This document shows positions 1-64,000 of a stretch of 64,000 nt of DNA, piece by piece. The stretch covers positions 285 through 64,284 of the forward strand of contig CAKOIE010000004.1 of assembly GCA_934086395.1 (NCBI GenBank), written 5' to 3'. The notes beneath the pieces are model-generated. The model ran no database searches, was not told where the DNA came from, and saw only the letters and a program-made list of their open reading frames with translations. The first letter of the stretch is position 1, and each line of letters starts with the position of its first letter. The stretch is from an uncultured Bacilli bacterium. GTDB taxonomy: Bacteria; Bacillota_I; Bacilli_A; RF39; UBA660. The translations under genes were made by a program, and so were the position numbers.

Positions 1-68
1 AATATAACACATTAAAAATATTTTAACAATAAGTTTTAATATTTTCATAAAGTTTTAATATTTTCAAT

Positions 69-1602
69 AAAAAAGAGTGAATTTTCTTCGCGATAAATTT
101 TTGATATAATTACTACATAATAAAGGTGGTATGTAGTAATGAATAGAAGCAAAGAAGAAAATTAAGAAAAGATAAGGATTTAGTAAAAGAACTATATTCT
201 ATAATAGTAAAATTTTTACCTAAATTATTAGATATGTTTGGTAATTTAACTGATATTAGAAATCAAAGTTATGTTATTTATAAAATGAAAACTATTTGTG
301 TTACGAGATTATTTGGGCTTCTTTGTGGATTAACCACTATGACTGATACTTCTACTAATGATTTTAATTCTGATAATTGTATTAAAAATTTATCTAAAAT
401 ATGTGGGCAAAATCTAGAAGAAATTCCTTATTGGGAAACTATTCAAGATGTATTTATGAATATTAAAACTGATGAACTAAAAAATATTCAGAAATATTTT
501 GTAAAAGCATTAATACGTTCTAAAATGTTTGATAAATATAGATTTAATGGTTGCTTTCAATTACTATTTGATGGCACTGGTTTATCTAATCATGATTATA
601 ATCTAAACAATAATTGCCTTATCAGAAAGCATAGAAATGGTAAAATTTCTTATTATAAATATGTTTTAGAATGTAAATTAGTTGTTGGTAATATAGTTGT
701 TAGTTTAGATTCTGAATTTATCGAGAACGAAAAGATGTTAACTGATAAACAAAAATAGGATTGTGAAACTAATGCTTTTAAAAGAATGATTATAAGAATT
801 AAAAAGAATTATCCAAAACTAAAATTTATTATTACTGGTGATGGACTTTATGCTACTGCTCCAATCATTAAGCTATGTAAAAAATATAATTTTAACTATA
901 TTTTTAATTTAAAGCTAGACAGATTAAAAGAAATAAATGAAACTTTTGAAGATAATATTAATTATAATAATGAAACTACACATAAAGATTATTATTTATC
1001 TACCAACATTAAATATAAGGATATTATATTATTCGCTTTTAAATATGTAGAAACTAAAAAGAAAAAAACTACTGTTTTTAGATATATTAGTGACTTAGAA
1101 ATCAAAGACTCTAATATTAAAGAAATTTTTTCTATGGGAAGAAAGCGTTGGAAAATAGAAAATGAAGGTTTCTACACTCAAAAACATAGAACTTTCAATA
1201 CATCTCATTTAAATAGTAGAAATGATACTGCTATAAAAAATCACTACTTCTTTATACAATTTGCTCATACTATTAGACAATTACTAGAATTAGGAAATAT
1301 ATTAACTAAATCATTAAAAATCAAAATAAAAGAAGTAAGTGCCCATTTATTAAAATCACTTACTTCAACCATCTCAGATCTTAATAATTTAGAAACTAAT
1401 TTCCAATTAAGATTTGATGATTAAATTATACAATATTTGTTCTTTGAAATCTAGTGTTTTTATTCAAAAAAATTTTTTAACCTGAAAAAGGTCTTTTCGT
1501 CATGACTTAAAATATTTAGGATTTGAGAAGAAAAAAACAGATAAAATTTTTTTTTATATATTTTACCTATTTTTAATAAAAGAAATTTATTCACTCTTTT
1601 TT
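69..1602 (+). mobile_element. Insertion sequence carrying a DDE transposase (IS4-superfamily-like)
   Basis: Perfect 14-nt terminal inverted repeat: AAAAAAGAGTGAAT at 69-82 and its reverse complement at 1589-1602. The repeats bracket the transposase frame. Confidence 0.7.
234..1424 (+). pseudogene. DDE transposase interrupted by a single in-frame TAG (756-758)
   Basis: ORFs 234-758 and 786-1424 share one frame and are separated only by TAG. The C-terminal part has GRKRWKIENEGFYTQK, matching the RW-IE-F-K signature of IS4/ISAs1-type DDE transposases. Confidence 0.75.
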
Positions 1603-1633
1603 ACTGCCGTAAATGCAATTTTGCAATCTAAAC

Positions 1634-1672
1634 AAAAAAATACCTAGCCTTCTAAATTAAGAAAACTAGGTT
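1634..1672 (-). terminator. Putative intrinsic terminator downstream of the Abi gene
   Basis: Minus-strand hairpin (ACCTAG at 1642-1647 pairs with CTAGGT at 1666-1671, plus an inner TTCT/AGAA stem) followed by a U-run (A-run 1634-1640 on the plus strand). Confidence 0.45.
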
Positions 1673-1739
1673 GAATGACTTAGAGCTTCTAAAGTTTTCT
1701 AAGCACTATTCATTACTATTATATTAAAATTTTTTAAAA

Positions 1740-2612
1740 TTATACATTTGGAAAGCCCATAATTTTCAAAATATTATTAATACTAATAGAATTCAATTTA
1801 CTATCTAATTTTTTTATCTCTCTATCAACCGCTTTAGTTAAACTGTGATACTGTCTCTTAGTTAATAAAAATTCTAAAGCTCTCATTATCATATAAAAAT
1901 TAGTAACATTATTTGTAGGGCATTTATAACTAGAATCAATTTGTTTAAATCCTAATGTACTTTTTTCTCTAAAGCAGAACAAGCGATCTGTGTGAGCCGA
2001 GATGTTACGAACACTTGTTAAATTTCTAAGAATTTGCTTTAATAAATTTTCTGGAATATTGAAATATTTAGCAATCTTTTGCCTATCTTGTAATTTTAAT
2101 AATCCATAATATTTACTCATTACACCAAAAGTTAAAATTTTCGTTAATACAAATGGTGGAATAAATCCATAATTATCCTTATAATGCGTTATTGCTAAAT
2201 GTATTCCGTATGAACGATTAATCTCATCATTTATAATTGATATTAGTTTATTTACTGTTTTACTAGAAGCAGAAGGATCAAAGTTTTTAATATCTAAATA
2301 ATCTTGAAGCCCATAATTTTCTGCAATACAATTAGCCATAAGGGATTTGATTAATATTTCAACCTCCAAAACATATTGCATCATTATTAATTTTAAATTT
2401 TTATCAAATTCATATAAAGCATATATTTCATCAAAAATAACATTAGGTAAATAATTATTATTTTTATCTTTAAAATTGTTTTTATAACTATTAATTATTG
2501 AATAATATGTACATCTTTCTAATTTTTTAATAGCACTAGTTCTGCTTTTAACAATTACACCTTTAGAAATTAAATAATCAATCAATTCATCATTAGTTTT
2601 AAATTCTTTCAT
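1740..2612 (-). CDS. Abi_2 family (AbiD/AbiF-like) abortive infection protein
   Basis: The N-terminal pattern (DELIDYLISKGVIV ... LERCTYYSIINSYKNNF ... IYALYEFDKNLKLIMMQYVLEVEILIKS) resembles the Abi_2/AbiD-F family. ATG at 2612 is preceded by AAGGAGG; the upstream TTG start in the ORF track is unlikely. Confidence 0.7.
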   Translation of the reverse strand: MKEFKTNDELIDYLISKGVIVKSRTSAIKKLERCTYYSIINSYKNNFKDKNNNYLPNVIFDEIYALYEFDKNLKLIMMQYVLEVEILIKSLMANCIAENYGLQDYLDIKNFDPSASSKTVNKLISIINDEINRSYGIHLAITHYKDNYGFIPPFVLTKILTFGVMSKYYGLLKLQDRQKIAKYFNIPENLLKQILRNLTSVRNISAHTDRLFCFREKSTLGFKQIDSSYKCPTNNVTNFYMIMRALEFLLTKRQYHSLTKAVDREIKKLDSKLNSISINNILKIMGFPNV

Positions 2613-2726
2613 ATATGCCTCCTTAACCAAAAAAAATGACCTAAGGCTTCAAAAGTTTCCTAGGCACCATTCGTTAGTAATATATCAAAATTTATTTATA
2701 CTTGTCAATATCATCTTTAAAAATTT

Positions 2727-3578
2727 TCAAAAAAATTTTTTTGATGATAGAGATAAATTTTCATCAACATAAGATATAGCTATTCTTTTCGTAATTTCAA
2801 TATCTACTGTTTTCAATGAATCATCTTTTATTAATCTTTTAGGCAATAATCCAATTCCCATACCTTTATTTACAAAGTCTATTGAAGAGATATAGTTTGA
2901 TGTTTCAATTGATAAATTTCTATCAATATTATTTTTTCGTAATAAATTTTCAAATGTTTTTCTTTCGCTCTATGTACTTGTTGGTAATATTAAAGGATAA
3001 TCTTTAATATCATTAAGTGTATTAATTAAATATTGTTTATTAGAAAAACATAAACAATATTTCTTCTCAGCAATATCATTACTAACTATACCACTAGATT
3101 TTTGTAAATCTATTTTTTCATCTATAACAAAGTCAATATTATAATGAGATAGTTTTTCATATAATTCCTTTGATGGCAAATTAATAATTTTAAATATTGC
3201 CTTAGGATATTTTTTCTTAAATTCTTCTATTTTTTCATTCAAAATATCAATTTCAATATCTGATGATATACCAATAGATATTTTACCACTATTTAGATCT
3301 TTATTTTGTAAATAAGTTTTTTCAGTGATATACAATAAATTATAAGCTTTTTCATAGCCATCAAATAATATTTTTCCATCTTCTGTTAATTCAATATAAT
3401 TTTTGGACTTTTTATTAATTAGCTTAGTTCCCATTAATTGTTCTAAAGATTTAATATGTCTTGATACGTTCGTTTTATCTATATTAAGTTTAGTGGCAGC
3501 ATCGTTATAATCTTTTGATTGTTCTACAATTACAAAGGTTCTTATTAAATCAAGATTCATTGTTTGAGTATTTAACAT
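2727..3578 (-). pseudogene. LysR-family transcriptional regulator interrupted by one in-frame TAG (2970-2972)
   Basis: The N-terminal 202 aa carry a LysR HTH (MNLDLIRTFVIVEQSKDYNDAATKLNIDKTNVSRHIKSLEQ). Past the TAG, the same frame continues for 80 codons with a LysR C-terminal pattern (SERKTFENLL...VNKGMGIGLLPKRL...) to a TGA at 2727-2729. The total length of about 283 codons is typical for LysR. Confidence 0.8.
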
Positions 3579-3723
3579 AGCCTTTTATTTTACTTATTTT
3601 CTTTATAAATATAATACATTAAAAATATTTTAACAATAAGTTTTAATTATTTTTAAGTACAGTTATGATACATTCATTTTATCTTTAATTTTATTAATTA
3701 ATATGATAAGATATTTTTAGAAT

Positions 3724-4383
3724 ATGAGGGATATAGTGAAAAAGAATTATAATTATACATTAATACTATTTATATTAGTATTATTAAGTTATTTGTTTAA
3801 TAATGTAAATATTATTATTTATAATAACGCTAGTATATCAATAGGAGTATTACTTTACTCTTTAACATTCTTAGTTAGTTCTATAATGATTGAAAGAAAT
3901 AAATTAAATGATTGTAAAAAATATATTTATTCATCAATTAAATATATAATATTATTTTTTATAATTGTAACTATATTATGTCAAGTTAATAGTATAAATG
4001 ATTTAATAGTTTCATTAAAGAATGTTTTTACACCTAATAAGTTATATTTAAGTACATTTAAGATATATTTACCAGATATATATAAATTAACTATATATTT
4101 AGTAGTTTATTATTTTTCACATTATATATTCTTTATTACATACGAAGTAACTTGTGAAAATGCTGGATATTTAGTTGCATTTTTAACATCAATATTAATT
4201 GGATTTATATTAGATCAAATGATATTTACAACTATTTATTATATTCCATATTTATTTAGTAATAAGATTATAATAAAAGACTTTTTAAATATTTTAACTA
4301 GTAATTTTATAGTAACTTTAACAAGTTCAATTATACTACTTATATTTGCATTTATATTTAATAGAAATAAAAGTTCTAAATAA
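3724..4383 (+). CDS. Multi-pass membrane protein, function unknown
   Basis: 219-aa ORF with about 6 hydrophobic segments, divergent from the LysR pseudogene. No family recognised. Confidence 0.55.
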   Translation: MRDIVKKNYNYTLILFILVLLSYLFNNVNIIIYNNASISIGVLLYSLTFLVSSIMIERNKLNDCKKYIYSSIKYIILFFIIVTILCQVNSINDLIVSLKNVFTPNKLYLSTFKIYLPDIYKLTIYLVVYYFSHYIFFITYEVTCENAGYLVAFLTSILIGFILDQMIFTTIYYIPYLFSNKIIIKDFLNILTSNFIVTLTSSIILLIFAFIFNRNKSSK

Positions 4384-4537
4384 ATTAAGATTTAGAACTT
4401 TTTAAATGTTTTATTATTTCATTTATATGTTTGCATTTTTAGGTGATTACTCCCTTGATGATGATCATTTATGAACCGGTACTACAAACTCTACCAAATT
4501 CATTTTTTCTGCCTATCAATTATTTTTAGCTTTATTA

Positions 4538-4600
4538 TCAGTTGCGGAATGTTGGAGCAAGACCATTGGTACCACGGTCACTCCACACGAAGTCACCAAG
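4538..4600 (-). pseudogene. Relic 3' fragment of the TasA-N/lectin-C family (type-1 C-terminus)
   Basis: Minus-strand translation gives GDFVWSDRGTNGLAPTFRN-stop. This parallels the C-termini GDSGVIGTGNGYSAGFAPAFRIG (copy A) and GDWGYFNYSDTNGFSPAFRIA (copy B). No upstream family sequence remains. Confidence 0.55.
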
Positions 4601-5158
4601 CAAAATAACAAAACCAATAAATAAACAACCAGGCACACCTAATTTACATCGGCTTTCCTATTTCAAAAGTTGTCAAAAATCATTTTTTAACAAACTTAGA
4701 AACCAATAAATCAATTTTTTTATCATCATCTATCTCTTTATTATTTATCTTCTTTAATTTCTTATCAAGAACATCCATACAAGATTTAGAAAAAAGCAAT
4801 AATACTCTTCTAAGTAAAATGTCTTCATACCTAACAGGATTAACACTATTAGCCATAGAAACAAGTTCAGCTTGTTTACATACATATTTTTCAATAGGTA
4901 TTATATAAATATTAGTCCTACTTCTTATTTAATTTAGAAACATGCCTTAAAGTTTCCACTTGAATAACATAAGAATTATCCACATACTCTAAACCATTAG
5001 GTTTTCTTTTAAACTTAGGTTAGGTTTCCTTTTAAACTTAGGTATTGACATCTTACTATCTCTATTCTAATATAAAATATCTAATAAATTATTAGCATAC
5101 TTATATGTATTAATATAATATTTTCGATATCTAGGTAATAATAATTCATTAATTCTTA

Positions 5159-5596
5159 TTAAAATATAATATCTTTAAATATACTCTTATATAAAGAATT
5201 AACATAATTATATTTATCTATTAACTCTTTATTACATTTATTTATATATTTATGTTTTTTATATCTTCTTTTTATTCTTACACATTCATAATAATCATAC
5301 ATTCTATTAACTTGTAAATCATACATATCTAAAAATTTATTATATAAAACTTTTAAATAACTTCTAGCTAATTTAATAATTAAATTACAATATACTATAT
5401 CTTCAAAATTACTTATTTTATAATTTATTAAATAAGTAAATAGTTTATATTCTTTATCACAATAATCACTTACAGGATCTTTATATCTACTATTTTTATT
5501 ATTTTTTAAATTGACTACTAAAAATAACATTTCACATTTAATATTAAAACTGATTTTATATACATTTAGTATTTTTTTATTATATTTTTCTTTCAT
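5159..5596 (-). CDS. Hypothetical basic protein
   Basis: 145-aa ORF with GAGG about 11 nt upstream of the ATG. Extremely AT-rich, with no recognisable motif. Confidence 0.35.
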   Translation of the reverse strand: MKEKYNKKILNVYKISFNIKCEMLFLVVNLKNNKNSRYKDPVSDYCDKEYKLFTYLINYKISNFEDIVYCNLIIKLARSYLKVLYNKFLDMYDLQVNRMYDYYECVRIKRRYKKHKYINKCNKELIDKYNYVNSLYKSIFKDIIF

Positions 5597-5771
5597 TATT
5601 TTTGGTACCTCAATTGTTTCCTTACCGGAAAAAACTTAATGATTTCTTTTATTTTTATTTTGTCGGGCCGTCTATTTTACTCGCTTTCGCTCGCGTGGCC
5701 GGCCCTCTAGGAACCAATTTTCCTAGTCTTGTTTTACTTTATATGTTTTTCTTTACGCTTAGTTTACACAA

Positions 5772-7136
5772 TTATCCGATACGGAACGCTGGAGCAAAGC
5801 CAGCACTATAGCCATTACCAGTACCAATGACACCACTGTCGCCGGTGTGATGGACACAAAAGAAGGCATCGTTAAAGTTAGAAGTGGCACCACGAAGCCA
5901 CCAACGTCCATTCGAACCTTTGTTCTTCTTTATAGTAGCCGATTTGTTATCTGTGATGGTTACACCTTTATTTGCATAATAATCTAATTGTCTGGTTTGT
6001 TTATAGGCTGTATCATTTGATGAAGATGTAATGCTGGGATCTTTTTTAAATACTTCACCCTCACTTAGTAAATATATTTTATCGTTTGATTCCCAGTTAC
6101 CATCAGGTCTTTTTGCGTTATTATCACTACTACCATAACCTGATACCACTTTTGTATCTATTATTATATTTCTTAATTCTTCTGGTAAGTTATTAAAGAA
6201 AGTTCCATTTGCATAGGTTCTCGTTGTGGTTGCTGGCCAGCCGCCTTTATTTGTGTCATTTGAATTTATCCTTCTTTCTTCTAATATATCTGCAAACTCT
6301 ACTACAAATCCACAGGCTGTTTGGGAAAAATCATCTCTAGTAGTGCATTCTTCTGGTGTTGATTTATTAGCAATTCTTACTGTATATGGTTTATTACCTA
6401 TTAATACTGTTTTTGTATCTCCGACATTATATACATTAGATGAGGTATTATCAGCTATTGTTTCCCATGTATCTTCAGCAAATGTTTTTGGTGTTGGTGC
6501 TTCATAGTTTACTACTACTTTACCATTAAATGTTTTTCCTTTTTCACTATCTTGATTTAAACCATTATCGGGAAATTGGATTATTAAATTGAATTCAATA
6601 CTTTGGTTTTCTTTATTTTCTTTAAATTCTCCGGTTACCATTTCGGTATATTTTTTACCAATTTTTAAGGTTCCATGAGTATATCCTGTTTTACTTGCAT
6701 TTCCAGGAATTGTTTGATTTAAGTAATCGCTTTCTGTTTTGTTTGCTTCTGGTGTTACTACATAATTTGATGTTACATTTTCATTTGTTGTTGTTCTTTT
6801 TATATAGTAGTGGATCATTCCATCACTAAATGTAGAATTATATTTTAGTCCTACTTTATATGGCATTTTTAAACCATTTGTTGTATTTGTTCCTGTTAAG
6901 GTAAATGTTTTATTTGCTAGTATAGTGTTACTTGGTTCAATGTTTTTACTTGTTAGTAAATCACTTGTTCCATCACTATAATTTATTAACATCTTACCTC
7001 CTTCTATGGATACTAAGGATGTTGATCCTTGATTGTTTAGTGCTGTAAAGTATGCAAATGTACTACCTATTAGCACTATTAAAAGCATTGTTATAGTTGT
7101 TCCAATAACTATTAAGCTAATATTGTCTTTTTTCAT
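5772..7136 (-). CDS. Secreted protein, family copy A: SipW-type signal peptide, TasA/camelysin-like N-domain, type-1 lectin-like (DUF6273-like) C-domain
   Basis: The N-terminus (hydrophobic segment then GSTFAYFTALNNQGS) matches the SipW-cognate signal pattern (G-x-T-[FY]-A-Y-F-T). The C-terminal half has GGWPATT, IYLLS, RWWLRGA and a terminal FAPAFRIG, like DUF6273/CLec-type domains. Paralogous to 5 other ORFs in the window. Confidence 0.85.
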   Translation of the reverse strand: MKKDNISLIVIGTTITMLLIVLIGSTFAYFTALNNQGSTSLVSIEGGKMLINYSDGTSDLLTSKNIEPSNTILANKTFTLTGTNTTNGLKMPYKVGLKYNSTFSDGMIHYYIKRTTTNENVTSNYVVTPEANKTESDYLNQTIPGNASKTGYTHGTLKIGKKYTEMVTGEFKENKENQSIEFNLIIQFPDNGLNQDSEKGKTFNGKVVVNYEAPTPKTFAEDTWETIADNTSSNVYNVGDTKTVLIGNKPYTVRIANKSTPEECTTRDDFSQTACGFVVEFADILEERRINSNDTNKGGWPATTTRTYANGTFFNNLPEELRNIIIDTKVVSGYGSSDNNAKRPDGNWESNDKIYLLSEGEVFKKDPSITSSSNDTAYKQTRQLDYYANKGVTITDNKSATIKKNKGSNGRWWLRGATSNFNDAFFCVHHTGDSGVIGTGNGYSAGFAPAFRIG

Positions 7137-7163
7137 TTTCTTTATCTCCTTCTATCTTTATTA

Positions 7164-7193
7164 ATTATAGGATAAATCGTCTTCCCTGGTCAA
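7164..7193 (-). promoter_or_regulatory. Family promoter (copy A): TTGACC-N18-TATAAT
   Basis: -35 at 7188-7193 and -10 at 7164-7169 (reverse complement). The position is homologous to the promoters of the other family copies. Confidence 0.5.
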
Positions 7194-7264
7194 GTGCGAA
7201 TCTAATGTTTAGTATATTAATATTTATAAAAAAATGTTAATATAATTATTAGGTGATTGGAATT

Positions 7265-9196
7265 ATGAAGTTAATAATTAAAAATTATATAATAAATTTA
7301 ATAAATATTTTATATTTAGAAATTATTTATCATATATTAATATTTAAAAGTTTTAGTATAAATGAGGTATTGTTTATTCTTTTATTTAGTTTAATAAATA
7401 CATTGTTTATAGATATAGTTTGTTCAATAACAAAAAATAAAAAGTTAAATAAGTGGTTAAATATATTTATTAATTCTTTTTTAAGTATTTTATTTATTGC
7501 TTATTTTACTAATTTTAAATTTTATGGGAATACTTTAAGTATCTACTCTATCTTTCATGGTGGACAAGTATTTGGTTTCTTAAGTGCCATAATTAAGGTT
7601 ATTAAAGAAAATATATTTGGTATTATTTTATTATTTATACCTATTCCTTTAAATATTATATTACATAAATATAGAGAGGCAAATGTTTTAAATAATAAAG
7701 AATTAGTTATTAAAGGGATAGTTTTAGTTGTTTTATTTATTTTAACTTTATTATCATTAAATATTGATGGTAATGAGATTTATAGCGCTAATAATTTATA
7801 TTTTCATAAACATGTACCTAATCAAACTGCTCAAAAGTTTGGAATACTTACTACTTTAAGATTAGATTTAAAAAGATCTTTATTTGGTTTTGAAGAAGAT
7901 AATGTTACAACAATAAAACCTAGTGATGAGGTTATAATAGATAATTCTAAGAAATATAATATAATTGATATTGATTTTAATGAACTTGCAGCTAATGAAA
8001 CAAATAAAGATATTAAAAGTATAGATGAATATTTTAGTACAGTTACTCCAACTAATAAAAATAAATATACAGGTATATTTAAGGGTAAAAATTTAATTTC
8101 AATTACAGCTGAAGCATTTAGTCCTATTGCTGTTAATAAGGATTTAACTCCTACTTTATATAAACTTGTTAATTCTAGTTTTAAATTTAATAATTTTTAT
8201 ACTCCGGTATATTATGTATCTACTTCTGATGGTGAGTATGTTACTTTAAATAGTTTACTTCCTAAGGAAAGTGTTTGGTCTTTTTCTAAATCTAGTAAGA
8301 ATTATTTGCCTTATGCTTATGGCAATGTATTCTCTAGTTTAGGCTATAAAACTTATGCATTTCATGATGGAACTTATAAATACTATAATAGACATTTATC
8401 TCATCCTAATATGGGATATCAAACATATATGGCTTGTGGTAATGGATTAGAAAAGATTAAAGGAATGAATTGTAAGAAATGGCCTCAAAGTGATTTAGAG
8501 ATGATTAATGCTACTTTTGATATGTATTCTAGTGATGAACATTTTATGACTTATTATATGACTATTAGTGGACATTTAGAATATAACTTTATGGGTAATA
8601 ATATGTCTTATAAGAATAAAGATGCTGTTAAAGATTTACCATATAATGACGCAGTTAAAGCTTATATCGCTGCACAAATTGAGCTTGATAAGGCTTTAGA
8701 GGAATTATTAAAAAAGTTAGAGGAAAAAGGTATTTTAGATGATACTGTAATTGTTTTATCGGCTGATCATTATCCTTATGGATTAACTACTAGTCAAATG
8801 AAAGAAATAATGGATATTGAAGATGAAAAATTTGATATTCATAAAAATAATTTAATAATATATAATAGCAAACTTACTAAAACAGTTGAAGTTGATAAAT
8901 TAGGAGAAAGTTTAGATATCTTACCTACTGTGTTAAATTTATTTGATATCGAATATGATTCAAGATTATTAATGGGAACTGATTTATTATCTGATAGTGA
9001 TGGTTTAGTTATATTTAATGATCGTTCATGGATAACTGATAAGGGCAAATATAACGCAGCAACTAAGAAGTTTACTGCTTATAGTGATGATGTAGATGAT
9101 AATTATGTTGAAAATATTAATAACATTGTTTATAACAAGTATGTGATATCTAAGAATATATTAGATACTGATTATTATAGAAAAATATTTAAATAG
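7265..9196 (+). CDS. LTA synthase family protein (membrane-anchored sulfatase/phosphoglycerol transferase-like)
   Basis: N-terminal multi-TM block followed by an extracellular sulfatase-type domain (LSADHYPYGL, DILPTVLNLF). ATG at 7265 follows AGGTGA. Confidence 0.75.
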   Translation: MKLIIKNYIINLINILYLEIIYHILIFKSFSINEVLFILLFSLINTLFIDIVCSITKNKKLNKWLNIFINSFLSILFIAYFTNFKFYGNTLSIYSIFHGGQVFGFLSAIIKVIKENIFGIILLFIPIPLNIILHKYREANVLNNKELVIKGIVLVVLFILTLLSLNIDGNEIYSANNLYFHKHVPNQTAQKFGILTTLRLDLKRSLFGFEEDNVTTIKPSDEVIIDNSKKYNIIDIDFNELAANETNKDIKSIDEYFSTVTPTNKNKYTGIFKGKNLISITAEAFSPIAVNKDLTPTLYKLVNSSFKFNNFYTPVYYVSTSDGEYVTLNSLLPKESVWSFSKSSKNYLPYAYGNVFSSLGYKTYAFHDGTYKYYNRHLSHPNMGYQTYMACGNGLEKIKGMNCKKWPQSDLEMINATFDMYSSDEHFMTYYMTISGHLEYNFMGNNMSYKNKDAVKDLPYNDAVKAYIAAQIELDKALEELLKKLEEKGILDDTVIVLSADHYPYGLTTSQMKEIMDIEDEKFDIHKNNLIIYNSKLTKTVEVDKLGESLDILPTVLNLFDIEYDSRLLMGTDLLSDSDGLVIFNDRSWITDKGKYNAATKKFTAYSDDVDDNYVENINNIVYNKYVISKNILDTDYYRKIFK

Positions 9197-9208
9197 GAGA
9201 AAATGATT

Positions 9209-10327
9209 ATGGAAATTAAGGATATTATGCTTAAACATGAAAAAAATTATTCTAAATATGCAACTTTTGATAAAGAATCAATAAGATTTAAAGATTATAT
9301 TCCCGATCTTAGACCTAATTTCTTTAGAGATACTGATCGTATTATCTACTCTTCTTCATATACTAGATATATTGGTAAAACTCAGGTTTTTACTTTACCA
9401 ACAAATGACAATGTTTCAAGAAGAAGCATACATGTTCAATTGGTTGCTAAAATTGCTCGTTCTATTGGAAGGGCTTTATCATTAAATGAAGATTTAATTG
9501 AGGCTATTGCGTTAGGACATGATTTAGGTCATGTTCCTTATGGGCATGTTGGTGAAAGATTTTTAAATGATATTAGTTTAAAACATAATGAGGGATATTT
9601 TAATCATAATGTTCAAAGCGTTAGAAATTTAATGGTTCTTGAAAATAATGGCGAGGGATTAAATTTAAGTGTACAGGTATTAGATGGAATTTTATGTCAT
9701 AATGGTGAATTGGAGCTTAAGGAATATAGACCTAAAAATAAAACTATCGATGATTTTCTAAATGATTATAATAATTGTTATAATGTTAATAATTATGTTA
9801 AATCTTTAGTTCCAATGACTTTAGAAGGTTGTATTGTTAGGTTATCTGATATTATTGCTTATTTAGGAAGAGATATTGAAGATGCTGAAAAATTAGGTTT
9901 ATTTAATAAAAAAGATATTCCTAAGGAGATATCTGATGTTTTAGGAACAACTAATCGTGAAATTGTTAATGCGATTATAACTAATGTTGTTCAAAATAGT
10001 TTAGATAAAGATTATATATGCGTGGATGATAAAATATTTAACGCAATAGTTAATCTAAAAAAATTTAATTATAAAAATATTTATGATAAAATTTATACCA
10101 ATAAAGAATTAGATGAGATTAAAAATAAATTTGAATTCTTATTTGATAAGTTATTAATGTCATTAAAGGAAAAAGATGAAAATTCTAAGATATATTCTAA
10201 TTTTTATTTACCAATGAATAATGATTATAAAAATAATACAACTGATGAAAGAGTTATTATCGATTATATTGCTGGAATGACTGATGAATACTTTTTAAAT
10301 GAATATAAGCACTACCAATCAAAGTAG
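9209..10327 (+). CDS. dGTP triphosphohydrolase-like HD-domain protein
   Basis: FFRDTDRIIYSSSYTRYIGKTQVF and RRSIHVQLVAKIARSIG...ALGHDLGHVPYGH are typical of the dGTPase (Dgt-like) HD family. AGGAGA lies 8 nt upstream of the ATG at 9209. Confidence 0.8.
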   Translation: MEIKDIMLKHEKNYSKYATFDKESIRFKDYIPDLRPNFFRDTDRIIYSSSYTRYIGKTQVFTLPTNDNVSRRSIHVQLVAKIARSIGRALSLNEDLIEAIALGHDLGHVPYGHVGERFLNDISLKHNEGYFNHNVQSVRNLMVLENNGEGLNLSVQVLDGILCHNGELELKEYRPKNKTIDDFLNDYNNCYNVNNYVKSLVPMTLEGCIVRLSDIIAYLGRDIEDAEKLGLFNKKDIPKEISDVLGTTNREIVNAIITNVVQNSLDKDYICVDDKIFNAIVNLKKFNYKNIYDKIYTNKELDEIKNKFEFLFDKLLMSLKEKDENSKIYSNFYLPMNNDYKNNTTDERVIIDYIAGMTDEYFLNEYKHYQSK

Positions 10328-10330
10328 TGC

Positions 10331-11272
10331 TTATTTTATATTAATATTAATGTAACATTCATTAATTAAAAAACTTTTTATTTCAGTATTATTGTCTGTT
10401 TCATAATAATTAATTAGTAAGGATTTATATTGATCAATTTTTTCAACAGGAATTACTATTATTCCTTTTCCTTTGCCTATCAAATAATGATTAGCAAATA
10501 TTACAGAGGTTCTTTTATTTCCATCAAGAAAAATTTGTTTTTTTACTGTATATAAAAGTAAATTTATAGCTTTATCAACGTCATTTTCTTTAATTTCTAA
10601 TATATTATTTAATTCTTCTTTTATTTGTGATTCAATAGGTATATCAGGAATCCAATTTGTTCCACCAATTTTTACTGGCGTAGTTCTTAATTGTCCTGCA
10701 TTATAATAAAATCCTTCTTCAACCAATTTATTTATTGTACATAAAACGTTATAATCTGACTTATTAAGTATTACATTTTTATTAAGAATAAACTCCCATG
10801 CATGTTTAAGATTGACTACTTTCATTATATCTTCGGATGACATATCATTTACTTTGCCACCTTCGATAATACTTTCAGTATCTGATAAAGTTGTTGCAAC
10901 ACCTTCTAAAATTGCTTGTTTATATATTGTATCAGCTAAATGTTTTTTTGCAAAATCAATATTTCTTGATACTTCCAGTGATAGTTCTTCATCAACATAA
11001 TTTAATTCTTTTAATTGTTTTTCAATAGTTCTAATTGTTTTTTTTATGTCTTTTGCTTTTACGTTGTTATTTAATATTAAATTATAAAGAGTTTCATTGT
11101 ATTCTCCAATATATTTGGTTGATTGTAGTCCATCTTCTTTAATATGTGTGTAGATATATTTTTTATTATCTTTTTCTCTAATTTCTACTGCTCCATACAC
11201 AAGTTTATTTAATTCAAATTCTAATAATTCCTTTTGATTTATTAAATTTAGTATTTGCATTTGGTTATCCAT
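10331..11272 (-). CDS. Fic/Doc family protein with a degenerate active-site motif
   Basis: QIFLDGNKRTSVIFANHYL aligns to the Fic/Doc core H-x-F-x-D-G/A-N-K/G-R, but Gln replaces the catalytic His. The start at 11272 has an AGAGGTG RBS. The longer ORF-track start would abut the leuS stop. Confidence 0.6.
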   Translation of the reverse strand: MDNQMQILNLINQKELLEFELNKLVYGAVEIREKDNKKYIYTHIKEDGLQSTKYIGEYNETLYNLILNNNVKAKDIKKTIRTIEKQLKELNYVDEELSLEVSRNIDFAKKHLADTIYKQAILEGVATTLSDTESIIEGGKVNDMSSEDIMKVVNLKHAWEFILNKNVILNKSDYNVLCTINKLVEEGFYYNAGQLRTTPVKIGGTNWIPDIPIESQIKEELNNILEIKENDVDKAINLLLYTVKKQIFLDGNKRTSVIFANHYLIGKGKGIIVIPVEKIDQYKSLLINYYETDNNTEIKSFLINECYININIK

Positions 11273-11376
11273 ATAAAGCACCTCTGATATCATTATACTA
11301 CTTTTTTTATTAGTGTGAAACTTTTTTATATAAATTTGAACAAAAAGTTTCACACTTTGTTTATATAAAAAAAGCA

Positions 11377-13770
11377 CTATCTTACGACAATGCTTACAAT
11401 TCTCTTTGGTACTATAATTATTTTTACAATTTCTTTATCTGTAATATTTTTCTTAACGTTTTCTTCGTTTAAGGCTTTTTCTTTTATTATATCTTCAGTA
11501 TCATCATCACTTACTGTAATTGTTCCACGTAATTTACCATTAACTTGTACACCTACTTGGACACAGTTATCAATTGTTTTTTCTTCAACATATGTTGGCC
11601 AAGAACTAACAGCTAGCATAGTGTTATTTCCTAACTTTTCATTAAGTTCTTCGGTTATATGAGGTGCAATTGGATTTAAAAGTGTAATAAATACTTTATA
11701 ATCAGCAACAGTTATTTTATCTAATTTTTCATATTCATTTAAAAGAATCATTAATGAAGATACTGCGGTATTATAATTCATTGATAATAAATCATTAGTT
11801 ACTTTTTTAATAGTTTTATGAATATTTTTTTCTAATACTTCACTATAACTATTTCCTGGTACTACTTTATCATATAAACGATAAACTCTATCTAAGAATT
11901 TCTTACAGCCTTTTAAGCCATTTAAACTCCATGAAGCATCTTTAGTATAATCTCCTATAAACATTTCATAAGTTCTAAGGGCATCTGCACCAAATTCATT
12001 AATCATGTCATCTGGATTAACTACATTACCTTTACTTTTACTCATTTTTTCATTATTTTCACCAAGAATCATACCATGAGAAACTCTTTTAGCAAATGGT
12101 TCTTTATTAATAACTAGTCCTTGATCATATAGGAATTGATTCCAAAATCTAGCATATAACAAATGTCTTGTAGCATGTTCCATACCACCATTGTAATAAT
12201 CAACTTGTCCCCAATATTTTAATGCATCTTTAGAAACAAATTCATCCTTATTATGGGCATCCATATATCTTAAGAAATACCAACTAGATCCAGCCCAGTT
12301 TGGCATTGTATCAGTTTCTCTTTTAGCCATTTTCCCACATTTAGGACATGGTACATTAACCCACTCTTTTACGTTAGCAAGAGGACTTTCTCCAGTTTCG
12401 GTTGGTTCATATGATGGAACATCTGGAAGCACTAGGGGAAGTTCGTTTTCTGGTACAGGTACCCAACCACAATCTGGGCATTCAATCATTGGAATTGGTT
12501 CACCCCAGAATCTTTGACGACTAAATATCCAATCTTGTAAACGATAATTAGTAGTTTTCTTACCTATATGATTTTCTTCTAAATAGTTAAGCATTTTATC
12601 AATAGCAGTTTCTTTATCTAGTCCATCTAGGAATCCTGAATTAATATGAACACCATCACCGGTATATGCTTCACTTGTAACATCACCATCAATTACGGGT
12701 ATAATATCTATACCAAATTTTTTCGCAAAAGCATAATCTCTAGTATCATGAGCAGGAACTGCCATAATTGCTCCGGTTCCATAATTAGCAAGAACATAAT
12801 CACTTACATATATAGGTATTTCTTTATTATTAACTGGATTAATTACGCTTAATCCTTCTAACTTAATACCTGTTTTTTCTTTGGAAGCATCGGTTCTTTC
12901 GATTTCATTTTTTAATGCACTTTCTCTTTGATATTCTTTTAGTTCATCAATATTTTTAATTTTATCAGCATATTTACTTAGTAATTGATGTTCTGGAGAC
13001 ATTACTACAAATGTAACTCCATATAAAGTATCACATCGTGTTGTAAATACTTTTAATTCTTCATCTATTTCTTTAAATTTAAAATTAACTTCGGCTCCAA
13101 TGCTTTTTCCTATCCAATTTATTTGAGCAGTTTTAATTTTTTCAGCAAAATTAGTATCTTTAAGTCCATCTATTAAACTATCAGCATAGCTACTCATTTT
13201 AAGCATCCATTGATTTTTTAATTTCTTGGTAGTTAAAGAACCACATCTTTCACATACTCCGCCTGCTGCATCTTCATTTGATAAGCCAGTCTTACATTTA
13301 GGACACCAATTAATTTCTTTTTCAGCTTTATAAGCCATTCCGGCTTTATAAAATTGTAGGAATTGCCATTGTGTCCATTTATAATATTCTGGATCACTTG
13401 TATTAATTTCTCTACTCCAATCAAATGATATACCTAATGATTTAATTTGATGTTTAAATGTTTTAATACAATCATTAACCATTTTTGATGGATATACATG
13501 ATTCTTAATTGCATATTGTTCTGCAGGAGAACCAAAAGCATCCCAACCAATTGGATACAAAACATTATATCCTTGCATTCTTTTAACTCTAGCCATTGCA
13601 TCTAGGGCAGTATAACTTCTAACATGACCTACATGTAAACCAGCTCCTGATGGGTAAGGAAACTCAATTAATAAGTAATATTTTTCTTTATCACTACTAT
13701 TACTTGCTTCAAAGCATTTTGCTTCATCCCATTTATCTTGCCATTTCTTTTCAATATTTTTAAAATCCAT
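11377..13770 (-). CDS. leuS: Leucine--tRNA ligase
   Basis: 797 aa with class I signatures HVGH (PYPSGAGLHVGHVRSY) and KMSKS, plus a full-length LeuRS-like sequence. Ends in TAG. Confidence 0.97.
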   Translation of the reverse strand: MDFKNIEKKWQDKWDEAKCFEASNSSDKEKYYLLIEFPYPSGAGLHVGHVRSYTALDAMARVKRMQGYNVLYPIGWDAFGSPAEQYAIKNHVYPSKMVNDCIKTFKHQIKSLGISFDWSREINTSDPEYYKWTQWQFLQFYKAGMAYKAEKEINWCPKCKTGLSNEDAAGGVCERCGSLTTKKLKNQWMLKMSSYADSLIDGLKDTNFAEKIKTAQINWIGKSIGAEVNFKFKEIDEELKVFTTRCDTLYGVTFVVMSPEHQLLSKYADKIKNIDELKEYQRESALKNEIERTDASKEKTGIKLEGLSVINPVNNKEIPIYVSDYVLANYGTGAIMAVPAHDTRDYAFAKKFGIDIIPVIDGDVTSEAYTGDGVHINSGFLDGLDKETAIDKMLNYLEENHIGKKTTNYRLQDWIFSRQRFWGEPIPMIECPDCGWVPVPENELPLVLPDVPSYEPTETGESPLANVKEWVNVPCPKCGKMAKRETDTMPNWAGSSWYFLRYMDAHNKDEFVSKDALKYWGQVDYYNGGMEHATRHLLYARFWNQFLYDQGLVINKEPFAKRVSHGMILGENNEKMSKSKGNVVNPDDMINEFGADALRTYEMFIGDYTKDASWSLNGLKGCKKFLDRVYRLYDKVVPGNSYSEVLEKNIHKTIKKVTNDLLSMNYNTAVSSLMILLNEYEKLDKITVADYKVFITLLNPIAPHITEELNEKLGNNTMLAVSSWPTYVEEKTIDNCVQVGVQVNGKLRGTITVSDDDTEDIIKEKALNEENVKKNITDKEIVKIIIVPKRIVSIVVR

Positions 13771-14105
13771 TATTTTTTCCTCCTCTTATAAATACTTTCT
13801 AATATATTTCCCATAATTCCGTAGAAAACATATATGAGCGCTACTAATAGAACGAATCCATATAGTAATTGCCATATTTTATCCATATCAATCATTGTAC
13901 AAAGTACTCCTGTTGAACTAATAATAAAAGCATTTACTATTGATAATATAATACCTAATTTATTATAATCTTCTTTTTTAACTTTAAGTAGTTCCATTCC
14001 AATAAATTTTTTTAATTTATTTTTCTTTCTTTTAATAAAATAGTCTACTAAAAATATAATGAAAAAGATAATAAATAAGATTAAAAATAAAAATAAATTT
14101 TCCAT
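13770..14105 (-). CDS. Small two-TM membrane protein translationally coupled to leuS
   Basis: 111-aa ORF starts just after the T-box terminator. Its TAA overlaps the leuS ATG by 1 nt, and its last codons contain the leuS RBS (AGAGGAGG). Confidence 0.5.
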   Translation of the reverse strand: MENLFLFLILFIIFFIIFLVDYFIKRKKNKLKKFIGMELLKVKKEDYNKLGIILSIVNAFIISSTGVLCTMIDMDKIWQLLYGFVLLVALIYVFYGIMGNILESIYKRRKK

Positions 14106-14300
14106 AAATATCCTTTCTATAACAAAAAAACGACTAATTCTAAAGGACGAATAAGCCGTGGTACCACCTTAATTTTTACTTTTAGTTTTAACGGTCTTCA
14201 CCTTAAACATCCGTTAAGTAAGTTCACTATATATATTTGTTAATTTCCACCAATCATTAACTCTCTATAAAATATTTTTTAGTTACTACTCTTAACATCT
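14106..14300 (-). promoter_or_regulatory. T-box leader, Leu specifier (CUU)
   Basis: On the minus strand: T-box sequence AATTAAGGTGGTACCACGG (14156-14174). Terminator CGGCTTATTC-loop-GAATTAGTCG followed by U7. Stem I has an AGAGAG bulge motif and a specifier loop GAA-CUU-A (codon at 14220-14222) closed by GTTAAG/CTTAAC. Confidence 0.85.
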
Positions 14301-14317
14301 TCTGTTAAATAATAATT

Positions 14318-14393
14318 TGGCTGCCCAGGTTGGATTCGAACCAACGAAATGTTAGGGTCAGAGCCTAATGCCTTACCACTTGGCGACTGGGCA
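14318..14393 (-). tRNA. tRNA-Gln (anticodon CTG)
   Basis: Cloverleaf read by eye: acceptor TGCCCAG/CTGGGCA, D-arm GCCAAGTGGTAAGGC, anticodon loop CTCTGAC, T-arm GGTTCGAATCC, encoded CCA. Confidence 0.9.
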
Positions 14394-14502
14394 ATTCAAA
14401 ATACAAGTTTATTATACTACTTTAATGCTTTTTAAATCAATAACAAATGTAATAACTCCTAGTCTTTTTACAATTCAGTAAAAAAGTTAAACAAGGTTAA
14501 AC

Positions 14503-14526
14503 AAAAAAAAGAACTAAAAAGTTCTT
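14503..14526 (-). terminator. Intrinsic terminator ending the DarT-like/helicase operon
   Basis: Minus-strand hairpin AAGAAC-TTTTTA-GTTCTT followed by U8. Confidence 0.7.
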
Positions 14527-14532
14527 AAAACA

Positions 14533-14799
14533 TTATTTAATTATTAACGAAATAATACCAATTATTATAGATAAAACAATTAAAATAAGAATAATATTTT
14601 GTTTTTTTTCATATTCATTAACAGAAGACTTTATTTTGTCTATTTCTTTTTCAATATCTTTTTTAATTAATTCTATATCAGATGATTCTTTAATGATTTC
14701 GTTTATTTTTTCATTATTTTCAGATAATGAATTTTTTAACTTATCTATTTCATTTAAATTTATTTTAAATTGATCAATTTCTCTATCCAATTCGTTCAT
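14533..14799 (-). CDS. Small coiled-coil protein with a C-terminal transmembrane anchor
   Basis: 88 aa. The N-terminal about 65 aa are heptad-like and charged (EIDQFKINLNEIDKLKNSLSENNEKINEIIKE...). The C-terminus is ILILIVLSIIIGIISLIIK. The gene starts 2 nt after the helicase stop. Confidence 0.6.
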   Translation of the reverse strand: MNELDREIDQFKINLNEIDKLKNSLSENNEKINEIIKESSDIELIKKDIEKEIDKIKSSVNEYEKKQNIILILIVLSIIIGIISLIIK

Positions 14800-14801
14800 T
14801 T

Positions 14802-17800
14802 CTAATTTTCCTTTCTATTTTCAAATCTTTCATTTATAAATGGAATCCAATATTTTACTACTACATCATCTTTATCAAGCTCATCAAGAATTACACCTCT
14901 AAATACTTTTTTATCTTGTCTATATAAAACATCTAATAATAATTCTTTTTCGTTATCATTAACATTTTTATAAGCTAAAGCCCCTAGATTCTTATATATT
15001 TCAACTTTTTCTTGATATTCAGAAGTAGAAATGGCATAATTTAATAATTCTATTACTGATTGCTTATTGTAATTTTCTTTTCTAATATTTAATAATGCTA
15101 AATATACTCTCATCTTATTATTTACAACTGATTCCATTTCACTCTCTATTTGTATTATTTTTGATTCCAAATCTTCAATTTTAGTTGATATAGCCTTCTT
15201 TATAACATTCTCAATTGATACATTTTCAAAACCATATGTTATGCCTTCATCTTTTAAAGGTTTTATTATGCTTGCTATATTAAAATAATCATCAATTACA
15301 TTTTGAATAGCATCCGATTTTCCTTTGCCATTGTATTCACTAGTAGCATATTTATAAATATTTTTTAATTGTATTCTTCTAGTTAGTATAAAATTATCAT
15401 AATACCATTTTCTCATAAAATATATAATGTCAGATAAACCTTTATAATTATAACTATCAACTAAATTAATTGAATTTATGACTGATTTATGATCATCAGG
15501 ATATTGATTAATATATTGTCTTGTTTTTGATTTAATATAATTTAGATTCTTATATTCAGAATCAAATAAAATATTAAACTCAAGTTCGTTATATAAATAT
15601 CCAACTTCCCAATTATCTACAATACCACATTTATGTAATATATATAGGTTTTTTTCAATAATATTTTTATTATTTTTTTCATTAGAAACTATATAATTAT
15701 ATTTGTTATTATTATCTATTAATTTAGATTTAAATATTTTATAAAAAAAATTAATTGCATCATCTGCTTCTTGTTTTGGTTCTTCTAAATTTTGAGTAAG
15801 GAAATAAAAATTAGTAGCAATATCAATTTTATCTTTCAGTAGTTTTGCTAATTCTTTAAGTCTATCAATAGAAGTATTTTCATTAAAAAATTCATTTATT
15901 AATCGATTTTGTTCATCAGAATAATCATATGTGAATATTTTACAATTAGCAGTACTTCCAATTTCACGACCAGCTCGTCCTGCTTCTTGATAAAATCCCT
16001 CCAATGATGATGGAACACCATAATGTATTGTTAATCTAATATTAGGTTTATCAATTCCCATTCCAAAAGCTTTAGTTGAAATTAATACCGACTGATAATT
16101 ATTAATAAACTTTTCCGTTGATAATGAAGCATCATTAGAATAATATTTTCCAACAAGATCTCCAAAACAATATTTTGAAGATAGATCTTCGAATAAACAA
16201 TCAACCTTCTTTTTTGTTTTCGTAAATATGATTGCTGCATTAGTTTTGTTTCCATTTAAACAAACATTAGTTTTAAAAAGCTCAGTTTTTATTGCTTTAT
16301 TCATATTATCTTCAGTATCAAATGTATCAAATTCAAACTTTAAATTATCTCTTTTATATGTTTCATTGAATATAATATCATTTCTACTTTCAATATTTAG
16401 TTCAATCATTAAGTCTTTTATTACACTTTTAGATGCTGTTGCAGTTAACCCTAAAAATTTAATATCAGGACAATATTGTTTAATTGTGTGAGCTACCATC
16501 AAATATGGAATTCTAAAATCATGTCCCCACTCAGATAAACAGTGAACTTCATCTAAAATTATTTTATCAAAAGCTTGCTCATCTTTTAATATAAGTAACT
16601 TGCTCCTAAATTCTTTTGATTGTAATCTTTCTGGAGAAATAAATGTAAAAATATTTTTTAAATTTCCAAATTTTTTTAATTCCAATGATTTATTAACACC
16701 TTTATCACTTGTTATTCTTGAACATCTTGTAATACCAAATCTTTGCTCTAGAATACGACATTGGTCTTTTATAAGTTCGTTTGTAGGCGCAATTACAATT
16801 GAAATTTTTGGTTGTAATAAACATGACAATTGATAAACAATTGATTTTCCACTACCTGTTGGTAATATACCAATTGTGTTTTTTCCAGCAAGTGTATGTG
16901 CAATAATCTCTAACTGCCCTGGTCTAAATTCATCATAACCAAAAATCAGTTTAAGATATTTATTCATAATATAAGAATTATTACTATTTATATCATATTT
17001 TATTGAATTATCAATCCAATAATTTATATTAGTTATTTTATCATCTTTTAATTCTTCAGAAAGTATTTTTTCTTCATAATCTTCTATATAAAACATATAT
17101 TCTGCATTCATATCATATTCTAAATTATAACCTATATTTATTCTTAATCCATCATTAGTATAAGCATTAGTTGTTATATCTAATTTAGGTTCATCATATT
17201 TAATATTTGCTAATTTAGTAAAATCCTTAATGTATTCAAATATATCTAAAATTGCCAATTTGAGCAGTTCTTCTTTTCCTTTAATATAGTTTATTCTCCA
17301 AATTGAATCTTTTAAAACATCATTTTTTAGCAATGTTAATATCAACATTTGTAATCTACATATTTCTTTTAAATCATCATCACTTAAAGACTGTTTTTTT
17401 AAAAACTCACTTATTGTGATTAGTTGCCCTCTTTGAAGCAAATTATTAAGGACAGCATAAAATTGTTTATATTTAGATGTACATTTAGTTTTTAGACCAA
17501 CGTTTCTTAATATATATGAAACATCATTACTTACATAACTATTATCAAAACAAATTTTTCTATTAAGCTTCATTTGCTTTTCAAATAACTCATCATTTTT
17601 TATATTTTCTGTAAAAAAATTTTGATTTTCCAATAATTTTATTTTTTCATTTAGTTCATAAATAATCTTATTTTTTTCATCTACATCAATTGTAGGATCA
17701 ACTGCATTATTTTCTTTTAATTGTTCTATTTCAACTTTATTGTTATAAAGTAATTCTTCTTGTTCTTCTAATTTTTTTAATAATTGATTTTTTTCAAATA

Positions 17801-18524
17801 TTAAATCATCATTCGTTTTATCATTTACATGAGCTTCTAATTCAGATATTTTTGTATTCAATTCATCTATTTTATTATTATATTCTGAATTTTCATTTTC
17901 TAAATCAATTATTTTTTCTTTAATTTCATTAAACTCTTTAAGTTTTTTAAGTGAATTTTTTAGTTGTTGTTCCTTTATTTGCAAAATTAGTTTTTGTTCT
18001 TTTATTAAAGTTTCTCTATCCTTTTTATCATCCTCATAACTTTTTCTAATTTCTTCTCTAATTCTATCTGCTAAATCATCATCAGCCCTTAATAATTCAT
18101 CATAATATTGATCAAGATTATCTAATACAATCTTTTGGTTAAAAACCTCATTATAATAATTTACTGCACAATATAAAAGTTTTCTATACATTTTTTTTAA
18201 TTCTTTTTCAATAAATTCACTTCTATTTTCATGCTTATGATCATTAGAAAGATTGTTTATAACATTTAAATTTCTTATTAATTCTTCTGAATAATTATAC
18301 TTTTTTGATATTTTAGTAATAAATTCCCTATTATTTAATAATTCACCTAACGATATTTTTTTTCTAATAATGATTTTATCTTTATCATTAATTGTTTTTA
18401 ATAATCGTTCTGCAAATATTTGTAGTGCTGTTTCACATAATGATGTTTTTAATTTAATATTTTTATTTATATCATCAAAATCTTTATATAATGTGGGATT
18501 AATTTCTCTAATAAATTCAAACAT
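14802..18524 (-). CDS. RecQ-family SF2 helicase with an N-terminal DUF4145-like domain and a long coiled coil
   Basis: Helicase motifs: FRPGQLEII, ILPTGSGKS, IVIAPTNELIKDQ, DEVHCLSEWGHDFR, LTATAS, STKAFGMGIDKPNIRLTIHYGVPSSLEGFYQEAGRAGR. Residues about 150-310 are K/E-rich heptad repeats. The N-terminal about 130 aa end in NLSNDHKHEN, reminiscent of DUF4145. Confidence 0.85.
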   Translation of the reverse strand: MFEFIREINPTLYKDFDDINKNIKLKTSLCETALQIFAERLLKTINDKDKIIIRKKISLGELLNNREFITKISKKYNYSEELIRNLNVINNLSNDHKHENRSEFIEKELKKMYRKLLYCAVNYYNEVFNQKIVLDNLDQYYDELLRADDDLADRIREEIRKSYEDDKKDRETLIKEQKLILQIKEQQLKNSLKKLKEFNEIKEKIIDLENENSEYNNKIDELNTKISELEAHVNDKTNDDLIFEKNQLLKKLEEQEELLYNNKVEIEQLKENNAVDPTIDVDEKNKIIYELNEKIKLLENQNFFTENIKNDELFEKQMKLNRKICFDNSYVSNDVSYILRNVGLKTKCTSKYKQFYAVLNNLLQRGQLITISEFLKKQSLSDDDLKEICRLQMLILTLLKNDVLKDSIWRINYIKGKEELLKLAILDIFEYIKDFTKLANIKYDEPKLDITTNAYTNDGLRINIGYNLEYDMNAEYMFYIEDYEEKILSEELKDDKITNINYWIDNSIKYDINSNNSYIMNKYLKLIFGYDEFRPGQLEIIAHTLAGKNTIGILPTGSGKSIVYQLSCLLQPKISIVIAPTNELIKDQCRILEQRFGITRCSRITSDKGVNKSLELKKFGNLKNIFTFISPERLQSKEFRSKLLILKDEQAFDKIILDEVHCLSEWGHDFRIPYLMVAHTIKQYCPDIKFLGLTATASKSVIKDLMIELNIESRNDIIFNETYKRDNLKFEFDTFDTEDNMNKAIKTELFKTNVCLNGNKTNAAIIFTKTKKKVDCLFEDLSSKYCFGDLVGKYYSNDASLSTEKFINNYQSVLISTKAFGMGIDKPNIRLTIHYGVPSSLEGFYQEAGRAGREIGSTANCKIFTYDYSDEQNRLINEFFNENTSIDRLKELAKLLKDKIDIATNFYFLTQNLEEPKQEADDAINFFYKIFKSKLIDNNNKYNYIVSNEKNNKNIIEKNLYILHKCGIVDNWEVGYLYNELEFNILFDSEYKNLNYIKSKTRQYINQYPDDHKSVINSINLVDSYNYKGLSDIIYFMRKWYYDNFILTRRIQLKNIYKYATSEYNGKGKSDAIQNVIDDYFNIASIIKPLKDEGITYGFENVSIENVIKKAISTKIEDLESKIIQIESEMESVVNNKMRVYLALLNIRKENYNKQSVIELLNYAISTSEYQEKVEIYKNLGALAYKNVNDNEKELLLDVLYRQDKKVFRGVILDELDKDDVVVKYWIPFINERFENRKEN

Positions 18525-18536
18525 ACTTCACCTCAT

Positions 18537-19109
18537 TTAAAACATTTCATTTTTACAAATTACTGGAATATTAATATTTAATGATGAAACTATAGACTTA
18601 ACAATATCCCTATCATTTTGATTTTTTACAACAATACACTTTATATAATTTTTATCTATTTTATTCTCAAAAAGAATCTCTTTTTGTATATCGTCACTTG
18701 TTAAAAAACTTTTAATAGAATCCATACCTATCAATTTTTCTTTATTTGTTTTTAGCAAAAAATTTATTTCAGAAGTTGCTGCATTCTTATAACAGTAATA
18801 AATATTATTGTTTGAATTATCAAGTAGTGATAAATCTAATACAAGAATAATCCAAATATTCAAATTATTAGTATTATTATGTTCTTTTTTATATAACATT
18901 CTTTTATTAATAATATTGGTTGATACACTTATATAGTTCAGTTGAGCATCAAAACGATTTTTATCAGTATTCACGTATTTAATATTATTCTTTTTCATAT
19001 TTTCTACTGATAATATTCCATTATTTAATATTGATTCTAAGTTATAAATACTAGTAAAGTGAGTTAGAAAATCTATACCATGTTTTTTAAATAAAAGACT
19101 ATTGTTCAT
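18537..19109 (-). CDS. DarT-like (DUF4433-type) ADP-ribosyltransferase domain protein
   Basis: 190 aa. LTHFTSIYNLESILNNGILS parallels the DarT N-terminal YH-x-T-x-x-NL-x-IL-x-G-x-L motif. NRFD (R52), YYCYKNAATS and QKEILF (E144) parallel the DarT R, F-x-D-x-x-A and QAEFLV catalytic-Glu motifs. Assigned by eye only. Confidence 0.55.
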   Translation of the reverse strand: MNNSLLFKKHGIDFLTHFTSIYNLESILNNGILSVENMKKNNIKYVNTDKNRFDAQLNYISVSTNIINKRMLYKKEHNNTNNLNIWIILVLDLSLLDNSNNNIYYCYKNAATSEINFLLKTNKEKLIGMDSIKSFLTSDDIQKEILFENKIDKNYIKCIVVKNQNDRDIVKSIVSSLNINIPVICKNEMF

Positions 19110-19300
19110 TCTAATTATTCACCTACCATATTAACAATATTGTATCATATTTTTTACATTTTTATTATACATATAAATAAGAATTTAAAAAACTTAATTA
19201 TTAAAAAAAATTTTAATATTATTTCATGATAAATTGAATAAATATACTATATATTTATTCATTAATTAGTCTATCAATTATTTGCTTTATTTGGTGCTAT

Positions 19301-19328
19301 AATAAAAAGTAGACTTTAAATCTACTTT
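19301..19328 (-). terminator. Intrinsic terminator after the DHH gene, insulating the downstream island
   Basis: Perfect 7-bp stem (19307-19313 pairs with 19321-19327) followed by a U-run on the minus strand. It overlaps the DHH stop codon. Confidence 0.65.
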
Positions 19329-20356
19329 GTAAATTTTAATACTTTTCCAACACTGTTTTCATTACTTAATGTTGCAGTTGGATTTAAAATATGGGTAAGC
19401 TCATCTACGATACATTTAATGGTTGTACCTTTTACTCTAGCGGCTCCTGATGTAGTGCTTCCTCCACCAACAAACATTTTCATAATTTGTGATATATCTA
19501 TATTTCCTTTACTTCTAGCACTAATACTTATTGTATCTTGATCAATATACGCAATTGCAAAAGAAGCATCTACTTTATATCTTAATATATAATCTGAACA
19601 CTTAGCGATATCTTCTATTGAATAAATTATGCCACTATCATTGGTATCGGCAGCAATACCTATTGAATAAGTAAAGAACTTAGTACTATCAACAAGTTTT
19701 TGCATTACTCTTTCATGTTCAAATTCTTCTAAGAACAAATTGTTAACAGCTTCAGGATTAGCACCCCTACTAGTTAATTCTGATAACACACTAAATGTTT
19801 TCGAAGTTAAGTTTTTAGTTAATCTATTGGTATCTAGTACAATACCAGCAAGTAAATAATTTGCTTGGTCAGGCGTAATTTTAATTTTAGACATAAATAA
19901 TAATCTTGATATTTCTTCACATGTACTAGAAATTGTTGTATCAACAAATATATTAGGTGTTTTAATTGTATATTCATCAGTTTTATGATGATCAATAATT
20001 AGAATATTTTTAAAATTCTCTAAATAATCATTAACACTTATTAAATAGTCTTTATTAGCATCTACACAAACTAGTAAACTATTATCAGTAAGATAACTAT
20101 CTAAATCCGCTATTCTTATTATATTATGTTTAACTTTAATTTCTTCTATTAATTTTTTTATTTCACCTGGTAACTCTTTTATATCATCGTTAATAATAAT
20201 ATAGCTCTTTCTTTTATGTTTACCAGCTATTAGACTCATTCCTACACATGCACCAAGAGCATCATAGTCAGGTCTATTATGTGGAACTATAAACACCGCA
20301 TCAGATTCAACCATAAGGTTATCTAATGTTAGTTTCAGCTCACCTGTATTTTCCAT
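19322..20356 (-). CDS. DHH/DHHA1 family phosphoesterase (NrnA-like)
   Basis: Motifs HNRPDYDALG, DANKD, IIDHHKT and a C-terminal GGGS-x-x-SGAA (DHHA1-like). AGGAGG RBS. Confidence 0.75.
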   Translation of the reverse strand: MENTGELKLTLDNLMVESDAVFIVPHNRPDYDALGACVGMSLIAGKHKRKSYIIINDDIKELPGEIKKLIEEIKVKHNIIRIADLDSYLTDNSLLVCVDANKDYLISVNDYLENFKNILIIDHHKTDEYTIKTPNIFVDTTISSTCEEISRLLFMSKIKITPDQANYLLAGIVLDTNRLTKNLTSKTFSVLSELTSRGANPEAVNNLFLEEFEHERVMQKLVDSTKFFTYSIGIAADTNDSGIIYSIEDIAKCSDYILRYKVDASFAIAYIDQDTISISARSKGNIDISQIMKMFVGGGSTTSGAARVKGTTIKCIVDELTHILNPTATLSNENSVGKVLKFTK

Positions 20357-20506
20357 TTTTTAATTTTCCTCCTAAAAAAATATACATTAAATTAATAATG
20401 TATAGACTGATTATAGCATTTAATTTTAAAAAGTCAAATTTGTTCAAAATTCCTATTTTTCACTAAAAAATCACCATTATTTTCTAATAGTGATTCTATA
20501 TTTAAA

Positions 20507-21037
20507 CTACTTTTCTTCTTTTTTAGCAGTTGTTTTTTTAGCTGTAGTTTTAGTTGCAGTCTTCTTTTCAGTAGATTTAGCTGTAGTAGTTTTTTTAGTA
20601 GCAGTTTTTTTAACTTCTTTAACTTCTTCAGCTTTTTCTTCCTTTTTTTCTGCTTTTACTTCAGCTGCTTTAGGCATTTTACCATTTAAAGCATCTTTAG
20701 CAATTTTAACTAATTCAGTAAAATATTTAGGATTATCAATTGCTACTTCTGAAAGCATTTTTCTATTAATTTCAATTCCAGCTTTATTTAAACCATTAAT
20801 AAATTGTGAATATGAAATTTCATTTTCTCTACAAGCAGCATTAACTCTTGTAATCCATAATTTTCTAAAGTTTCTCTTATTTTGTTTACGATCTCTAAAT
20901 GCATAAGCACCACTATGGAAAGTTTGTTCTTGTGCAGTTTTAAATAATCTATGTTTAGATCCAAAATATCCTTTAGCTTGTTTTAAAACTTTTCTTCTTC
21001 TATTTTTAGCTACGTTTCCGCCTTTAACTCTTGCCAT
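20507..21037 (-). CDS. rplT: 50S ribosomal protein L20 with a roughly 55-aa Lys/Thr/Ala/Glu-rich C-terminal extension
   Basis: [35 protein letters not shown]... is canonical L20 over about 120 aa. It is followed by the tail [54 protein letters not shown]. Ends in TAG. Confidence 0.95.
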
Positions 21038-21047
21038 TTATACCACC

Positions 21048-21236
21048 TTAGATAACAGATTTTAATCTGCTAGCTTCTCCTTTCGCTAATATTCCCTTAT
21101 TTCTTCTTTGTCTAATTTGTTTACTAGAATCTTTAGCAGTTTTATGATTTCCACCAGATACTTTATAAACTAATGCTCCATTTTTTTTCTTTTTTAATAC
21201 CTTTGATGAAGCTTTATGTGTTTTTTGTTTTGGCAT
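21048..21236 (-). CDS. rpmI: 50S ribosomal protein L35
   Basis: MPKQKTHKASSKVLKKKKNG... matches an L35-like sequence. It sits between infC and rplT. Confidence 0.93.
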   Translation of the reverse strand: MPKQKTHKASSKVLKKKKNGALVYKVSGGNHKTAKDSSKQIRQRRNKGILAKGEASRLKSVI

Positions 21237-21254
21237 AACTAAATCCTCTCCTTC

Positions 21255-21782
21255 TTATTTTTTTGGTGCCAATATCATAGTCATTGTACGACCTTCTAAT
21301 TTGGGTTTTGCTTCTACTACACTTACTTCTGATAATTCATCAGCAAAGCGAATTAGAACATCTCTACCTAAATCAGTATGTGCCATTTGACGGCCTTTAA
21401 ATCTAATTGAAGTCTTAATTTTATGACCTTTTATTAAATAATTTTCAGCATTTTTCTTTCTTGTATTAAAGTCGCCAATATCAATAGTAACTGATAATTG
21501 ATACTCTTTCATATCTTTATTATTTGCTCTTTGAGTTTTTAATGCTTCTTTTGCTCTTTTTTGTTTTTCGTATTTGTGTTTGTTATAATCCATAATTTTA
21601 CCAACAGGTCTATCATTACCTGGGTTCATTAGAACTAAATCAAGTCCTGCATAAGACGCAAGTGTTAGAGCATCTTTTAAAGCTTTAGTACCTAATTGCT
21701 CTCCATTAGGACCAATTACCATTAATTCATTGACTTTAATTTGATCATTAATTAATAAGTCATCTTTTTTGACATTTGCTAT
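21255..21782 (-). CDS. infC: Translation initiation factor IF-3, probable non-AUG (AUA) start
   Basis: The IF-3 sequence starts at (I)ANVKKDDLLINDQIKVNELMVIGPNGEQLG. GGAGGTG lies 7 nt upstream of the ATA at 21780-21782. The upstream ATG in the ORF track adds a non-homologous hydrophobic extension. Confidence 0.9.
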   Translation of the reverse strand: MANVKKDDLLINDQIKVNELMVIGPNGEQLGTKALKDALTLASYAGLDLVLMNPGNDRPVGKIMDYNKHKYEKQKRAKEALKTQRANNKDMKEYQLSVTIDIGDFNTRKKNAENYLIKGHKIKTSIRFKGRQMAHTDLGRDVLIRFADELSEVSVVEAKPKLEGRTMTMILAPKK

Positions 21783-21789
21783 TGTAAAG

Positions 21790-21960
21790 CACCTCCATAT
21801 TATCAAAAAATGAATGCTTAATGCATTCATCCATATAAAAACCAATTCACTTTATTTCATGGCTTTTAACCTATCAGCTACTATCTTGTGCCAATCAGGT
21901 GGACTTGTGCAATCGCTTTCCTTTTTAGAAACAACTGTATTATTACATTTTTAGCTCGTA
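21790..21960 (-). promoter_or_regulatory. infC operon leader with attenuator hairpin (L20-leader-like)
   Basis: On the minus strand: TTGACA-N16/17-TAATAAT promoter near 21930-21960. A structured leader of about 120 nt follows. The hairpin TGAATGC-ATTA-GCATTCA plus U7 (21804-21830) sits immediately before the infC RBS. Confidence 0.5.
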
Positions 21961-22040
21961 TTGTCAAGTATCTTTAATACTATTTCATCATAATTTTATA
22001 CATTTTGTTAAAAATTATTACAAAAATCAAAAAAAGATGA

Positions 22041-24257
22041 TTACTCACCTTTTCTAAATAAACCTTTTCTTGATTTTTTTTCAGTTTTTTCTTCTTTATT
22101 TTCTTTAACTTCTTCTTTAGAAGATTTCTTTTTCTCACTACCAAATAAAGCTTCTTTTCTTGATAAGTTAAGTCTTCCACGATTATCATATCCTAAAGAT
22201 TTTACAACAATTTCATCTCCAACTTTAACTATATCACTAGGTTTATTAATTCTTTCTTTATCTAATTGAGAAACATGTACTAAACCTTCACAACCAGGCC
22301 ATAATTCAACAAAACATCCGAAATCTTCAACCTTAGTAACTTTACCATTATAAATTTTACCATCTTCAACTTCTCTAACGATTTGTTCAATTCTTTCCAT
22401 AGTTCTTTCAATAACTTCTTGATTAGTATGATAAACAATAACTCTTCCGTCATCTTCAATATCAATTTTAACTGCATCTTTATCAGAAACAGTCTTAACA
22501 CCTTCTGGAGAACATTCTAAAATAATCTTAGTAATCATTTCTCCGCCTCTACCAATAACATCTTTAATCTTTTCTGGATCGATATTCATCATCTTAATCT
22601 TAGGAGCATATGGTGATAATTCTTTTCTTGGCTCAGCAATAACGCTTTCCATTAAATCAAGAATTTGCATTCTAGCTTTTTTAGCTTGTTCTAATGCTTC
22701 TTTTAAGATTGCTTTAGTAACACCTTTAATCTTGATATCCATTTGTAATGCAGTAATACCTTTTCTAGTACCAGCAACTTTAAAGTCCATATCTCCCATA
22801 TGATCTTCAAGTCCTTGAATATCTGTTAAAATAGTATATTTTTTACCTTTAGTAATAAGTCCCATTGCAATTCCCGCAACTGGTGCTTTAATTGGAACTC
22901 CTGCAGCCATAAGTGATAAACATCCTGCACAAATACTTGCTTGTGATGATGATCCATTACTTTCTAATATTTCAGATACTACTCTTATTGTATAAGGAAA
23001 TTCTTCTTCAGATGGAATAACTTGTAATAAAGCTCTTTCTCCTAATGCACCATGACCAATTTCTCTTCTACCAGGAGCACCATATCTACCAGTTTCACCT
23101 ACACTAAAATTAGGAAAATTATAATGAAGCATAAATCTCTTAGTATCTTCAAGTCCTAAACCATCTAAAATTTGATGTTCTCCTATAGCTCCAAGTGTTG
23201 TTGTTGCTAAAGCCTGAGTTTGTCCTCTAGTAAAAACAGCTGATCCATGAGTTCTAGGAAGTAAATCAATGTAAGCAGATAGTGGTCTAATTTCATCTAA
23301 CGCTCTTCCATCAGGTCTTACATGTTTATTAGTAATTAAATCTCTAACAACTTCTCCTTCAATATTATTAACAATCTTAGTTACATCTTTTTCTATTGTT
23401 TCTACATCAGGATATTTTTCTAAGAAATAATTAATAGTTTCTTCTTTAACTTCATCAATTTTAGCATAACTTGCAAGTTTATCTTTAATTTGAACTGCTT
23501 CAAGCATTTTACCTTCGGCATATTCTTTAACTTCTTTTTCTAATTTTTCATCAATCTTAGCAAGCTCAACAGCAACTTTTTCTTGTCCAACAGCTTCAAT
23601 TATACTTTCTTGGAATTCACATAACATCTTAACATGTTTTTGTCCAAACATTAAAGCAGCTAACATATCTTCTTCACTTGCTTCATGAGCTCCTGCTTCA
23701 ATCATACAAATATCATTTTTAGTTCCAGCAACTGTTACAGTAAGTTCACATTTATCTATTTGTTCACTTGTTGGATTAATAATAAATTCTTTACCAATTT
23801 TACCAACTACTACTCCTGCAACTGGTCCATCAAATGGAATTTTTGATATTCCAAGCGCTAAGCTTGAACCAAATAATGCAGTCATTTCCGGTGAGTTATT
23901 TGGATCAACAGATAATATTGTATTAATAACTTGTACTTCATTTCTAAAGTTTTCATCAAACATCGGTCTAATTGGTCTATCTATTTGACGAGCAGCAAGA
24001 GTTGCAGCATCAGTAGGTTTTCCTTCTCTTTTAATAAACCCACCTGGTATTTTACCAACTGAATATAATTTTTCATTATAAACAACTGTTAAAGGAAAGA
24101 AATCACCAGTTCCTACTGTATCACTCATTACAGCAGCAGATAATACAACTGTATCACCATATCTAACAAGTACAGCACCATCTGCTTGTTTAGCAAGTTC
24201 TCCAGTTTCAACAACTAATTTTCTCCCTAAAAAATCATAAACAAATTCTTTTTTCAT
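22041..24257 (-). CDS. pnp: Polyribonucleotide nucleotidyltransferase (PNPase)
   Basis: 738 aa with two RNase PH-like domains, KH and S1 domains ([20 protein letters not shown]). Lys/Glu-rich C-terminal tail. Confidence 0.97.
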
Positions 24258-24309
24258 TTTATCCTTCTCTCTTTTTCAATATAAAAAGACACTAAAAAAT
24301 ATAGTGCCC

Positions 24310-24579
24310 TTATTTTCTAATATTTAATTTTTTAATAACTTCACGATATTTAACAACATCATTTTTCTTTAAATAATCTAATAAACTTCTTCTCTTACCA
24401 ATCATTAAGTGTAATCCTCTTTTTGAATGATAATCATGTTTATTATCTTTTAAATGTTCTGTTAAATTGTTAATCTTATCTGTTAAGATAGCAATTTGTA
24501 CTGAAGTATCTCCAGTATTTTTAGCATCTTTAGCAAATTCTTGAACTCTAGATGCAATTTGTTCTTTACTTACAGCCAT
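24310..24579 (-). CDS. rpsO: 30S ribosomal protein S15
   Basis: [70 protein letters not shown] is canonical S15. Confidence 0.95.
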
Positions 24580-24719
24580 AATTAAATCCATTCCTTTCTA
24601 TTAAACATTAATCGGTTATAACCTAGTCTAAATTCCGAAAGGAAAATCTAAACCACGTTAAAACTTCAACTAGTCATAATATACTATATTTTATAATGAA
24701 AAGTCAAACATAAATTTTA

Positions 24720-25925
24720 CTATTTTCTCTTATTTTTGTACTTTTTAACATTTGATTCACTTAGTAATCCATCTTCTACTATTGAATCTATAGCCTCTTC
24801 ATTATTATAGTTTAAAATAACTCTTAATAATTTACACTTTGTTAAAAAATCAAGTTCATCTTTAAAATTAATTAGAAATTCAATTGCCATATTTTCATTG
24901 TTTTCAATAATTATTTCACTAGCAAATTCATTAACATTAAATTGTTCAGCAATTAAATCTTTTAAATCTTCATCTAAATAGTCAGCTTTACAAATAGCTT
25001 TTTTTAATTTTATTGTATCTTCATTATTTAAATTATGAGTAACAAGATAAGCTGAAAGTGCATGATCATTAATATTATTAACATTTTCTAAAAATGCATC
25101 AATTTCACGATTTGATATAAGTTCTAATCCATTATTAGAAGCATAATTATTATACTTTTCAATTAATACTTGTATTTTTTTAGACTCATTAAGATAATAA
25201 TTTTCTTCATTTTCACCATCATTACAGAAATATATTTTTTCATAAACTTTTTCATAATATGTATTTACTACATATGAAAATAATTCACTAATCTTACGTC
25301 TTACAACAATCATTAAAGCTTTTTCACTTATTTTTTGTTTCATTTTATTTATAAAAAAGCTAAAATACTCATCTGTCGGAATAATATTTTGCTTTAAATT
25401 ACCTATATATTGAAATTTATCCAATTCTTTTTGATATACCTTAATATTTGTTAATTTATCTAACGGTGTAGAAAATTTAATACATTCCTTTTTTATTGGA
25501 CATAAAATCTTTTTATCTACAAGTTCTTTTATTTCAGCAACACTATAATTTTTAGTTTTTAATTTAAATGAATCATCACATGCACATTTTATTTCTAAAT
25601 TATATAAATATACAGCTCTACTATCAAATATACCAGTCATTGGTTTTAAATCAATTTCCTCAACAGGAATTGTAACTATTTTTGTATACTGTTTATTATC
25701 TCTATAACTTAGATATTCTAATAAATCATTACTTGTAAATTCAATATTAAAAAATCTTTTTGCAATTAAATAATAATTTAATTCATTACTTGGATTATTT
25801 AAAAAATTTAAAATATCATTATATTCATTTTCTTCTCTTTCCGGCAAATGGACATTATTTAGTTGTTCAACTACATCTTCATCGCTATTAATTTCTTTTA
25901 ATAAATCTTTAAATTTAATTCTCAC
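24720..25925 (-). CDS. Hypothetical protein
   Basis: 401-aa ORF with a GTG start. No recognisable motif. Confidence 0.5.
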   Translation of the reverse strand: MRIKFKDLLKEINSDEDVVEQLNNVHLPEREENEYNDILNFLNNPSNELNYYLIAKRFFNIEFTSNDLLEYLSYRDNKQYTKIVTIPVEEIDLKPMTGIFDSRAVYLYNLEIKCACDDSFKLKTKNYSVAEIKELVDKKILCPIKKECIKFSTPLDKLTNIKVYQKELDKFQYIGNLKQNIIPTDEYFSFFINKMKQKISEKALMIVVRRKISELFSYVVNTYYEKVYEKIYFCNDGENEENYYLNESKKIQVLIEKYNNYASNNGLELISNREIDAFLENVNNINDHALSAYLVTHNLNNEDTIKLKKAICKADYLDEDLKDLIAEQFNVNEFASEIIIENNENMAIEFLINFKDELDFLTKCKLLRVILNYNNEEAIDSIVEDGLLSESNVKKYKNKRK

Positions 25926-25938
25926 TTAAAATAACCTT

Positions 25939-26637
25939 CTATCTTGTTTTAACTTTCACATCTTCTTTTTTAATATCACCAAATAATCTTGATTCATCAC
26001 CAGCAAGTGCTAGTGCATAGTTATATAAAGAATTTGTTCCAGCATATTCAGTATTAACTAATTTAAGATTAGTAAAATCTGTTAAAATTACAGTTCCATC
26101 TTCAAACTCTACTTGTACTTTATCATCATCATCCCAATCCTTCCATGAAACTACTTTTTTAACAAATACACCATTTTCATTTTCAATAATACAATAATTA
26201 AAATTATAATTTAAACTATATGTTTTATTCCAACCATATGCATCAAGTCTAGTACTTAAATTTTGTAATTTATCATAACTTATTACTCTTGAAACTTCAC
26301 CACCAGATAATTCAACTGCTAAATCATAAACATTATCATAATCAGTTGCTCTAACTAGTCCTACATTTTGTACACCAGTCAAAACTTGTAAACCATCTGC
26401 TGTTGAGTATTCAACAACTTCACCAGAATAATCTGAATAGTTATCAACTTTAGCAATCATTGTCCCCTCACCATTATAATCAATAACTGCATTAAATTCT
26501 TTTACAGTATCAAAATTATCTCTATTTGAATTCAATTTACTACATGCCTTAATTCCACCAAATACTAATCCTCCAATAGTAAGAATACTAACAACTAGCT
26601 TAGCATTTTCAAAACTATCATTACTATAATATCCCAT
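25939..26637 (-). CDS. Membrane-anchored hypothetical protein with an internal domain duplication
   Basis: N-terminal TM segment (VVSILTIGGLVFGGI). Two roughly 60-aa segments show a similar pattern: VDNYSDYSGEVVEYSTADGLQVLTG... versus WKDWDDDDKVQVEFEDGTVILTD... Confidence 0.5.
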   Translation of the reverse strand: MGYYSNDSFENAKLVVSILTIGGLVFGGIKACSKLNSNRDNFDTVKEFNAVIDYNGEGTMIAKVDNYSDYSGEVVEYSTADGLQVLTGVQNVGLVRATDYDNVYDLAVELSGGEVSRVISYDKLQNLSTRLDAYGWNKTYSLNYNFNYCIIENENGVFVKKVVSWKDWDDDDKVQVEFEDGTVILTDFTNLKLVNTEYAGTNSLYNYALALAGDESRLFGDIKKEDVKVKTR

Positions 26638-26771
26638 ATAAATTTCCTCCTTGATTAGGGCATACTATAGCATAAAATTAGCATTTTGTAAATATGCATA
26701 AATCTTAAGCATTTCTAAAAATTATTTTTAATAATCATAATTAAAAGATAACATTTAAAATATTTCCCTAA

Positions 26772-27182
26772 TTATTTTGTACAATATGTCATTGTTTCGT
26801 CAACATTGTTTGATAAAATAATATCTTTTATTCCACCATTTTCCGGCAAGCTATTACATTTTACTAGATAGAAATCTTGATTTTTTGATTTATAAATTTT
26901 AGATCCTCCATCATTAGCAGTTGTATACAAATCCATTAAAGAAATAATGTCATCTATAGAAATTGAATCATTGTTTAATTCTTCTTTTAAATTAATTTCA
27001 GCACCATTTTCTTTAATAAACATTGGATTAGGAAAAGTAGAATATATTGTTGTGTGTTCATTTAATTTATAAATTTCATACATATCATATGTTTTTTTCT
27101 TTTCTTCCTTTTCTTTAATTGAACATCCTGATAGCAAAATTAACGCAAAAATAGCAATTATGATTTTTTTCTTCATTATCAT
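26772..27182 (-). CDS. Lipoprotein, function unknown
   Basis: Signal peptide with a lipobox (ILLSGCS). Confidence 0.6.
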   Translation of the reverse strand: MIMKKKIIIAIFALILLSGCSIKEKEEKKKTYDMYEIYKLNEHTTIYSTFPNPMFIKENGAEINLKEELNNDSISIDDIISLMDLYTTANDGGSKIYKSKNQDFYLVKCNSLPENGGIKDIILSNNVDETMTYCTK

Positions 27183-27222
27183 TAGTCTCCTTTCTAAAAT
27201 AATTATATCAAATATTTAAACA

Positions 27223-27624
27223 TTATAAAATTACAATTTCAGTTATATCATCTAAATAAATTTTTTCATTATCAATCATTTTAATATATCCATTAACTAA
27301 ATCTAATGATTTAACTTTACCGGTTTTATTTATATATTTTCCGCCTTCTTTTTTTAAATCAGCAATAAAATAAGTGATCTTAATTTTCAAATGTTTATTA
27401 ACATTTTCATTTATTATATTTAAAGTTTCATTAATTTTCTTAATACTTTCTTCATCTAAAATATGTTTTCTTGTTGTTAATCTAGCCGTTTCTTCTATTT
27501 CTTCATCATAGCCAGTTAAGGCTGCAAAAGGGGCAAATTGTCCAGCTCTTTTATCTATACTCATTCTAGAATGATACTTAGGCTCATAATGAGGTAGATT
27601 AATAATATCTTCATATTTATTCAT
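27223..27624 (-). CDS. YolD-like protein
   Basis: MSIDKRAGQFAPFAALTGYDEEIEE is the YolD-like signature. The ATG overlaps the stop of the upstream Y-family polymerase gene by 1 nt, as in uvrX-yolD pairs. Confidence 0.75.
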   Translation of the reverse strand: MNKYEDIINLPHYEPKYHSRMSIDKRAGQFAPFAALTGYDEEIEETARLTTRKHILDEESIKKINETLNIINENVNKHLKIKITYFIADLKKEGGKYINKTGKVKSLDLVNGYIKMIDNEKIYLDDITEIVIL

Positions 27625-29123
27625 TATCCCTTATGTCCTCCTACTTCTCTATTTCGGTCAATAGCAGTTGATCCTTCTTCTAAATTCATTCCTTTAAGAA
27701 TTGAGTTCTTTCCAAATTTATTTTTTATATCAATAATTGCATGTTGTAATTTTTTATCATCTTCTTGATGTTTTTTAGTCTCTTCTTTTTCTAATGTTTT
27801 ATCTATAGTGTTAAATAAATCTAATTGTTCAAACACTAAATCATTTTTAGTTTTACTTTCTGCTTTTAAATTACACACTGTAATATTTATTTTTCTTACT
27901 AAAAGATTTTTATTAACAATTTCATCATATAATAGAATACATTTTTCAGATAATATCTTACTTGAATAAGTATAATAATCTAAATTAATTGTTCCATGAC
28001 CATTTTTAGGTACATATCTTCCATAATTATCTTTACTTATTGGTCCATCATATTTATTTCTTATTTCTGGATTAGTTAAATTTGAAACATCATAAGTTAA
28101 ATCTAAAACTATTTGTTTTGTTGTTAGTTCTTTTTCCGTTAAGTCTAGTGCTAGGGAATCAATCATTTCTCTAACAATTAACTTTGCTTCATCATAATTA
28201 TAGGGGCGATGTAATACTTGGCCAGAGGATAAACTGCTTGTTTCTGGTTTATATTTTTTTACATCCTCTATTGTTGTTGGTTCATAACCCCATGCATGGT
28301 CTATTAATAATTCCGCGTTAACTCCAAACAAATTATATAAATAGTTTTCATTTTTAATGGACATTAATGCTACATCACCCATTGTATACATTCCATTTTC
28401 TTCTAACTTTTTAGCAATACCTTTTCCAACTCTCCAAAAAGAAGTTAATGGTTTATGTTTCCACAAAATTTTTCGATAAGATATTTCATCTAAGGAAGCC
28501 ATTCTAACACCAATTTCATTTGGTTTCATATGTTTAGCAACTATATCCATTGCAATTTTAGCTAAATACATATTAGTTCCAATTCCAGCAGTTGCAGTTA
28601 TTCCTGTTTCGTTATAAACATCTTTAATAATAGTTGTTGCAAGTTCCTCAGGTGTTTTTTTATAAAATTTTAAATAATTTGTAATATCACAAAATACTTC
28701 ATCTATTGAATAAGGAAATATATCTTCTGATGCTAAATATTTTAAATAAATATTATATATTTTAGTACTATAAAACATATATTTTTTCATTTGGGGAGTT
28801 GCTATTATATAATCTAGTTCTAAAGTTTTATTCTTTTTAAGTTCACTATCAAGATAAGATTTACCTCTAAATTGTCTATAATTATTTTCTTTTCTTCTTT
28901 TATTATTTACTTCTCTAACTTTTTGAACAACTTCAAATAATCTTGCTCTGCCTCCTAATCCATATTGTTTTAAACTAGGAGTTATAGCAAGACATACTGT
29001 CTTTTCAGTTCTACTATTATCGGCAACAACTAAATTTGTGTTTAATGGATTCAGGTTTCTTTCAACACATTCAACTGATGCATAAAAACTTTTTAAATCA
29101 ATACACATATAATATCTATTCAT
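27624..29123 (-). CDS. Y-family DNA polymerase (UmuC/UvrX-like)
   Basis: MCIDLKSFYASVECVERNLNP...LVVAD, an ImpB/MucB/SamB-type N-terminus. Confidence 0.85.
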   Translation of the reverse strand: MNRYYMCIDLKSFYASVECVERNLNPLNTNLVVADNSRTEKTVCLAITPSLKQYGLGGRARLFEVVQKVREVNNKRRKENNYRQFRGKSYLDSELKKNKTLELDYIIATPQMKKYMFYSTKIYNIYLKYLASEDIFPYSIDEVFCDITNYLKFYKKTPEELATTIIKDVYNETGITATAGIGTNMYLAKIAMDIVAKHMKPNEIGVRMASLDEISYRKILWKHKPLTSFWRVGKGIAKKLEENGMYTMGDVALMSIKNENYLYNLFGVNAELLIDHAWGYEPTTIEDVKKYKPETSSLSSGQVLHRPYNYDEAKLIVREMIDSLALDLTEKELTTKQIVLDLTYDVSNLTNPEIRNKYDGPISKDNYGRYVPKNGHGTINLDYYTYSSKILSEKCILLYDEIVNKNLLVRKINITVCNLKAESKTKNDLVFEQLDLFNTIDKTLEKEETKKHQEDDKKLQHAIIDIKNKFGKNSILKGMNLEEGSTAIDRNREVGGHKG

Positions 29124-29146
29124 ATCAATCACAATTAAATTATATC

Positions 29147-29158
29147 AAACAATTGTTT
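29147..29158. promoter_or_regulatory. 12-bp perfect palindrome AAACAATTGTTT in the polymerase promoter spacer (candidate operator)
   Basis: Lies between TTGTTA (-35) and TATAAT (-10) on the minus strand. Shares the CAATTG core with the palindrome at 30563-30574. Confidence 0.45.
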
Positions 29159-29220
29159 ATATAACAACAATATTTTTTTATTAATAACAATCATTTTGTC
29201 CGCTTAGACAAAATGGTACA

Positions 29221-30051
29221 TTAATTATTTTCTTTCAATTTTTTTATTTCTTCTTTTTCTAGTTCTTTTAGTGACTTTTTTGGAGTTGGTAAGTCTTCTG
29301 GCATAGAACCACCATTTTTAGCAATTACTTCTCTAATATTTTTACCAATATTATAATGAGTTTCGTTAGCATCTTTTTCGCCTGTTACATTATCTCTTTT
29401 TAATTTTGATTCAGTTTGTGATATACGAAAAAGATTAGCTGCTAACTCTTCACTACCCATATTATCTAGTATATCCTCTCGGTATCTTAAACCTTTTCTT
29501 TTAGCTATATCATCAGCAGATTCGCCATTATATAAACCTCTATATCCCGCATTATGAAATTTATCAAAATTTTTAACTCCACATTTTTTAGCAACTTGAT
29601 TCAAAGAATAATTTCCTTTTCTAGTTAAATTTCTTTGATAAAATCTTTTTTCATCTTCAGTTAACATAGAATATTCTTTTTCAGTTAATTCTTGTTTTCT
29701 TGTTTGAATTGCAAAATATGTTTGACCAAGTGCAACAACTTCCTTATTCGGACTTGCATTTTGAACTATCAAATAACATGCATATCTTGATAGTTTAAAA
29801 TCAACAACCTTTCTTTTTGCTGTTTTGCCTGCGGTGATCATTTTGTCCACTTGGACAAAATGATCTAATAGTGTAAAATTACTATTATTGCAGGCATCTT
29901 CGGCTTTGTCGATTACGCCTAAAAATTTTCGCCATTCTTTATAATCTAAAACTTGTTGCAACTCACGTGCAAACCAATATTCTTTACCATATTCATCAAT
30001 ATGTTTTATATCTTCAAAATTTTTTTCATTATATTTTTCTAGTGTATCCAT
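29221..30051 (-). CDS. dinD: DNA damage-inducible protein D
   Basis: FEDIKHIDEYGKEYWFARELQQVLDY..., LSRYACYLIVQNASP and ALGQTYFAIQTRKQE closely parallel E. coli DinD. Confidence 0.85.
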   Translation of the reverse strand: MDTLEKYNEKNFEDIKHIDEYGKEYWFARELQQVLDYKEWRKFLGVIDKAEDACNNSNFTLLDHFVQVDKMITAGKTAKRKVVDFKLSRYACYLIVQNASPNKEVVALGQTYFAIQTRKQELTEKEYSMLTEDEKRFYQRNLTRKGNYSLNQVAKKCGVKNFDKFHNAGYRGLYNGESADDIAKRKGLRYREDILDNMGSEELAANLFRISQTESKLKRDNVTGEKDANETHYNIGKNIREVIAKNGGSMPEDLPTPKKSLKELEKEEIKKLKENN

Positions 30052-30076
30052 TGTTCCTCACTAATTTAAACTATAA

Positions 30077-30514
30077 TTATTTACCACTAACTAATTCCTC
30101 ACATTTATTTGTTAATCTATTATAAACATCCTCTTCAAAACGAGATTTGTTAATCTTAAGTAATTTAAGCATAATAGATGGATCAACACTTAATCTCATT
30201 AAAGAATCAGTTTCATCAGATTGAATAAAAGTCTTTTCTAATCTATGAATTGAAATTTCTCCCATTCCTAGAGCAAAAGCATATTCTTTTTGAGACATGC
30301 CATATTTATTTCTAATTTCTTTAATGTCATTAGATGTTAATAATTCCTTTTCTTCTTTATAAGAATCAACTAATTTTTTATCATTTTCCATATCAAGTTT
30401 ATGATTATTTATCTCATTACCCGTATTTGAATCAATCATATATTCTTCAATGATTTCTAACATAACTCCTTTTACTTTTGCTTTTCTTTTTCTTGTTTTA
30501 ATAATATCTTCCAT
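30077..30514 (-). CDS. XRE-family helix-turn-helix protein
   Basis: DIKEIRNKYGMSQKEYAFALGMGEISIHRLEKT is an HTH_3-type motif in the C-terminal half. Confidence 0.6.
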   Translation of the reverse strand: MEDIIKTRKRKAKVKGVMLEIIEEYMIDSNTGNEINNHKLDMENDKKLVDSYKEEKELLTSNDIKEIRNKYGMSQKEYAFALGMGEISIHRLEKTFIQSDETDSLMRLSVDPSIMLKLLKINKSRFEEDVYNRLTNKCEELVSGK

Positions 30515-30562
30515 TTAAATTCTCCTTTTATTGCTATATATAATAACATAATAGTTTTGCCA

Positions 30563-30574
30563 TATCAATTGATA
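30563..30574. promoter_or_regulatory. 12-bp perfect palindrome TATCAATTGATA overlapping the -35 of the HTH/dinD promoter (candidate operator)
   Basis: On the minus strand, TTGATA-N17-TATTAT, with the palindrome covering the -35. Confidence 0.45.
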
Positions 30575-30589
30575 AATTACGAATTTTCG

Positions 30590-30625
30590 AAAAACTTTAA
30601 AAAAAGAAAACACCTATTTAGTGTC
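30590..30625 (-). terminator. Intrinsic terminator of the phosphoketolase gene
   Basis: Minus-strand hairpin AGAAGACAC-loop-GTGTTTTCT followed by U7. It overlaps the stop codon. Confidence 0.65.
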
Positions 30626-32953
30626 TTCTCTATTCCATTTAAAATTTACTACTTCAGGTATATCTATGCCATTTTCTTTAATATATTCATTATGATATTT
30701 TAAAGTTTCTTCACATTTATTAATAAGTGCTTGTTTCTTACTCTTATTAACCTTAACATACTTCATAGCATCTAAAATTAAATGATATCTATCTAATTTA
30801 TTTAATACTCTCATATCAAAAGGGGTTGTAATAGTTCCTTCTTCAATATAACCATGAACATGCATATTCTGATTACATCTTTTATAAGTAAGTTGATGAA
30901 TTAAGTGAGGATACCCATGAAATGCGAATATGATAGGTTTATCTTTAGTAAATAATTTATTATATTCATCATTAGATAATCCATGAGGATGATCACAGTC
31001 AGATTGTAATTTCATTAAATCAATAACATTAACAACTCTTATCTTAAGTTCAGGAATATATTCCTTCATAATCTGAGTTGCTGCAAGAACTTCAACGGTC
31101 GGTGTATCACCTGCACAAGCCATAACTATATCGGGATTATTATCACTAGCCCAGTCAAATATACCTATCCCATTAGCACAATGTTTACTTGCTTCTTCCA
31201 TATTAAGCCATTGATAAGAAGGATGTTTAGAAGCAACAATTAAATTAATATAATTTTTAGTTTGTAAAATATGGTTAGTACAAGAAAGTAACGTATTAGC
31301 ATCTATCGGTAAATAAATTCTAACAGTATCGGCTTTTTTAGTAACTAAGTGATTAATAAATCCCGGATCTTGATGAGTAAAACCATTATGATCTTGTTGC
31401 CAACAGTGACTAGTTAAAATATAATTTAAACTAGCTATATCACTTCTCCAAGAAATTTCCTTACACATTTTAAGCCATTTAGCATGTTGACTAGCCATAG
31501 AATCTACAATTCTTATAAATGCTTCATAACTATGCATTAAGCCATGTCTACCAGTTAATAAATATCCTTCTAACATACCTTCACAAACATGTTCTGATAA
31601 AATACTGTCAATAACCTTACCATTTGCTGCTAAATATTCATCACTAGAAAGTAACTGACCATTCCATTTTCTATTAGTAACCTTAAAAACATCATTAAAT
31701 CTATTAGATAACGCTTCATCAGGTCCAAAAATTCTAAAATTATCATTTTTCTTAATAACATCCATTAAATATGTACCTAAGTTTAACATATCACTTGCTA
31801 AAACAGTTCCATGGCCTTCAAATTTAACAGCATAATCTTTATAATCAGGTAATTTTAAATCCTTAAGAAGTAATCCCCCATTAGCATATTTACTACTACT
31901 CATTCTTTTATCTTTTTTAGGAACAAAATCTCTTATTTCCTTAATTACCCTACCACTAGCATCAAACAAATCATCTACTTTATAACTCTTAAGCCACTTC
32001 TCTAATAATTTTAAATTATCCGGATTAGCATCACTTACATTAATAGGAACTTGATGAGATCTAAATGAACCTTCTATCTTTAATCCATTATATTCTTTAA
32101 TTCCTGTCCATCCTTTAGGAGTTTTTAAAATAATCATTGGCCAATAAGGTCTCTTACTATTATTACTTAATTTAGCCTTACTTTGAATAGTTTTAATTTC
32201 TAATATAACCTTATCCATCGCTTCAGCCATTAATTTATGCATATCACTTACTTTAGAACCACTAACTATATATGGATGATATCCCATTCCTTCAAAGTAA
32301 CTAATAAGTTCTTTTTCGCTTATTCTTGCTAAAATAGTTGGATTAGCAATTTTATAACCATTTAAATGTAATATTGGTAAAACTGCGCCATCAGTTATGG
32401 GATTAATTAACTTATTTATTTGCCAACTTGCCGCAAGAGGACCAGTTTCTGCTTCGCCATCCCCAATCACACAAGCTGCAATTAACTTAGGATTATCTAA
32501 AACAGCACCATAAGCATGAGCTAAGCTATAACCTAGTTCCCCACCTTCATTAATAGATCCTGGAACATTTGGGGCAACATGAGAAGGAAGTCCTCCAGGA
32601 AAACTAAAACTTTTACAAAGTTTATTTAATCCTTCTAAATCATTAGTTACTTCAGGATATACTTCACTATAAGTTCCCTCAATATAAGAATTAGCAACCA
32701 TAGCCTGACCACTATGACCAGGACCTGAAATATAAATCATATTTAAATCATACTTGTTGATAACTCTATTTAAATGAGCATAAATAAAATTTTGTCCTGG
32801 TGCACTTCCCCAGTGTCCAACTAATTTCTTTTTAATATCATCCATTTCTAAAGGGGTTCTAAGTAAAGCATTGCTTTTTAAATAAATCATTGCACATGAT
32901 AAGTAATTAACTACTCTAAAATATTCATCTAACACTTTAAATTCATTATCCAT
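30614..32953 (-). CDS. xfp: Xylulose-5-P/fructose-6-P phosphoketolase
   Basis: GHWGSAPGQNFIYAHLNR, EGGELGYSLAHAYGA and GDGEAETGPLAASW are phosphoketolase signatures. About 780 aa. Confidence 0.95.
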   Translation of the reverse strand: MDNEFKVLDEYFRVVNYLSCAMIYLKSNALLRTPLEMDDIKKKLVGHWGSAPGQNFIYAHLNRVINKYDLNMIYISGPGHSGQAMVANSYIEGTYSEVYPEVTNDLEGLNKLCKSFSFPGGLPSHVAPNVPGSINEGGELGYSLAHAYGAVLDNPKLIAACVIGDGEAETGPLAASWQINKLINPITDGAVLPILHLNGYKIANPTILARISEKELISYFEGMGYHPYIVSGSKVSDMHKLMAEAMDKVILEIKTIQSKAKLSNNSKRPYWPMIILKTPKGWTGIKEYNGLKIEGSFRSHQVPINVSDANPDNLKLLEKWLKSYKVDDLFDASGRVIKEIRDFVPKKDKRMSSSKYANGGLLLKDLKLPDYKDYAVKFEGHGTVLASDMLNLGTYLMDVIKKNDNFRIFGPDEALSNRFNDVFKVTNRKWNGQLLSSDEYLAANGKVIDSILSEHVCEGMLEGYLLTGRHGLMHSYEAFIRIVDSMASQHAKWLKMCKEISWRSDIASLNYILTSHCWQQDHNGFTHQDPGFINHLVTKKADTVRIYLPIDANTLLSCTNHILQTKNYINLIVASKHPSYQWLNMEEASKHCANGIGIFDWASDNNPDIVMACAGDTPTVEVLAATQIMKEYIPELKIRVVNVIDLMKLQSDCDHPHGLSNDEYNKLFTKDKPIIFAFHGYPHLIHQLTYKRCNQNMHVHGYIEEGTITTPFDMRVLNKLDRYHLILDAMKYVKVNKSKKQALINKCEETLKYHNEYIKENGIDIPEVVNFKWNREDTK

Positions 32954-33097
32954 AATCATTCTCCTAAATTAAAGATTTAGCTATGAGATAGCCTAATATA
33001 AGACAAATTAATATAATTAAAAAAGATAATATAAGTTCTAACTTATTCTTTCTCACACAGCCTCAATCCTATTCTTTAATAACTATATCATAAAGTT

Positions 33098-33125
33098 TAA
33101 AAAAAATCTCAAAATTCTTTGAGAT
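33098..33125 (-). terminator. Intrinsic terminator
   Basis: Minus-strand hairpin AAATCTCAAA-GAAT-TTTGAGATTT followed by U8. Confidence 0.7.
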
Positions 33126-34322
33126 TTATAAACCATATCTTTTATTAAATTTATTAATTTGAGAATTATTACTATTTAATTGCTTTATTTTAGGTTCTTC
33201 TTGCTTTAATTCATTATCTTTATTTAAATTAAAATCTTTTTCACTTAATATAATATCCCTATTTCCAAAACAGATTTCTTTAATATTGATATTTTCAATT
33301 ATTCCATTATTTAAGCTTAATTCAATTTCTAATGCTTCAGGAACAGTTTGAATTAAGTTTGATATAGTTGGAACATATATATTTAGTCTATGATTATCTT
33401 TGTCTTGTTTAATATCATATTGATGAGCATGTCCATTTAAAATAATTTTAGAAGAACTTTTTAATTTTGGAAAGCCTTTTATTTCATGATGCATATGAAT
33501 AATTTCTTTTCCTATATTAAGAAAACTATTAGCATAATTAGTAATTATTACATCATCTCTATTCATATTACAAAATTTAATGAAATCAAAGTCATCTGTA
33601 AATTTAACACTATAATCATGATTCCCACCAACACCAAATGTGATTATATCCTTATCATAGGGATAATCTAAAGCAAAATGTTCAAATTGTTTAAAGTATC
33701 TTTCTATGATTTGCTTTCCTTTAGAAAATGCTCCATCAATAAAATCTCCACAAGCTAAAATAATATTAATACCTCTTTTCTTTGCATAATTAAACGCTCT
33801 ATTAACGGCATCAACATCTTCTTGACTATTTCCATAATGAAGATCAGATATAACAAGAAATCTTAAAATATTATTATTACCTATATTTAAAGTACTACCT
33901 TTGTTATATGTATTTTTTATATTCCCATTACTAATAATTTTTCCATCATAAAAATATTCTCTATCATAATTTCTACTAATTCCATGTACTTTTTTTAATT
34001 CAAAATATAAAGTTCGATAATCAATATTTAACTTTTCACATATTTCTCTATTTGTTTTACCTAAATTAACTAAATTTATGATATTTATTGTTAATTCGTT
34101 TAAAGAGGATAAACCATTTTTTCTATTTTTTTCAAGGATATTTGAAAATTTTAAAACAACACTGGTGGAAAATTTTTCTCTATCTTCATGATATTTAGGC
34201 CAATTAATACCTTTATCTTCAAAAATATTTCCTAAAATGCGATATTCTGATACTGTTAGTTCTCGAAGTGCAGTATCTATTTCATTTCCTGAATATTCAT
34301 TAAAAAATCCATATATACGCAT
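33126..34322 (-). CDS. Metallophosphoesterase with an N-terminal DNA-binding-like region
   Basis: Calcineurin-like motifs ISDLHYG, GDFIDG, GGNHD and GHAHQ in the C-terminal half. A GAGGGGTGA RBS precedes the ATG at 34322. Confidence 0.7.
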   Translation of the reverse strand: MRIYGFFNEYSGNEIDTALRELTVSEYRILGNIFEDKGINWPKYHEDREKFSTSVVLKFSNILEKNRKNGLSSLNELTINIINLVNLGKTNREICEKLNIDYRTLYFELKKVHGISRNYDREYFYDGKIISNGNIKNTYNKGSTLNIGNNNILRFLVISDLHYGNSQEDVDAVNRAFNYAKKRGINIILACGDFIDGAFSKGKQIIERYFKQFEHFALDYPYDKDIITFGVGGNHDYSVKFTDDFDFIKFCNMNRDDVIITNYANSFLNIGKEIIHMHHEIKGFPKLKSSSKIILNGHAHQYDIKQDKDNHRLNIYVPTISNLIQTVPEALEIELSLNNGIIENINIKEICFGNRDIILSEKDFNLNKDNELKQEEPKIKQLNSNNSQINKFNKRYGL

Positions 34323-34396
34323 AATATCACCCCTCATATTTGCTATGTACTTTAGCATTTTCCCATAAAAAAAGCAAGTTAATATATGTATACTTA

Positions 34397-35338
34397 CTAT
34401 TTACAAATATTTTCTAAATATAAATCTAAATATATTTTTACTTTAGGAATAGATTCACTATCTAATGTAAAACCAGATGCTTTAGGATGACCGCCACCAT
34501 TATGATGAAATTCACTTGCAATTACTGATACATCTACATTATCTTTTTCACATCTTAATGAACAACTTAGTCTCTCAAAATTTATAATTAAAACAAAATC
34601 AATATCTTTATTTTTCTTACAAATATAATCACCTAATAAAGAACGATATTGTTCGTTAATAGTAATAGCCATTTTATAGTCTTTATAATCAGTTATGACT
34701 ATTTTTTCATAGGCTTTTTCAAAATAATTATTCATTTTCTTTTCATTAGATATAATTAAATTTTCAATTTCTTTAGTAATTTTAAATTCATCACTATCAT
34801 CTAAGGAACAAATATATTCTATAAAACTAATTGGTTCCATAAAGGTAAATACATTAGTTATTTTCTTGCCTAATTCAAAGTTGCCATTTTTATCCCAAAT
34901 ATCATATGCTCTTACGCCTTCAACAAATTCTTCATAAAATCTTTTATTCAATTTATCACTTAAAGAATTTAAATATTGATAAAATAAATAGGTTGCGGAT
35001 ACTTTTAAGCCATTTATACTAATAACTTCATTTATAAAAGAATGATTATTATCACTTACACTTGATTCATGATGATCAAAATGTTTTAGATGTTCTTTTA
35101 AATAATTATTATTTTCTATAACATTAATGGTTTCTTTATAAAAAGGTAAATCGCAAATAAATATTTGATTATAATTACTAAAATCTTCTTTAAGTAATTC
35201 TTCTAAATCACTTGATTCACAAAGTATATAATCAATATTTTGAAAATATTTAATACCTAAAATTACACTTCCCATTCCATCACAATCTGCTATATGAGAG
35301 ATAATTAATATTTTATTATTATTTTGTTTTCTTATCAT
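34397..35338 (-). CDS. DHH/DHHA1 family phosphoesterase
   Basis: SHIADCDGMGS, FDHHES, GGGHPKASGF. Confidence 0.75.
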   Translation of the reverse strand: MIRKQNNNKILIISHIADCDGMGSVILGIKYFQNIDYILCESSDLEELLKEDFSNYNQIFICDLPFYKETINVIENNNYLKEHLKHFDHHESSVSDNNHSFINEVISINGLKVSATYLFYQYLNSLSDKLNKRFYEEFVEGVRAYDIWDKNGNFELGKKITNVFTFMEPISFIEYICSLDDSDEFKITKEIENLIISNEKKMNNYFEKAYEKIVITDYKDYKMAITINEQYRSLLGDYICKKNKDIDFVLIINFERLSCSLRCEKDNVDVSVIASEFHHNGGGHPKASGFTLDSESIPKVKIYLDLYLENICK

Positions 35339-35341
35339 TTT

Positions 35342-35614
35342 TTACCTATGGATACCCTTTCTATTTAGACTCAAACTTTTAAAACTAAAATCTTTATCTA
35401 TTTCTACTTCTTTATTTTCATGCATAACTATTCCACAACAAGGACAAACTGGAAATAAATTATATATATTTTTACTTGGCATATATAATGATTCATTTAT
35501 AACAGGTGTTAATTCATAACAATTAGTACAAACAAATATTGATATTTCTTTTTCAATTCTTCCTAGGAGCCAACTAGCAGTACATTTTCCATTTAAAGTC
35601 GTGTCTTTTTCCAT
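35342..35614 (-). CDS. Small zinc-ribbon protein
   Basis: CTNC...CPCCG cysteine pairs. Gaps of 2-3 nt to the flanking genes suggest an operon. Confidence 0.5.
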   Translation of the reverse strand: MEKDTTLNGKCTASWLLGRIEKEISIFVCTNCYELTPVINESLYMPSKNIYNLFPVCPCCGIVMHENKEVEIDKDFSFKSLSLNRKGIHR

Positions 35615-35616
35615 AA

Positions 35617-36792
35617 TTATAATACCTTCTTTTCTATTTCTTTTAAATATAATTCATATGTTTCATTAGCAATATCTTTCCAGCTTTTGCCTAACATTTC
35701 CCTAGCGTTTTTACCAACTTTATTTAGAAGTTCTTTATTATTTAATATCTCAATTATTCTTTTTTCATAAGAACTAACATCCATAACAGAATTAAAACCA
35801 TTGTAATTATCTTTAATCATTTTTCCAACCAAACTACCATTTATAAATAATCCTGGAGTTTCATTAACCGCTGCTTCAATTCTAACTAAACTAGAAGTAT
35901 CCATTAATGAAGGAAATAATAATAAATCGCTTCTTAAATATAAAGCTGACAAAAATTCTCTATCAATAATTCTTCCTGTAAAATATACATTATTATTTAA
36001 TCTATAGTTATCTATCATATTTTTAAGTTTATTTTCATCAAATCCGGTTCCTACAAAAAACATTTTAAATTCAAAATTATCATCTTTAAGTTTTTTTAAT
36101 ACATCAGCAATAAAGAAAATATTCTTAATATCAATTAATCTACCTACAAAAATTAATACTGTTTCATCTTGTTTTAAATCAAATAACTTATTAATAGAAA
36201 CAATTGCTTTTTCCTTATTTTTAATTGGTACTAAATCAGTTCCATTATATATTGTAATAGGCTTATTTTTATAACCAAATTCATGTAATTCTTCTTCTAA
36301 AAATTCATTAACTACTATGCACTTATCACAAGCGTTAAAAACATTCATAAGTTCTTTCATTATTAGTTTTACAATATATTCATTATTAGTAAATCTTTTA
36401 ATCTCATAATCAAATCTTGTATGAACAGTACAAATACAAGGAATATTTAATTTTTTTGCTACTTTAATACCTAACTTACCAATATAAAATGGTGAATGAA
36501 TATGAATTATGTCAAATTTTTCTTCTATTAATGTTTTATATGATTCATTCATTCTAGTTTGCATAAGGGATACACGATATTCAGTAAATGGGACTGGAAG
36601 GCTTTTTACTCTTATTACTTTATATGGTCTATCTTTATCATCACAAACACTTTTTGTATAGGGAACAACTACAACTACGTCATTATATTTGGATAATTCT
36701 TTAGCTAGATTATCAACTACATTTACAACTCCATCTATAGCTGGAAAAAATGAATCTAGAAATAATCCTATTTTTAATCTTTTATTGTTCAT
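35617..36792 (-). CDS. Glycosyltransferase family 4 (group 1)
   Basis: GT-B fold pattern with an N-terminal GLFLDSFFPAIDGV and a C-terminal FPSLMDTSSLVRIEAAVNETP (E-x7-E-like). Confidence 0.75.
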   Translation of the reverse strand: MNNKRLKIGLFLDSFFPAIDGVVNVVDNLAKELSKYNDVVVVVPYTKSVCDDKDRPYKVIRVKSLPVPFTEYRVSLMQTRMNESYKTLIEEKFDIIHIHSPFYIGKLGIKVAKKLNIPCICTVHTRFDYEIKRFTNNEYIVKLIMKELMNVFNACDKCIVVNEFLEEELHEFGYKNKPITIYNGTDLVPIKNKEKAIVSINKLFDLKQDETVLIFVGRLIDIKNIFFIADVLKKLKDDNFEFKMFFVGTGFDENKLKNMIDNYRLNNNVYFTGRIIDREFLSALYLRSDLLLFPSLMDTSSLVRIEAAVNETPGLFINGSLVGKMIKDNYNGFNSVMDVSSYEKRIIEILNNKELLNKVGKNAREMLGKSWKDIANETYELYLKEIEKKVL

Positions 36793-36869
36793 AATCATAC
36801 CTCTATAATAATTAAATAAAATTTTTTAATAAAAATCAATTATAATTAAAAAAATAAGGAAATTAATCC

Positions 36870-37559
36870 TTATAAATATTTGTTCCAATTATTAGGTAAA
36901 TAAACTATTTCGTTATTATAATTTATTTTATCCCACTTATAACCATTTGCATAACCTGCATTTTTAACAAGTAACTCACATTTTGTTCCATAAGGAATGG
37001 CTTTATATTTAGGATATTTAAAGCCAATACCTTTTCGGCACCATACTCCACTTTTGGCTGTTATTATAAAATTTTTTCTTACTGGTTCATCTTCATTATA
37101 ATAAAGTAATTTATATTCATTAGTTTTTGCTACAACATTATCATTATAAATATATACATGTTCTCTAGGATTTACTCTGGCACCATTTTTCCAAACTATA
37201 AAATGCAAATGATATGCTCTATTTTTACCACAGTAACCACTATTTCCCATTTTACCTATTACTCTACTTGCCTCCACTTTATCTCCTACTTTTACATTAA
37301 TACTATTTTTAAGCATATGACAGGTTCTTGTTTTATATCCGTCAGGATATTTAATTGTTACGAAATTGCCACTATCACCGTAATTTAATGAATTATTTTT
37401 ACCATCTACTACTTCTGTAACAATTCCATCACCACAAGCATATATATCAGCAGTTCTACCACCATATTTATTATTCCAACCTAAATCATTAGCGCGATGA
37501 TAGGAACTATAGTCTTGAGTTATCCCTACAAATTTTAGGGGATATTTTAATTTAATCAT
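36870..37559 (-). CDS. M23 family metallopeptidase with a C-terminal SH3-like region
   Basis: GDGIVTEV..., GKMGNSGYCGKNRAYHLHFIVWKNG (M23 H-x-H). No signal peptide seen. Confidence 0.7.
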   Translation of the reverse strand: MIKLKYPLKFVGITQDYSSYHRANDLGWNNKYGGRTADIYACGDGIVTEVVDGKNNSLNYGDSGNFVTIKYPDGYKTRTCHMLKNSINVKVGDKVEASRVIGKMGNSGYCGKNRAYHLHFIVWKNGARVNPREHVYIYNDNVVAKTNEYKLLYYNEDEPVRKNFIITAKSGVWCRKGIGFKYPKYKAIPYGTKCELLVKNAGYANGYKWDKINYNNEIVYLPNNWNKYL

Positions 37560-37719
37560 AATATACCTCTTTCTTAATAAATTAAACTAAGAAACTACAT
37601 CTATAATATTTAATGAATTATTATAAATTTTGTATATTATAAAAACACAATATTTGATATATTGTGTTTAAAAAATATTTTGTATTAAAAAAGCCCATAA
37701 AATGGGCGAAAATTACTAT

Positions 37720-38307
37720 TTATTTTGTTCTAAAAATATTAATTTTTTTATTTTTAATAGTTTTTCCTATCACAATATTTGGATTCTTTTTAATTAGATA
37801 ATCACTGATATCTTTAAAATCTTCACCGACTAAAACAGTTGAATAAATTAATATTATAAAATTATTATTACCAACTATTATGTGTAAGTAATCATCTGAT
37901 TTGCTGTGTTTATTTATAGCTAAATTATTTTCTTTATATATTTTTTCTATTTCATAATATTTAAATGAATATATTTCTTTACCTTGTTTAATTATCATAT
38001 AATTGTCAGTTAAAAAATAATATCTTTCATTCCAATAATCAATATTACCAATTTTATCTAAAAGATTATTAATTGTTAAATATTTTTTTATTTGTTTTAA
38101 AGTCATGAATGTTTCTATTCTTTCAGAAGTTCTTCCAATTACAATTAATCCAACAAAAAATAAATAATAGTAAACATTATATTTGATACCAACATATAAA
38201 AATATAGTAAGTAAAATAAAAGTTACGCATATGTAAACAATTATATCACTTTTACCGATATCGATATATTCATCTAATGTTAATTTTTTCTTTTCCCTGT
38301 TTTTCAT
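37720..38307 (-). CDS. Two-TM membrane protein, unknown function
   Basis: 195-aa ORF with two adjacent hydrophobic helices near the N-terminus. Confidence 0.5.
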   Translation of the reverse strand: MKNREKKKLTLDEYIDIGKSDIIVYICVTFILLTIFLYVGIKYNVYYYLFFVGLIVIGRTSERIETFMTLKQIKKYLTINNLLDKIGNIDYWNERYYFLTDNYMIIKQGKEIYSFKYYEIEKIYKENNLAINKHSKSDDYLHIIVGNNNFIILIYSTVLVGEDFKDISDYLIKKNPNIVIGKTIKNKKINIFRTK

Positions 38308-38402
38308 TTTTCTCTCTTTACCATAATTATAATCTAAATTATCAAAAGCAAGTAAATTTTTTTATTATAAAAGCCTTGAAATTCAAGGCTTAAAAATCTA
38401 AA

Positions 38403-38479
38403 TGGTCGAGAAGACAGGATTCGAACCTGCGACCCCTACGTCCCAAGCGTAGTGCTCTACCAAACTGAGCTACTTCTCG
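38403..38479 (-). tRNA. tRNA-Pro (TGG)
   Basis: Acceptor CGAGAAG/CTTCTCG, anticodon loop CTTGGGA, T-arm GGTTCGAATCC, CCA encoded. Confidence 0.9.
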
Positions 38480-38512
38480 ATAAAAAAGCCTTTCGGCTTT
38501 ACTCTTACTTTA

Positions 38513-38588
<76 letters not shown>

Positions 38589-38592
38589 ATCA

Positions 38593-38669
38593 TGGCGGTT
38601 CGTACGGGATTCGAACCCGTGATCTTCTGCGTGACAGGCAGACGTCATAGGCCTCTAGACTAACGAACC
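38593..38669 (-). tRNA. tRNA-Asp (GTC)
   Basis: GGTTCGTTAGTCTAGAGGCCTATGAC..., anticodon loop CTGTCAC, CCA encoded. Confidence 0.9.
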
Positions 38670-38670
38670 A

Positions 38671-38747
38671 TGGTTGCGGGAGCCGGATTTGAACCAACGA
38701 CCTCCAGGTTATGAGCCTGGCGAGCTACCGAGCTGCTCTATCCCGCG
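38671..38747 (-). tRNA. Initiator tRNA-fMet (CAT)
   Basis: CGCGGGATAGAGCAGCTCGGTAGCTCG...CTCATAA... Shows a C1:A72 mismatch and close similarity to bacterial initiator tRNA. Confidence 0.85.
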
Positions 38748-38756
38748 ATAACTATA

Positions 38757-38847
38757 TGGCGGAGAAAAAGGGATTCGAACCCCTGCGCCGTTGCCGACCT
38801 CCTGGTTTTCAAGACCAGTCCCTTCAACCAGACTTGGGTATTTCTCC
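38757..38847 (-). tRNA. tRNA-Ser (TGA)
   Basis: Long variable arm, anticodon loop CTTGAAA, CCA encoded. Confidence 0.9.
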
Positions 38848-38873
38848 GTTTCCTTCTTTCAAGGAACAAATAG

Positions 38874-38903
38874 ATTATATCACACTAAAAAAAATTAAGT
38901 CAA
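38874..38903 (-). promoter_or_regulatory. Promoter of the minus-strand tRNA cluster
   Basis: TTGACT (38898-38903) - N18 - TG-n-TATAAT (38874-38879) on the minus strand. Confidence 0.55.
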
Positions 38904-39025
38904 CAATTAGAAACACTTTTTTTACTTTTTTTTCATATTTCCTTGTATGTATATGTATTTTTATTCAAAAAAATACTTAAAAATAATAAAAAAACTAAAA
39001 TTTTAACAAATTTTTAAAAAAAGTA

Positions 39026-39054
39026 TTGCACTAATTAAAATTATTTGGTATATT
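39026..39054 (+). promoter_or_regulatory. Promoter of the plus-strand tRNA cluster
   Basis: TTGCAC (39026-39031) - N17 - TATATT (39049-39054). Confidence 0.55.
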
Positions 39055-39087
39055 CAAGAAGTCTTAGTTATTAAGACAAATGTGCCC

Positions 39088-39176
39088 GCCCGAGTGGCGG
39101 AATAGGTAGACGCACAGGACTTAAAATCCTGCGAGCATAATAACTCGTGCCGGTTCAAGTCCGGCCTCGGGCACCA
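39088..39176 (+). tRNA. tRNA-Leu (TAA)
   Basis: Acceptor GCCCGAG/CTCGGGC, long variable arm, anticodon loop CTTAAAA, CCA encoded. Confidence 0.9.
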
Positions 39177-39191
39177 TTTAATATATTAGTC

Positions 39192-39268
39192 GGGCGATTA
39201 GCTCAGTTGGTTAGAGCACCTGCCTTACAAGCAGGGGGTCGTAGGTTCGAGTCCTACATCGCCCACCA
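39192..39268 (+). tRNA. tRNA-Val (TAC)
   Basis: GGGCGATTAGCTCAGTTGGTTAGAGCA..., anticodon loop CTTACAA. Confidence 0.9.
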
Positions 39269-39276
39269 TTTAAATT

Positions 39277-39352
39277 GCCGACATAGCGTAATTGGTAGCG
39301 CAACTGACTTGTAATCAGTAGGTTGGGGGTTCGATTCCCTCTGTCGGCACCA
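39277..39352 (+). tRNA. tRNA-Thr (TGT)
   Basis: GCCGACATAGCGTAATTGGTAGCGC..., anticodon loop CTTGTAA. Confidence 0.9.
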
Positions 39353-39362
39353 TTTATAAAAT

Positions 39363-39446
39363 GGGAGGATAGCGAAGTGGTCAAACGCGGCAGACTGTAA
39401 ATCTGTTCCTTCGGGTTCCATAGTTCAAATCTATGTCCTCCCACCA
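39363..39446 (+). tRNA. tRNA-Tyr (GTA)
   Basis: Acceptor GGGAGGA/TCCTCCC, extended variable arm, anticodon loop CTGTAAA. Confidence 0.9.
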
Positions 39447-39458
39447 CTTTTAAATAAT

Positions 39459-39534
39459 TGCCTCGTAGCCAAGTGGTAAGGCATCAGACTTTGACTCTGA
39501 CATTTCGGTGGTTCGAGTCCCCCCGAGGCAGCCA
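39459..39534 (+). tRNA. tRNA-Gln (TTG)
   Basis: TGCCTCGTAGCCAAGTGGTAAGGCA..., anticodon loop CTTTGAC. Confidence 0.9.
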
Positions 39535-39543
39535 ATTTAAAAT

Positions 39544-39619
39544 GTCCTGTTAGCTCAGTCGGTAGAGCATTTGACTTTTAATCAAAGGGTCTGGAGTTCG
39601 AATCTCCAACAGGACACCA
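39544..39619 (+). tRNA. tRNA-Lys (TTT)
   Basis: GTCCTGTTAGCTCAGTCGGTAGAGCA..., anticodon loop CTTTTAA. Confidence 0.9.
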
Positions 39620-39630
39620 TTTGAAATATT

Positions 39631-39658
39631 AACCTTCTCTATTCGAGAAGGTTTTATT
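39631..39658 (+). terminator. Intrinsic terminator of the tRNA cluster
   Basis: AACCTTCTC-TATTC-GAGAAGGTT followed by TTTATT. Confidence 0.7.
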
Positions 39659-39724
39659 GTGCTTATTTATAATTATAATAAAAGACAACCTGCCAAGGCC
39701 ATCCTTTAAACAATTATTGCTTTA

Positions 39725-40132
39725 TTATGCAAATAAGTTATCTTTATATTTAATATTATATTCACTCATTAAAATTCCAAAAGATTTATCATCTTCATAA
39801 ATATATTCTAAATCATTATTATAAGTTACATCAAAAGGATTAGCGTTAGAAGCAATATCAAATCTAGCACATTTGTTACCAAATATAACTTGTATTTCAA
39901 CGATATCTTTTTTATATTGTAATCTCTTCTTCTTAAAATTATCTAAAAAACCTTTATTTAATTTAATTAAGCATAAGTTAGCATATAATTTATTTCTAAT
40001 TATTGTAGGTTCATATGGAATTTCTTCTCCATCATTTTTTACATTAGAAATAAAGAAATTTTCACATTCTTCTTGATTTAAAGAAATAATATCTCCATTT
40101 TCAAATAATATATTAATTGCTTCTATCTTCAT
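39725..40132 (-). CDS. Hypothetical protein
   Basis: 135-aa ORF. No motif recognised. Confidence 0.45.
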   Translation of the reverse strand: MKIEAINILFENGDIISLNQEECENFFISNVKNDGEEIPYEPTIIRNKLYANLCLIKLNKGFLDNFKKKRLQYKKDIVEIQVIFGNKCARFDIASNANPFDVTYNNDLEYIYEDDKSFGILMSEYNIKYKDNLFA

Positions 40133-40239
40133 TCTTTATCCACCCTATAATAAGCATATCACATCTCATTAATTATGCAATCAAAAATACTTTATTTTTT
40201 TAAATTTTTATGATATATTATTTTTGCAATTATTTATTT

Positions 40240-40316
40240 GCGCTCATAGCTCAATTGGATAGAGCGTTAGACTACGGATCTAAAGGTTAGGGGTTCGACT
40301 CCCTTTGGGCGCACCA
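40240..40316 (+). tRNA. tRNA-Arg (ACG)
   Basis: GCGCTCATAGCTCAATTGGATAGAGCG..., anticodon loop CTACGGA, CCA encoded. Confidence 0.9.
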
Positions 40317-40357
40317 TTAAAAGATTTGTTCGAATAATTCGAACTTTAAATATATTT

Positions 40358-40384
40358 TCAGTCTAAAATATGACTGATTTTTTT
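40358..40384 (+). terminator. Intrinsic terminator after tRNA-Arg
   Basis: TCAGTC-TAAAATAT-GACTGA followed by T7. Confidence 0.7.
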
Positions 40385-40457
40385 ATATAAATCAAGATTA
40401 ATTGTACAATTATATTTTTTACCAATTTTATAAACACTATCCCTATAACAAAATAAT

Positions 40458-40605
40458 TTGATAAATATATGAATTTATGCTATTATGAATACGTAAGGAA
40501 AACTTACATAAAATAAAAAAGAGGAACATTTGATTTTGCAAGTAAATGTCGCCTCTAAATATATTGGTTGACACTCTATCAATGCTGATGAGTGTCTATT
40601 TTTTT
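40458..40605 (+). ncRNA. Predicted antisense small RNA of about 110 nt (candidate type I antitoxin)
   Basis: TTGATA (40458-40463) - N17 - TATTAT (40481-40486) promoter. Terminator hairpin GACACTC-loop-GAGTGTC (40570-40596) followed by T-rich TATTTTTTT. Fully complementary to the 3' end and 3' UTR of the minus-strand small ORF. Confidence 0.4.
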
Positions 40606-40688
40606 ATTGCTAACACCAATAAGGTGGAAAGTAACAAAATGATAGCAATGAGCTTTAGAACTTTTATTATAAAAGTCTTAATTTTCAT
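40596..40688 (-). CDS. 30-aa hydrophobic peptide (candidate type I toxin), absent from the ORF track
   Basis: ATG at 40688 is preceded by AAAGGAGG with a 9-nt spacing. It encodes MKIKTFIIKVLKLIAIILLLSTLLVLAIKK and ends in TAG. Upstream is a TTGTTT-N17-TATAAT promoter (40755-40783, minus strand). The 5' UTR contains CCTCC, which could pair with the SD. Downstream hairpin plus U-run at about 40511-40556. Confidence 0.5.
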   Translation of the reverse strand: MKIKTFIIKVLKLIAIILLLSTLLVLAIKK

Positions 40689-40867
40689 CTTTATCTACCT
40701 CCTTTCTTTTTCAAGATTGGAGGACGACACTCACATCAAATATTCCTGTTAAAAATTATATAACAAATAAATTTATAAAACAAGCGAACAGATGAAAATT
40801 TTTATGAAGTATTTTTATTGATTTTTCATTCAATTTAACATATTATATACGAAAAGGGAAAAAGAGT

Positions 40868-41734
40868 ATGAATAATGAATTTGAAAAATTAGAAGTATTT
40901 TATTTACGAAGTACATTTATAAAAGATTTTAGCAGTTACATAAAATCAAGAGACGATTATAGCTTAGTTAAAAATATTCATAATTTATTACAAATAGATA
41001 CCTCTTTTAATAAACAAGATTTAATTAAAGTAAAAGAATTTTATGAAGATTATTTTAAAGTAAAAGATATAGTTTATTATCCACAAAGATTACCTATGTC
41101 TAAATATTTTAGAAATAAAAAAATAGACGAATTAGGAATGATTTCTCCTTTTGATATACCTGTAAGTTTTTATGATTATGTTATTACTTCTAGTAAAGAT
41201 TATAACAAAATATCTTCTAGTGTAGATGGAGGTATAATTCCATATAAAAAGGATAATATAAGATATGTTAAAAAGTTAAGTTTAGTACTAACTAAAGTTG
41301 TATTAAGTACATATATTCATGAAATAGCACATACTCAGCAAACATTTTTAAATAGTCCTAATGATGAAATGATTCCAATTTTTATAGAGTTAATGTTTGC
41401 AAATTATTTTGATGAATTTAACTTAAGAAAATATTTGAGATTAAACAATGTATTAAATAATTTGGAATTTATCGATAATGTTCGTTTTCCTCATGATGAA
41501 TTATTAGTTGTTCAAAAAAATGATGCTACAAAATATGTTGAATCAACATTAAAAGCTTTTATGCTATACTTTATTTATACTAATGAACAATTATCAAGTA
41601 AGAAAGCCCAAATCATAGATGGAATTCAAGATTGTTTTGATAATAAGTTAAGTGTAAAAGAATTTCTTAATAGAAATGATATAAAAGAAGATAATTATAA
41701 AAACTTATCATTAATAAGACAATATTTTAAATAA
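40868..41734 (+). CDS. Hypothetical protein with an HExxH motif (possible metallopeptidase)
   Basis: 288 aa. STYIHEIAHTQQ contains HEIAH. No signal peptide. Confidence 0.5.
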   Translation: MNNEFEKLEVFYLRSTFIKDFSSYIKSRDDYSLVKNIHNLLQIDTSFNKQDLIKVKEFYEDYFKVKDIVYYPQRLPMSKYFRNKKIDELGMISPFDIPVSFYDYVITSSKDYNKISSSVDGGIIPYKKDNIRYVKKLSLVLTKVVLSTYIHEIAHTQQTFLNSPNDEMIPIFIELMFANYFDEFNLRKYLRLNNVLNNLEFIDNVRFPHDELLVVQKNDATKYVESTLKAFMLYFIYTNEQLSSKKAQIIDGIQDCFDNKLSVKEFLNRNDIKEDNYKNLSLIRQYFK

Positions 41735-41779
41735 CTTGCCATTAATTGGTAAGTTTTCTTTTTTATTAACCATAATAAA

Positions 41780-43183
41780 ATGAGTGATAATATGTTAATA
41801 AATGAAATTAAAAATAACTATAAAGATGTTCCGGATTTAAAATTAAGAAAAATTAAATATAAGTTATCTAATATCTATATTTTTTATGTAGAAACTATTT
41901 GTAGTAGTGAACAAATTAATAACTTTATATTAAAAAATATAACTAATCCAGTTAAGAAAAGAAATATTAATAATATATTAGCAACACCTAATTTAGTTAA
42001 AATTAATAAAGATGAAATTGATAAATATTTGTTTAATGGATTCTCTATTTTAATTTATAAAAATAAAATATTTGCATTAGAAACTAAAGCTAATTTAGAT
42101 AGAAGTATTAATACTCCTGAGATAGAACCAGAACTTTATGGAGCAAAAGATTCATTTGTTGAAAATTATCAAAAAAATATTGGATTAATAAAAAGAAGAA
42201 TTAAGTCTAAAGATATTAAAATTAAAGAATATTCAATTGGAAAGTATACTAGTACTAAAACAGGTCTAATTTATATTGAAGGTATAACTAATATGGAATA
42301 TGTTAATAATTGTGAAAAAATACTTAAAAATATAAATGTAGATGGAATAGTTGATGCTGGTGAATTAAAACAATATGTGGTAAGAGAACATTCTACTTAT
42401 TTTCCTAAGGTTAAATTAACAGAAAAACCTAATATGGTTGTTCATGCTTTATTAGAAGGTAAAATAGTAATTATAGTTGATACTTCCCCATTTGCAATTA
42501 TTGCTCCAGCTGTTTTGGCAGACTTTATCAATCCGATATCAGATAATTATGTTTATGCTAAAAATGTTAATTTTTTAAAAATACTTAGATTGGTATGCTT
42601 ATTTGTAACAGTTCTAACTCCGGCCTATTATGTTGCAATTGCCAATTATAATCAAGAAACTATTCCATCTAATCTTCTTATAAGTTTTATTACCCAAAGA
42701 GAAGGCGTTCCCTTTCCTACTACAGTTGAAGCCCTTATCATGTTAATAATATGTGAAATCTTAAGAGAAAGTGATATTAGGTTTCCATCAAATTATGGTT
42801 CAGCAATATCAATACTTGGTGCTTTAATTATTGGAGAGGCAGCAGTTAACGCTAGTCTTGTTAGTCCTATAATGATTATAACTATCTCATTAACGTTTAT
42901 TAGTAGTATGATATTTAATAATATTGAACTTAATGCAGCATTAAGATCATGGCGATTCTTTAGTTTATTTATTGCCTCTATATATGGACTTTTTGGAGTT
43001 GCAATATCATTTTTATTATTAATTGTAAATTTAACAAGTACTTATTCATTTAACCTATCATATACCTTCCCTGCTTCTCCATTTAATTTAAGTTATTTAA
43101 AAGAAACCTTATTTGCAGTTAAAAGAAAAAATAATATGACAAGATCAAAATATTTAAGTAAAAATATTAGAAAGCAAAGATAA
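41780..43183 (+). CDS. Spore germination protein, GerA family A subunit
   Basis: DRSINTPEIEPELYGAKDSFVENYQKNIGLIKRRIK plus a C-terminal multi-TM region are typical of GerAA/GerKA-type proteins. Confidence 0.85.
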   Translation: MSDNMLINEIKNNYKDVPDLKLRKIKYKLSNIYIFYVETICSSEQINNFILKNITNPVKKRNINNILATPNLVKINKDEIDKYLFNGFSILIYKNKIFALETKANLDRSINTPEIEPELYGAKDSFVENYQKNIGLIKRRIKSKDIKIKEYSIGKYTSTKTGLIYIEGITNMEYVNNCEKILKNINVDGIVDAGELKQYVVREHSTYFPKVKLTEKPNMVVHALLEGKIVIIVDTSPFAIIAPAVLADFINPISDNYVYAKNVNFLKILRLVCLFVTVLTPAYYVAIANYNQETIPSNLLISFITQREGVPFPTTVEALIMLIICEILRESDIRFPSNYGSAISILGALIIGEAAVNASLVSPIMIITISLTFISSMIFNNIELNAALRSWRFFSLFIASIYGLFGVAISFLLLIVNLTSTYSFNLSYTFPASPFNLSYLKETLFAVKRKNNMTRSKYLSKNIRKQR

Positions 43184-43184
43184 T

Positions 43185-44240
43185 ATGAAAAAGATAATAT
43201 TAATATTAATAACTTTATTTTTAACTACTGGTTGTTTTAATTATTTAAGTCTAAACGAAATTGCAGTAGTATCTTTAATTCATATAGATTATAAAGATGA
43301 ATATATTGTTACAGTTGAAGTAAGAGAAAATGAAAAAGATAATCCTAATGCATCTAATTTTTATACTAATTCAGGGATGTCGTTAGATATTGCCTTTGAA
43401 AATATAGGTTTAACTTTAAATAAAGCCTTATATTTAGTTGATACAGATACGTTAATTATTACTGATAATATAATTAAAGATAAACTTAATAATACATTAG
43501 ATTACTTAACTAGACAAAATAATATTGGAAATAACTTTAATATATTAGTATCTAATGATGATATAAATAAAATAACAGAAACTATTAAATCAAATAATAA
43601 AATTGTAGGATCATATATAAAAGATAGTATTAATAATCCATATAACAATATTGTAGATATTAAATTTAATAAATTTGTTAAAAATTACTTAAATGATTAT
43701 AAAGATATGATACTCCCCTATGGGAAATTAAATAATGATAAATTTATGATAGATGAAGCAATAATATTTAATAATAATAAAGATTTAATTAGAATAAATA
43801 ATGATGATGTTAAAATATATAATTTACTTAATAATGTTGATAGATATTCTTTATTTAAGATTAATTATAAAGAAGGATTCCTTATATATAGAGTTAAAAG
43901 TATTAAAACTAAAATAGATTATAAAGATAATAATATTAAAATAAAGTTAGATATAATTGGTAATTTTAATGAAATAGATAATATAAGTTTAAATAAAAAT
44001 AGTATAAATGAAGTATTAGATTTAACTAAAGATAAAATAAATAATAATGTTAATATGTTTATTAATAAGTTATTAGTTAATAATATTGATGCTTTAGGAT
44101 TTAAGAAAATAATATATAATAAGACTAAAAATAAATTAGATAACATTAATAATTTAAAATGTGATATTTTAGTTGATGTAGCCTTAGAAAGAGAAGAATT
44201 AACTTTTGATAATATAGGAGATAAACGAAATGAAATATAA
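43185..44240 (+). CDS. Spore germination protein, Ger(x)C family lipoprotein
   Basis: Lipobox LTTGCF, size, and position inside a ger operon. Confidence 0.75.
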   Translation: MKKIILILITLFLTTGCFNYLSLNEIAVVSLIHIDYKDEYIVTVEVRENEKDNPNASNFYTNSGMSLDIAFENIGLTLNKALYLVDTDTLIITDNIIKDKLNNTLDYLTRQNNIGNNFNILVSNDDINKITETIKSNNKIVGSYIKDSINNPYNNIVDIKFNKFVKNYLNDYKDMILPYGKLNNDKFMIDEAIIFNNNKDLIRINNDDVKIYNLLNNVDRYSLFKINYKEGFLIYRVKSIKTKIDYKDNNIKIKLDIIGNFNEIDNISLNKNSINEVLDLTKDKINNNVNMFINKLLVNNIDALGFKKIIYNKTKNKLDNINNLKCDILVDVALEREELTFDNIGDKRNEI

Positions 44241-45183
44241 TAAATTAGAATATAATTCAGCTTTATTTTTATCTAGTATATCTTTATTTTTAGGTATTGG
44301 TATTAGTAAAATTATTAATAATTTAGGTAGTGATTCTTGGATATCTATTATTTTAGGTACTCTACTCGGATTAATTATAAATTATATATTTAGTAAGTTA
44401 CCTGATAGAGAAAATAAAATATTAACTTATATTTATAGCACTATAATATTATTAATTAGTTTACTTTTAATAACAAAGTTAATATCTTCTATATATTTAA
44501 ATAAAACACCTGATATTATTGTTATATTACCTTTAATTTTAATTATATATTATTCAGTAAGTAAAGGAATAAATACAATATTTAAAGCTTCTTTAATTAT
44601 TTGTTTTGGATATTTATTAATTACAAGTATTCCTGCAATTGCATTAACTCCTAAAATTGATATTGATAATTTTAAACCTTTTTTTACAAGTAATATTATT
44701 AGTATTATTAAATCTAGTTTAGATTATGCTTTTATTAGTACTGCTCCTTTTATTTTATTTAATAAATTTAAAGAAAATTATAACTATAAAACTTATTTAT
44801 TATCTTCTTTTTTATTATTATTTATATTTGTAGGTATTATTGGTAATTTAGGTGTTAATTTAGCTAAGTTATATCGTTATCCTGAATATATGGTTTTTAA
44901 AGAGATTTCAGTTTTAGGATTTGTTGAAAATATTCAAAATATTTTATCTTATTTATGGCTTTTTTGTTCTTTTGTTTTATCATCTATAGCAGCAAATAAT
45001 ATTAAGAAGATATCAAATAAGACTTTATTAATAATTGCTTTAATATTAGTTACTATTTTATTAACAAAGATTATTTTAAATAATTATATTTATACAGAAT
45101 ATATTACTAAGTATTATGGAGAAATATTATTATCAACAATTATTTTAGGTATTATGTCAAGATTATTACCAAGTAAAAATTGA
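44230..45183 (+). CDS. Spore germination protein, GerAB-type permease subunit
   Basis: About 10 TM segments. Overlaps the C-subunit gene by 11 nt. Confidence 0.7.
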   Translation: MKYNKLEYNSALFLSSISLFLGIGISKIINNLGSDSWISIILGTLLGLIINYIFSKLPDRENKILTYIYSTIILLISLLLITKLISSIYLNKTPDIIVILPLILIIYYSVSKGINTIFKASLIICFGYLLITSIPAIALTPKIDIDNFKPFFTSNIISIIKSSLDYAFISTAPFILFNKFKENYNYKTYLLSSFLLLFIFVGIIGNLGVNLAKLYRYPEYMVFKEISVLGFVENIQNILSYLWLFCSFVLSSIAANNIKKISNKTLLIIALILVTILLTKIILNNYIYTEYITKYYGEILLSTIILGIMSRLLPSKN

Positions 45184-45226
45184 CATTGTAATTTAGGACT
45201 GCTATTATAAATTGCAGGGTGATTAA

Positions 45227-46156
45227 ATGAAAAAAGTTTTAGCTTATATTGTTGCATTTAGTACAATGATTAGTGGATTTATATTAGCACAAAAAGGATG
45301 TAATGAAGTTAAAGATATCGTTAAAAGTTTTTCTTTATCACAAGATATTAATAATTTAATAGGTAAAGTAAAGGATAAATTTAAAAATAAAGATAATGAG
45401 GTTATAGAGGAAGCTATTAAGCAAAATGAAACTACGAATAGTTATGAAGAGACTGTAGAGTTAACTAATAATTCTGTAACTGAGGAAGATATTATACCTA
45501 CTACTATAGAGGAAACTATTCCAGAAGAGACTATACCAGAAGAGACTATACCAGAAGAGACTATACCAGAAGAAACAGAATATAAATATAGTGATGTTGA
45601 AATATCATCATTTGCTACTGTCGACCTACCTTTATATGATGAATATGGAAACATATTATGTATGGTAGAAAAATATGAAAAAGTTATAATAACTGATTTA
45701 ACTAATTATTTTAATAGACTTGTTAAGTGTAAATTAAGTGATGATACTATTGGTTATATAGATTTTACAATGTTAGAACTATTACCAGAAACTTATGCTG
45801 AGGTAGATATTAGTGAGCAAAAAGTATATTGTTATTATCAAGGTGAGTTAGTACTTGTTGCCGATTGTGTAACGGGAATTCCAACTTATGGAACAACTAA
45901 AGGAACTAATAAAGGATATACTGAGATTAATGGTAAATTATATAATTCTAAATTAATGGGAGATGCCCCATCTAAGATATTTATTTCCTTTAATTCTGAT
46001 GGTGAAGGTTTTCATGATGCTAGTTGGTGCAATCAATTTGGAGGAGACATTTATTTAACTAATGGATCACATGGATGTGTAAATATGAAGTTAGAAGATG
46101 CTCTAGTTCTTGATGAATATTTGCATAAAGGGGATAAAGTTTTAGTCCATAAATAA
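45227..46156 (+). CDS. L,D-transpeptidase (YkuD domain) with an N-terminal anchor and an EETIP repeat linker
   Basis: The C-terminal GFHDASW...TNGSHGCVNM is the YkuD catalytic signature. Confidence 0.8.
   Translation: MKKVLAYIVAFSTMISGFILAQKGCNEVKDIVKSFSLSQDINNLIGKVKDKFKNKDNEVIEEAIKQNETTNSYEETVELTNNSVTEEDIIPTTIEETIPEETIPEETIPEETIPEETEYKYSDVEISSFATVDLPLYDEYGNILCMVEKYEKVIITDLTNYFNRLVKCKLSDDTIGYIDFTMLELLPETYAEVDISEQKVYCYYQGELVLVADCVTGIPTYGTTKGTNKGYTEINGKLYNSKLMGDAPSKIFISFNSDGEGFHDASWCNQFGGDIYLTNGSHGCVNMKLEDALVLDEYLHKGDKVLVHK
45509..45571 (+). repeat. 15-bp in-frame tandem repeat (about 4 units) encoding (E)ETIP
   Basis: GAAGAGACTATACCA is repeated three times exactly, with degenerate flanking units. 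Confidence 0.85.
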
Positions 46157-46186
46157 AAGGCTTACAATTTTGTAAACCTTTTTGTT

Positions 46187-46699
46187 TTAGATTAATTTAC
46201 CTATTACTCCGTAACTTACGATCATCATAATTACACTTGCCATAATAACTCCTAAAATAGCAGCTAAAAAGGCTTTCTTCTTATCCATTCTAAGTAATGT
46301 CGCAATTAAGCATCCTGTCCATGCACCTGTTCCTGGAAGTGGTACTCCAACAAATAAGACTAATCCCCAAAAACCTAATTTTTCGATTTGGCCTTTTTTT
46401 TCATTACCTTTTCTTTCACAAAAATCAATAAATTTAACTAAAATTTTATGTTTCTTCATGAATGCGAATACTGAATCTAAAAACCATAAAATTAAAGGGA
46501 TAGGAATTAGATTACCTATTATTGAAATTATATAAGCAGGTACTGGTGGAACTTTTAATAAACTTGCTGCTATTAAGCCACCTCTAAGTTCTAAAATTGG
46601 CATTAGAGAAATAACAAACACAGTTATATATTTTCCTATCATAGCCCCAGAACTAGCGCCAAATATTCCTATTATATAATTAACTATTTTATCTACCAT
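46187..46699 (-). CDS. Small multidrug-export-like membrane protein (COG2426 type)
   Basis: The PILELRGGLIAA motif and 4-5 TM segments are typical of the Sm_multidrug_ex family. Confidence 0.6.
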   Translation of the reverse strand: MVDKIVNYIIGIFGASSGAMIGKYITVFVISLMPILELRGGLIAASLLKVPPVPAYIISIIGNLIPIPLILWFLDSVFAFMKKHKILVKFIDFCERKGNEKKGQIEKLGFWGLVLFVGVPLPGTGAWTGCLIATLLRMDKKKAFLAAILGVIMASVIMMIVSYGVIGKLI

Positions 46700-47915
46700 T
46701 TATATCTTCCTCACTAAATATATTCTCTACTGCTTTAATAATTCCTAATTTACCATATTCAAATGTAAGAGCACCTTGTAAATAGGCAACAAAAGGCTTT
46801 CTAATTGGAGCGTCACATGATAATTCTATACTAGATCCTTCAGTAAATGAACCACTTGCCATAATAATTTGATTATCATATCCTGGCATATCAGTTGGAA
46901 CTGGTAAATAACATGAATCTATTGCACTTCCCATTTGAACTCCTTTAACAAAATTAATTAACTTTTCTCTATCATTAAATACGATTCCAAGAACAATATC
47001 ATTAAGTTCATTGTTAATCATATCACAACCTAATAACTTTAATAGTTCTCTAGCAAATACCTTAGTTTTTAAGGCATTACCAACAACCATTGGGGCTTCA
47101 TATATTCCAAGCATAAAGTTTCTTGTTTGATTAAGAGATGGACCTACTTCTGCGCCTAAGCCAGGAGATGTTAATCTTTCACTGCATAAATTAACTAAAT
47201 CACTCTTACCACAAATATATCCACCGTTATTAGCAATTCCACCACCTAAATTCTTAATTAAAGATCCAACAACTAAATCTGCTCCTACTTCGGTAGGTTC
47301 TTTATATGAACACATTTCACAATAACAGTTATCAACCATAATTATTACATCTTTATTAATACTTCTAATAAACTTAATAACTTTTTCAAGTTTTTCTATA
47401 CTTAAAGTATCTCTTAGACTATAACCAATTGATCTTTGTATATGAACCATTTTAACATTTAAACTATCTTTAATTTTATCATAATCAAAATCATTATTAA
47501 CTAAATCAATATATTTAAAATTAATACCAAATGCCTTTAAAGAACTAGGATTATCTTTAATTCCTATTACTTCATGTAATGTGTCATATGGTAAGCCAGA
47601 GATTGATAACAATGTATCACCTGGTCTTAAAATACCAAAAAAGGCAGTAGATAAAGCATGAGTTCCACTAACAAATTGGCATCTAACTAAAGATGATTCA
47701 CATCCAAAATAATCAGCAAAAACTTTTTCTACTTTATCTCTTCCAATATCATTATAACCATAACCAGTTGATGAATTAAAATCAGTTGTTAACACTTTTT
47801 CCTTATGAAAAGCATCTAATATTTTTTTGGAGTTATTATAAACTATTTTATCTATTTCTTTTAATTCATTTTCTATATTTTTATTTACAATATCTATATA
47901 TTTATCTAACATCTT
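46689..47915 (-). CDS. YnbB/aluminium-resistance family protein (Met gamma-lyase-like PLP enzyme)
   Basis: STGYGYNDIGRDKVEKVFADYFGCESSLVRCQFVSGTHALSTAFFGILRPGD closely parallels B. subtilis YnbB. Confidence 0.85.
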   Translation of the reverse strand, partial: KMLDKYIDIVNKNIENELKEIDKIVYNNSKKILDAFHKEKVLTTDFNSSTGYGYNDIGRDKVEKVFADYFGCESSLVRCQFVSGTHALSTAFFGILRPGDTLLSISGLPYDTLHEVIGIKDNPSSLKAFGINFKYIDLVNNDFDYDKIKDSLNVKMVHIQRSIGYSLRDTLSIEKLEKVIKFIRSINKDVIIMVDNCYCEMCSYKEPTEVGADLVVGSLIKNLGGGIANNGGYICGKSDLVNLCSERLTSPGLGAEVGPSLNQTRNFMLGIYEAPMVVGNALKTKVFARELLKLLGCDMINNELNDIVLGIVFNDREKLINFVKGVQMGSAIDSCYLPVPTDMPGYDNQIIMASGSFTEGSSIELSCDAPIRKPFVAYLQGALTFEYGKLGIIKAVENIFSEEDINGR

Positions 47916-48573
47916 CACCACTCACTTTAATAATTTGATCTTTTAATTCTTTATTTGTACATACTTTATATATTAATTTAGCTAAATCTTCTTTTTTAAT
48001 AAATTTAATATTTTTCTTATATTCTTCATCCATTAAATTAGTTATATCAGTATCTATCCAATCAGGACAAACACAGTTGATATTAAATTCAGGTAAATAT
48101 TTAGAAAAGTTATGGGTTAATGAGATTACTCCTGCTTTAGAAGCATCATAATCAATTGATTCAGGATAGTATGTATTTATAGCATTAGTACTTGAAATAT
48201 TAACGATACTTCCTTTATTCATTTTATCTATAGCGTATTTAGTAACTAAAAATGTACCTGTTAGATTTGTATGCAATATACGATTAAATTCATATGCATT
48301 TTTATCTTTTAAATCTTTATCATCACTAATGGCAGCATTATTAACTAAGTAATCTAGATGGTCTATTTTATCAAACATATCTTTTACTTCATCTTCATTA
48401 GATATATCACATTTAATTACTTCAACATTTACATTAGTAACACTATCTGCAAGTTTATAGGCTTCTTTTTCACTATGATTATAATTAATTATTACATCTA
48501 CTCCATTTGCTGCAAAAATTTTAATTATTTCAGCACCTAATCCCCTACTAGAACCAGTAACTAATACTTTCAT
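47902..48573 (-). CDS. SDR family oxidoreductase
   Basis: VLVTGSSRGLG (TGxxxGxG), NNAA and YDASKAG (YxxxK). Confidence 0.8.
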   Translation of the reverse strand: MKVLVTGSSRGLGAEIIKIFAANGVDVIINYNHSEKEAYKLADSVTNVNVEVIKCDISNEDEVKDMFDKIDHLDYLVNNAAISDDKDLKDKNAYEFNRILHTNLTGTFLVTKYAIDKMNKGSIVNISSTNAINTYYPESIDYDASKAGVISLTHNFSKYLPEFNINCVCPDWIDTDITNLMDEEYKKNIKFIKKEDLAKLIYKVCTNKELKDQIIKVSGEDVR

Positions 48574-48657
48574 TAATATCACTTCTTTTCTTTAATAATT
48601 CTATCAAAATTAAGTAAAAAAAGAAACCATGTATATGATTTCTCTTATAAGATGTGA

Positions 48658-49986
48658 TTAAGCAATACGGAAGGCGGGAGAAAAGCCGTTAGTATCAGAA
48701 TAGTTAAAATATCCCCAGTCACCATCGTTTCGAACACGCAAAAATTGGTCATTAAAGTTTGATGGCATAGTTCGCAATATCCATGGATAATCTATATTAT
48801 TATAATGCTTGATGGTATTTATAAAATTAGTTGTTAAAACGCCATTTGTTTTATAATAATCAAGCTGTCTAGTATTATAATAAGCAGTGTCAAATCCAGA
48901 AATTATATTATTTGAACCATTAGTATATACTTCATGAGCACTTAGCAAGTATATTTTATCTATTGATTCCCAATTGCCGTCTGTTCTTTTATTGTTCTTG
49001 TCATCGCTGCCATGACCTGATACTACTTTTGTTTTTACTATTATATTTCTTAATTCATCTGGTAATTTATTAAAGAATTCTCCATTTGCGTATGTTCTTA
49101 TTGCTGTTGCTGGCCATCCACCATTATTTGTATTTGTTAAATTCATTTGTCTTTTTTCCACAATATCAACAAATTCTAAAACAAATCCACAAGCTGTCTT
49201 TGAAAATCCTTCTTTATTACATTCATCAGGTGTTGTATTATTTGCAACTCTAACTTTATGTACTTGATTATCAATAGTTACCTCTTTTTCAGAACCAACT
49301 GCATATGTTGTTAAATAACCATCTTTAACAATATTAGCTATTTTTTCCCATGAATCAGTACTAAATGTTCCTTCATAATTAATTACTATCTTTCCAGTTA
49401 AACTTTTTCCTTTTTCACTATCTTGATTTAAACCATTATCTGGAAATTGTAGTTTTAAATTAAATGTAATTGTTTGATTTGTTGTATTTGTTTTAAACTC
49501 TCCTGTTGCTAGTTCTAGGTATCTATTTCCTTTTTTTAAAGTACCATGAGTATATCCTGTTTCTGATGCATTTCCAGGTATTGCTTGATTAGATACTCCA
49601 ACTAAATTACTCGTTATATTACTATTTGTATTTGTTCTTTTTATATAATAATGAATCATTTCATCACTAAACTCTGATACATAATCTAGTCCTACTTTAT
49701 ATGGCATAGAAAGTCCACTTGTCGTATTTGTTCCTGTTAAAGTAAATGTTTTATTTACTATAATATTATTACTAGGTTCAATATTTTTACTTGTTAATAT
49801 ATCACTTGTTCCATCAGTATAACTTATGGTCATCTTTCCTCCTGTTACTTCTACTATTGATGTACTTCCATTATTATTTGTTGATGTAAAAAAAGCATAT
49901 GTTATTCCTGAGAACATCATTAATAATATTAATAATATTCCAATCATTACATATACTTTTACTCTTTCATTCTTAACCTTATTCAT
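48658..49986 (-). CDS. Secreted protein, family copy B (type-1 C-domain)
   Basis: SipW-type signal (FSGITYAFFTSTNNNGS) and a conserved N-domain. The C-domain has GGWPATA, IYLLSAHEV and a terminal FSPAFRIA. Confidence 0.85.
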   Translation of the reverse strand: MNKVKNERVKVYVMIGILLILLMMFSGITYAFFTSTNNNGSTSIVEVTGGKMTISYTDGTSDILTSKNIEPSNNIIVNKTFTLTGTNTTSGLSMPYKVGLDYVSEFSDEMIHYYIKRTNTNSNITSNLVGVSNQAIPGNASETGYTHGTLKKGNRYLELATGEFKTNTTNQTITFNLKLQFPDNGLNQDSEKGKSLTGKIVINYEGTFSTDSWEKIANIVKDGYLTTYAVGSEKEVTIDNQVHKVRVANNTTPDECNKEGFSKTACGFVLEFVDIVEKRQMNLTNTNNGGWPATAIRTYANGEFFNKLPDELRNIIVKTKVVSGHGSDDKNNKRTDGNWESIDKIYLLSAHEVYTNGSNNIISGFDTAYYNTRQLDYYKTNGVLTTNFINTIKHYNNIDYPWILRTMPSNFNDQFLRVRNDGDWGYFNYSDTNGFSPAFRIA

Positions 49987-50009
49987 TTTATTTCACCTAA
50001 CCTAGTGAA

Positions 50010-50039
50010 ATTATATTACTAAATGTTCTTCCCCGTCAA
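50010..50039 (-). promoter_or_regulatory. Family promoter (copy B): TTGACG-N18-TATAAT
   Basis: -35 at 50034-50039 and -10 at 50010-50015 (reverse complement). Confidence 0.5.
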
Positions 50040-50114
50040 GCAAAAATTTGTTCTATTTTCTTATAATTTTTAAATTAACATACATAACTTTTAGTAAATT
50101 ATTTTATAAAGACC

Positions 50115-51692
50115 TTATTCAAGAAGGTAAGGACTACCTTCTTCACCAGTTCCACTAGCTATCAAGATATCAGATTTCAAGAAAACGGCCGGCAGAACTC
50201 CGCTGGAGCTACACGCGCTGTTGCAGTCGACAGCACCGCCCCCAAACACATAGAACACATTATCCGAGTTACTAGAGTAAGGCGACAATGTCCAATACCA
50301 ACTAGACTTTTGTAACCAATTGTCAATTTTACATTTTGTATTAGTATAATCATTTTGTTCTTTTGCTTTATCATACACTACTCCAGCTCTTAAATTTTCT
50401 CTACATTCACTATTTGTTGAGGCATATCCATAATCACTAGCATAAATTAGTCCAACCTTACCTGTCCACTCAGTAGGGCGACTATTTTGATAGGTGATTG
50501 TTCCTCTTTCTTTATTATATTGATCTAATAGAGGCAATCCATATGGTGCAGAACTTGGGTTGTTATAACTATTTCCTCCAATGTTCCATACACTTTCACT
50601 TATCATATTTTGATAATTGCTTTTTATAACTTTAGTATAATCAAATTCTCCAGTTTGGTGAAGTACTATTTTTTTCAATGTTGAATCATAATATGAATTA
50701 TACCAATTTGTCTTGTTTGCAGTTAAAGCTGTATTTAAATAATCACCATTTAATTCTTTCATCAAGTCTGCTTCTGTCCAATTATTAAATCCATAATCAT
50801 TATTTCCAGTGGCATCCCATGAATATGATCCTAAAGATTCATTTCTAACTAATTTAATCTTTCTTTCAATTTTACCTGTTGAATCTTTTACATTAAATAC
50901 GCCTATTATTCTCCATAGTTCTCCTGTGTTAGCAAACTCAACATAATTATTTGGATTAGCACCTGTATATCTTAAGTTTACATCACTTGTATTATCTATA
51001 AATAAACCACTTGTTGATACTCCATTTGTTTTAGTTTCTTTATCATATAACGCAATTAATGTATCTGTTGCTGATTCTTTATAATTTACAATTATCTTTC
51101 CAGTGAAAATTTTTCCTTTTTCACTATCTTGGTTTAAACCATTATCAGGAAATTGTAGTTTTAAATTAAATGTAATTGTTTGATTTGTTGTATTTGTTTT
51201 AAATTCTCCTGTTGCTAGTTCTAGGTATCTATTTCCTTTCTTTAATGTACCATGGGTATAGCCTGTTTCTGAGGTGTTACCTGGTATCGTTTGATTTGCT
51301 GTTCCAACTAGGTTACTTGTTACATTACTATTTGTATTTGTTCTTTTTATATAATAATGAATTTGTCCATCACTAAACTCTGATACATAATCTAGTCCTA
51401 CTTTATATGGCATTGCTAAACCACTTGTTGTATTTGTTCCAGTTAAAGTAAAAGTTTTATTAACTATAATGTCATTACTAGGCACAATATTTTTACTAGT
51501 TAACAAATCACTTGTTCCATCAGTATAACTAATGGTCATCTTACCTCCTGTTACTTCTACTATTGACGTACTTCCATTATTGTTTGTTGATGTAAAATAT
51601 GCATATGTTATTCCGCCAAATAATAAAATCATCATCGTAATTGTAGATAAGATTACAATTAATTTTACCTTGCTTTCTTTCACTTTCATCAT
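50115..51692 (-). CDS. Secreted protein, family copy C (type-2 C-domain, VR-like 3' patch)
   Basis: SipW-type signal (FGGITYAYFTSTNNNGS) and a conserved N-domain. The type-2 C-domain has ELWRIIGVF, SVWNIGGN, GLIYASDYGYAS, WYWTLSPYS and VLPAVFLKS. Confidence 0.85.
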   Translation of the reverse strand: MMKVKESKVKLIVILSTITMMILLFGGITYAYFTSTNNNGSTSIVEVTGGKMTISYTDGTSDLLTSKNIVPSNDIIVNKTFTLTGTNTTSGLAMPYKVGLDYVSEFSDGQIHYYIKRTNTNSNVTSNLVGTANQTIPGNTSETGYTHGTLKKGNRYLELATGEFKTNTTNQTITFNLKLQFPDNGLNQDSEKGKIFTGKIIVNYKESATDTLIALYDKETKTNGVSTSGLFIDNTSDVNLRYTGANPNNYVEFANTGELWRIIGVFNVKDSTGKIERKIKLVRNESLGSYSWDATGNNDYGFNNWTEADLMKELNGDYLNTALTANKTNWYNSYYDSTLKKIVLHQTGEFDYTKVIKSNYQNMISESVWNIGGNSYNNPSSAPYGLPLLDQYNKERGTITYQNSRPTEWTGKVGLIYASDYGYASTNSECRENLRAGVVYDKAKEQNDYTNTKCKIDNWLQKSSWYWTLSPYSSNSDNVFYVFGGGAVDCNSACSSSGVLPAVFLKSDILIASGTGEEGSPYLLE

Positions 51693-51711
51693 CCTTCCTT
51701 ATCATAGTCAA

Positions 51712-51741
51712 ATTATATCGCTAAAAATCCTCCCTAGTCAA
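51712..51741 (-). promoter_or_regulatory. Family promoter (copy C): TTGACT-N18-TATAAT
   Basis: -35 at 51736-51741 and -10 at 51712-51717 (reverse complement), directly after the polA stop. Confidence 0.5.
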
Positions 51742-51754
51742 GCGAAATTTTGTT

Positions 51755-54313
51755 CTATTTTGTATCATACCATGTAGAACCAAAATCTAAACTTGCTTTT
51801 AGATCTACATCTAATTTAACAATATGTTCCATGGCATCTTTTACAATTTTAGTTAATATATCTTTTTCAGATTCTAAACAATCAAATATTAATTCGTCAT
51901 GGACTTGTAATAACATCTTTGATTTTAGATTATTTTTAGTTATTTCATTATCTATTTTAATCATAGCCATTTTTAAAATATCAGCACTAGTTCCTTGGAT
52001 TGGAGTATTCATAGCTATTCTTTCTCCACTTTGTCTTATTAAATAATTTCTATTAGATAATTCATCAATATGTCTTTTACGATTAAATAATGTTCTTACA
52101 TATCCATTTTCATATGCATCTTTAACAGTTTTATCCATATATTCTTTTACTCCTGGATATAATTCATTAAATTTCTCAATTAATTCTTTGGCTTCTTTTG
52201 GAGAAATTTGTAAATTTTCACTTAATCCAAAACTACTTATACCATAAACAATTCCAAATACGACTGCTTTAGCTTTACTTCTTTGTAACGTGGTTACTTC
52301 ATCTAGTGGAACTCCAAAAATATCACTTGCTACTTGTTTATGGATATCTATATTATTATTAAAAGCATTTATTAATTCTTTAGATTTTGATAAATGTGCT
52401 AGTACTCTTAATTCAATTTGAGAATAATCTGTGCTTAAAAATAAGTCATATTCAGGTAAAAATGCTTTTTTTACTAATTTACCATCTTCTTTTTTAGAAG
52501 GAATATTTTGCATATTTGGTTCTAAACTTGATAATCTTCCTGTTCTAGTTAATGCTTGTTTATAGATAGTATGAATTTTATTATCATCTTTAATAAATAC
52601 TTTTAATCCCTCTAAATAAGTACTATTTAATTTAGTTAAATTACGATAATCAATAATTAATTTTAATTCTGGTATTGTTTTAGATAGTTTTAATATTGTA
52701 GATGCATCAGTATTATACCTATTTGTTTTATTCTTTTTATGTGTGTATGGTAAATTCATATGTTCAAATAATACTACTCCTAACTGGATGGGACTATTAA
52801 TATTAAACTCTTCTCCACATACAGAATATATTTTTTTTGATATATCTTCTAAATTCTTATCCATATCTTTTTGAAGAGATGATAATATGTCTTTATCACA
52901 AATTATTCCATTTAATTCCATTTTAGCTAGAACTGTTATTAAAGGCATTTCAATATTTATAAATAAATCTAACATTTCTTCTTGTTGTAATTCATTTATA
53001 AATCTTTCTTTTTGATTATAAATATATTTTGCTTTTAATGTTACTTCATTTTCTAAATTAGTTTTATCTTTAATTACATCATTATAAAATGAAACATATA
53101 TTCCTTCTTTATTCATAAGTACAGCAAGATCTTCTTTAATTTGATAATTAAGTAGATAGGCAGCTATCATAAGATCAAAAGAAGTATTTAAATGTATGTT
53201 ATTAAGTAAATTTATATTCTTTTTTAAATCATAAGTATATTTATCATTATCTTTTAAGTATTCTAAACATTCAGTAATCATTTCGGGTTTTATAAAGAAA
53301 GAATTAATACCGTCATATAAACCCATTCCTAGTATTTCAGAATTATGATAATTTTCATTATTACATTCTATATAATAAGATATATCATTATTTTTATTAA
53401 TTTCATTTAAATTTTCTAATACTTTATAATTTGATATAGTATTTTCTTGTTTGTAATCCATTTTTTTAAGATATGAAAAAAATTCTAGTTCCTTGTATAT
53501 TTCAATTAATTTATCTTTATTAGGTCCTAAATATTTACAATCTTTAAGAGTTTCTTTAATTGGGGCGTTTAAACATATTGTACATATATCTTTACAAAAA
53601 TAAGCACTAGTTATATCTTTTAATAATTTATCATGAGTTGCTCCTTTTATTGAATCAATATTATCATATATTTCTTCTATCGTATTATATTGTTGTAATA
53701 GTTTAAGTGCTGTTTTTTCACCTATTCCTTTTACTCCTGGGACATTGTCTGATGGATCCCCCATTAAAGCTTTTAAATCTATCATTCTAATTGGTTCAAT
53801 ACCATAATCTTCAATAAATTTTTCTTTAGTATATCTTATATAGTCTTTACTTTTTAATAATTTTACTTCTACTTCTTCATTAATTAATTGTAATAAATCT
53901 TTATCAGAAGATATAATAGTTGCTACAAAGTCTTTATCATCTAAAGCCATTTTACTTAATGTACCAATTATATCATCTGCTTCATAATTAGATAATTCAA
54001 TATGTTTTATTCCCATAGCATCTAGTAATTCTTTTGATTTAGTTAATTGAATTAATAGTTCATTTGGGGTTGCACTTCTTCCAGCTTTATATTCTTTATA
54101 TTTTTCATGTCTAAAGTTTTTACCAATATCATAAGCTACTGCTATATAAGTAGGTTTTTCTTCTTCAATAATTTTATTTATCATATTATTAAAACCATAT
54201 AATGCATTAGTAGGATAATTTTTACTATTAACCATTAAGTTTCCAACTGCTGCTGTTGCATAATAACTTCTAAATATTAAGTTATTTCCATCAATTAGTA
54301 TTATTTTTTCCAT
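51755..54313 (-). CDS. polA: DNA polymerase I
   Basis: 852 aa. It has a 5'-nuclease domain (ILIDGNNLIFRSYYA) and a C-terminal family A polymerase domain (motif A DYSQIELRVLAH, motif B RSKAKAVVFGIVYGIS, motif C QVHDELIF). Confidence 0.97.
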   Translation of the reverse strand: MEKIILIDGNNLIFRSYYATAAVGNLMVNSKNYPTNALYGFNNMINKIIEEEKPTYIAVAYDIGKNFRHEKYKEYKAGRSATPNELLIQLTKSKELLDAMGIKHIELSNYEADDIIGTLSKMALDDKDFVATIISSDKDLLQLINEEVEVKLLKSKDYIRYTKEKFIEDYGIEPIRMIDLKALMGDPSDNVPGVKGIGEKTALKLLQQYNTIEEIYDNIDSIKGATHDKLLKDITSAYFCKDICTICLNAPIKETLKDCKYLGPNKDKLIEIYKELEFFSYLKKMDYKQENTISNYKVLENLNEINKNNDISYYIECNNENYHNSEILGMGLYDGINSFFIKPEMITECLEYLKDNDKYTYDLKKNINLLNNIHLNTSFDLMIAAYLLNYQIKEDLAVLMNKEGIYVSFYNDVIKDKTNLENEVTLKAKYIYNQKERFINELQQEEMLDLFINIEMPLITVLAKMELNGIICDKDILSSLQKDMDKNLEDISKKIYSVCGEEFNINSPIQLGVVLFEHMNLPYTHKKNKTNRYNTDASTILKLSKTIPELKLIIDYRNLTKLNSTYLEGLKVFIKDDNKIHTIYKQALTRTGRLSSLEPNMQNIPSKKEDGKLVKKAFLPEYDLFLSTDYSQIELRVLAHLSKSKELINAFNNNIDIHKQVASDIFGVPLDEVTTLQRSKAKAVVFGIVYGISSFGLSENLQISPKEAKELIEKFNELYPGVKEYMDKTVKDAYENGYVRTLFNRKRHIDELSNRNYLIRQSGERIAMNTPIQGTSADILKMAMIKIDNEITKNNLKSKMLLQVHDELIFDCLESEKDILTKIVKDAMEHIVKLDVDLKASLDFGSTWYDTK

Positions 54314-54432
54314 GTTATCATCTCCAAGTATATTCTATAATAAATATGATAAAAAAACTATTGTTAAAGAATAATAGATTGATTTTTTTAATAAAATATC
54401 GTAATATATCTAATACGTTGTGAGGATATTAT

Positions 54433-55902
54433 ATGTGTGATTATAGAGAAAAATATAAAAATTTATATATGAGAATATTAAATAAATTAAATTTAATTAG
54501 TAAAGAAAACGATGATGTTAGTACATGTTATGAAGCTTTAGATAGAATAGATAAAAGTATATGTTCATGGCTTCAATGTAATTTAGATTATAATGGAATT
54601 ATGGTTGTTTATAATAAGGGAATAGTTCTATTAAATGATTTAGATAAAAGAATTGAAAATAAATATGAATATAGTATTAGATATAAGAATGTTAATTATT
54701 TAATTGATTTAAGTGGGGCTATTATTAGATGTTTAAGTAAGATAGATTCTAATTTAGATGGTTGTTCTAAAGATTTTATAAATGATATTTATAAAATAGC
54801 TTATCAAGTTATTAAATTGGAGTTTTATTATTATAATAGTTCTATTGTTTGGAATTATTGTAAAGAGAATGATAAACATAAATTACATATTTCTAGATAT
54901 ATTATGAAAGATGTTAAGAAATATAATTATAATATTTTAAATAAAGATAAATTTATTAATGAAGAGTTTATAAGAATTATTAGTAAAAAGGAATGTAAGG
55001 TTTTAGAAGATGATTTATTTAAATTATTAGATGGATTAAAAAAGAAATTAGAAGATATAATTAAAGAAATAAGTAAAAATAGATGTGATATAGTAAAAAG
55101 TACTAATGAGATTGAAAAGATTAAATTAAAGATTGAAGAATATAAAAGATATAAGGTTAAATGTTTTATTAAGGCTTTAGGTTCTTGGTTATTAACTATT
55201 AGTATTTTAGGTGGAGCTATATATGGTTGTTCTAGGGGAAAAAAGTATCATAATTATATAGAAAAATATTCTTCTATAGATGATTCATTTAGTAAGATAG
55301 ATAATGGATATAAGAGAAATACAGATTTGTCACATACTTATATTGTAGTTTATGGAGATGCTAGATTTAGTGATAATAAATATGATAGAGAGGCTTATAT
55401 TTTTAATATTAATGATATTAAATCGGATGATATTAATGATTATTTTGGAGTTGATTTATCTTGTTATAGTTATGAAGTAGATCATATTGTGGAAGATAAT
55501 CCAGTTAGTACTAAAGAATATACTGAAATATATAAACAAAAAATTGATAAAAATAATTATAATTATGATTTTTCAATTAATGATATGTTTATATATATGA
55601 TTTGTTTTATTTTATTGACTTTAACTTTAGAAAAATTATCTAGTTTAGTTTATAGAAAATCTAAATTTGGAATAATATCTCCTTGGATTAATTTATATAA
55701 TGATTTAAAGGGTAATGGATACGAATCATATGAAGATATGTATAAAAGATTATCTAGTGATAATTATGGGCTTAAAAAAGATATTAATGAGTTATTAAAG
55801 GATAAAGAATTTATATTAAGTTTATATAATGAGATTATAAATAATAAAGAATTTAATTATAAAATAAATGGAAAGAGTAAAAGAAAAAGAATCAATGAGT
55901 GA
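54433..55902 (+). CDS. Hypothetical membrane protein with a coiled-coil segment
   Basis: 489-aa ORF with TM segments near residues 250-270 and 385-405. No family recognised. Confidence 0.5.
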   Translation: MCDYREKYKNLYMRILNKLNLISKENDDVSTCYEALDRIDKSICSWLQCNLDYNGIMVVYNKGIVLLNDLDKRIENKYEYSIRYKNVNYLIDLSGAIIRCLSKIDSNLDGCSKDFINDIYKIAYQVIKLEFYYYNSSIVWNYCKENDKHKLHISRYIMKDVKKYNYNILNKDKFINEEFIRIISKKECKVLEDDLFKLLDGLKKKLEDIIKEISKNRCDIVKSTNEIEKIKLKIEEYKRYKVKCFIKALGSWLLTISILGGAIYGCSRGKKYHNYIEKYSSIDDSFSKIDNGYKRNTDLSHTYIVVYGDARFSDNKYDREAYIFNINDIKSDDINDYFGVDLSCYSYEVDHIVEDNPVSTKEYTEIYKQKIDKNNYNYDFSINDMFIYMICFILLTLTLEKLSSLVYRKSKFGIISPWINLYNDLKGNGYESYEDMYKRLSSDNYGLKKDINELLKDKEFILSLYNEIINNKEFNYKINGKSKRKRINE

Positions 55903-55911
55903 TTCTTTTTT

Positions 55912-57489
55912 CTATAAGCTTAATTTATAAGGGGTATCTTTTTCACCTGTTCCGGATGTGAATAAGATATTTGATTTTAAATAAAGAGAGGGGAAAACAT
56001 TATATGAGTAAGACGCATGATTGTAATCAACAGAACCATTCCAAACACAAAATATATGTTTCCAACTATTAGAGTAAGGCGACAATGTCCAATAATATGT
56101 CGTCGACTTATCTAACCAATTATCTAATTTACATTTCGAATTTGCATTATCATTTCGGTTATTTAAAGAATCATGCACTACTCCAGCTCTTAAATTTTCT
56201 CTACATTCACTATTTGTTGAGGCATATCCATAATCACTTGGATAAATTAGTCCAACCTTACCTGTCCACTTGGTAGGGCGACTATTTTGATAGGTTATCG
56301 TTCCTCTTTCTTTATTATATTGATCTAATAGAGGCAATCCATAAGGTGCAGAGCTTGGGTTACTATAAGTATTTCCACCTATGTTCCATACACTTTCACT
56401 TATCATATTTTGATAATTTTGTTTTATAGTTTTGGTATAGTCAAAATCTCCTTCTTTTCTTTGAACTGGCTTACTAGCTGTTGAATCATAATAACTATTG
56501 TACCATTTTGTATTAGATGTTAAAGTTGTATTTAAATAATCACCATTTATTTCATTCATTAAATCCGCTTCAGTCCAATCATTTATTCCCCAATCATTAT
56601 TTCCAGTTGCATCCCATGAATATGATCCTAATGATTCATCTCTAACTAATTTAATCTTTCTTTCTATTTTACCTGTTGAATCTTTTACATTAAATACCCC
56701 AATTATTCTCCATAGTTCTCCGGTGTTAGCAAACTCAACATAATTCTTTGGATTAGCTCCAGTGTATCTTAAGTTTACATCACTTGTATTATCTATAAAT
56801 AATCCACTTGTTGATACTTCATTTGTTTTTGTTTCTTTATCATATAACGCCATTAATGTATCTGTTGCTGATTCTTCGTAATTTATAGCTATCTTTCCTG
56901 ATAAACTTTTTCCTTTTTCACTATCTTGACTTACTCCGGTATCAGGAAATTGCATTTTTAAATTAAATGCAATTGTTTGATTTGTTGTATTTGTTTTAAA
57001 CTCTCCTGTTGCTAGTTCTAGATATCTATTACCTTTTTTAAGTGTTCCATGAGTATATCCTGTTTCTGAGGTGTTACCTGATATTGTTTGATTTGCTGTT
57101 CCAACTAGGTTACTTGATACATTATCATTTGTACTTGTTCTTTTTATATAATAATGAATCATTCCATCACTAAACTCTGATACATAATCTAGGCCTACTT
57201 TATATGGCATTGCTAAACCATTTGTCGTATTTGTTCCTGTTAAAGTAAATGTTTTATTAACTAAGATATCATTACTTGGCACAATATCTTTACTAGTTAA
57301 CAAATCACTTGTTCCATCAGTATAACTAATGGTCATCTTTCCTCCTGTTACTTCTACTATTGATGTACTTCCATTATTATTTGTTGATGTAAAAAAAGCA
57401 TATGTTATACCAGAGAACATCATTAATAATATTAATAATGTTCCAATCATTACATACACTTTTACTCTTTCATTCTTAGCATTATTCAT
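55912..57489 (-). CDS. Secreted protein, family copy D (type-2 C-domain)
   Basis: Same architecture as copy C. The C-terminal tail is SNILFTSGTGEKDTPYKLSL. Ends in TAG. Confidence 0.85.
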   Translation of the reverse strand: MNNAKNERVKVYVMIGTLLILLMMFSGITYAFFTSTNNNGSTSIVEVTGGKMTISYTDGTSDLLTSKDIVPSNDILVNKTFTLTGTNTTNGLAMPYKVGLDYVSEFSDGMIHYYIKRTSTNDNVSSNLVGTANQTISGNTSETGYTHGTLKKGNRYLELATGEFKTNTTNQTIAFNLKMQFPDTGVSQDSEKGKSLSGKIAINYEESATDTLMALYDKETKTNEVSTSGLFIDNTSDVNLRYTGANPKNYVEFANTGELWRIIGVFNVKDSTGKIERKIKLVRDESLGSYSWDATGNNDWGINDWTEADLMNEINGDYLNTTLTSNTKWYNSYYDSTASKPVQRKEGDFDYTKTIKQNYQNMISESVWNIGGNTYSNPSSAPYGLPLLDQYNKERGTITYQNSRPTKWTGKVGLIYPSDYGYASTNSECRENLRAGVVHDSLNNRNDNANSKCKLDNWLDKSTTYYWTLSPYSNSWKHIFCVWNGSVDYNHASYSYNVFPSLYLKSNILFTSGTGEKDTPYKLSL

Positions 57490-57514
57490 TTTATTTCACC
57501 TAACCTATAGTGAA

Positions 57515-57542
57515 ATTATATTACTAAAAGCCCCCCCGTCAA
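57515..57542 (-). promoter_or_regulatory. Family promoter (copy D): TTGACG-N16-TATAAT with a G7 tract in the spacer
   Basis: -35 at 57537-57542 and -10 at 57515-57520. The C7 run on the plus strand is at 57531-57537. Confidence 0.55.
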
Positions 57543-57635
57543 GCGAAAACTTGTTCTTGTTTTTTAATTACATAAATTTTTAAAATAATATATATTTGCA
57601 AAATAATTTACATCATTTACATATCGTTACTAAAT

Positions 57636-58889
57636 TTAATATAAATCATAGCATACTTTAAAAGCAGGTCTCATTTTTTCTATTTGTTCATTATTAATTC
57701 CATATTTTTTTGCTAACTTTTCCCAATTATTTTTTACAATATGTATAATTTCATCAGCATAGTTTTTAGCAATATCCTGAGAAATATCAAAATAATTTGC
57801 ACTTGAAATAGCTAAATTTATAGAAATACTATTATCAAAACTATCAATATTTAATGAAAGCATATCACCATAAGGAACAGGATTAACATCATATAGAGGA
57901 GATAAAATCCATCCTTTATTAGTTAATATAAACCCATGATTTCGTAAATGATCATCAGTATTCGAAACAGCCATATTAAAAATAATTCGTTTAAATAGTT
58001 CTATAAGATCCTCTTTCGGATTAGCACCATAGGCTTTGATAAAATCTACAATATCAATATAGCTTGTACCATCATCAGTTCCTGCACCATCATTTTTTCC
58101 AAGCATTGTCATAGCTGAAGCAAAATGTATTCTTTTTTTACCATCTCGATCAAAACGTTTAACCAAGAAAGTACTACCATCTTTTGAAAAATTTTCTAAT
58201 TTAGATTCAGGAACATTTAATTTACACATTTTTGCTAAATCATGCACTACTTTTTCCCATGCACCTACATTATAATCATCATTTTTAGAAGGAAACTTTG
58301 CAATCCATAAATTACCATGCTCATCTTCTACTGTAGCTTTTGGTCTAGCTCCTCCAAGAGAAGAACCTGGTTTTAGCAATTGATTAAGCCATTTATCATT
58401 CAATAAATTTCCATCTTTTTCAAATTGGCGTGATGCTTCCTCTAAAGTACGAAGAGTTGTCCAAGGAGGAGCAGCATTTTCAAAATCATCTGACAAAAAT
58501 GAAGCATTTTCATCTTCTTTAAAACGAAGAGCACCAATACGTGTTTGATCATATACTCCAAGCAAAAAATCACTATCATATAAATTATTAGGTTTCCTAT
58601 TTTCATTATTTGCTTTAATAACCTCACGTCTTTTCATAAGAACTCTTCCCCAACGATCTGGAGATGCATCAGCAAACATTCCAAAAATATTTTTAGTAGA
58701 ATATTGTCTTCCGGAAAACATGGAAATTTCAGGATCTAAATAAAATGAAAATTTTGATTGTTTTAGCCAATCATCATCATACGCAAAAGAATAATGTTCA
58801 ACACCACGTAAAGTATTAACATATAAAATTCCTAATTTTTTTGGCTCTATTGAACTGAAATTTTCATATACTATTATTTTTCGTTCCAT
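57636..58889 (-). CDS. hipA: HipA-family type II toxin kinase
   Basis: 417 aa. It has a HipA N-terminal coupling region and a C-terminal kinase-like domain (GGARPKATV, FNMAVSNTDDHLRNHGF). Confidence 0.85.
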   Translation of the reverse strand: MERKIIVYENFSSIEPKKLGILYVNTLRGVEHYSFAYDDDWLKQSKFSFYLDPEISMFSGRQYSTKNIFGMFADASPDRWGRVLMKRREVIKANNENRKPNNLYDSDFLLGVYDQTRIGALRFKEDENASFLSDDFENAAPPWTTLRTLEEASRQFEKDGNLLNDKWLNQLLKPGSSLGGARPKATVEDEHGNLWIAKFPSKNDDYNVGAWEKVVHDLAKMCKLNVPESKLENFSKDGSTFLVKRFDRDGKKRIHFASAMTMLGKNDGAGTDDGTSYIDIVDFIKAYGANPKEDLIELFKRIIFNMAVSNTDDHLRNHGFILTNKGWILSPLYDVNPVPYGDMLSLNIDSFDNSISINLAISSANYFDISQDIAKNYADEIIHIVKNNWEKLAKKYGINNEQIEKMRPAFKVCYDLY

Positions 58890-58891
58890 TA

Positions 58892-59206
58892 TTATTCTCC
58901 TTTAGGTGCTCGTTTCCTAACATGCATATTTAAATCCTGAAGTTTTCTTCCAAATTCATCATCCTTAGCAACAAGTAACAAGTCTTTATCTAAATTATTA
59001 AGAGAATGCAAGACATTAGCATAAATACCAATGGCAACAGATGGACTACCTTTTTCTACATTCCACAAAGTAGCACGACTTATTCCAGCTCTTTCAGCAA
59101 CTAATTTAACAGATAATTGTCTACGTAATCTAGCTAATTTAATTTGTTCTCCCATTATCACAAGAATTTCTTCAGTACTAGGTAAAACATTAACAGATTT
59201 CTTCAT
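58892..59206 (-). CDS. HipB-like XRE-family antitoxin
   Basis: HTH (IKLARLRRQLSVKLVAERAGISRATLWNVEKG). The stop lies 2 nt before the hipA ATG. The ATG at 59206 is preceded by GAGGTGA. Confidence 0.8.
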   Translation of the reverse strand: MKKSVNVLPSTEEILVIMGEQIKLARLRRQLSVKLVAERAGISRATLWNVEKGSPSVAIGIYANVLHSLNNLDKDLLLVAKDDEFGRKLQDLNMHVRKRAPKGE

Positions 59207-59275
59207 ATATGTCACCTCATAGCATCTATAATTATAGACTAAAGTAACAATAATGTCAATGTTTATAGACATTAT

Positions 59276-60767
59276 GTTAATCTTTTTTTAAAATGTCACC
59301 TTATCATTAATAGAAATGTCACCAATAATGATTTATAATATTTCTTTGGGAAGGTGATATTTTTATTATGCATAATAAACCATATGCATTAAAACTTGTT
59401 CAAGACAAAATAAATGGTTTAAATAATTATTCTTATTCTCAGATTAGTTCTCTTACTGGATTTACTAAAAGACATTTAATTAGGTTATCTCAAAAACTAA
59501 ACAAAAAGGATATTGATTCTATTTTAGTTCATGGCCTAACAAATAAACCTTCTAATAATTCACCATCCGACAAAGAAATTGAATTAATTAAGAACTTTAA
59601 GAATAAATATCCAGTTATTAGTATAACACAATTTCAAGATATTTATCATGAAGATGTTATTTGGAATCCTAATATGACTAAAATAGTAAAAGAGAACAAT
59701 CTTAAAGTAAGAAGTTATTCTTTTTATGAATCCTTGTATGAAAAGTTTCAATGGATAAAGCCTATAAAACATAGATGTTTTAATAAAGATTATGATAGTC
59801 ATCCTTTAAGAGAGCCTTCTCCACAAAGAGGTATTCTAATTATGATTGATGGTACTCCTCATGATTGGTTTCAAAATGGAAGAAAATCATCTTTACATTT
59901 AGCTATTGATGATGCCACAGGTGAAGCTTTATGTGGATGGTTTATGCCTACTGAATGTCTAGAAGGTTATGTTCATATGTTAGAAATATTAGTTACAAAA
60001 TATGGTATTCCAGAAAACATATACTGTGATAAACATACTATTTTAATAAGCCCCATCGATGGTAATCTAACTAATTTTGGTCATATGTGTGAAGATTTAG
60101 GTATCAATATAATTGCTGCTAATACACCTCAAGCTAAAGGAAAAGTAGAAAAATGGAATAACACTATTCAAAATAGATTAATAAATGATATTAAGAGATA
60201 TGGTATTAAATCTATTGATGAATTGAATATATTTTTTAATGATTTTTATTGTAATTATCTTAATGAAAAATATGCTTATGAGCCAAAAGAAAATGAAACA
60301 GCTTTTGTTTCATTAGATAGTACTGATTTATCTAATATTCTATGCATAAGAGATAAAAGAACAATACTTAGCGGAAATATGTTTTCCTGGAAAAATAATT
60401 ATTATCAAATATTGGAACAAGATAATTCTATAAAGCTAATTTATAAAGGTACTGAGATACATGTATTTGAAAATGTATTAACCAGAAAAGTTAAGGTTAA
60501 ATACTACAATATATTTTATGAAACTAAAAAAATCGAAGGTCATAGACAAGATCCAGAAAAAAGAGAACAAATGAGAATAGATAATCAAAAACAACTTGAA
60601 CAAGTTTTAAAAGAAAGAGATGAAAGATTAAAAGCAAGGGCGAACAAAGTGAGTTCATAATACCCTTGCTTTTCAGATTTCATCATTTATAATTTTTATT
60701 CAAACAAAGTTCACCTTTGTTTGCTATCTGTAATTATAAATTGGTGACATTTTAACTAATGTTTAAC
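59276..60767 (+). mobile_element. 1492-bp insertion sequence (rve-type DDE transposase, ISNCY/IS1202-like) with a 17-bp target site duplication
   Basis: 25-bp imperfect terminal inverted repeats (59276-59300 vs 60743-60767, 21/25 matches, both beginning GTTAA and ending TTAAAATGTCACC). Flanked by perfect direct repeats ATGTTTATAGACATTAT at 59259-59275 and 60768-60784. Confidence 0.85.
59368..60660 (+). CDS. DDE (rve/integrase-core) transposase
   Basis: N-terminal HTH region. Catalytic core MIDGTPHDWF...HLAIDDATGEALCGWF...IYCDKHT...ANTPQAKGKVEKWNNTIQNRL. Confidence 0.85.
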   Translation: MHNKPYALKLVQDKINGLNNYSYSQISSLTGFTKRHLIRLSQKLNKKDIDSILVHGLTNKPSNNSPSDKEIELIKNFKNKYPVISITQFQDIYHEDVIWNPNMTKIVKENNLKVRSYSFYESLYEKFQWIKPIKHRCFNKDYDSHPLREPSPQRGILIMIDGTPHDWFQNGRKSSLHLAIDDATGEALCGWFMPTECLEGYVHMLEILVTKYGIPENIYCDKHTILISPIDGNLTNFGHMCEDLGINIIAANTPQAKGKVEKWNNTIQNRLINDIKRYGIKSIDELNIFFNDFYCNYLNEKYAYEPKENETAFVSLDSTDLSNILCIRDKRTILSGNMFSWKNNYYQILEQDNSIKLIYKGTEIHVFENVLTRKVKVKYYNIFYETKKIEGHRQDPEKREQMRIDNQKQLEQVLKERDERLKARANKVSS

Positions 60768-60811
60768 ATGTTTATAGACATTATTAAATAAACCTAGTCA
60801 TTATCCAAGCA

Positions 60812-62389
60812 TTATCTAAAACGGTAAGGACTAACCTCTTCACCAGTTCCACTAGCTATCAAGATATCAGATTTCAAGAAAACGGCCGGCAAAACCCCGT
60901 TAGAGTTAAACGCGCCGCCGCTGCTGACGGCACCGCCCCCATCCACATCAAACACATAAGTCGAGTAACCAGAGTAAGGCGACAATGTCCAATACCAACT
61001 ATACTTTTGTAACCAATTGTCTAATTTACATTTTATATTAGTATAATCAGTTTGTTCTTTTGTTGAATCATATACTATTCCAGCTCTTAAATTTTCTCTA
61101 CATTCACTATTTGTTGATGCATATCCATAATCGCTGGCATAAATTAGACCAACCTTACCTGTCCACTCAGTAGGGAGACTATTTTGATAGGTGATTGTTC
61201 CTCTTTCTTTATTGTATTGTTCTAATAGAGGCAATCCATATGGTGCAGAGCTTGGGTTGTTATAACTATTTCCTCCTATGTTCCATACACTTTCACTTAT
61301 CATATTTTGATAAGTGCTTTTTATGACGTTTGTATAATTAAATTCTCCAGTTTGGCGAAGTACTGGTTTCTTAGTTGTTGAATCAGAATATGAATTATAC
61401 CAATTATTCTTATTTGCAGTTAATGCTGTATTTAAATAATCTCCATTTAATTCATTTTTTAAGTCTGCTTCTGTCCAATTATTAAATCCATAATCATTAT
61501 TTCCAGTGGCATCCCATGAAAAATTACCTAATGATTCATTTCTAACTAATTTTATCTTTCTTTCAATTTTACCAGTTGAATCTTTTACATTAAATACTCC
61601 AACTATTCTCCATAGTTCTCCGGTGTTAGCAAATTCAACATAATTATTTGGATTAGCTCCTGTATATCTTAAGTTTACATCACTTGTATTATCTATAAAT
61701 AATCCACTTGTTGATACTCCATTTGTTTTTGTTTCACTATCAAATTTAGCAATTAATGTATCTGTTGCTGATTCTTCGTAATTTATAGCTATCTTTCCTG
61801 ATAAACTTTTTCCTTTTTCACTATCTTGGTTTAAACCATTATCAGTAAATTGTAATTTTAAATTAAATGTAATTGTTTGATTTGTTGTACTTGTTTTAAA
61901 CTCTCCTGTTGCTAGTTCTAAATATCTATTTCCTTTTTTTAATGTTCCATGAGTATATCCTGTTTCTGAGGTGTTACCTGGTATTGTTTGATTAGATACT
62001 CCAACTAGGTCACTTGTTACATTACTATTTGTACTTGTTCTTTTTATATAATAATGGATCATTCCATCACTAAACTCTGATATATAATCTAGTCCTACTT
62101 TATATGGCATTGCTAAACCACTTGTTGTATTTGTTCCTGTTAATGTAAATGTTTTATTAACTATAATGTCATTACTAGGCACAATATTTTTACTTGTTAA
62201 CAAATCACTTGTTCCATCAGTATAACTTATGGTCATCTTTCCTCCTGTTACCTCTACTATTGATGTACTTCCATTATTATTTGTTGATGTAAAAAAAGCA
62301 TATGTTATACCAGAGAACATCATTAATAATATTAATAATGTTCCAATCATTACATACACTTTTACTCTTTCATTCTTAGCATTATTCAT
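60812..62389 (-). CDS. Secreted protein, family copy E (type-2 C-domain, VR-like 3' patch)
   Basis: The 5' region and upstream sequence are nearly identical to copy D. The 3' end is C-like (VLPAVFLKSDILIASGTGEE). Confidence 0.85.
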   Translation of the reverse strand: MNNAKNERVKVYVMIGTLLILLMMFSGITYAFFTSTNNNGSTSIVEVTGGKMTISYTDGTSDLLTSKNIVPSNDIIVNKTFTLTGTNTTSGLAMPYKVGLDYISEFSDGMIHYYIKRTSTNSNVTSDLVGVSNQTIPGNTSETGYTHGTLKKGNRYLELATGEFKTSTTNQTITFNLKLQFTDNGLNQDSEKGKSLSGKIAINYEESATDTLIAKFDSETKTNGVSTSGLFIDNTSDVNLRYTGANPNNYVEFANTGELWRIVGVFNVKDSTGKIERKIKLVRNESLGNFSWDATGNNDYGFNNWTEADLKNELNGDYLNTALTANKNNWYNSYSDSTTKKPVLRQTGEFNYTNVIKSTYQNMISESVWNIGGNSYNNPSSAPYGLPLLEQYNKERGTITYQNSLPTEWTGKVGLIYASDYGYASTNSECRENLRAGIVYDSTKEQTDYTNIKCKLDNWLQKYSWYWTLSPYSGYSTYVFDVDGGGAVSSGGAFNSNGVLPAVFLKSDILIASGTGEEVSPYRFR

Positions 62390-62414
62390 TTTATTTCACC
62401 TAACCTATAGTGAA

Positions 62415-62442
62415 ATTATATTACTAAAAGCCCCCCCGCCAA
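62415..62442 (-). promoter_or_regulatory. Family promoter (copy E): TTGGCG-N16-TATAAT with a G7 tract
   Basis: -35 at 62437-62442 and -10 at 62415-62420. The C7 run on the plus strand is at 62431-62437. Confidence 0.5.
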
Positions 62443-62581
62443 GCGAAATTTTGTTCTTATTTTTTGAATTATAAATTTTCAATTTATTATATATGTGTTT
62501 TGCAAATTAATTTATACAAAGAAATTTATTTTCAACATTATCAAAATTTATTTATACAAAGACACAGTTAATTGAACGGGC

Positions 62582-64000
62582 TCATAAACTTAATTTATAA
62601 GGACTATCTTTTTCACCTGTTCCAGATGTGAATAAGATATTGGATTTTAAATAAATAGAGGGGAAAATTCCTAAAGAACGATAACACGTTGTACTATCAG
62701 CAACACCACTACTATTTATTCCAAAAATATCATAAGAATAGTTAGAAAAAGGTGTTATAGTCCAAAACCAATTTGATTTAAACAACCAATTATTTTTCTT
62801 ACATTTTCCATTTGAATAATCCCATTTTTCGTTTTCTTTGTCATATGTTAAACCAGATCTTAAATTTTCTCTACATTCACTATTTGTTGAGGCATATCCA
62901 TAATCACTTGCATAAATTAGTCCAACTTTACCTGTCCATGTGGTAGGGCAACTATTTTGATAGGTAATTATTCCCCTTTCTTTATTATATTGATCTAAGA
63001 GAGGTAATCCATATGGTGGAGTATTTGGGTTGTTATAACTATTTCCTCCAACGTTCCATACACTTTCACTTATCATATTTTGATAATTATTTTTTATAAC
63101 TTTTGTATAATCAAATACTCCAGTTTGGCGAAGTGATGGTTTCTTTGTTGTTGAATCATAATATGAATTATACCAATTATTCTTATTTGCAGTTAAAGCT
63201 GTATTTAAATAATCACCATTTAATTCATTTTTTAAGTCTGCTTCTGTCCAATTATTTATTCCACGATACTCATTTGTTATAGAATTTAACTTAGCATCCC
63301 ATGAAAATTCTCCTAATGATTCATCTCTAACTAATTTTATCTTTCTTTCAATTTTACCAGTTGAATCTTTTATATTAAATACTCCAACTATTCTCCATAG
63401 TTCTCCGGTGTTAGCAAACTCAACATAATTATTTGGATTAGCTCCTGTATATCTTAAATTTACATCACTTGTGTTATCTATAAATAATCCACTTATTGAT
63501 ACTTCATTTGTTTTTGTTTCTTTATCATATAAGGCCATTAATGTATCTGTTGCTGATTCTTCATAATTAATTACTATCTTTCCTGTTAAATTTTTTCCTT
63601 TTTCACTATCTTGATTTTCATTATTATCTGGAAATTGTAATTTTAAATTAAATGTAATTGTTTGATTTGTTGTATTTGTTTTAAACTCTCCTGTTGCTAG
63701 TTCTAGGTATCTATTTCCCTTTTTTAATGTTCCATGAGTATATCCTGTTTCTGAGGTGTTACCTGGTATTGTTTGATTTGCTGTTCCAACTAAATTACTT
63801 GTTATATTACCATTAGTATTAGTTCTTTTTATATAATAATGAATCATTCCATCACTAAACTCTGATATATAATCTAGGCCTACTTTATATGGCATAGCTA
63901 AACCACTTGTCGTATTTGTTCCTGTTAATGTGAATGTTTTATTAACTATAATGTCATTACTAGGCACTATATTTTTACTTGTTAATATATTACTTGTTCC
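62582..64000 (-). CDS. Secreted protein, family copy F (type-2 C-domain), 5' end beyond the window
   Basis: The reading frame stays open to position 64000, and the sequence there still aligns to the conserved N-domain (…TSKNIVPS…). Ends in TGA. Confidence 0.8.
   Translation of the reverse strand, partial: GTSNILTSKNIVPSNDIIVNKTFTLTGTNTTSGLAMPYKVGLDYISEFSDGMIHYYIKRTNTNGNITSNLVGTANQTIPGNTSETGYTHGTLKKGNRYLELATGEFKTNTTNQTITFNLKLQFPDNNENQDSEKGKNLTGKIVINYEESATDTLMALYDKETKTNEVSISGLFIDNTSDVNLRYTGANPNNYVEFANTGELWRIVGVFNIKDSTGKIERKIKLVRDESLGEFSWDAKLNSITNEYRGINNWTEADLKNELNGDYLNTALTANKNNWYNSYYDSTTKKPSLRQTGVFDYTKVIKNNYQNMISESVWNVGGNSYNNPNTPPYGLPLLDQYNKERGIITYQNSCPTTWTGKVGLIYASDYGYASTNSECRENLRSGLTYDKENEKWDYSNGKCKKNNWLFKSNWFWTITPFSNYSYDIFGINSSGVADSTTCYRSLGIFPSIYLKSNILFTSGTGEKDSPYKLSL

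Follow-up and report, generated by a model that had tools for sequence, protein, structure and literature searches.

The locus lies on the minus strand of a 64,000-nucleotide stretch of DNA from an uncultured Bacilli bacterium (hereafter the window) and carries three co-oriented ORFs of 190, 1240 and 88 aa (genes 1 to 3), separated by intergenic gaps of 12 and 2 nt (Table 1). A preliminary description of the locus had given the same coordinates, orientation relative to each other, lengths and gaps. It had also read gene 1 as a DarT fold with a catalytic Glu, gene 2 as a complete RecQ-type helicase core with a coiled coil of ~160 aa, and gene 3 as a coiled coil with a C-terminal TM helix. It had placed the module between core genes, noted the lack of a macrodomain and raised the synteny of the triad elsewhere; all of these points are borne out below.

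Table 1. Coordinates of the island, its genes and domains, and adjoining chromosomal features in the window
Feature	Position	Strand	Details
Accessory island with the whole module	14441..19300	(-)	4,860 bp; GC 21.3% vs ~26% in flanks
Island 5' region, candidate promoter and RBS	19110..19300	(-)	sequence reading
Gene 1, DarT1-like ssDNA ADP-ribosyltransferase (predicted), 190 aa	18537..19109	(-)	key residues H17, R52, M71, N109, E144
Gene 2, RecQ-family SF2 helicase, 1240 aa	14802..18524	(-)	
Gene 2 N-terminal helical domain, aa 1-135	18120..18524	(-)	invariant E39, N94, K97, H98
Gene 2 coiled-coil arm, aa 149-306	17607..18080	(-)	AF2 helices 149-231, 239-272, 278-306
Gene 2 middle alpha/beta domain, aa 320-520	16965..17567	(-)	invariant motifs SKYKxFYAV..N..QRG, W.INY (alignment, AF2)
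Gene 2 RecQ-type SF2 helicase core, aa 521-890	15855..16964	(-)	motif 0, Walker A GSGKS, DEVH, SEWGHDFR, motif VI QEAGRAGR
Gene 2 C-terminal region, aa 891-1240	14802..15854	(-)	helical hairpin, winged-helix-like beta unit, ~250-aa helical domain
Gene 3, tail-anchored coiled-coil protein, 88 aa	14533..14799	(-)	TM helix ~aa 68-87 (nt 14536-14598)
Terminator-like hairpin 3' of gene 3	14501..14526	(-)	7-bp stem 14509-14526, then U8 tract
Terminator-like hairpin of the upstream DHH gene	19306..19328	(-)	RNA fold -7.6 kcal/mol, z -3.7
tRNA-Gln(CUG), chromosomal context	14318..14393	(-)	ARAGORN; Rfam tRNA

The flanks of four empty-site loci (L021, L022, L023 and L026), which are 90-92% identical to the window, stop at 19301 and restart at 14440-14448 in blastn alignments. 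In these sister strains the island site holds ~8 nt (AATTTTGGG) instead, and the DHH gene runs straight into tRNA-Gln/leuS. This empty site between ~91% identical flanks identifies 14441-19300 as a 4.86-kb accessory insertion and sharpens the earlier placement of the module between core genes. The island is thus variable between strains of this gut Mycoplasmatota genome, and was most likely acquired horizontally. Target-site duplications, terminal repeats and an integrase were looked for at its ends, and none was found. The promoter scan and the junction alignment place the tRNA-Gln promoter (TTGATT-18-TATAAT, 14411-14440) directly right of the insertion point. The defence-type genes nearest to the island within the window, Fic and Abi_2, lie 3-12 kb off.

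RBS-like motifs precede gene 2 (GAGGTGA) and gene 3 (AAAGGAAAA), and as read from the DNA the three genes are translationally coupled. Ahead of gene 1, an RBS (AGGTGA, ~11 nt before the ATG) and a candidate promoter (TG-n-TACAAT, near 19138-19147) can be recognized by eye; the promoter scan does not rise above shuffled background, so this promoter is proposed as a candidate only. The hairpin on the gene 3 side (AAGAACU/AGUUCUU followed by U8) folds with -5.9 kcal/mol (z -2.8). The hairpin of the DHH gene is chromosomal and lies outside the island: it is kept in the empty-site strains and delimits the insertion site on the left. Both flanking hairpins are real but modest. The preliminary description was right that they exist, but its "strong terminator" is an overstatement, since a consensus terminator scan, which demands 3 G-C pairs, called neither.

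Gene 1 matches the Pfam DarT family PF14487 over model positions 2-200 of 201 (E 5.6e-18, 65.8 bits, cut-off 22.5), as well as the PADLOC DarT model (4e-12), and PF14487 is present in 8/8 of its close homologues. Its family profile retrieves DarT1 (8BAQ, 2.3e-25) and a DarT2 fusion (7OMU, 1.6e-7) from the PDB. Residues R52, M71, N109 and E144 align with R52, M71, N104 and E152 of E. coli C7 DarT1, all four essential for DarT1 toxicity, and are invariant in 21/21 homologues. Gene 1 scores 37 bits against the NCBIfam toxin_DarT equivalog NF048013, under the cut-off of 150, and hence represents a divergent DarT subfamily. By its profile and residue matches it is a genuine DarT, nearest to the guanine-specific DarT1, and is predicted to be catalytically competent. 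Like DarT1, it has an Asn (N109) at the base-coordinating position, which makes guanine the probable target.

Gene 2 is built around a helicase core. Residues 534-853 match DEAD (1e-21) and Helicase_C (3e-15) in Pfam, the core matches RECQ1, BLM and RecQ structures in the PDB (E 1e-45 to 1e-49), and the RecQ-family subfamily model TIGR00614 scores 237.3 bits, above its cut-off of 219.8. No helicase motor motif varies across the family (24/24 members). The score against the bacterial RecQ equivalog TIGR01389 is 255, far under the cut-off of 640. No RQC or HRDC match is found with Pfam, and aa 860-1000 hold just two scattered Cys and no Zn-binding Cys cluster. As judged from these profiles, gene 2 is a RecQ-family protein with an intact motor, yet not an orthologue of bacterial RecQ.

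The regions surrounding the core were modelled with AF2 from 12-sequence alignments, which yielded pLDDT ~80 and pTM 0.44-0.51. The N-terminal domain is all helical. It had been described as DUF4145-like, an assignment that we abandon: PF13643 has no match in 12 members (E<=10), 54 wider homologues (E<=0.01) or 26 isolated N-domains (E<=10). A full HMMER search returned 69 matches to this domain, which stands N-terminally in helicases and in fusions with DUF559, GIY-YIG, MTES_1575, DUF2726 and LRR. Sub-threshold, single-member matches fall in the HEPN clan (HEPN 0.0023, 23S_rRNA_IVP 0.015, NTase_sub_bind 0.079), and Foldseek gives a weak match to the HEPN toxin 7bxo_F (E 0.6, TM 0.45). The conserved motif is N-x-x-K-H without a conserved Arg, whereas the HEPN motif is of the Rx4-6H type; the domain is possibly HEPN-like. 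The coiled-coil arm has block-mean pLDDT values mostly of 80-90, falling to ~60-65 at the arm ends and helix breaks, and its Foldseek matches are mostly coiled-coil proteins. The middle domain received no assignment from Pfam, PDB or Foldseek, and hhalign gives a probability of <1% for its relation to the DUF559 region of relatives. For the C-terminal region (pLDDT 80.8), Foldseek searches of PDB and BFVD returned nothing with E<0.02, and PDB profiles gave no match; its aa 890-1081 portion is also found in a PsyrT-like helicase of enterobacterial plasmids.

Gene 3 encodes a coiled coil with a single C-terminal hydrophobic helix and a conserved N-terminus (MN-E/D-I/L-D-K/R-E-I-D/E-x-F). Its products are homologous between loci (blastp E 1e-8 to 1e-11), range from 88 to 298 aa and reach Kyte-Doolittle maxima of 2.2-3.1 within the last ~20 residues. 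A homologue lies 3' of the helicase at every locus with an intact 3' flank, including those lacking DarT; the exception is a truncated fragment (L031).

The preliminary description had named the macrodomain DarG as the antitoxin of known DarT toxins. The macrodomain is indeed absent, but the canonical antidote of a DarT1-like toxin is NADAR, which is absent too, as is ARH. Neither genes 1-3 (Pfam, PADLOC, NCBIfam) nor the neighbours of related loci (Pfam, PADLOC) contain a macro, NADAR or ARH domain. PDB profiles, and Foldseek searches with the AF2 models of gene 2 aa 1-530 and 865-1240, gave no hydrolase match; for ARH, neither the profile PF03747 nor Foldseek gave one. A divergent hydrolase fold in gene 2 aa 320-520 could escape detection, as coiled-coil matches swamped the Foldseek list. 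Within the module and the neighbourhoods of related loci, DarT thus appears to lack a known antidote enzyme; a macro, NADAR or ARH gene elsewhere in the genome might act in trans.

Most related loci are short metagenomic contigs. Nothing but the three module genes is common to ~13 unrelated contigs; they alone are shared by the window, L001-3, L010-12, L014 and L017, and the flanks differ in all. Each DarT-clade contig examined has DarT together with the helicase and the small protein, and DarT is also found immediately upstream of the helicase in L033, L034, L035, L037, L038, L039 and L040. Neighbours of mobile or defence type include a type I R-M system and transposases (L001), IS91 (L014), a tyrosine integrase abutting DarT (L038 and L040) and GIY-YIG/DUF4357 (L041). 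No relatives were found in IMG/VR, a result that is neutral as to defence.

These observations bear on the idea that the module is a housekeeping or stress pair, in which a RecQ paralogue would serve DNA repair and DarT would regulate replication or growth, as proposed for M. tuberculosis DarTG. RecQ family membership and the adjoining core genes would suit it, and mycobacterial DarT controls replication according to PMC12170906. The presence/absence polymorphism between near-identical strains is a strong counter-argument, joined by the wholly different flanks in each lineage, the linkage to integrases and transposases, the equivalog score, the missing Zn-binding Cys cluster and HRDC, and the lack of a reversing hydrolase. 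We consider such a role highly improbable.

Beyond the DarT clade the composition changes. Deeper relatives (29-35% identity) lack DarT and have SF1 helicase/nuclease partners instead: an SF1 helicase with a DUF2726 nuclease in L032, and UvrD-like proteins in L027 and L041. L028 and L029 represent a two-gene form, helicase and tail-anchored protein, with no third partner. In PsyrTA-like loci, Klebsiella and E. coli plasmids encode a DprA-like antitoxin (ShosA/PsyrA), followed by a 1558-aa HAD-PRTase-DUF559-RecQ-like protein and a 162-aa tail-anchored coiled-coil protein. The helicase and the membrane protein are kept while the partner changes, which makes DarT a swappable effector on that core. 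Thus the triad, earlier taken as the unit, is syntenic within the DarT clade, but in view of the DarT-less relatives and the plasmid operon with its PRTase, the conserved core is, from these comparisons, the helicase and membrane protein rather than the three genes together.

Taken together, 14441-19300 is best explained as a conflict module of three genes, acquired horizontally and variable between strains, that is most likely anti-phage and of the abortive-infection type, although we would put the chances of this reading at about even and the defence role is one that we infer. The module appears unnamed and modular, and looks like an anti-phage or toxin system. Gene overlap or adjacency and co-variation suggest that a single coupled transcript would yield the three proteins in a fixed ratio and that gene 3 would anchor their complex to the membrane. 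At rest, DarT would be restrained without a hydrolase, either sequestered on the helicase/gene 3 scaffold or denied ssDNA. By analogy with DarHTG (see below), invading or replicating foreign DNA may engage the helicase, and ATP-driven unwinding would expose ssDNA, the obligate DarT substrate. Residue conservation suggests that DarT would then ADP-ribosylate ssDNA bases, probably guanine, and block replication. The tolerance of an active DarT without a hydrolase counts against this explanation.

Because RecQ-like helicases can themselves be toxins (PsyrT/RqlH), effector and regulator might have exchanged roles. The effector or toxin would then be the helicase, alone or together with the membrane protein, acting through PsyrT/RqlH-like genotoxicity or gene 3 membrane disruption, and DarT would be accessory or regulatory, for example marking DNA or modifying a protein or RNA target instead of killing through DNA ADP-ribosylation. 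The PADLOC PsyrT match (aa 521-958) and the two-gene form without a third partner are in keeping with this, RqlH is described as a RecQ-like helicase whose genotoxicity RqlI keeps in check, and the invariant E39/N94/K97/H98 site suggests that the N-domain may have an activity of its own. Yet the invariance of the four DarT1 toxicity residues (21/21 sequences) speaks in favour of full DNA ART activity, and the replacements of DarT (nuclease-helicases, PRTase) are DNA-targeting effectors, fitting an effector slot; we regard a helicase toxin as distinctly unlikely.

Unlikely, in our estimate, is a tripartite toxin-antitoxin (addiction) module that mainly stabilizes its carrier element and does not serve phage defence, with DarT as the toxin and the helicase and/or gene 3 as a sequestering, non-enzymatic antitoxin. 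The preliminary description, too, had put forward the helicase as a possible antidote. Proteins of the DarT family are established toxins, the module's genes overlap or are closely coupled, integrases and transposases are associated with it, the related plasmid operon has a DprA-like antitoxin homologous to ShosA/PsyrA, and in ietHAS a helicase contributes antitoxin-like control. A 1240-aa ATPase in which every motor motif is invariant would nevertheless be unusually costly for a pure antidote, and the island in the window carries no mobility genes to stabilize. Moreover, addiction and defence are not mutually exclusive, DarTG and PsyrTA doing both.

The preliminary description had recognized no named system in this combination. 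In PADLOC-DB v2.0 this stands: no named system matches all parts, the DarT and helicase-core matches fall in different systems, and no specific match exists for gene 3 or for the two terminal domains of gene 2. Coupling of DarT to a helicase, however, has a precedent in DarHTG (PMC13069673). Among DarT systems, the module resembles DarTG1 (DarT1 with the NADAR-type DarG1; E. coli C7, PDB 8BAQ) in catalytic residues, size and a single-domain toxin, but NADAR is missing in or beside it at any locus, and the toxin is accompanied by a membrane protein and the 1240-aa helicase. With DarTG2 (DarT2 with a macrodomain DarG; Thermus, M. tuberculosis, EPEC) it shares the ART family, from which ssDNA ADP-ribosylation would be expected; DarT2 is more distant than DarT1, has a His in place of the base-coordinating Asn of gene 1, and is paired with a macrodomain that the module lacks. 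A swap between PRTase and DarT partners is also known from DS-32, there with NADAR.

Among helicase systems, the best PADLOC matches of the core are to DpdF (3.5e-75), the helicase of the 7-deazaguanine Dpd cluster, and the NCBIfam DpdF model aligns with aa 463-866; the score of 125 bits, however, lies far below the cut-off (550, NF041063), and no other dpd genes occur in the island or the window neighbourhood. PsyrTA/RqlHI, a RecQ-like helicase toxin with a DprA-like antitoxin, has a helicase core homologous to that of gene 2, and the homology takes in part of the C-terminal region. Of the 689 profile positions of PADLOC PsyrT, the match (8.6e-59) spans only 9-432, and it is outscored by the DpdF models. 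The enterobacterial plasmid protein is 34% identical to gene 2 over aa 532-1081, and its operon likewise ends with an overlapping gene for a small coiled-coil, C-terminally anchored protein. Unlike these systems, the island has no DprA/PsyrA/ShosA-like gene, PRTase, HAD or DUF559 and encodes DarT as a separate gene, while the plasmid protein lacks the N-terminal domain and coiled-coil arm of gene 2.

For a helicase that feeds or activates DarT, DarHTG (Liu-DS3) offers the closest functional parallel. In this validated system of DarT, UvrD-like DarH and ARH-like DarG3 (NAR 2026, PMC13069673), defence needs the ATP-binding residues of the helicase as well as the DarT active site (PMC13069673). 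As in the module described here, a helicase has joined a DarT operon. DarHTG retains the hydrolase DarG3 and has no tail-anchored protein, whereas the present module is the reverse on both counts. The pairing of DarT with a helicase has a 2026 precedent in DarHTG, but the type of helicase differs: DarH is a UvrD-like SF1 enzyme without a 2B domain, and gene 2 is a RecQ-like SF2 enzyme with N-terminal, coiled-coil and C-terminal extensions.

The host is a gut Mycoplasmatota MAG; one protein of its 90%-identity LeuS cluster bears the name Tenericutes/Mycoplasmatota. In this genome the three genes occupy an island of 4,860 bp with a G + C content of 21.3%, against about 26% in its flanks, which separates the DHH gene from tRNA-Gln and leuS. 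In sister contigs (L021-L026, one of them, from ERZ28757582, 1.27 Mb long) that carry the LeuS cluster representative P0045, which belongs to the same 90%-identity cluster as the window LeuS, the DHH gene is followed directly by tRNA-Gln, a 110-aa ORF and leuS. Comparison by blastn with these empty-site loci places the breakpoints at 19301 and 14440-14448, with flanks 90-92% identical, and in the empty sites about 8 nt separate the DHH terminator from the tRNA-Gln promoter where the window has the island instead. This accessory insertion was examined for terminal repeats, a target-site duplication and an integrase or recombinase gene, and none was found. A housekeeping role for the three genes, set as they are between the DHH gene and leuS, is highly improbable, the site being empty in the sister strains.

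Several other features of the surroundings may be mentioned. Between tRNA-Gln and the 111-aa ORF/leuS there is a T-box leader (Rfam RF00230, E 4e-8), which runs on towards about 14090, past the end of the stretch scanned; together with tRNA-Gln it is all that an Rfam scan of the region returned. The annotated start of the 111-aa membrane ORF (14105) may fall within the 3' part of this leader, and the start, or even the reality, of this ORF may need revision. Strain variability extends to a Fic-domain gene immediately downstream of leuS: the window strain and L023/L026 have it, whereas in L021/L022 it is missing and leuS is directly followed by an HD-domain gene. According to the L018 gene table, an Abi_2 gene (PF07751, AbiD/F-like) lies some 12 kb away from the island in the window strain and is a further defence-type gene of this neighbourhood. 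Moreover, the window strain and its relatives harbor, upstream of rpsO/pnp and about 8 kb beyond the DHH gene, a Y-family polymerase (IMS) and YolD-like pair, an SOS-mutagenesis-type cassette that would be relevant if DarT induces DNA damage. Two divergent tRNA clusters with 12 tRNAs in all, a second tRNA-Gln (UUG) among them, are unrelated to the module.

Positions of the module, its domains and the other features discussed in the text
Feature	Sequence	Position	Strand	Description
Island	window	14441-19300		accessory insertion with genes 1-3
Gene 1	window	18537-19109	-	190 aa, DarT-like
Gene 2	window	14802-18524	-	1240 aa, RecQ-like helicase
Gene 3	window	14533-14799	-	88 aa, tail-anchored coiled coil
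N-domain	gene 2 protein	aa 1-128		helical (AF2)
Coiled-coil region	gene 2 protein	aa 149-306		three long helices (AF2)
Middle domain	gene 2 protein	aa 320-520		alpha/beta (AF2, pLDDT 79.5)
Helicase core	gene 2 protein	aa 521-890		RecQ family
C-terminal region	gene 2 protein			helical hairpin, winged-helix-like unit, ~250-aa helical domain (AF2, pLDDT 80.8)
T-box leader	window	14200-14302	-	RF00230
Fic-domain gene	window	~10331-11272	-	strain-variable
Abi_2 gene	window	1740-2630	-	PF07751
tRNA clusters	window	38403-40316		12 tRNAs, divergent
IMS/YolD pair	L004 (same strain as window)	1-1887		
148-aa protein gene	L034	5013-5459		N-terminal TM segment
148-aa protein gene	L037	5176-5622		N-terminal TM segment
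Stretch compared with L001	L002	1-3475		GCA_019973215.1, JAIFIG010002794.1
Plasmid operon	L042 (Klebsiella pS161-2.2)	636-6723		three genes
Plasmid operon	L043 (E. coli pLAO18)	1079-7223		three genes

The three open reading frames were recovered exactly at the coordinates of the preliminary description, with gaps of 12 nt between genes 1 and 2 and 2 nt between genes 2 and 3. The ATG of gene 2 is preceded at 5 nt by GAGGTGA and that of gene 3 by a AAAGGAAAA element located within the 3' end of gene 2. The genes of homologous loci touch or share 1-17 nt, which indicates that translational coupling is general. Gene 3 is followed by a 7-bp hairpin with U8 (-5.9 kcal/mol, z -2.8) and the upstream DHH gene by a 10-bp hairpin (-7.6 kcal/mol); both are plausible terminators in a genome of about 25% G + C. 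The qualification of a terminator here as strong had to be abandoned, the fold energies being modest and both hairpins having been missed by a consensus scan. Consensus scans for terminators and promoters are uninformative in this sequence of 21-26% G + C. A conserved upstream RNA or small-ORF antitoxin was not found: the upstream spacers of the other loci are just 35-67 nt long and mutually unrelated.

Gene 1 codes for a member of the DarT family, as had been proposed by eye. It matches the whole Pfam DarT model with 65.8 bits (cut-off 22.5) and the PADLOC DarT model at 4e-12; it misses the NCBIfam DarT equivalog (37 bits, cut-off 150) and therefore represents a divergent branch. A 14-member family profile searched against the PDB retrieved DarT1 of E. 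coli C7 (8BAQ) at E 2.3e-25 and the DarT2-DarG fusion (7OMU) at 1.6e-7, placing the family in a divergent DarT1-like subfamily. The toxicity of DarT1 needs each of E152, N104, M71 and R52 (Schuller et al. 2023, PMC11543638), which align with E144, N109, M71 and R52 of gene 1; these four residues and H17 are invariant in all 21 family sequences collected, and the enzyme accordingly looks active. N104 of DarT1 is the base-coordinating residue, with His119 as its DarT2 counterpart (PMC11543638), and the Asn at this position suggests that the base modified by gene 1 would be guanine rather than thymine.

Gene 2 consists of a RecQ-family helicase core and four extra regions. The core passes the TIGR00614 RecQ-family subfamily model (237 bits, cut-off 219.8), stays far below the bacterial RecQ equivalog (255, cut-off 640) and matches the structures of RECQ1, BLM and RecQ with E values from 1e-45 to 1e-49. 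No variation is seen across 24 family members in motif 0, Walker A, DEVH, SEWGHDFR and motif VI, and both the Zn-Cys cluster and the HRDC domain are absent from the protein, which is a RecQ-family helicase and not a RecQ orthologue. The extra regions were modelled with AF2 from shallow 12-sequence alignments, and PDB profile searches with them were empty. The wide profile of the C-terminal region was too divergent for a metagenome scan, for which a six-sequence sub-alignment was used. A hydrolase hidden in gene 2 was considered and rejected, since Foldseek found nothing better than E 0.02 for the C-terminal model (aa 865-1240) in the PDB and BFVD, and nothing at E<0.02, just coiled-coil noise, for the N-terminal model (aa 1-530) in the PDB; the unassigned middle domain is the weakest point of this rejection because coiled-coil matches swamped the latter search. 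The reading of the middle domain as a degenerate DUF559/REase domain, of the kind found in the nuclease-helicases P0112 and P0120 and in the plasmid protein described below, was rejected at an hhalign probability of <1%.

The N-terminus of gene 2 had been described as DUF4145-like, a label that was rejected for want of support from three Pfam scans, a PDB profile search and a word-indexed homologue search: PF13643 was matched by none of 12 members and 26 isolated N-domains (both at E<=10) and by none of 54 wider homologues (E<=0.01). A full HMMER search of 1.84 billion representatives with the N-domain alone found it in 69 proteins, nearly always at the extreme N-terminus, with E39, N94 and H98 invariant and K97 nearly so. 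Proteins in which it is part of a fusion include RecQ-like helicases of 1210-1260 aa (identity down to 29%), nuclease-helicases with DUF559 or MTES_1575 (P0112, P0120) and a few proteins with GIY-YIG, DUF2726 or LRR_5, while most clusters of the family (P0063-P0122) are proteins of 250-460 aa with no other assignable domain. Proteins with this signature (E...N-x-x-K-H) form a family of 69 or more representative clusters, and the domain would seem to be a so far uncatalogued module at the N-terminus of conflict proteins. Single members gave sub-threshold matches to HEPN (0.0023), 23S_rRNA_IVP (0.015) and NTase_sub_bind (0.079), families of the clan that also contains DUF4145, and Foldseek weakly matched the N-domain to the HEPN toxin 7bxo_F (E 0.6, TM 0.45); a HEPN-like four-helix bundle is therefore possible.

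Homologues of gene 3 are recognised by blastp (1e-8 to 1e-11) and share the N-terminal motif MN(D/E)(I/L)D(K/R)EI(D/E)xF, a coiled coil that varies from 88 to 156 aa within the DarT clade and reaches 298 aa outside it, and one hydrophobic helix at the extreme C-terminus, so that its initial reading as a coiled-coil protein with a C-terminal TM helix is confirmed. In L034 and L037, gene 3 is followed by a gene for a conserved 148-aa protein, which may be a lineage-specific fourth gene of one DarT-clade lineage.

An all-versus-all ORF comparison of the window and eight loci found genes 1-3 alone in common, all flanks being different. The three genes occur together in the window strain (L004-L009, L018-19), in L001/L002, L003, L010, L011, L012/13, L014-16, L033-35 and L037-40, and in L017, an uncultured Bacilli MAG that is the only match among GTDB species representatives. 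The helicases of these loci are 36.6-100% identical to gene 2, and the identities of the three proteins co-vary across loci. A type I R-M system and transposases are found near the module in L001 and IS91 in L014, and in L038/L040 a tyrosine integrase abuts DarT; no macro, NADAR or ARH domain and no PADLOC model was found among the neighbours scanned in related loci. Carriage by phages was rejected, as IMG/VR holds no relatives and matches in phage GenBank entries are limited to the helicase core. In L002 the module is joined to genes with eukaryote-type Pfam matches (14-3-3, aspartic protease; G + C 32% versus 24%), and starting 31 bp before DarT it is 99.98% identical to that of L001, a metagenomic locus. 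The join is due to an assembly chimera or to contaminating DNA in a eukaryotic assembly, or else reflects a transfer. The assemblies that supplied other family loci also have very high contig numbers (WPCH01323921, JAEEGL013645716, JAEIGA010052778).

Beyond the triad, the conserved core consists of the helicase and the membrane protein, with DarT as an exchangeable partner. Relatives of the helicase with 29-35% identity retain a gene-3-like protein and lack DarT: L032 has upstream a fusion of an SF1 helicase (AAA_11/12) with a DUF2726 nuclease, L027 a UvrD_C gene, likewise upstream, L041 a downstream UvrD-like gene with GIY-YIG/DUF4357 neighbours, and L028/L029 have the pair without a third partner. 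In addition, tblastn revealed a three-gene operon on IncF plasmids of Klebsiella and E. coli. Its first gene is DprA-like (PADLOC ShosA 2e-65, PsyrA 3e-28); the second codes for a 1558-aa protein with HAD, ShosT-like PRTase, DUF559 and RecQ-like helicase domains, 34% identical to gene 2 over aa 532-1081, i.e. past the motor; and the third, overlapping and annotated as a hypothetical protein, codes for a 162-aa coiled-coil protein with a C-terminal TM helix. The pair thus goes with three kinds of DNA- or nucleotide-directed effectors, represented by the DarT, SF1 helicase/UvrD and PRTase loci, and some PsyrTA-like systems would seem to have an overlooked third, membrane component. A swap between PRTase and DarT is also documented with NADAR partners (DS-32). 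That the helicase or the membrane protein is the true effector, a reading favoured by the two loci holding the pair alone and opposed by the invariant catalytic residues of gene 1, appears quite improbable. The parts of the initial interpretation were largely right, but the DUF4145 label fails and the architecture must be re-centred on the helicase/tail-anchored core.

An apparently active and conserved DarT in a module with no hydrolase raises the question, unless a hydrolase is encoded elsewhere in the genome, of how the cell survives its own toxin. The best-supported explanation, to which we give about even odds, is a mobile defence or abortive-infection module in which a membrane-tethered complex of the RecQ-like helicase would restrain the DarT1-like effector and, on meeting foreign DNA, would supply it with ssDNA. 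A sequestration-type toxin-antitoxin system is unlikely. More tentatively, the helicase/tail-anchored pair could be the sensor-scaffold core of a broad unnamed defence family, spanning Mycoplasmatota/Bacilli and enterobacterial plasmids, with DarT, an SF1 helicase-nuclease or a PRTase as swappable effector, and with DarT held without an ADP-ribosyl hydrolase by a membrane-tethered helicase complex that gates access to ssDNA. Should this hold, DarT immunity would have a solution of a new type, and the module would be the first DarT system free of a hydrolase. An alternative principle of DarT control, by helicase-based sequestration or substrate gating, is now testable. The recurrence of the pair with varied effectors, PsyrTA-like operons on clinical IncF plasmids included, suggests that a third component or a family has been overlooked in known systems. 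The compact DarT1-like enzyme, if helicase-dependent, would be relevant to emerging ADP-ribosylation-based genome editors, and the module would add to the very little that is known about how uncultured gut Mycoplasmatota defend themselves.

To our knowledge, all characterised DarT systems (DarTG1, DarTG2, DarHTG) include a hydrolase by which ADP-ribosyl marks on DNA are removed. DarTG1 and DarTG2 need a NADAR or macrodomain antitoxin, whereas the module has neither. DarHTG demonstrates that DarT systems can recruit an essential helicase (PMC13069673), but this helicase is UvrD-like and the ARH-like DarG3 is retained, while here the helicase is RecQ-like and no ARH was found. The combination had initially not been recognised as a named system, and the module is indeed unnamed; the pairing of DarT with a helicase in DarHTG weakens the claim that such a combination had never been seen. 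In the library searched, no paper joined RecQ, anti-phage defence and DarT, and the DUF4433 literature showed no helicase association. PsyrTA/RqlHI seem to share the helicase lineage of gene 2, with a DprA-like antitoxin in their case. Finally, DpdF models give the best matches to the gene 2 core, which stays below their equivalog cut-off and lies outside the corresponding cluster context. Because of these differences, the module is an unnamed variant rather than a member of DarTG, DarHTG, PsyrTA or Dpd.

Follow-up and report, generated by a model that had tools for sequence, protein, structure and literature searches.

Modular proteins with exchangeable heads and DGR-type variable regions in an uncultured gut Bacilli bacterium

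Paralogues, heads and neighbouring genes

The window, that is the whole stretch of 64,000 nucleotides analysed here, carries six paralogous genes (A–F), all on the minus strand. The ORF list places them where a sequence-only reading of this DNA had put them (Table 1). The host is an uncultured spore-forming gut bacterium and belongs to small-genome Bacilli found commonly in Hadza guts. Alignment of A–F confirms a common N-terminal module of about 206 aa, which closes with ..QDSEKGK-x3-GK-x3-NYE, and a single breakpoint, after which one of two unrelated C-terminal modules (heads) follows: type 1 in A and B, type 2 in C–F. Nucleotide identities are mosaic. Over the N-module B is 87–92% identical to C, D and E and 72% identical to A, while over the C-module the figures are 66% for A and about 49% for C, D and E. 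Alignment and mosaic identities together uphold the view of a modular family with swappable heads. Paralogue A is 99% identical to P0121, a protein seen in four contigs. The proposed interleaving with other genes is also borne out, since polA, a short-chain dehydrogenase, HipA and a weak rve-type transposase were all found. At least 14 dispersed family copies are present in one MAG.

Table 1. Features of the window discussed in the text
Feature	Coordinates	Strand	Remarks
Paralogue A	5772..7136	-	454 aa; putative SipW-type signal, then N-module and type-1 (DUF6273) head
Paralogue B	48658..49986	-	442 aa; N-module like that of C–F joined to type-1 (DUF6273) head
Paralogue C	50115..51692	-	525 aa; N-module and type-2 head; 100% identical to P0004
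Paralogue D	55912..57489	-	525 aa; type-2 head, variable region decayed
Paralogue E	60812..62389	-	525 aa; N-module and type-2 head; 99.4% identical to P0001
Paralogue F	62582..64000	-	N-terminus beyond window end; type-2 head, variable region decayed
DGR variable region of C	50187..50286	-	SPYSSNSDNVFYVFGGGAVDCNSACSSSGVLPA, GC 50-60%
DGR variable region of E	60884..60983	-	SPYSGYSTYVFDVDGGGAVSSGGAFNSNGVLPA, GC 55-63%
Conserved segment 3' of C variable region	50137..50186	-	candidate IMH (the signal that directs retrohoming to a DGR target)
Variable-region-like 3' segment of A	5783..5903	-	WWLRGATSNFND...GFAPAF, GC up to 55%
DGR accessory-gene homologue	5159..5596	-	intact, avd position; directly downstream of A
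Second DGR accessory gene	4665..5051	-	broken remnant; tblastn with L002 12142-12690
Truncated template-repeat remnant	4538..4600	-	encodes GDFVWSDRGTNGLAPTFRN*, resembling the type-1 3' end
Promoter of A (variant)	7164..7193	-	TTGACC-N18-TATAAT, G tract interrupted
Promoter of B	50009..50041	-	TTGACG-N18-TATAAT, G tract interrupted (GGGGAAG)
Promoter of C	51711..51743	-	TTGACT-N18-TATAAT, begins right after polA stop codon
Promoter of D	57514..57544	-	TTGACG, G7 tract 57531-57537, 16-nt spacer, TATAAT
Promoter of E	62414..62444	-	-35 TTGGCG, G7 tract 62431-62437, TATAAT

DUF6273 (PF19789) has been reported to be C-type-lectin-like and a known DGR target (PMC10743442). The type-1 heads of A (59.6 bits, E=4.7e-16) and B (53.1 bits) pass the Pfam gathering score of this family, 23.5 bits. 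The type-2 heads of E (22.7 bits, E=1e-4, with the match at the variable region) and C (15.7 bits) stay below it, and no match to the profile was found in D and F. In an hhalign comparison of type 2 with type 1, the variable region alone aligns (E=0.029), and the AF2 model of the type-2 head, made for paralogue E, is of low confidence. The type-2 head may have a lectin fold. Relatives of the family carry further head types, namely PF12810, DUF285, BspA-LRR and tandem type-1 heads. In strain L058, which is 97.9% identical, the gene upstream of E has a type-1 head at the place where the window has F with its type-2 head.

Variable regions and DGR remnants

Variable heads had been proposed from the sequence, and this part stands. 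Targeting of the C-modules by DGRs, which we consider the main point, was absent from that reading. In sister MAGs both type-1 and type-2 heads are targeted by DGRs. In L053 and L015 a type-2 gene is followed by a 100-nt template repeat (SPYSGNSNNVFNVNGDGAVNNNNAYNSNSVFPA), bAvd and a reverse transcriptase (RVT_1). All differences between variable region and template fall on adenines (eight of eight in L053, 14 of 14 in L015), with none of the 74 other sites changed in either case. These two loci come from different samples; their variable regions differ, while the template and the reverse transcriptase are identical. In L002 the type-1 gene comes first, then two accessory ORFs, the template repeat and the reverse transcriptase, and 24 of the 25 differences between template and variable region are at adenines. 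The DGR cassettes of the sister genomes are demonstrably active.

Within the window the same signature is found in C and E. Compared with the L053 template, a foreign reference against which 7–8 non-adenine differences remain, C is changed at 13/26 adenine sites versus 8/74 other sites (p=9e-5) and E at 14/26 versus 7/74 (p=9e-6). When C and E are compared with each other, they differ at 16 of the 26 template-adenine sites and at six of the 74 others (p=1.4e-7). GC content rises to as much as 63% in these variable regions, as against about 27% in the gene body and 25% in the genome. Across the first 24 nt of the 3' conserved segment there is no difference between C, E, L015, L053 and L022, whose genes share only about 77% identity overall. 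D has diverged within that segment, has no GC peak and shows mismatches to the template spread across all bases. In F the variable region is decayed according to both template comparison and GC profile. B reaches at most 45% GC at its 3' end and went undetected in the scan for variable regions; its region is largely decayed. C and E look like competent or recently used DGR targets; the variable regions of B, D and F are fossils.

Paralogue A has a diversified variable region next to a decayed DGR. Its 3' segment differs from the L002 template at 24/41 adenine sites versus 17/74 other sites (p=1.6e-4). This segment is identical across three samples, so there is no sign that it is being diversified today. 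The product of the intact gene directly downstream has no Pfam match and shares 71% aa identity with that of L002 11584-12126, which has the DGR target on one side and the template repeat with the reverse transcriptase on the other. The second accessory gene is left as two fragments with 63% and 61% identity to its L002 counterpart, the middle being missing. About 66 nt further downstream lies the segment that the sequence-only reading had taken for a relic paralogue. The relic exists, but its position matches that of the template repeat of the decayed DGR, which in L002 lies at a distance of about 60 nt. No reverse transcriptase was found after it by tblastn.

It is possible, though somewhat unlikely, that the whole family is decaying, with the DGR extinct in the window genome and the paralogues drifting apart through mutation, duplication and gene conversion of the ordinary kind, their variation no longer programmed. 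The degenerate DGR beside A, the decayed variable regions of B, D and F and the invariance of A in three samples would fit this explanation. The same applies to the absence of a reverse transcriptase from the window (tblastn with both sister enzymes; the contig is about 64.6 kb long) and to the type-2 template repeat, which was not found within these 64 kb. Drift, however, would erase the high GC, the exactly conserved 3' flank and the concentration of differences at template adenines in C and E, as it has done in D and F. C and E have kept variable regions of 55–63% GC in a genome of 25% GC. Moreover, the ORFs are all intact, the promoters are near-consensus and the cassettes of the sister genomes are active. 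DGR activity may be current in the window genome.

Export signal, scaffold and proposed function

The sequence-only reading saw a SipW-type signal in these proteins. The motif G-x-T-F/Y-A-Y/F-F-T is indeed present, but all six proteins of the window stay under the TIGR04088 cut-off of 19 bits: A, C and D score 12.9–15.0 bits and B, E and F give no match. Among 131 relatives of the N-domain, 12 match TIGR04088 at E<=0.01 (best 5e-4), and the one relative checked against the cut-off, P0477, exceeds it with 20.4 bits. A SipW-type signal in the family is therefore plausible. The peptidase gene itself, which that reading wanted located, was not found by a motif scan of the window and 30 related loci (L001–L030), where the LepB-type enzyme of L018 was the only peptidase found. 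It does adjoin stand-alone relatives elsewhere. L031 is 83% identical at the nucleotide level to window positions 34368-37707 (about 3.4 kb), and its source is a probable congener of the window genome. Here two stand-alone homologues are followed by a TIGR02228 peptidase (103 bits), and L054 has the same order of stand-alone homologues and SipW-type peptidase. SipW processing may extend to the family proteins.

A TasA/camelysin fold of the N-domain, also proposed earlier, is not borne out. None of the six proteins matches PF12389 (Peptidase_M73; cut-off 22.5 bits) at E<=1. At E<=0.01 the profile is matched by 19 of the 131 relatives, and P0477 (26.8 bits) and P0359 (26.2 bits) lie above the cut-off; the matches of these two cover profile positions 3–78 of 196, which in the relatives comprise the signal peptide and the first strands only. 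The PF12389-positive relatives gave no match in the PDB. The N-domain model (pLDDT 85) is an all-beta sandwich. With it Foldseek returned generic carbohydrate-binding-module and jelly-roll matches (TM about 0.3), and TasA (5OF1, 8AUR) was absent from the top 50 in the PDB. By hhalign the N-domain aligns with TasA residues 8–73 only (E=0.003, 10% probability). The first 13 or so residues of the mature protein are of low confidence in the monomer model, which is neutral as to donor-strand insertion. The N-domain profile collected 500 clusters; among the best 150, about 50 are stand-alone and about 62 have C-terminal extensions. Taken together, what the earlier reading observed is confirmed, and its interpretation is supported for the modular heads and, plausibly, the signal, but not for the TasA fold.

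We think it reasonably likely that the paralogues are exported proteins made of a SipW-type signal, a scaffold and a DGR-diversified head. The signal peptide would end in ..G-I/S-T-Y/F-A|F/Y-F-T, with the cleavage site predicted by alignment to A27|A28 of TasA. The scaffold would be a beta-sandwich of about 170 aa, homologous to stand-alone proteins of 185–280 aa, whose tandem genes beside a SipW-type signal peptidase would correspond to a TasA/BsaA-type matrix-fibre arrangement. The C-terminal part would be a ligand-binding head of the C-type-lectin/DUF6273 kind, with the last 33–40 or so codons of its binding surface forming the DGR variable region. The DGR reverse transcriptase would copy the template repeat, rich in Asn codons, with adenine-specific errors, and the mutated cDNA would replace the variable region, so that the binding site is rewritten and the scaffold stays constant. 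One cassette could serve several paralogues if the 3' flank of the variable region is conserved. Head types may be exchanged between paralogues and strains by recombination at the ..NYE junction, and further diversity would come from each gene being transcribed on its own from a strong promoter. The family is probably a fast-evolving repertoire of binding proteins. Its members may assemble into fibres or be displayed on the surface, and may act as adhesins.

A rather unlikely explanation is that the proteins are membrane-anchored monomeric receptors, in which the helix is an uncleaved anchor or is cleaved by LepB, the beta-sandwich is a stalk for the DGR lectin head and no fibre is formed. T-Y-A is also acceptable as a type-I signal peptidase site, and many of the cellular DGR targets known so far are monomers at the cell surface. 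The same explanation gains from the scan of the window and 30 related loci in which LepB of L018 was found and SipW was not, from the N-domain searches without a TasA fold and from the hydrophobic helix, which is unusually conserved among the stand-alone relatives. Against it speak the SipW-cognate type of the signal motif and the closest stand-alone homologues, whose genes in the probable congener form a tandem immediately upstream of the one for a SipW-type peptidase. In addition, the same head type is carried on a type IV prepilin N-terminus in P0163. Prophage receptor-binding proteins, i.e. tail-fibre-like DGR targets and not cellular surface proteins, are very improbable: it is mainly phage DGR targets in which DUF6273 heads have been described, and most gut DGRs are phage-borne, but polA, dehydrogenase, hipBA and germination genes surround the paralogues with no phage structural genes nearby, the proteins carry signals for secretion, each gene has a housekeeping-type promoter to itself, at least 14 copies are dispersed per genome, and a viral fold search gave weak generic matches only.

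Three known systems resemble the exported proteins with DGR-diversified heads that we favour. The type V pilus tip adhesins BfrT, BthT and BunT of Bacteroides have a C-type-lectin head, residues of which are varied by a DGR that includes Avd and a reverse transcriptase (PMC11601372). They too combine an N-terminal pilin or scaffold with a C-terminal lectin-type head and occur in the human gut. The family described here differs in its Gram-positive, spore-forming host, in a scaffold that is a SipW-signal beta-sandwich and not a type V pilin, in genes that are dispersed single units and not the ends of pilus operons, in its many paralogues with at least two head types and in lacking a reverse transcriptase within the window. 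TasA, CalY and BsaA (PF12389), reported to form a very divergent and multi-paralogous family (PMC9674648, PMC11580942), share the SipW-type motif and a beta-sandwich of about 170–200 aa, and stand-alone relatives of our family lie in tandem beside a SipW-type peptidase. Unlike them, the window proteins fall below the PF12389 and TIGR04088 thresholds, do not retrieve TasA within the Foldseek top 50 and bear lectin-like C-terminal heads of 240–320 aa, which are undescribed for TasA-type proteins in the literature searched. The DUF6273/C-type-lectin DGR proteins of phages (tentaclins and Faecalibacterium prophage targets; PMC10743442) and those of the Mtd/TvpA type have in common with the family a DUF6273 head with the variable region at its C-terminal end, a template repeat rich in Asn and substitutions specific to adenines. 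In contrast to these proteins, ours are cellular and secreted, fused to a SipW-type scaffold and encoded by a chromosomal multigene family, and their type-2 head is marginal to DUF6273.

Nowhere are DGRs denser than in the human gut, but only a few of their cellular targets are understood, the Bacteroides pilus tips being the best studied. The family would add a Gram-positive class of DGR targets, probably linked to filaments and with a large repertoire of paralogues. It would also extend TasA/BsaA-like SipW-cognate proteins to fusions with ligand-binding heads, which suggests adhesive organelles and not matrix alone. Active, decaying and fossil variable regions within one 64-kb stretch would form a natural series of DGR-target recruitment and loss.

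Promoters and the poly-G tract

Each copy has its own conserved promoter and short 5' UTR, as had been claimed: GCTTGRC-N17-19-TATAATT occurs four times, with 0.02 expected. What the earlier claim did not contain is a conserved G7 tract within these promoters. Of the G/C runs of six or more within 593 kb (25% GC), 31/32 are located in the -35/-10 spacer of family promoters, and 25 of these 31 tracts are exactly G7. A G tract at the same promoter position is found in 15 further metagenome contigs. The -35 element of E, TTGGCG in the window, is TTGACG in strain L058.

Phase-variable promoters with homopolymer tracts are known from vlp of Mycoplasma hyorhinis (poly-A) and from porA and opc of Neisseria (poly-G/C). 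As in those systems, all members of a multigene family, here one of putative surface proteins, have the homopolymer between their -35 and -10 elements, and its length sets a spacer of 15, 16 or 17 nt. The difference is that the orthologous family loci compared showed no length polymorphism and most tracts are exactly G7. The orthologue pairs D/L057, E/L058 and L044/L049 are all G7 in consensus assemblies, and the range from G5 to G8 is confined to paralogues or non-orthologous loci.

A more far-reaching version of the proposed explanation, which we regard as doubtful, would have SipW-dependent donor-strand fibres of the TasA type in Gram-positive gut bacteria, with lectin heads on subunits or tips. 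Their variation would come from a single DGR cassette acting in trans on the binding sites of several paralogues, from recombination that swaps entire heads at the fixed junction and from poly-G slippage in promoters, which would switch each of 6–15 paralogues on and off or change its level, G7 giving a 16-nt and G8 a 17-nt spacer. If this is true, these fibres would be the counterpart of the DGR-diversified type V pilus tips of Bacteroides. For phase variation in a Firmicute, the conserved poly-G cassette of these promoters is a candidate that lends itself to direct testing.

Module structure and exchange of heads

The six open reading frames described in the sequence-only reading (A–F, Table) were all found on the minus strand, with F extending past the end of the window. 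The proposal of that reading that a shared N-terminal module is joined to two swappable C-terminal modules is upheld by protein alignment and by incongruent module identities. The N-module (about 206 aa) consists, in order, of a K/N-rich start, a hydrophobic helix of about 20 aa, the motif G-I/S-T-Y/F-A-Y/F-F-T and a beta-rich domain. At its terminus, QDSEKGK-x3-GK-x3-NYE, one of two unrelated C-modules is joined: a type-1 head in A and B, a type-2 head in C–F. The type-1 head is Pfam DUF6273, reported to be C-type-lectin-like and a phage target of diversity-generating retroelements (DGRs) (PMC10743442). hhalign of type-1 against type-2 heads gave an alignment confined to the variable-region stretch. 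The neighbours of the copies are also as described: polA, a short-chain dehydrogenase, hipBA and a transposase-like ORF. Database look-up of the exact protein D returned no record.

At the nucleotide level the N-module of B is 87–92% identical to those of C, D and E versus 72% to that of A, while its C-module is 66% identical to A versus about 49% to the other paralogues. D and E share 94% identity in the N-module and only 80% in the head. Over E and its promoter, the window and strain L058 share 97.9% identity. In L058 the gene that lies upstream of E terminates in a type-1 head (...PWWLREADYSNNVSFLNV...APAFRIG*), while the window has the type-2 gene F there, and the homology begins immediately past the stop codon of this upstream gene. 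The mosaic identities and the type-1 gene at the F position indicate that head modules are exchanged between paralogues and strains, as far as can be judged from the sequences.

Diversity-generating retroelements and the heads

In a DGR, a template repeat and a reverse transcriptase, with Avd or accessory genes, rewrite the variable region of a target gene at adenines. Look-up of P0401, an N-domain-only relative, led to the sister-genome locus L053. Downstream of a type-2 gene, this locus has a 100-nt copy of the gene's own 3' region, then a bAvd-like gene, then an RVT_1 reverse transcriptase. The template repeat encodes SPYSGNSNNVFNVNGDGAVNNNNAYNSNSVFPA; a template repeat for C and E would be expected to resemble GTCGCCTTACTCTGGTAACTCGAATAAT...CCGGCC. 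Gene copy and template differ at 8 positions, and 8/8 are template adenines. A second sample of this species yielded L015, whose reverse transcriptase and template repeat are identical to those of L053. Here 14 positions of the variable region depart from the template, all of them adenines, against 0 of the 74 other positions. Read from sequence, such a pattern marks an active DGR. In the sister MAG locus L002, a blind self-similarity scan picked out a second, unrelated cassette beside a type-1 gene. It comprises a reverse transcriptase of 362 aa and two accessory ORFs, and 24 of its 25 template/variable-region differences are at adenines. We conclude with high confidence that the heads are DGR targets and the family a class of such targets.

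The DGR-linked type-2 gene of L053 (9635-11203) is split into ORFs of 202 and 313 aa, possibly a natural knock-out, possibly a misassembly; that of L015 (10001-11569) is intact (522 aa). A GC-rich element, GGTGCCGCGAAGCGAGACGTGCCTTTGGCGGGTAGGGA, lies immediately past the stop of DGR-adjacent type-2 genes in L015 (~11570-11610), L053 (~11205-11245) and a further related locus, L022 (~4810-4850), and is missing after C and E of the window. It may be a DGR cis element.

In the window, C and E carry GC-rich variable regions (Table). With the foreign L053 template repeat as reference, substitutions fall on 13 of 26 adenine sites in C and 14 of 26 in E, as against 8 and 7, respectively, of the 74 remaining sites. 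When C is compared directly with E, 16 of 26 adenine sites and 6 of the 74 remaining sites are changed (p=1.4e-7). Just 3' of the variable region, a stretch of 24 nt is shared without change by C, E, L015, L053 and L022 and has diverged in D. D and F have no GC peak and show mismatches across all bases; their variable regions are fossil. That of A is GC-rich and adenine-biased, yet identical in three samples. Downstream of A, one L002 accessory gene has an intact homologue and the other is broken. The remnant at 4538-4600, taken in the sequence-only reading for a relic paralogue, does exist, but its location corresponds to the template repeat of the L002 cassette. No reverse transcriptase follows it. 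A search of the window for reverse transcriptase, Avd and template repeat by tblastn, blastn and a self-blast adenine-bias scan returned only this decayed cassette beside A. The type-2 template repeat is nowhere in the window, and local alignment of gene A with its own downstream region gave low-complexity noise only. With moderate confidence, C and E would be, or would recently have been, DGR targets in this genome.

The nearest known system is that of the DGR-diversified type V pilus tip adhesins of Bacteroides (PMC11601372), and our literature search found no publication that mentions DGRs together with TasA. We therefore regard the family as a variant of known DGR variable proteins. These proteins sit on a new Gram-positive scaffold, probably of filament type, and are amplified into a recombining multigene family.

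The N-terminal module, its proposed export and possible filaments

A profile of five N-modules retrieved 500 clusters (50% identity) among 1.8 billion representative proteins. In the best 150 of these 500, about 50 are stand-alone (185-280 aa) and about 62 have C-terminal extensions of 50-585 aa. Extension types in the relatives are DUF285/PARCEL, BspA-LRR, PF12810, Listeria-Bacteroides repeats and DUF6273 in one or two copies. Nearly all relatives have the signal motif ..G-A-T-F-A-Y-F-T-A. TIGR04088 matches 12/131 of them at E<=0.01 and PF12389 matches 19/131, the latter only over profile positions 3-78, that is, the signal peptide and first strands. PF12389-positive relatives gave no match to mature PDB chains. 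hhalign of the family profile with TasA (sequence checked against 8AUR) covers the signal peptide and first three strands at E=0.003 but 10% probability; it puts the TasA cleavage site (A27/A28) between ..T-Y-A and F-F-T of the family. A confident AF2 model of the N-domain (pLDDT 85) has about 12 strands. Foldseek searches of PDB and BFVD with N-domain and full-length models gave generic jelly-roll matches and no convincing relative, those of the N-domain being jelly-roll carbohydrate-binding modules (TM ~0.3). Searches of PDB chains with 5- and 53-sequence N-domain profiles gave only chance HipT matches (E=0.02) and weak archaeal pilins. The pilin matches (8tib and 6nav, E=0.3-0.7) are due to the hydrophobic helix and were not accepted as evidence of a type IV pilin. 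The TasA-like fold proposed for the N-domain is thus not demonstrated: PF12389 matches of relatives are partial, hhalign reaches 10% and Foldseek is generic only.

The TasA/BsaA class is broad and very divergent (PMC9674648, PMC11580942). The strongest tie of the family to the TasA system is genomic context. Locus L031 is 83% nt-identical to window 34368-37707 and so probably comes from a congener. In it, a tandem pair of stand-alone homologues precedes a TIGR02228 SipW-type peptidase (SGSMEP...THRV; 103 bits); the L054 operon, with stand-alone homologues at 5372-5980 and 6001-6705, is the same. In the window and 30 related loci, a motif scan (G/S-S-M-x-P, 593 kb) gave no SipW-type gene and only a LepB-type peptidase. 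We consider the N-module a SipW-cognate beta-sandwich scaffold of the broad TasA/BsaA class, membership in TasA proper not being demonstrated, and propose SipW-dependent export with moderate confidence. The same head type (64% identical to A over the aligning half of A) also occurs as a tandem pair on the protein P0163, whose N-terminus is that of a canonical type IV prepilin; this supports a role in filament display. Fibre formation by the family proteins is proposed with low to moderate confidence.

In sister MAG loci L002 (4850-5467) and L006 (~7070), NlpC/P60-like and LCP-family genes (named by eye) flank a divergent gene for a stand-alone beta-sandwich protein of 205 aa with a SipW signal; a family member follows about 5 kb downstream. 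The protein may be a major subunit or an anchor partner.

Promoters, host and neighbouring genes

That each copy has its own conserved promoter and 5' UTR was borne out: TTGAC-N16-18-TATAAT precedes each gene (4 motif occurrences versus 0.02 expected), with an estimated UTR of ~20 nt and an AGGTGA ribosome-binding site. The window and 30 related loci (L001-L030) together make up 593 kb of 25% GC and contain 32 G/C runs of >=6. Of these, 31 are the family promoter tract, as G7 in twenty-five cases, G8 in four and G6 in two; the sole other is in a tRNA-Gln (39519-39524). The promoter cassette recurs in fifteen further metagenome contigs (L038-L052). The spacer is 16 nt with G7 and 17 nt with G8; in A, B and C the tract is interrupted and the spacer 18 nt long. 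Orthologues show no length difference (D/L057, E/L058 and L044/L049 are all G7), and L038/L039 (G7 versus G6) were rejected as orthologous length variants, their common sequence being the 119-nt promoter cassette only. The tract resembles contingency promoters and is, with low to moderate confidence, a candidate site of slipped-strand phase variation.

In many related loci, CGCTTGACGG recurs in inverted form about 50 nt upstream of the -35. An inverted copy of the -35 region (CCGTCAAGCGAACATTT vs AAATGTTCGCTTGACGG), about 25-30 nt upstream in many related loci (Table), gives a ~17-bp inverted repeat that flanks an AT-rich spacer. It is missing from the window copies; possible roles are those of an operator, a site of recombination or a divergent promoter.

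Metagenome proteins include thousands of unnamed homologues. In a genome scan, the MAGs carrying the family were uncultured 'Bacilli'/'Tenericutes' from guts, Hadza among them, with at least 14 copies in one MAG. C is 100% identical to the protein P0004, for which the longest contig measures 64,576 bp, so that the window amounts to nearly one entire contig. Since the window (25.6% GC) codes for germination proteins (GerA/GerAC), YkuD and a Peptidase_M23 protein, we regard the host as a walled spore-former and reject the wall-less host suggested by the 'Tenericutes' label of related MAGs.

Accessory or defence-type genes cluster around the paralogues (1-3600 and the Fic, hipBA and rve-type loci). 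The DarT-like gene and the helicase gene directly downstream of it may form a defence or toxin-antitoxin pair in which the partner is unusual. A 489-aa ORF without Pfam match, conserved in strains L057 and L059, has predicted membrane segments near residues 240-265 and 390-410.

Features of the window, and related loci with an inverted -35 copy
Feature	Position	Strand	Remarks
A	5772-7136	-	type-1 head
B	48658-49986	-	type-1 head
C	50115-51692	-	type-2 head
D	55912-57489	-	type-2 head
E	60812-62389	-	type-2 head
F	62582 to window end	-	type-2 head
Variable region of C	50187-50286	-	GC 55-63%, gene body ~27%
Variable region of E	60884-60983	-	GC 55-63%, gene body ~27%
First L002 accessory gene homologue	5159-5596		intact; downstream of A; 71% aa identity
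Second accessory gene	4665-5051		broken; downstream of A
'Relic'	4538-4600		downstream of A; encodes shortened WLR...GLAPTFRN*; occupies L002 template-repeat position
G7 tract of D	57531-57537	-	immediately past -35 TTGAC
G7 tract of E	62431-62437	-	immediately past -35 TTGAC
Split DDE transposase	234-1424
Abi_2	1740-2630
LysR regulator	2970-3578		truncated-looking
Fic	10331-11377
hipBA	57636-59272
Weak rve-type transposase	59368-60660		430 aa; directly downstream of E
DarT-like ssDNA ADP-ribosyltransferase	18537-19109	-	PF14487, E=6e-18
DEAD/Helicase_C protein	14802-18524	-	1240 aa
489-aa ORF	54433-55902	+	between polA and D
Two divergent tRNA clusters	38403-40316		12 tRNA genes
Another tRNA-Gln	14318-14393
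Loci with inverted -35 copy	L001 ~9690-9745; L008, L010, L014, L018-L020, L023, L030, L040-L042, L045-L047, L050-L052

Follow-up and report, generated by a model that had tools for sequence, protein, structure and literature searches.

DUF6273 paralogues with variable regions of retroelement origin and no cassette of their own in an uncultured gut member of the Bacilli

GC-rich patches at the 3' ends of two paralogues

The 64-kb stretch of DNA that we analysed (hereafter the window) carries paralogues A to F of a DUF6273 surface-protein family. Two of them, C and E, end in a patch that the initial annotation had ascribed to a diversity-generating retroelement (DGR), in which a variable region (VR) is rewritten from a template repeat (TR). 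The features discussed below are listed by their position in the window.

5664-5705: GC-rich hairpin, downstream of paralogue A
5772-7136, minus strand: paralogue A, a clear DUF6273 match (Pfam, 4.7e-16)
5775-5903, minus strand: second VR-like patch, the last 43 codons of paralogue A, unlike the C/E type
48658-49986, minus strand: paralogue B, an A-type DUF6273 protein (4.6e-14), directly downstream of C
50115-51692, minus strand: paralogue C (open reading frame and translation), 525 aa, without cassette, remote homologue of a DGR target
50140-50186, minus strand: 47-nt block 3' of the VR of C (GTTTTCTTGAAATCTGATATCTTG...), identical in C and E, outside the TR
50187-50286, minus strand: VR of C, 100 nt, co-linear with the family TR; blastn of the cassette of locus L012 matches this exact interval
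50287-50300, minus strand: 14-nt conserved block 5' of the VR of C (TGGTATTGGACATT), from sequence comparison
55912-57489, minus strand: paralogue D, no functional VR; homologous patch at about 55987-56086, AT-rich and one codon shorter
59368-60660, plus strand: integrase-core (rve-like) transposase gene directly downstream of E; the rve match is weak (E=0.005)
60812-62389, minus strand: paralogue E, 525 aa, 89% identical to C, remote homologue of a DGR target
60837-60883, minus strand: 47-nt conserved block 3' of the VR of E, from sequence comparison
60884-60983, minus strand: VR of E, 100 nt, exact TR alignment, in a frozen state
62582-63967, minus strand: paralogue F, 5' end beyond the window, no functional VR; homologous patch at 62657-62756

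The codon pattern that had drawn attention to C and E stood up well. Aligning the two genes codon by codon over codons 474-497 reproduced all 13 of the reported non-synonymous pairs, each changed at positions 1-2 only and ending in C or T, and the same stretch holds five synonymous differences (TTC/TTT, GCT/GCC, TCC/TCT, GGA/GGG, CTG/TTG). The invariant codons do contain a single adenine, in GGA. Codons in the patch are GC-rich in an AT-rich genome, as claimed, reaching 65% GC in 60-nt windows: the 100-nt VRs of C and E have 57% and 59% GC, against 31% in the genes and 25.6% in the window. An 80-nt scan of the window found other islands of similar GC at the tRNA genes and the 3' end of paralogue A only. 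The reported divergence of about 30% in the patch was too high, as we measured 22/100 nt, whereas the figure of about 10% for the flanks was accurate (10.4%). D and F are ordinary at the homologous patch, again as described: it has 34% and 32% GC, respectively, and is 45% and 44% identical to the TR, D retaining the first 13 nt only (GTCGCCTTACTCT).

From its N-terminus, C consists of a hydrophobic helix, beta-sandwich domains and a C-terminal domain whose fold, in an AlphaFold2 model (pLDDT 83), is DUF6273-like. The top matches of this model in a Foldseek search of BFVD are DUF6273 phage proteins (probability 1.00, E down to 7e-7), and the top PDB match is the Thomasclavelia ramosa IgA peptidase 9qa6 (E=1.3e-8), the N-terminal domain of which is DUF6273 (PMC12402451). 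At the sequence level, residues 454-507 of E align with the C-terminal end of Pfam DUF6273 (PF19789) at 22.7 bits, under the cut-off of 23.5; C, D and F have no match to PF19789, and a profile search of PDB sequences gave none. Published work describes DUF6273 as C-lectin-like and as a domain that DGRs target, the VR lying at its C-terminus (PMC10743442, PMC11792537).

The cassette of related genomes and the limits of the variable regions

The initial annotation had reported that the window lacks a reverse transcriptase (RT), an Avd and a TR, and we found none in the 64 kb (tblastn for RT and Avd, and a TR search). All three occur in related genomes, in a cassette with the gene order target, orf99, 100-nt TR, orf121, Avd and RT. 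For example, P0055 and P0049 (73-74% identical to C) and P0005 (86%) are directly followed by orf99, TR, orf121, bAvd and RVT_1. The cassette Avd matches NF033474 DivGenRetAVD at 6.9e-9; the RT (353 aa) matches RVT_1 at 3.9e-16 and has the motifs LPIGNMTSQ and YMDD. The cassette is chromosomal, its neighbours being the housekeeping genes LemA, DUF2207, MBOAT and polA, and relatives come from human gut samples, Hadza ones among them, and from a water deer rectum sample. In some related strains the RT is truncated or the cassette disrupted by insertion sequences (IS). Our genome-collection pattern (TGGGGGCGG...) had G where the TR has A (GGGGAC), which left it unable to match the TR; the redesigned pattern found five loci. 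The VR/TR pattern had no matches in viral scans (IMG/VR), and the C/E-specific 3' end had none in a metagenome scan.

In these related genomes the repeat proved to be adenine-specific. The TR has 13 AAY codons and four more with adenine (TAC, GAC, TAT, AGC), while its fixed codons (GTG, GGG, GGT, GCG, CCG, GCC) are free of it. At locus L015, VR and TR differ at 16/26 adenine sites and 0/74 non-adenine sites. Targets adjacent to a cassette (P0005, P0262 and P0263), over 90% identical as whole sequences, differ at 12/34 VR residues. In a comparison of 61 family members, the columns that vary fall on the AAY codons of the TR; their entropy is 2.7-3.4 bits, as against 0-1.5 bits for codons free of adenine.

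In the window, the TR of the relatives matches the patches of C and E only, with 79% identity over 100 nt. It places the VRs at codons 469-502 of 525, i.e. at the 3' end of the open reading frame, and shows that the limits first proposed (50181-50276 and 60878-60973) were roughly right, the aligned intervals being 50187-50286 and 60884-60983. Relative to TR15, C differs at 13/26 adenine and 7/74 non-adenine sites (p=4e-5), and E at 14/26 and 6/74 (p=4e-6). Between the two VRs there are differences at 16/26 TR-adenine sites and 6/74 other sites (Fisher p=1.4e-7). Only 65-70% of the mismatches of C and E with TR15 fall on adenines, below the 80% rule that DGR finders apply (PMC7517822), because TR15 is heterologous and the VRs have drifted. 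The footprint proposed for this lectin-like C-terminal domain is independently supported: the TR aligns exactly, the differences between C and E concentrate on its adenines, and the domain is DUF6273. The patches of C and E are genuine DGR-written VRs in a surface-protein family of uncultured gut Bacilli, of a kind already known.

C and E have 4-6 differences at non-adenine sites (5-8%), about the gene-wide divergence of 8-10%, so that a single TR does not account for both VRs. Over 150 nt upstream of the VR they are sisters (138/150 identical, against 103/150 to a cassette-adjacent copy), yet 16 of the 26 adenine sites differ, hence at least one of the two VRs was rewritten after the split of C and E. 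Four VRs of this lineage have in common a T at position 28 and a G or A at position 88. In this they depart from each of the four recovered TRs, a difference that points to a TR allele specific to the lineage.

The 47-nt block is nearly identical between C/E and cassette-adjacent targets, and its first 18-24 nt are conserved in 10/10 VR-bearing copies compared; by contrast, the 150 nt upstream of the VR are only 47-73% identical (70-109/150 nt). We regard the block as a candidate homing-boundary or target-recognition element. Directly after the VR there is no conserved hairpin structure (z-scores -1.6 to +2.2). Every cassette-adjacent target has a GC-rich structured element after the stop codon, which is absent from C and E.

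In the patch of paralogue A, 88% of the codons are NNY and the GC content is 51%, against 44% and 30%, respectively, in the remainder of the gene, the C-termini of its family are hypervariable, and the related locus L026 combines an A-type target with an AAY-rich TR and an RT. The window has no TR for this patch, and the open reading frame downstream of A (5159-5596) has no similarity to Avd, orf99, orf121 or RT. As a separate observation, paralogue B occupies the position relative to C where the cassette sits in cassette-adjacent loci, and the rve-like gene beside E is again in the cassette's place.

Present state of the variable regions and competing explanations

The genes of E and its paralogue P0007 (locus L024) have 91.6% nucleotide identity. 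Their VRs differ at 10 nt, nine at non-adenine sites and one at an adenine site, and have 14/15 variable residues in common, against a background median of 3. The VR is also identical in all four members of the cluster of E. By these comparisons the VR of E is demonstrably frozen, and has been for a long time. Variation confined to TR-adenine sites is not what the relatives of E show, and neither copy gives any sign of present diversification, E being frozen and C being identical in few, very close strains.

The evidence on C is thinner. L001, L003 and P0242 all have the VR of C unchanged, but the matching strains are 99.8-99.97% identical and P0242 is mosaic. A cassette-adjacent VR is likewise unchanged at 99.86% identity, which makes the identity among the strains of C uninformative. 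We dropped P0242 as a sign of stasis (18 differences outside the VR, none inside) when its differences proved confined to residues 6-262, the mark of a mosaic gene. It is likely but unproven that C is no longer rewritten, and it could still be an active remote target.

We think it probable that the patches of C and E are DGR-written VRs in paralogues without a cassette that are not rewritten now. The RT would copy the TR into cDNA with adenine-specific errors, and this cDNA would replace the last 100 nt of the DUF6273 domain in the secreted paralogue family. Adenine-containing TR codons would in this way give rise to hypervariable residues, and A-free codons would stay fixed and GC-rich. C and E would have been written in the past by the lineage-specific TR allele, either by homing in trans or by the import, through recombination, of a VR from a cassette-adjacent copy. 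They may now provide fixed alternative binding specificities, with a presumed role in ligand binding.

The same data can be read in other ways. Either or both of C and E might be live targets, rewritten in trans by a DGR elsewhere in the genome. Other DGRs are known to have remote variable proteins (PMC7517822, PMC4891356, PMC8144416). Such rewriting fits the change in at least one VR after the C/E split, as well as the 14-nt 5' and 47-nt 3' blocks, which are kept exactly as in cassette-adjacent targets; for the 47-nt block, such conservation is what continued selection for targeting would produce. There is even a possible source: an NCBI contig of 14,429 bp that carries P0262 (whose VR ends in GGVLPAVF, like those of C and E), orf121 and Avd might belong to this metagenome-assembled genome (MAG). 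Still, we hold live targeting to be unlikely. The VR of E kept all but one of its adenine-site states over about 8% nucleotide divergence and changed at non-adenine sites instead, and C and E themselves differ at non-adenine sites. A control MAG with a full DGR (CAKOMY01, L012) carries a remote VR on a separate contig (L009), and this VR has lost register with the TR of the same genome, with 6/74 non-adenine mismatches. C and E also have no GC-rich element after the stop codon, and related strains in which RTs are truncated and cassettes disrupted by IS speak against a live system too.

Recombination offers an account with somewhat better prospects, which we nevertheless consider rather doubtful: the VRs were never written in place and came ready-made from a cassette-adjacent target, either through duplication or through recombination over short tracts at the flanking blocks. 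The family is clearly mosaic, as the 50 N-terminal residues of C are 98% identical to cassette-adjacent targets and only 60% to E, P0242 joins a C-type 3' half to a different 5' half, P0007 has the VR of E followed by a different tail from about 13 nt after it, and P0011 matches only the 3' half of the VR of C. Conserved flanks would supply the homology for exchange. This process looks like homing in trans, since both replace exactly the VR, and it still needs a DGR as the writer, which makes it a variant of our preferred explanation. Recombination among paralogues being real, one might dispense with the retroelement altogether and invoke gene conversion with diversifying selection, the GC-rich codons being a coincidence. 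We find this highly implausible, and in effect already refuted: the variable positions are the adenines of a real TR that lies beside RT and Avd in relatives, the fixed codons are A-free and GC-rich in a genome of 25.6% GC, and selection does not explain why 0/74 non-adenine sites mismatch in cassette-adjacent pairs.

A broader idea, which we offer as speculative and somewhat improbable, is that the DGR acts as a write-once generator that leaves a frozen panel of DUF6273 binders in spare paralogues, or else targets them in trans at a low rate through the 47-nt block. At least four C/E-type copies bear a VR, A has a second VR type that a different RT and TR would serve, and the cassette is often lost, truncated or split by IS in relatives. 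If trans targeting through the 47-nt block were true, the block would be a new kind of DGR target-recognition element, one without the canonical adjacent hairpin.

Significance and known systems

Our analysis shows that a DGR footprint called from sequence alone was correct, and could be verified with no retroelement in the window. It describes, for uncultured low-GC gut Bacilli, a chromosomal DGR that diversifies a large secreted family of DUF6273 paralogues. It also provides a worked example of how frozen and active remote VRs may be told apart, by drift at non-adenine sites and by the adenine-site states that paralogues have in common. Large surveys miss remote targets because assemblies are fragmented (PMC8144416). 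The 47-nt block, the GC-rich post-stop element, orf99 and orf121 are leads on target recognition in this lineage of DGRs.

The DGR of Bordetella phage BPP-1 (Mtd, TR, Avd and Brt) is the prototype of these systems. It has in common with the present one the adenine-specific transfer from TR to VR, AAY-rich TR codons, Avd and RT, a VR at the 3' end of a gene for a C-lectin-fold protein, and a sharp 3' homology boundary. The gene order differs, with the TR placed ahead of orf121, Avd and RT in the present system, which also has two extra open reading frames (orf99 and orf121) with no assigned function. Unlike in BPP-1, no GC-rich hairpin lies right after the VR; a conserved coding block of 47 nt is found there instead, and a GC-rich structured element follows the stop codon in cassette-adjacent copies only.

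Among DUF6273 proteins, the DGR targets of gut phages (Faecalibacterium prophages, PMC11792537; tentaclins, PMC10743442) are phage-borne, whereas the cassette described here is chromosomal and its target is a cellular protein of 525 aa with N-terminal beta-sandwich domains and at least six paralogous copies. The T. ramosa IgA peptidase domain (9qa6; PMC12402451), our best match of solved structure, also comes from gut Bacilli, but it is only 16% identical to C, is part of a peptidase and is not known as DGR-diversified.

Close parallels to C and E are the remote variable proteins of cyanobacteria (Vallota-Eastman et al. 2020, PMC7517822) and the multi-target DGRs of Treponema denticola (PMC4891356), which also include paralogues away from the cassette. 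In these, as in C and E, the VR is located at the 3' end of a C-lectin-type domain and has homology to a TR (80% to TR15 in C and E). Transposases are often found near these remote targets, and here an rve-like gene lies beside E. The host differs, being an uncultured low-GC gut member of the Bacilli, and so does the domain, DUF6273. Finally, the surveys of those systems did not separate active from fossil targets, whereas the remote VR of E can be recognized as frozen and drifting at non-adenine sites.

Variable regions of C and E and the cassette of their relatives

The window carries six paralogous genes. The GC-rich 3' patches of C and E had been read as a footprint of a diversity-generating retroelement (DGR), in which a template repeat (TR) is copied into a variable region (VR).

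5772-7136, minus strand: paralogue A
48658-49986, minus strand: paralogue B
50115-51692, minus strand: paralogue C
55912-57489, minus strand: paralogue D
60812-62389, minus strand: paralogue E
62582-63967, minus strand: paralogue F

Codon-by-codon comparison of C with E reproduced exactly the 13 non-synonymous pairs of the initial annotation, all within codons 474-497 and all changing at positions 1-2 before a pyrimidine third base; five further differences within this stretch are synonymous. The patch stands out as a sharp island of GC (maximum 65% GC in 60-nt windows): GC is 57% and 59% in the VRs of C and E but 31% across the genes and 25.6% across the window. Its divergence is raised, as had been claimed, but the figure of about 30% was somewhat too high: it is 22% over a 100-nt element, against 10.4% in the rest of the gene. 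Nowhere else in the 64-kb window is the patch repeated with adenine at its variable sites, which bears out the reported absence of a TR.

A search with protein C returned more than 2,500 gut-metagenome relatives sharing the C-terminal pattern WYWTLSPYSGxSxxVFxVxGxGAVxxxxAxxSxxVxPAVFLKSDILIASGTGEK, whose x positions are occupied by residues reachable from AAY codons. Three relatives whose contigs were looked up, P0055 and P0049 (73-74% identity to C) and P0005 (86%), have the same cassette directly downstream. This consists, in order, of a 99-aa ORF, a non-coding repeat, a 121-aa ORF, a 119-aa protein resembling the accessory protein Avd (matches to bAvd and NF033474 DivGenRetAVD, 6.9e-9), and a 353-aa reverse transcriptase (RT) with an RVT_1 match (3.9e-16) and the motifs LPIGNMTSQ and YMDD. 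The two small ORFs have no match in Pfam or NCBIfam.

L015:4833-5132: orf99, 99 aa, conserved, between target and TR
L015:5454-5819: orf121, 121 aa, conserved, between TR and Avd

The cassette is widespread in gut metagenomes, since the exact Avd of locus L015 is present on 96 contigs. Its non-coding repeat is a 100-nt TR (TR15, GTCGCCTTACTCTGGTAACTCGAATAACGTGTTCAATGTGAATGGGGACGGTGCTGTCAACAACAACAACGCGTATAACTCTAACAGCGTGTGGCCGGCC) with adenine at 26 of the 100 nt. In L015 the adjacent VR mismatches TR15 at 16/26 adenines and 0/74 other bases; loci L007, L008 and L016 show the same adenine-restricted behaviour.

By blastn, this cassette matches the window at 50187-50286 and 60884-60983 only, both at 79% identity and spanning exactly the 100 nt. 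No RT, Avd, orf99 or orf121 was found in the 64-kb window by tblastn with the cassette proteins, in agreement with the earlier statement on RT and Avd. When VR sites are classed by TR15 as adenine (n=26) or other (n=74), C and E differ at 16/26 of the former and 6/74 of the latter (odds ratio 18, p=1.4e-7). Relative to TR15 itself, C differs at 13/26 adenine and 7/74 other sites, and E at 14/26 and 6/74. Column entropy across 61 distinct VRs of the family is 2.7-3.4 bits at AAY codons and 0-1.5 bits at A-free codons. Selection and gene conversion might be invoked to account for the patch, but they leave unexplained an adenine-specific pattern relative to a real TR. This bias and the family-wide entropy show that the patch is a DGR VR, as the initial annotation had proposed.

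Origin and history of the two variable regions

At position 28 the VRs of C, E, P0007 (a paralogue at locus L024 with 91.6% nucleotide identity to E) and the upstream gene of L024 all carry T, where each of the four recovered TRs carries C; at position 88 these VRs have G or A, and the TRs C or T. This implies a lineage-specific TR allele as the source of all four VRs; codon 9 of that allele is probably AAT and codon 29 AGA. A TR with T at 28 was not found, the four recovered all differing. A candidate home for it is a 14,429-bp NCBI contig with P0262, orf121 and Avd; the VR of P0262 ends in GGVLPAVF, as in C and E.

In the 150 nt upstream of the VR, C and E are sisters: 138 of 150 positions agree, compared with 103/150 for a cassette-adjacent copy. 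Yet 62% of their adenine sites differ, so a VR was replaced after their split. The replacement could have occurred by trans homing into a remote copy, i.e., one without a cassette beside it, or by recombination between copies at the conserved VR flanks; these routes cannot be separated here, because the family is visibly mosaic. The paralogues are mosaics: C and E (50115-51692 and 60812-62389) differ at 44 positions in their first 100 nt (codons 1-33), the N-terminus of C matches cassette-adjacent targets at 98%, and that of E matches D at 100%.

The cassette-adjacent P0005, P0262 and P0263 have overall identities above 90% yet differ at 12 of 34 VR residues, and L007 and L008 have adenine-site differences at 96.8% nucleotide identity. 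By contrast, the VR of E is identical in all four members of its 90% cluster. P0007 and E have 14 of 15 variable residues in common (family background median 3), and nine of the ten nucleotides distinguishing their VRs are at non-adenine positions. This is ordinary drift, as fast as in the flanks, and neither copy has undergone homing since their split. Stasis of C has little behind it: L001 and L003 share an identical VR with C, yet both are 99.8-99.97% identical to the window, a cassette-adjacent VR is likewise unchanged at 99.86% identity, and P0242, which matches C throughout its 3' half, is a mosaic.

The four to six non-adenine differences between C and E (5-8%) are similar to the gene-wide divergence, so the two cannot both be fresh copies of one TR. 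The metagenome-assembled genome CAKOMY01 has an intact cassette (L012) and, on another contig (L009), a remote VR with 6/74 non-adenine mismatches to its own TR. Together with the C/E differences, this makes remote copies out of register with the TR seem the rule in this clade.

Flanking elements, cassette decay and a second type

Homology to the TR ends at CCGGCC and is followed by a 47-nt block that C and E share without a difference and that is nearly the same in cassette-adjacent targets. Its first 18-24 nt are kept in 10/10 VR copies compared, in which the 150 nt upstream of the VR go down to 47-73% identity (70-109/150 nt). We infer that this block is a candidate target-recognition element. 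No hairpin directly follows the VR. All cassette-adjacent targets have, starting immediately behind the stop codon, a conserved GC-rich structured element of ~55 nt (GGTGCCGCGAAGCGAGACGTGCC...GGCAGGCAC, then a T-run), possibly a terminator or a cis element of the DGR. C, E and the remote VRs of L009, L011 and L013 are not followed by it.

L015:4689-4750 and L007:11570-11630: post-stop element (same place in L008, L010, L012, L016-L020)

The RT cluster includes truncated members of 61-262 aa (e.g., NCBI MBP3444903.1). An ISL3-family transposase lies between TR and orf121 at L016:2623-3927 and in L018, L019 and L020. These loci, from four samples, have one identical VR and look like one clone, since three are 100% identical and the fourth 99.9%. 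In L017:1656-3301, P0040 and P0087 a frameshift inside the VR follows the GGGGCGGTGC block, and beyond it the normal C-terminus is encoded in a different frame. Real indels could account for this, as could misassembly of a heterogeneous VR.

Paralogue A has a patch of another kind.

5775-5903, minus strand: VR-like patch, last 43 codons of A
5664-5705: GC-rich hairpin downstream of A

The patch has 88% NNY codons and 51% GC; elsewhere in the gene the figures are 44% and 30%. A-type proteins have hypervariable C-termini (WWLRAAxSxxxxFLxVxxxGxWxxxxAxxxxxGFAPAFRIG). At the related locus L026 an A-type target precedes a TR rich in AAY codons and an RT of 359 aa, which has only 24% identity to the RT of the C/E type; this VR/TR pair is heavily drifted (15 adenine-site and 20 non-adenine mismatches). 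No TR for the A patch was found in the window. The patch, VR-like and different from the C/E type, belongs to a second DGR type. The 3' end of B looks like a weaker version (70% NNY, 40% GC).

Fold, neighbourhood and known systems

The AlphaFold2 model of C (pLDDT 83; about 90 in the C-terminal half) predicts a helix at the N-terminus, beta-sandwich domains and a globular domain at the C-terminus. With Foldseek, its top BFVD hits are DUF6273 phage proteins (probability 1.0), and one solved structure alone reaches E <= 0.001: the IgA peptidase of Thomasclavelia ramosa, which has DUF6273 as its N-terminal domain (PMC12402451). The sequences of A and B give clear DUF6273 matches, and that of E falls just below threshold. 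Published accounts call DUF6273 C-lectin-like and list it among DGR targets (PMC10743442, PMC11792537), and in Faecalibacterium prophage targets the VR maps to its C-terminus (PMC11792537). The guess of a lectin-like C-terminus thus holds.

L024 (ERZ4560003 NODE_1667, coverage 10.0) carries two further VR-bearing paralogues in tandem beside dnaG-rpoD. It comes from the same Hadza sample as L002 (NODE_7023, coverage 12.0), a contig of the window's strain, and given the similar coverage the pair may be additional paralogues of the window genome, which would then have at least eight copies. Other features of the window are the following.

14318-14393: tRNA-Gln, one of 13 tRNA genes
38403-40316: two-sided cluster of the other 12 tRNA genes
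41780-45183: GerA, GerAC and spore permease (by synteny with L001)
57636-59272: HipA-like kinase gene between D and E, with a small HTH gene upstream (toxin-antitoxin-like pair)
59368-60660: integrase-core (rve-like, weak match) transposase gene between D and E, directly downstream of E, the position of the DGR cassette in cassette-adjacent loci

The only GC-rich islands in the window are the tRNA genes, the VRs and the 3' end of A. The spore-germination genes suggest a spore-forming lineage.

Large DGR surveys miss remote variable proteins (PMC8144416), which are established for cyanobacterial and Treponema DGRs (PMC7517822, PMC4891356). C and E are of the same kind; both their host lineage and their cellular target family are new, and they add the point that at least one remote VR is a fossil.
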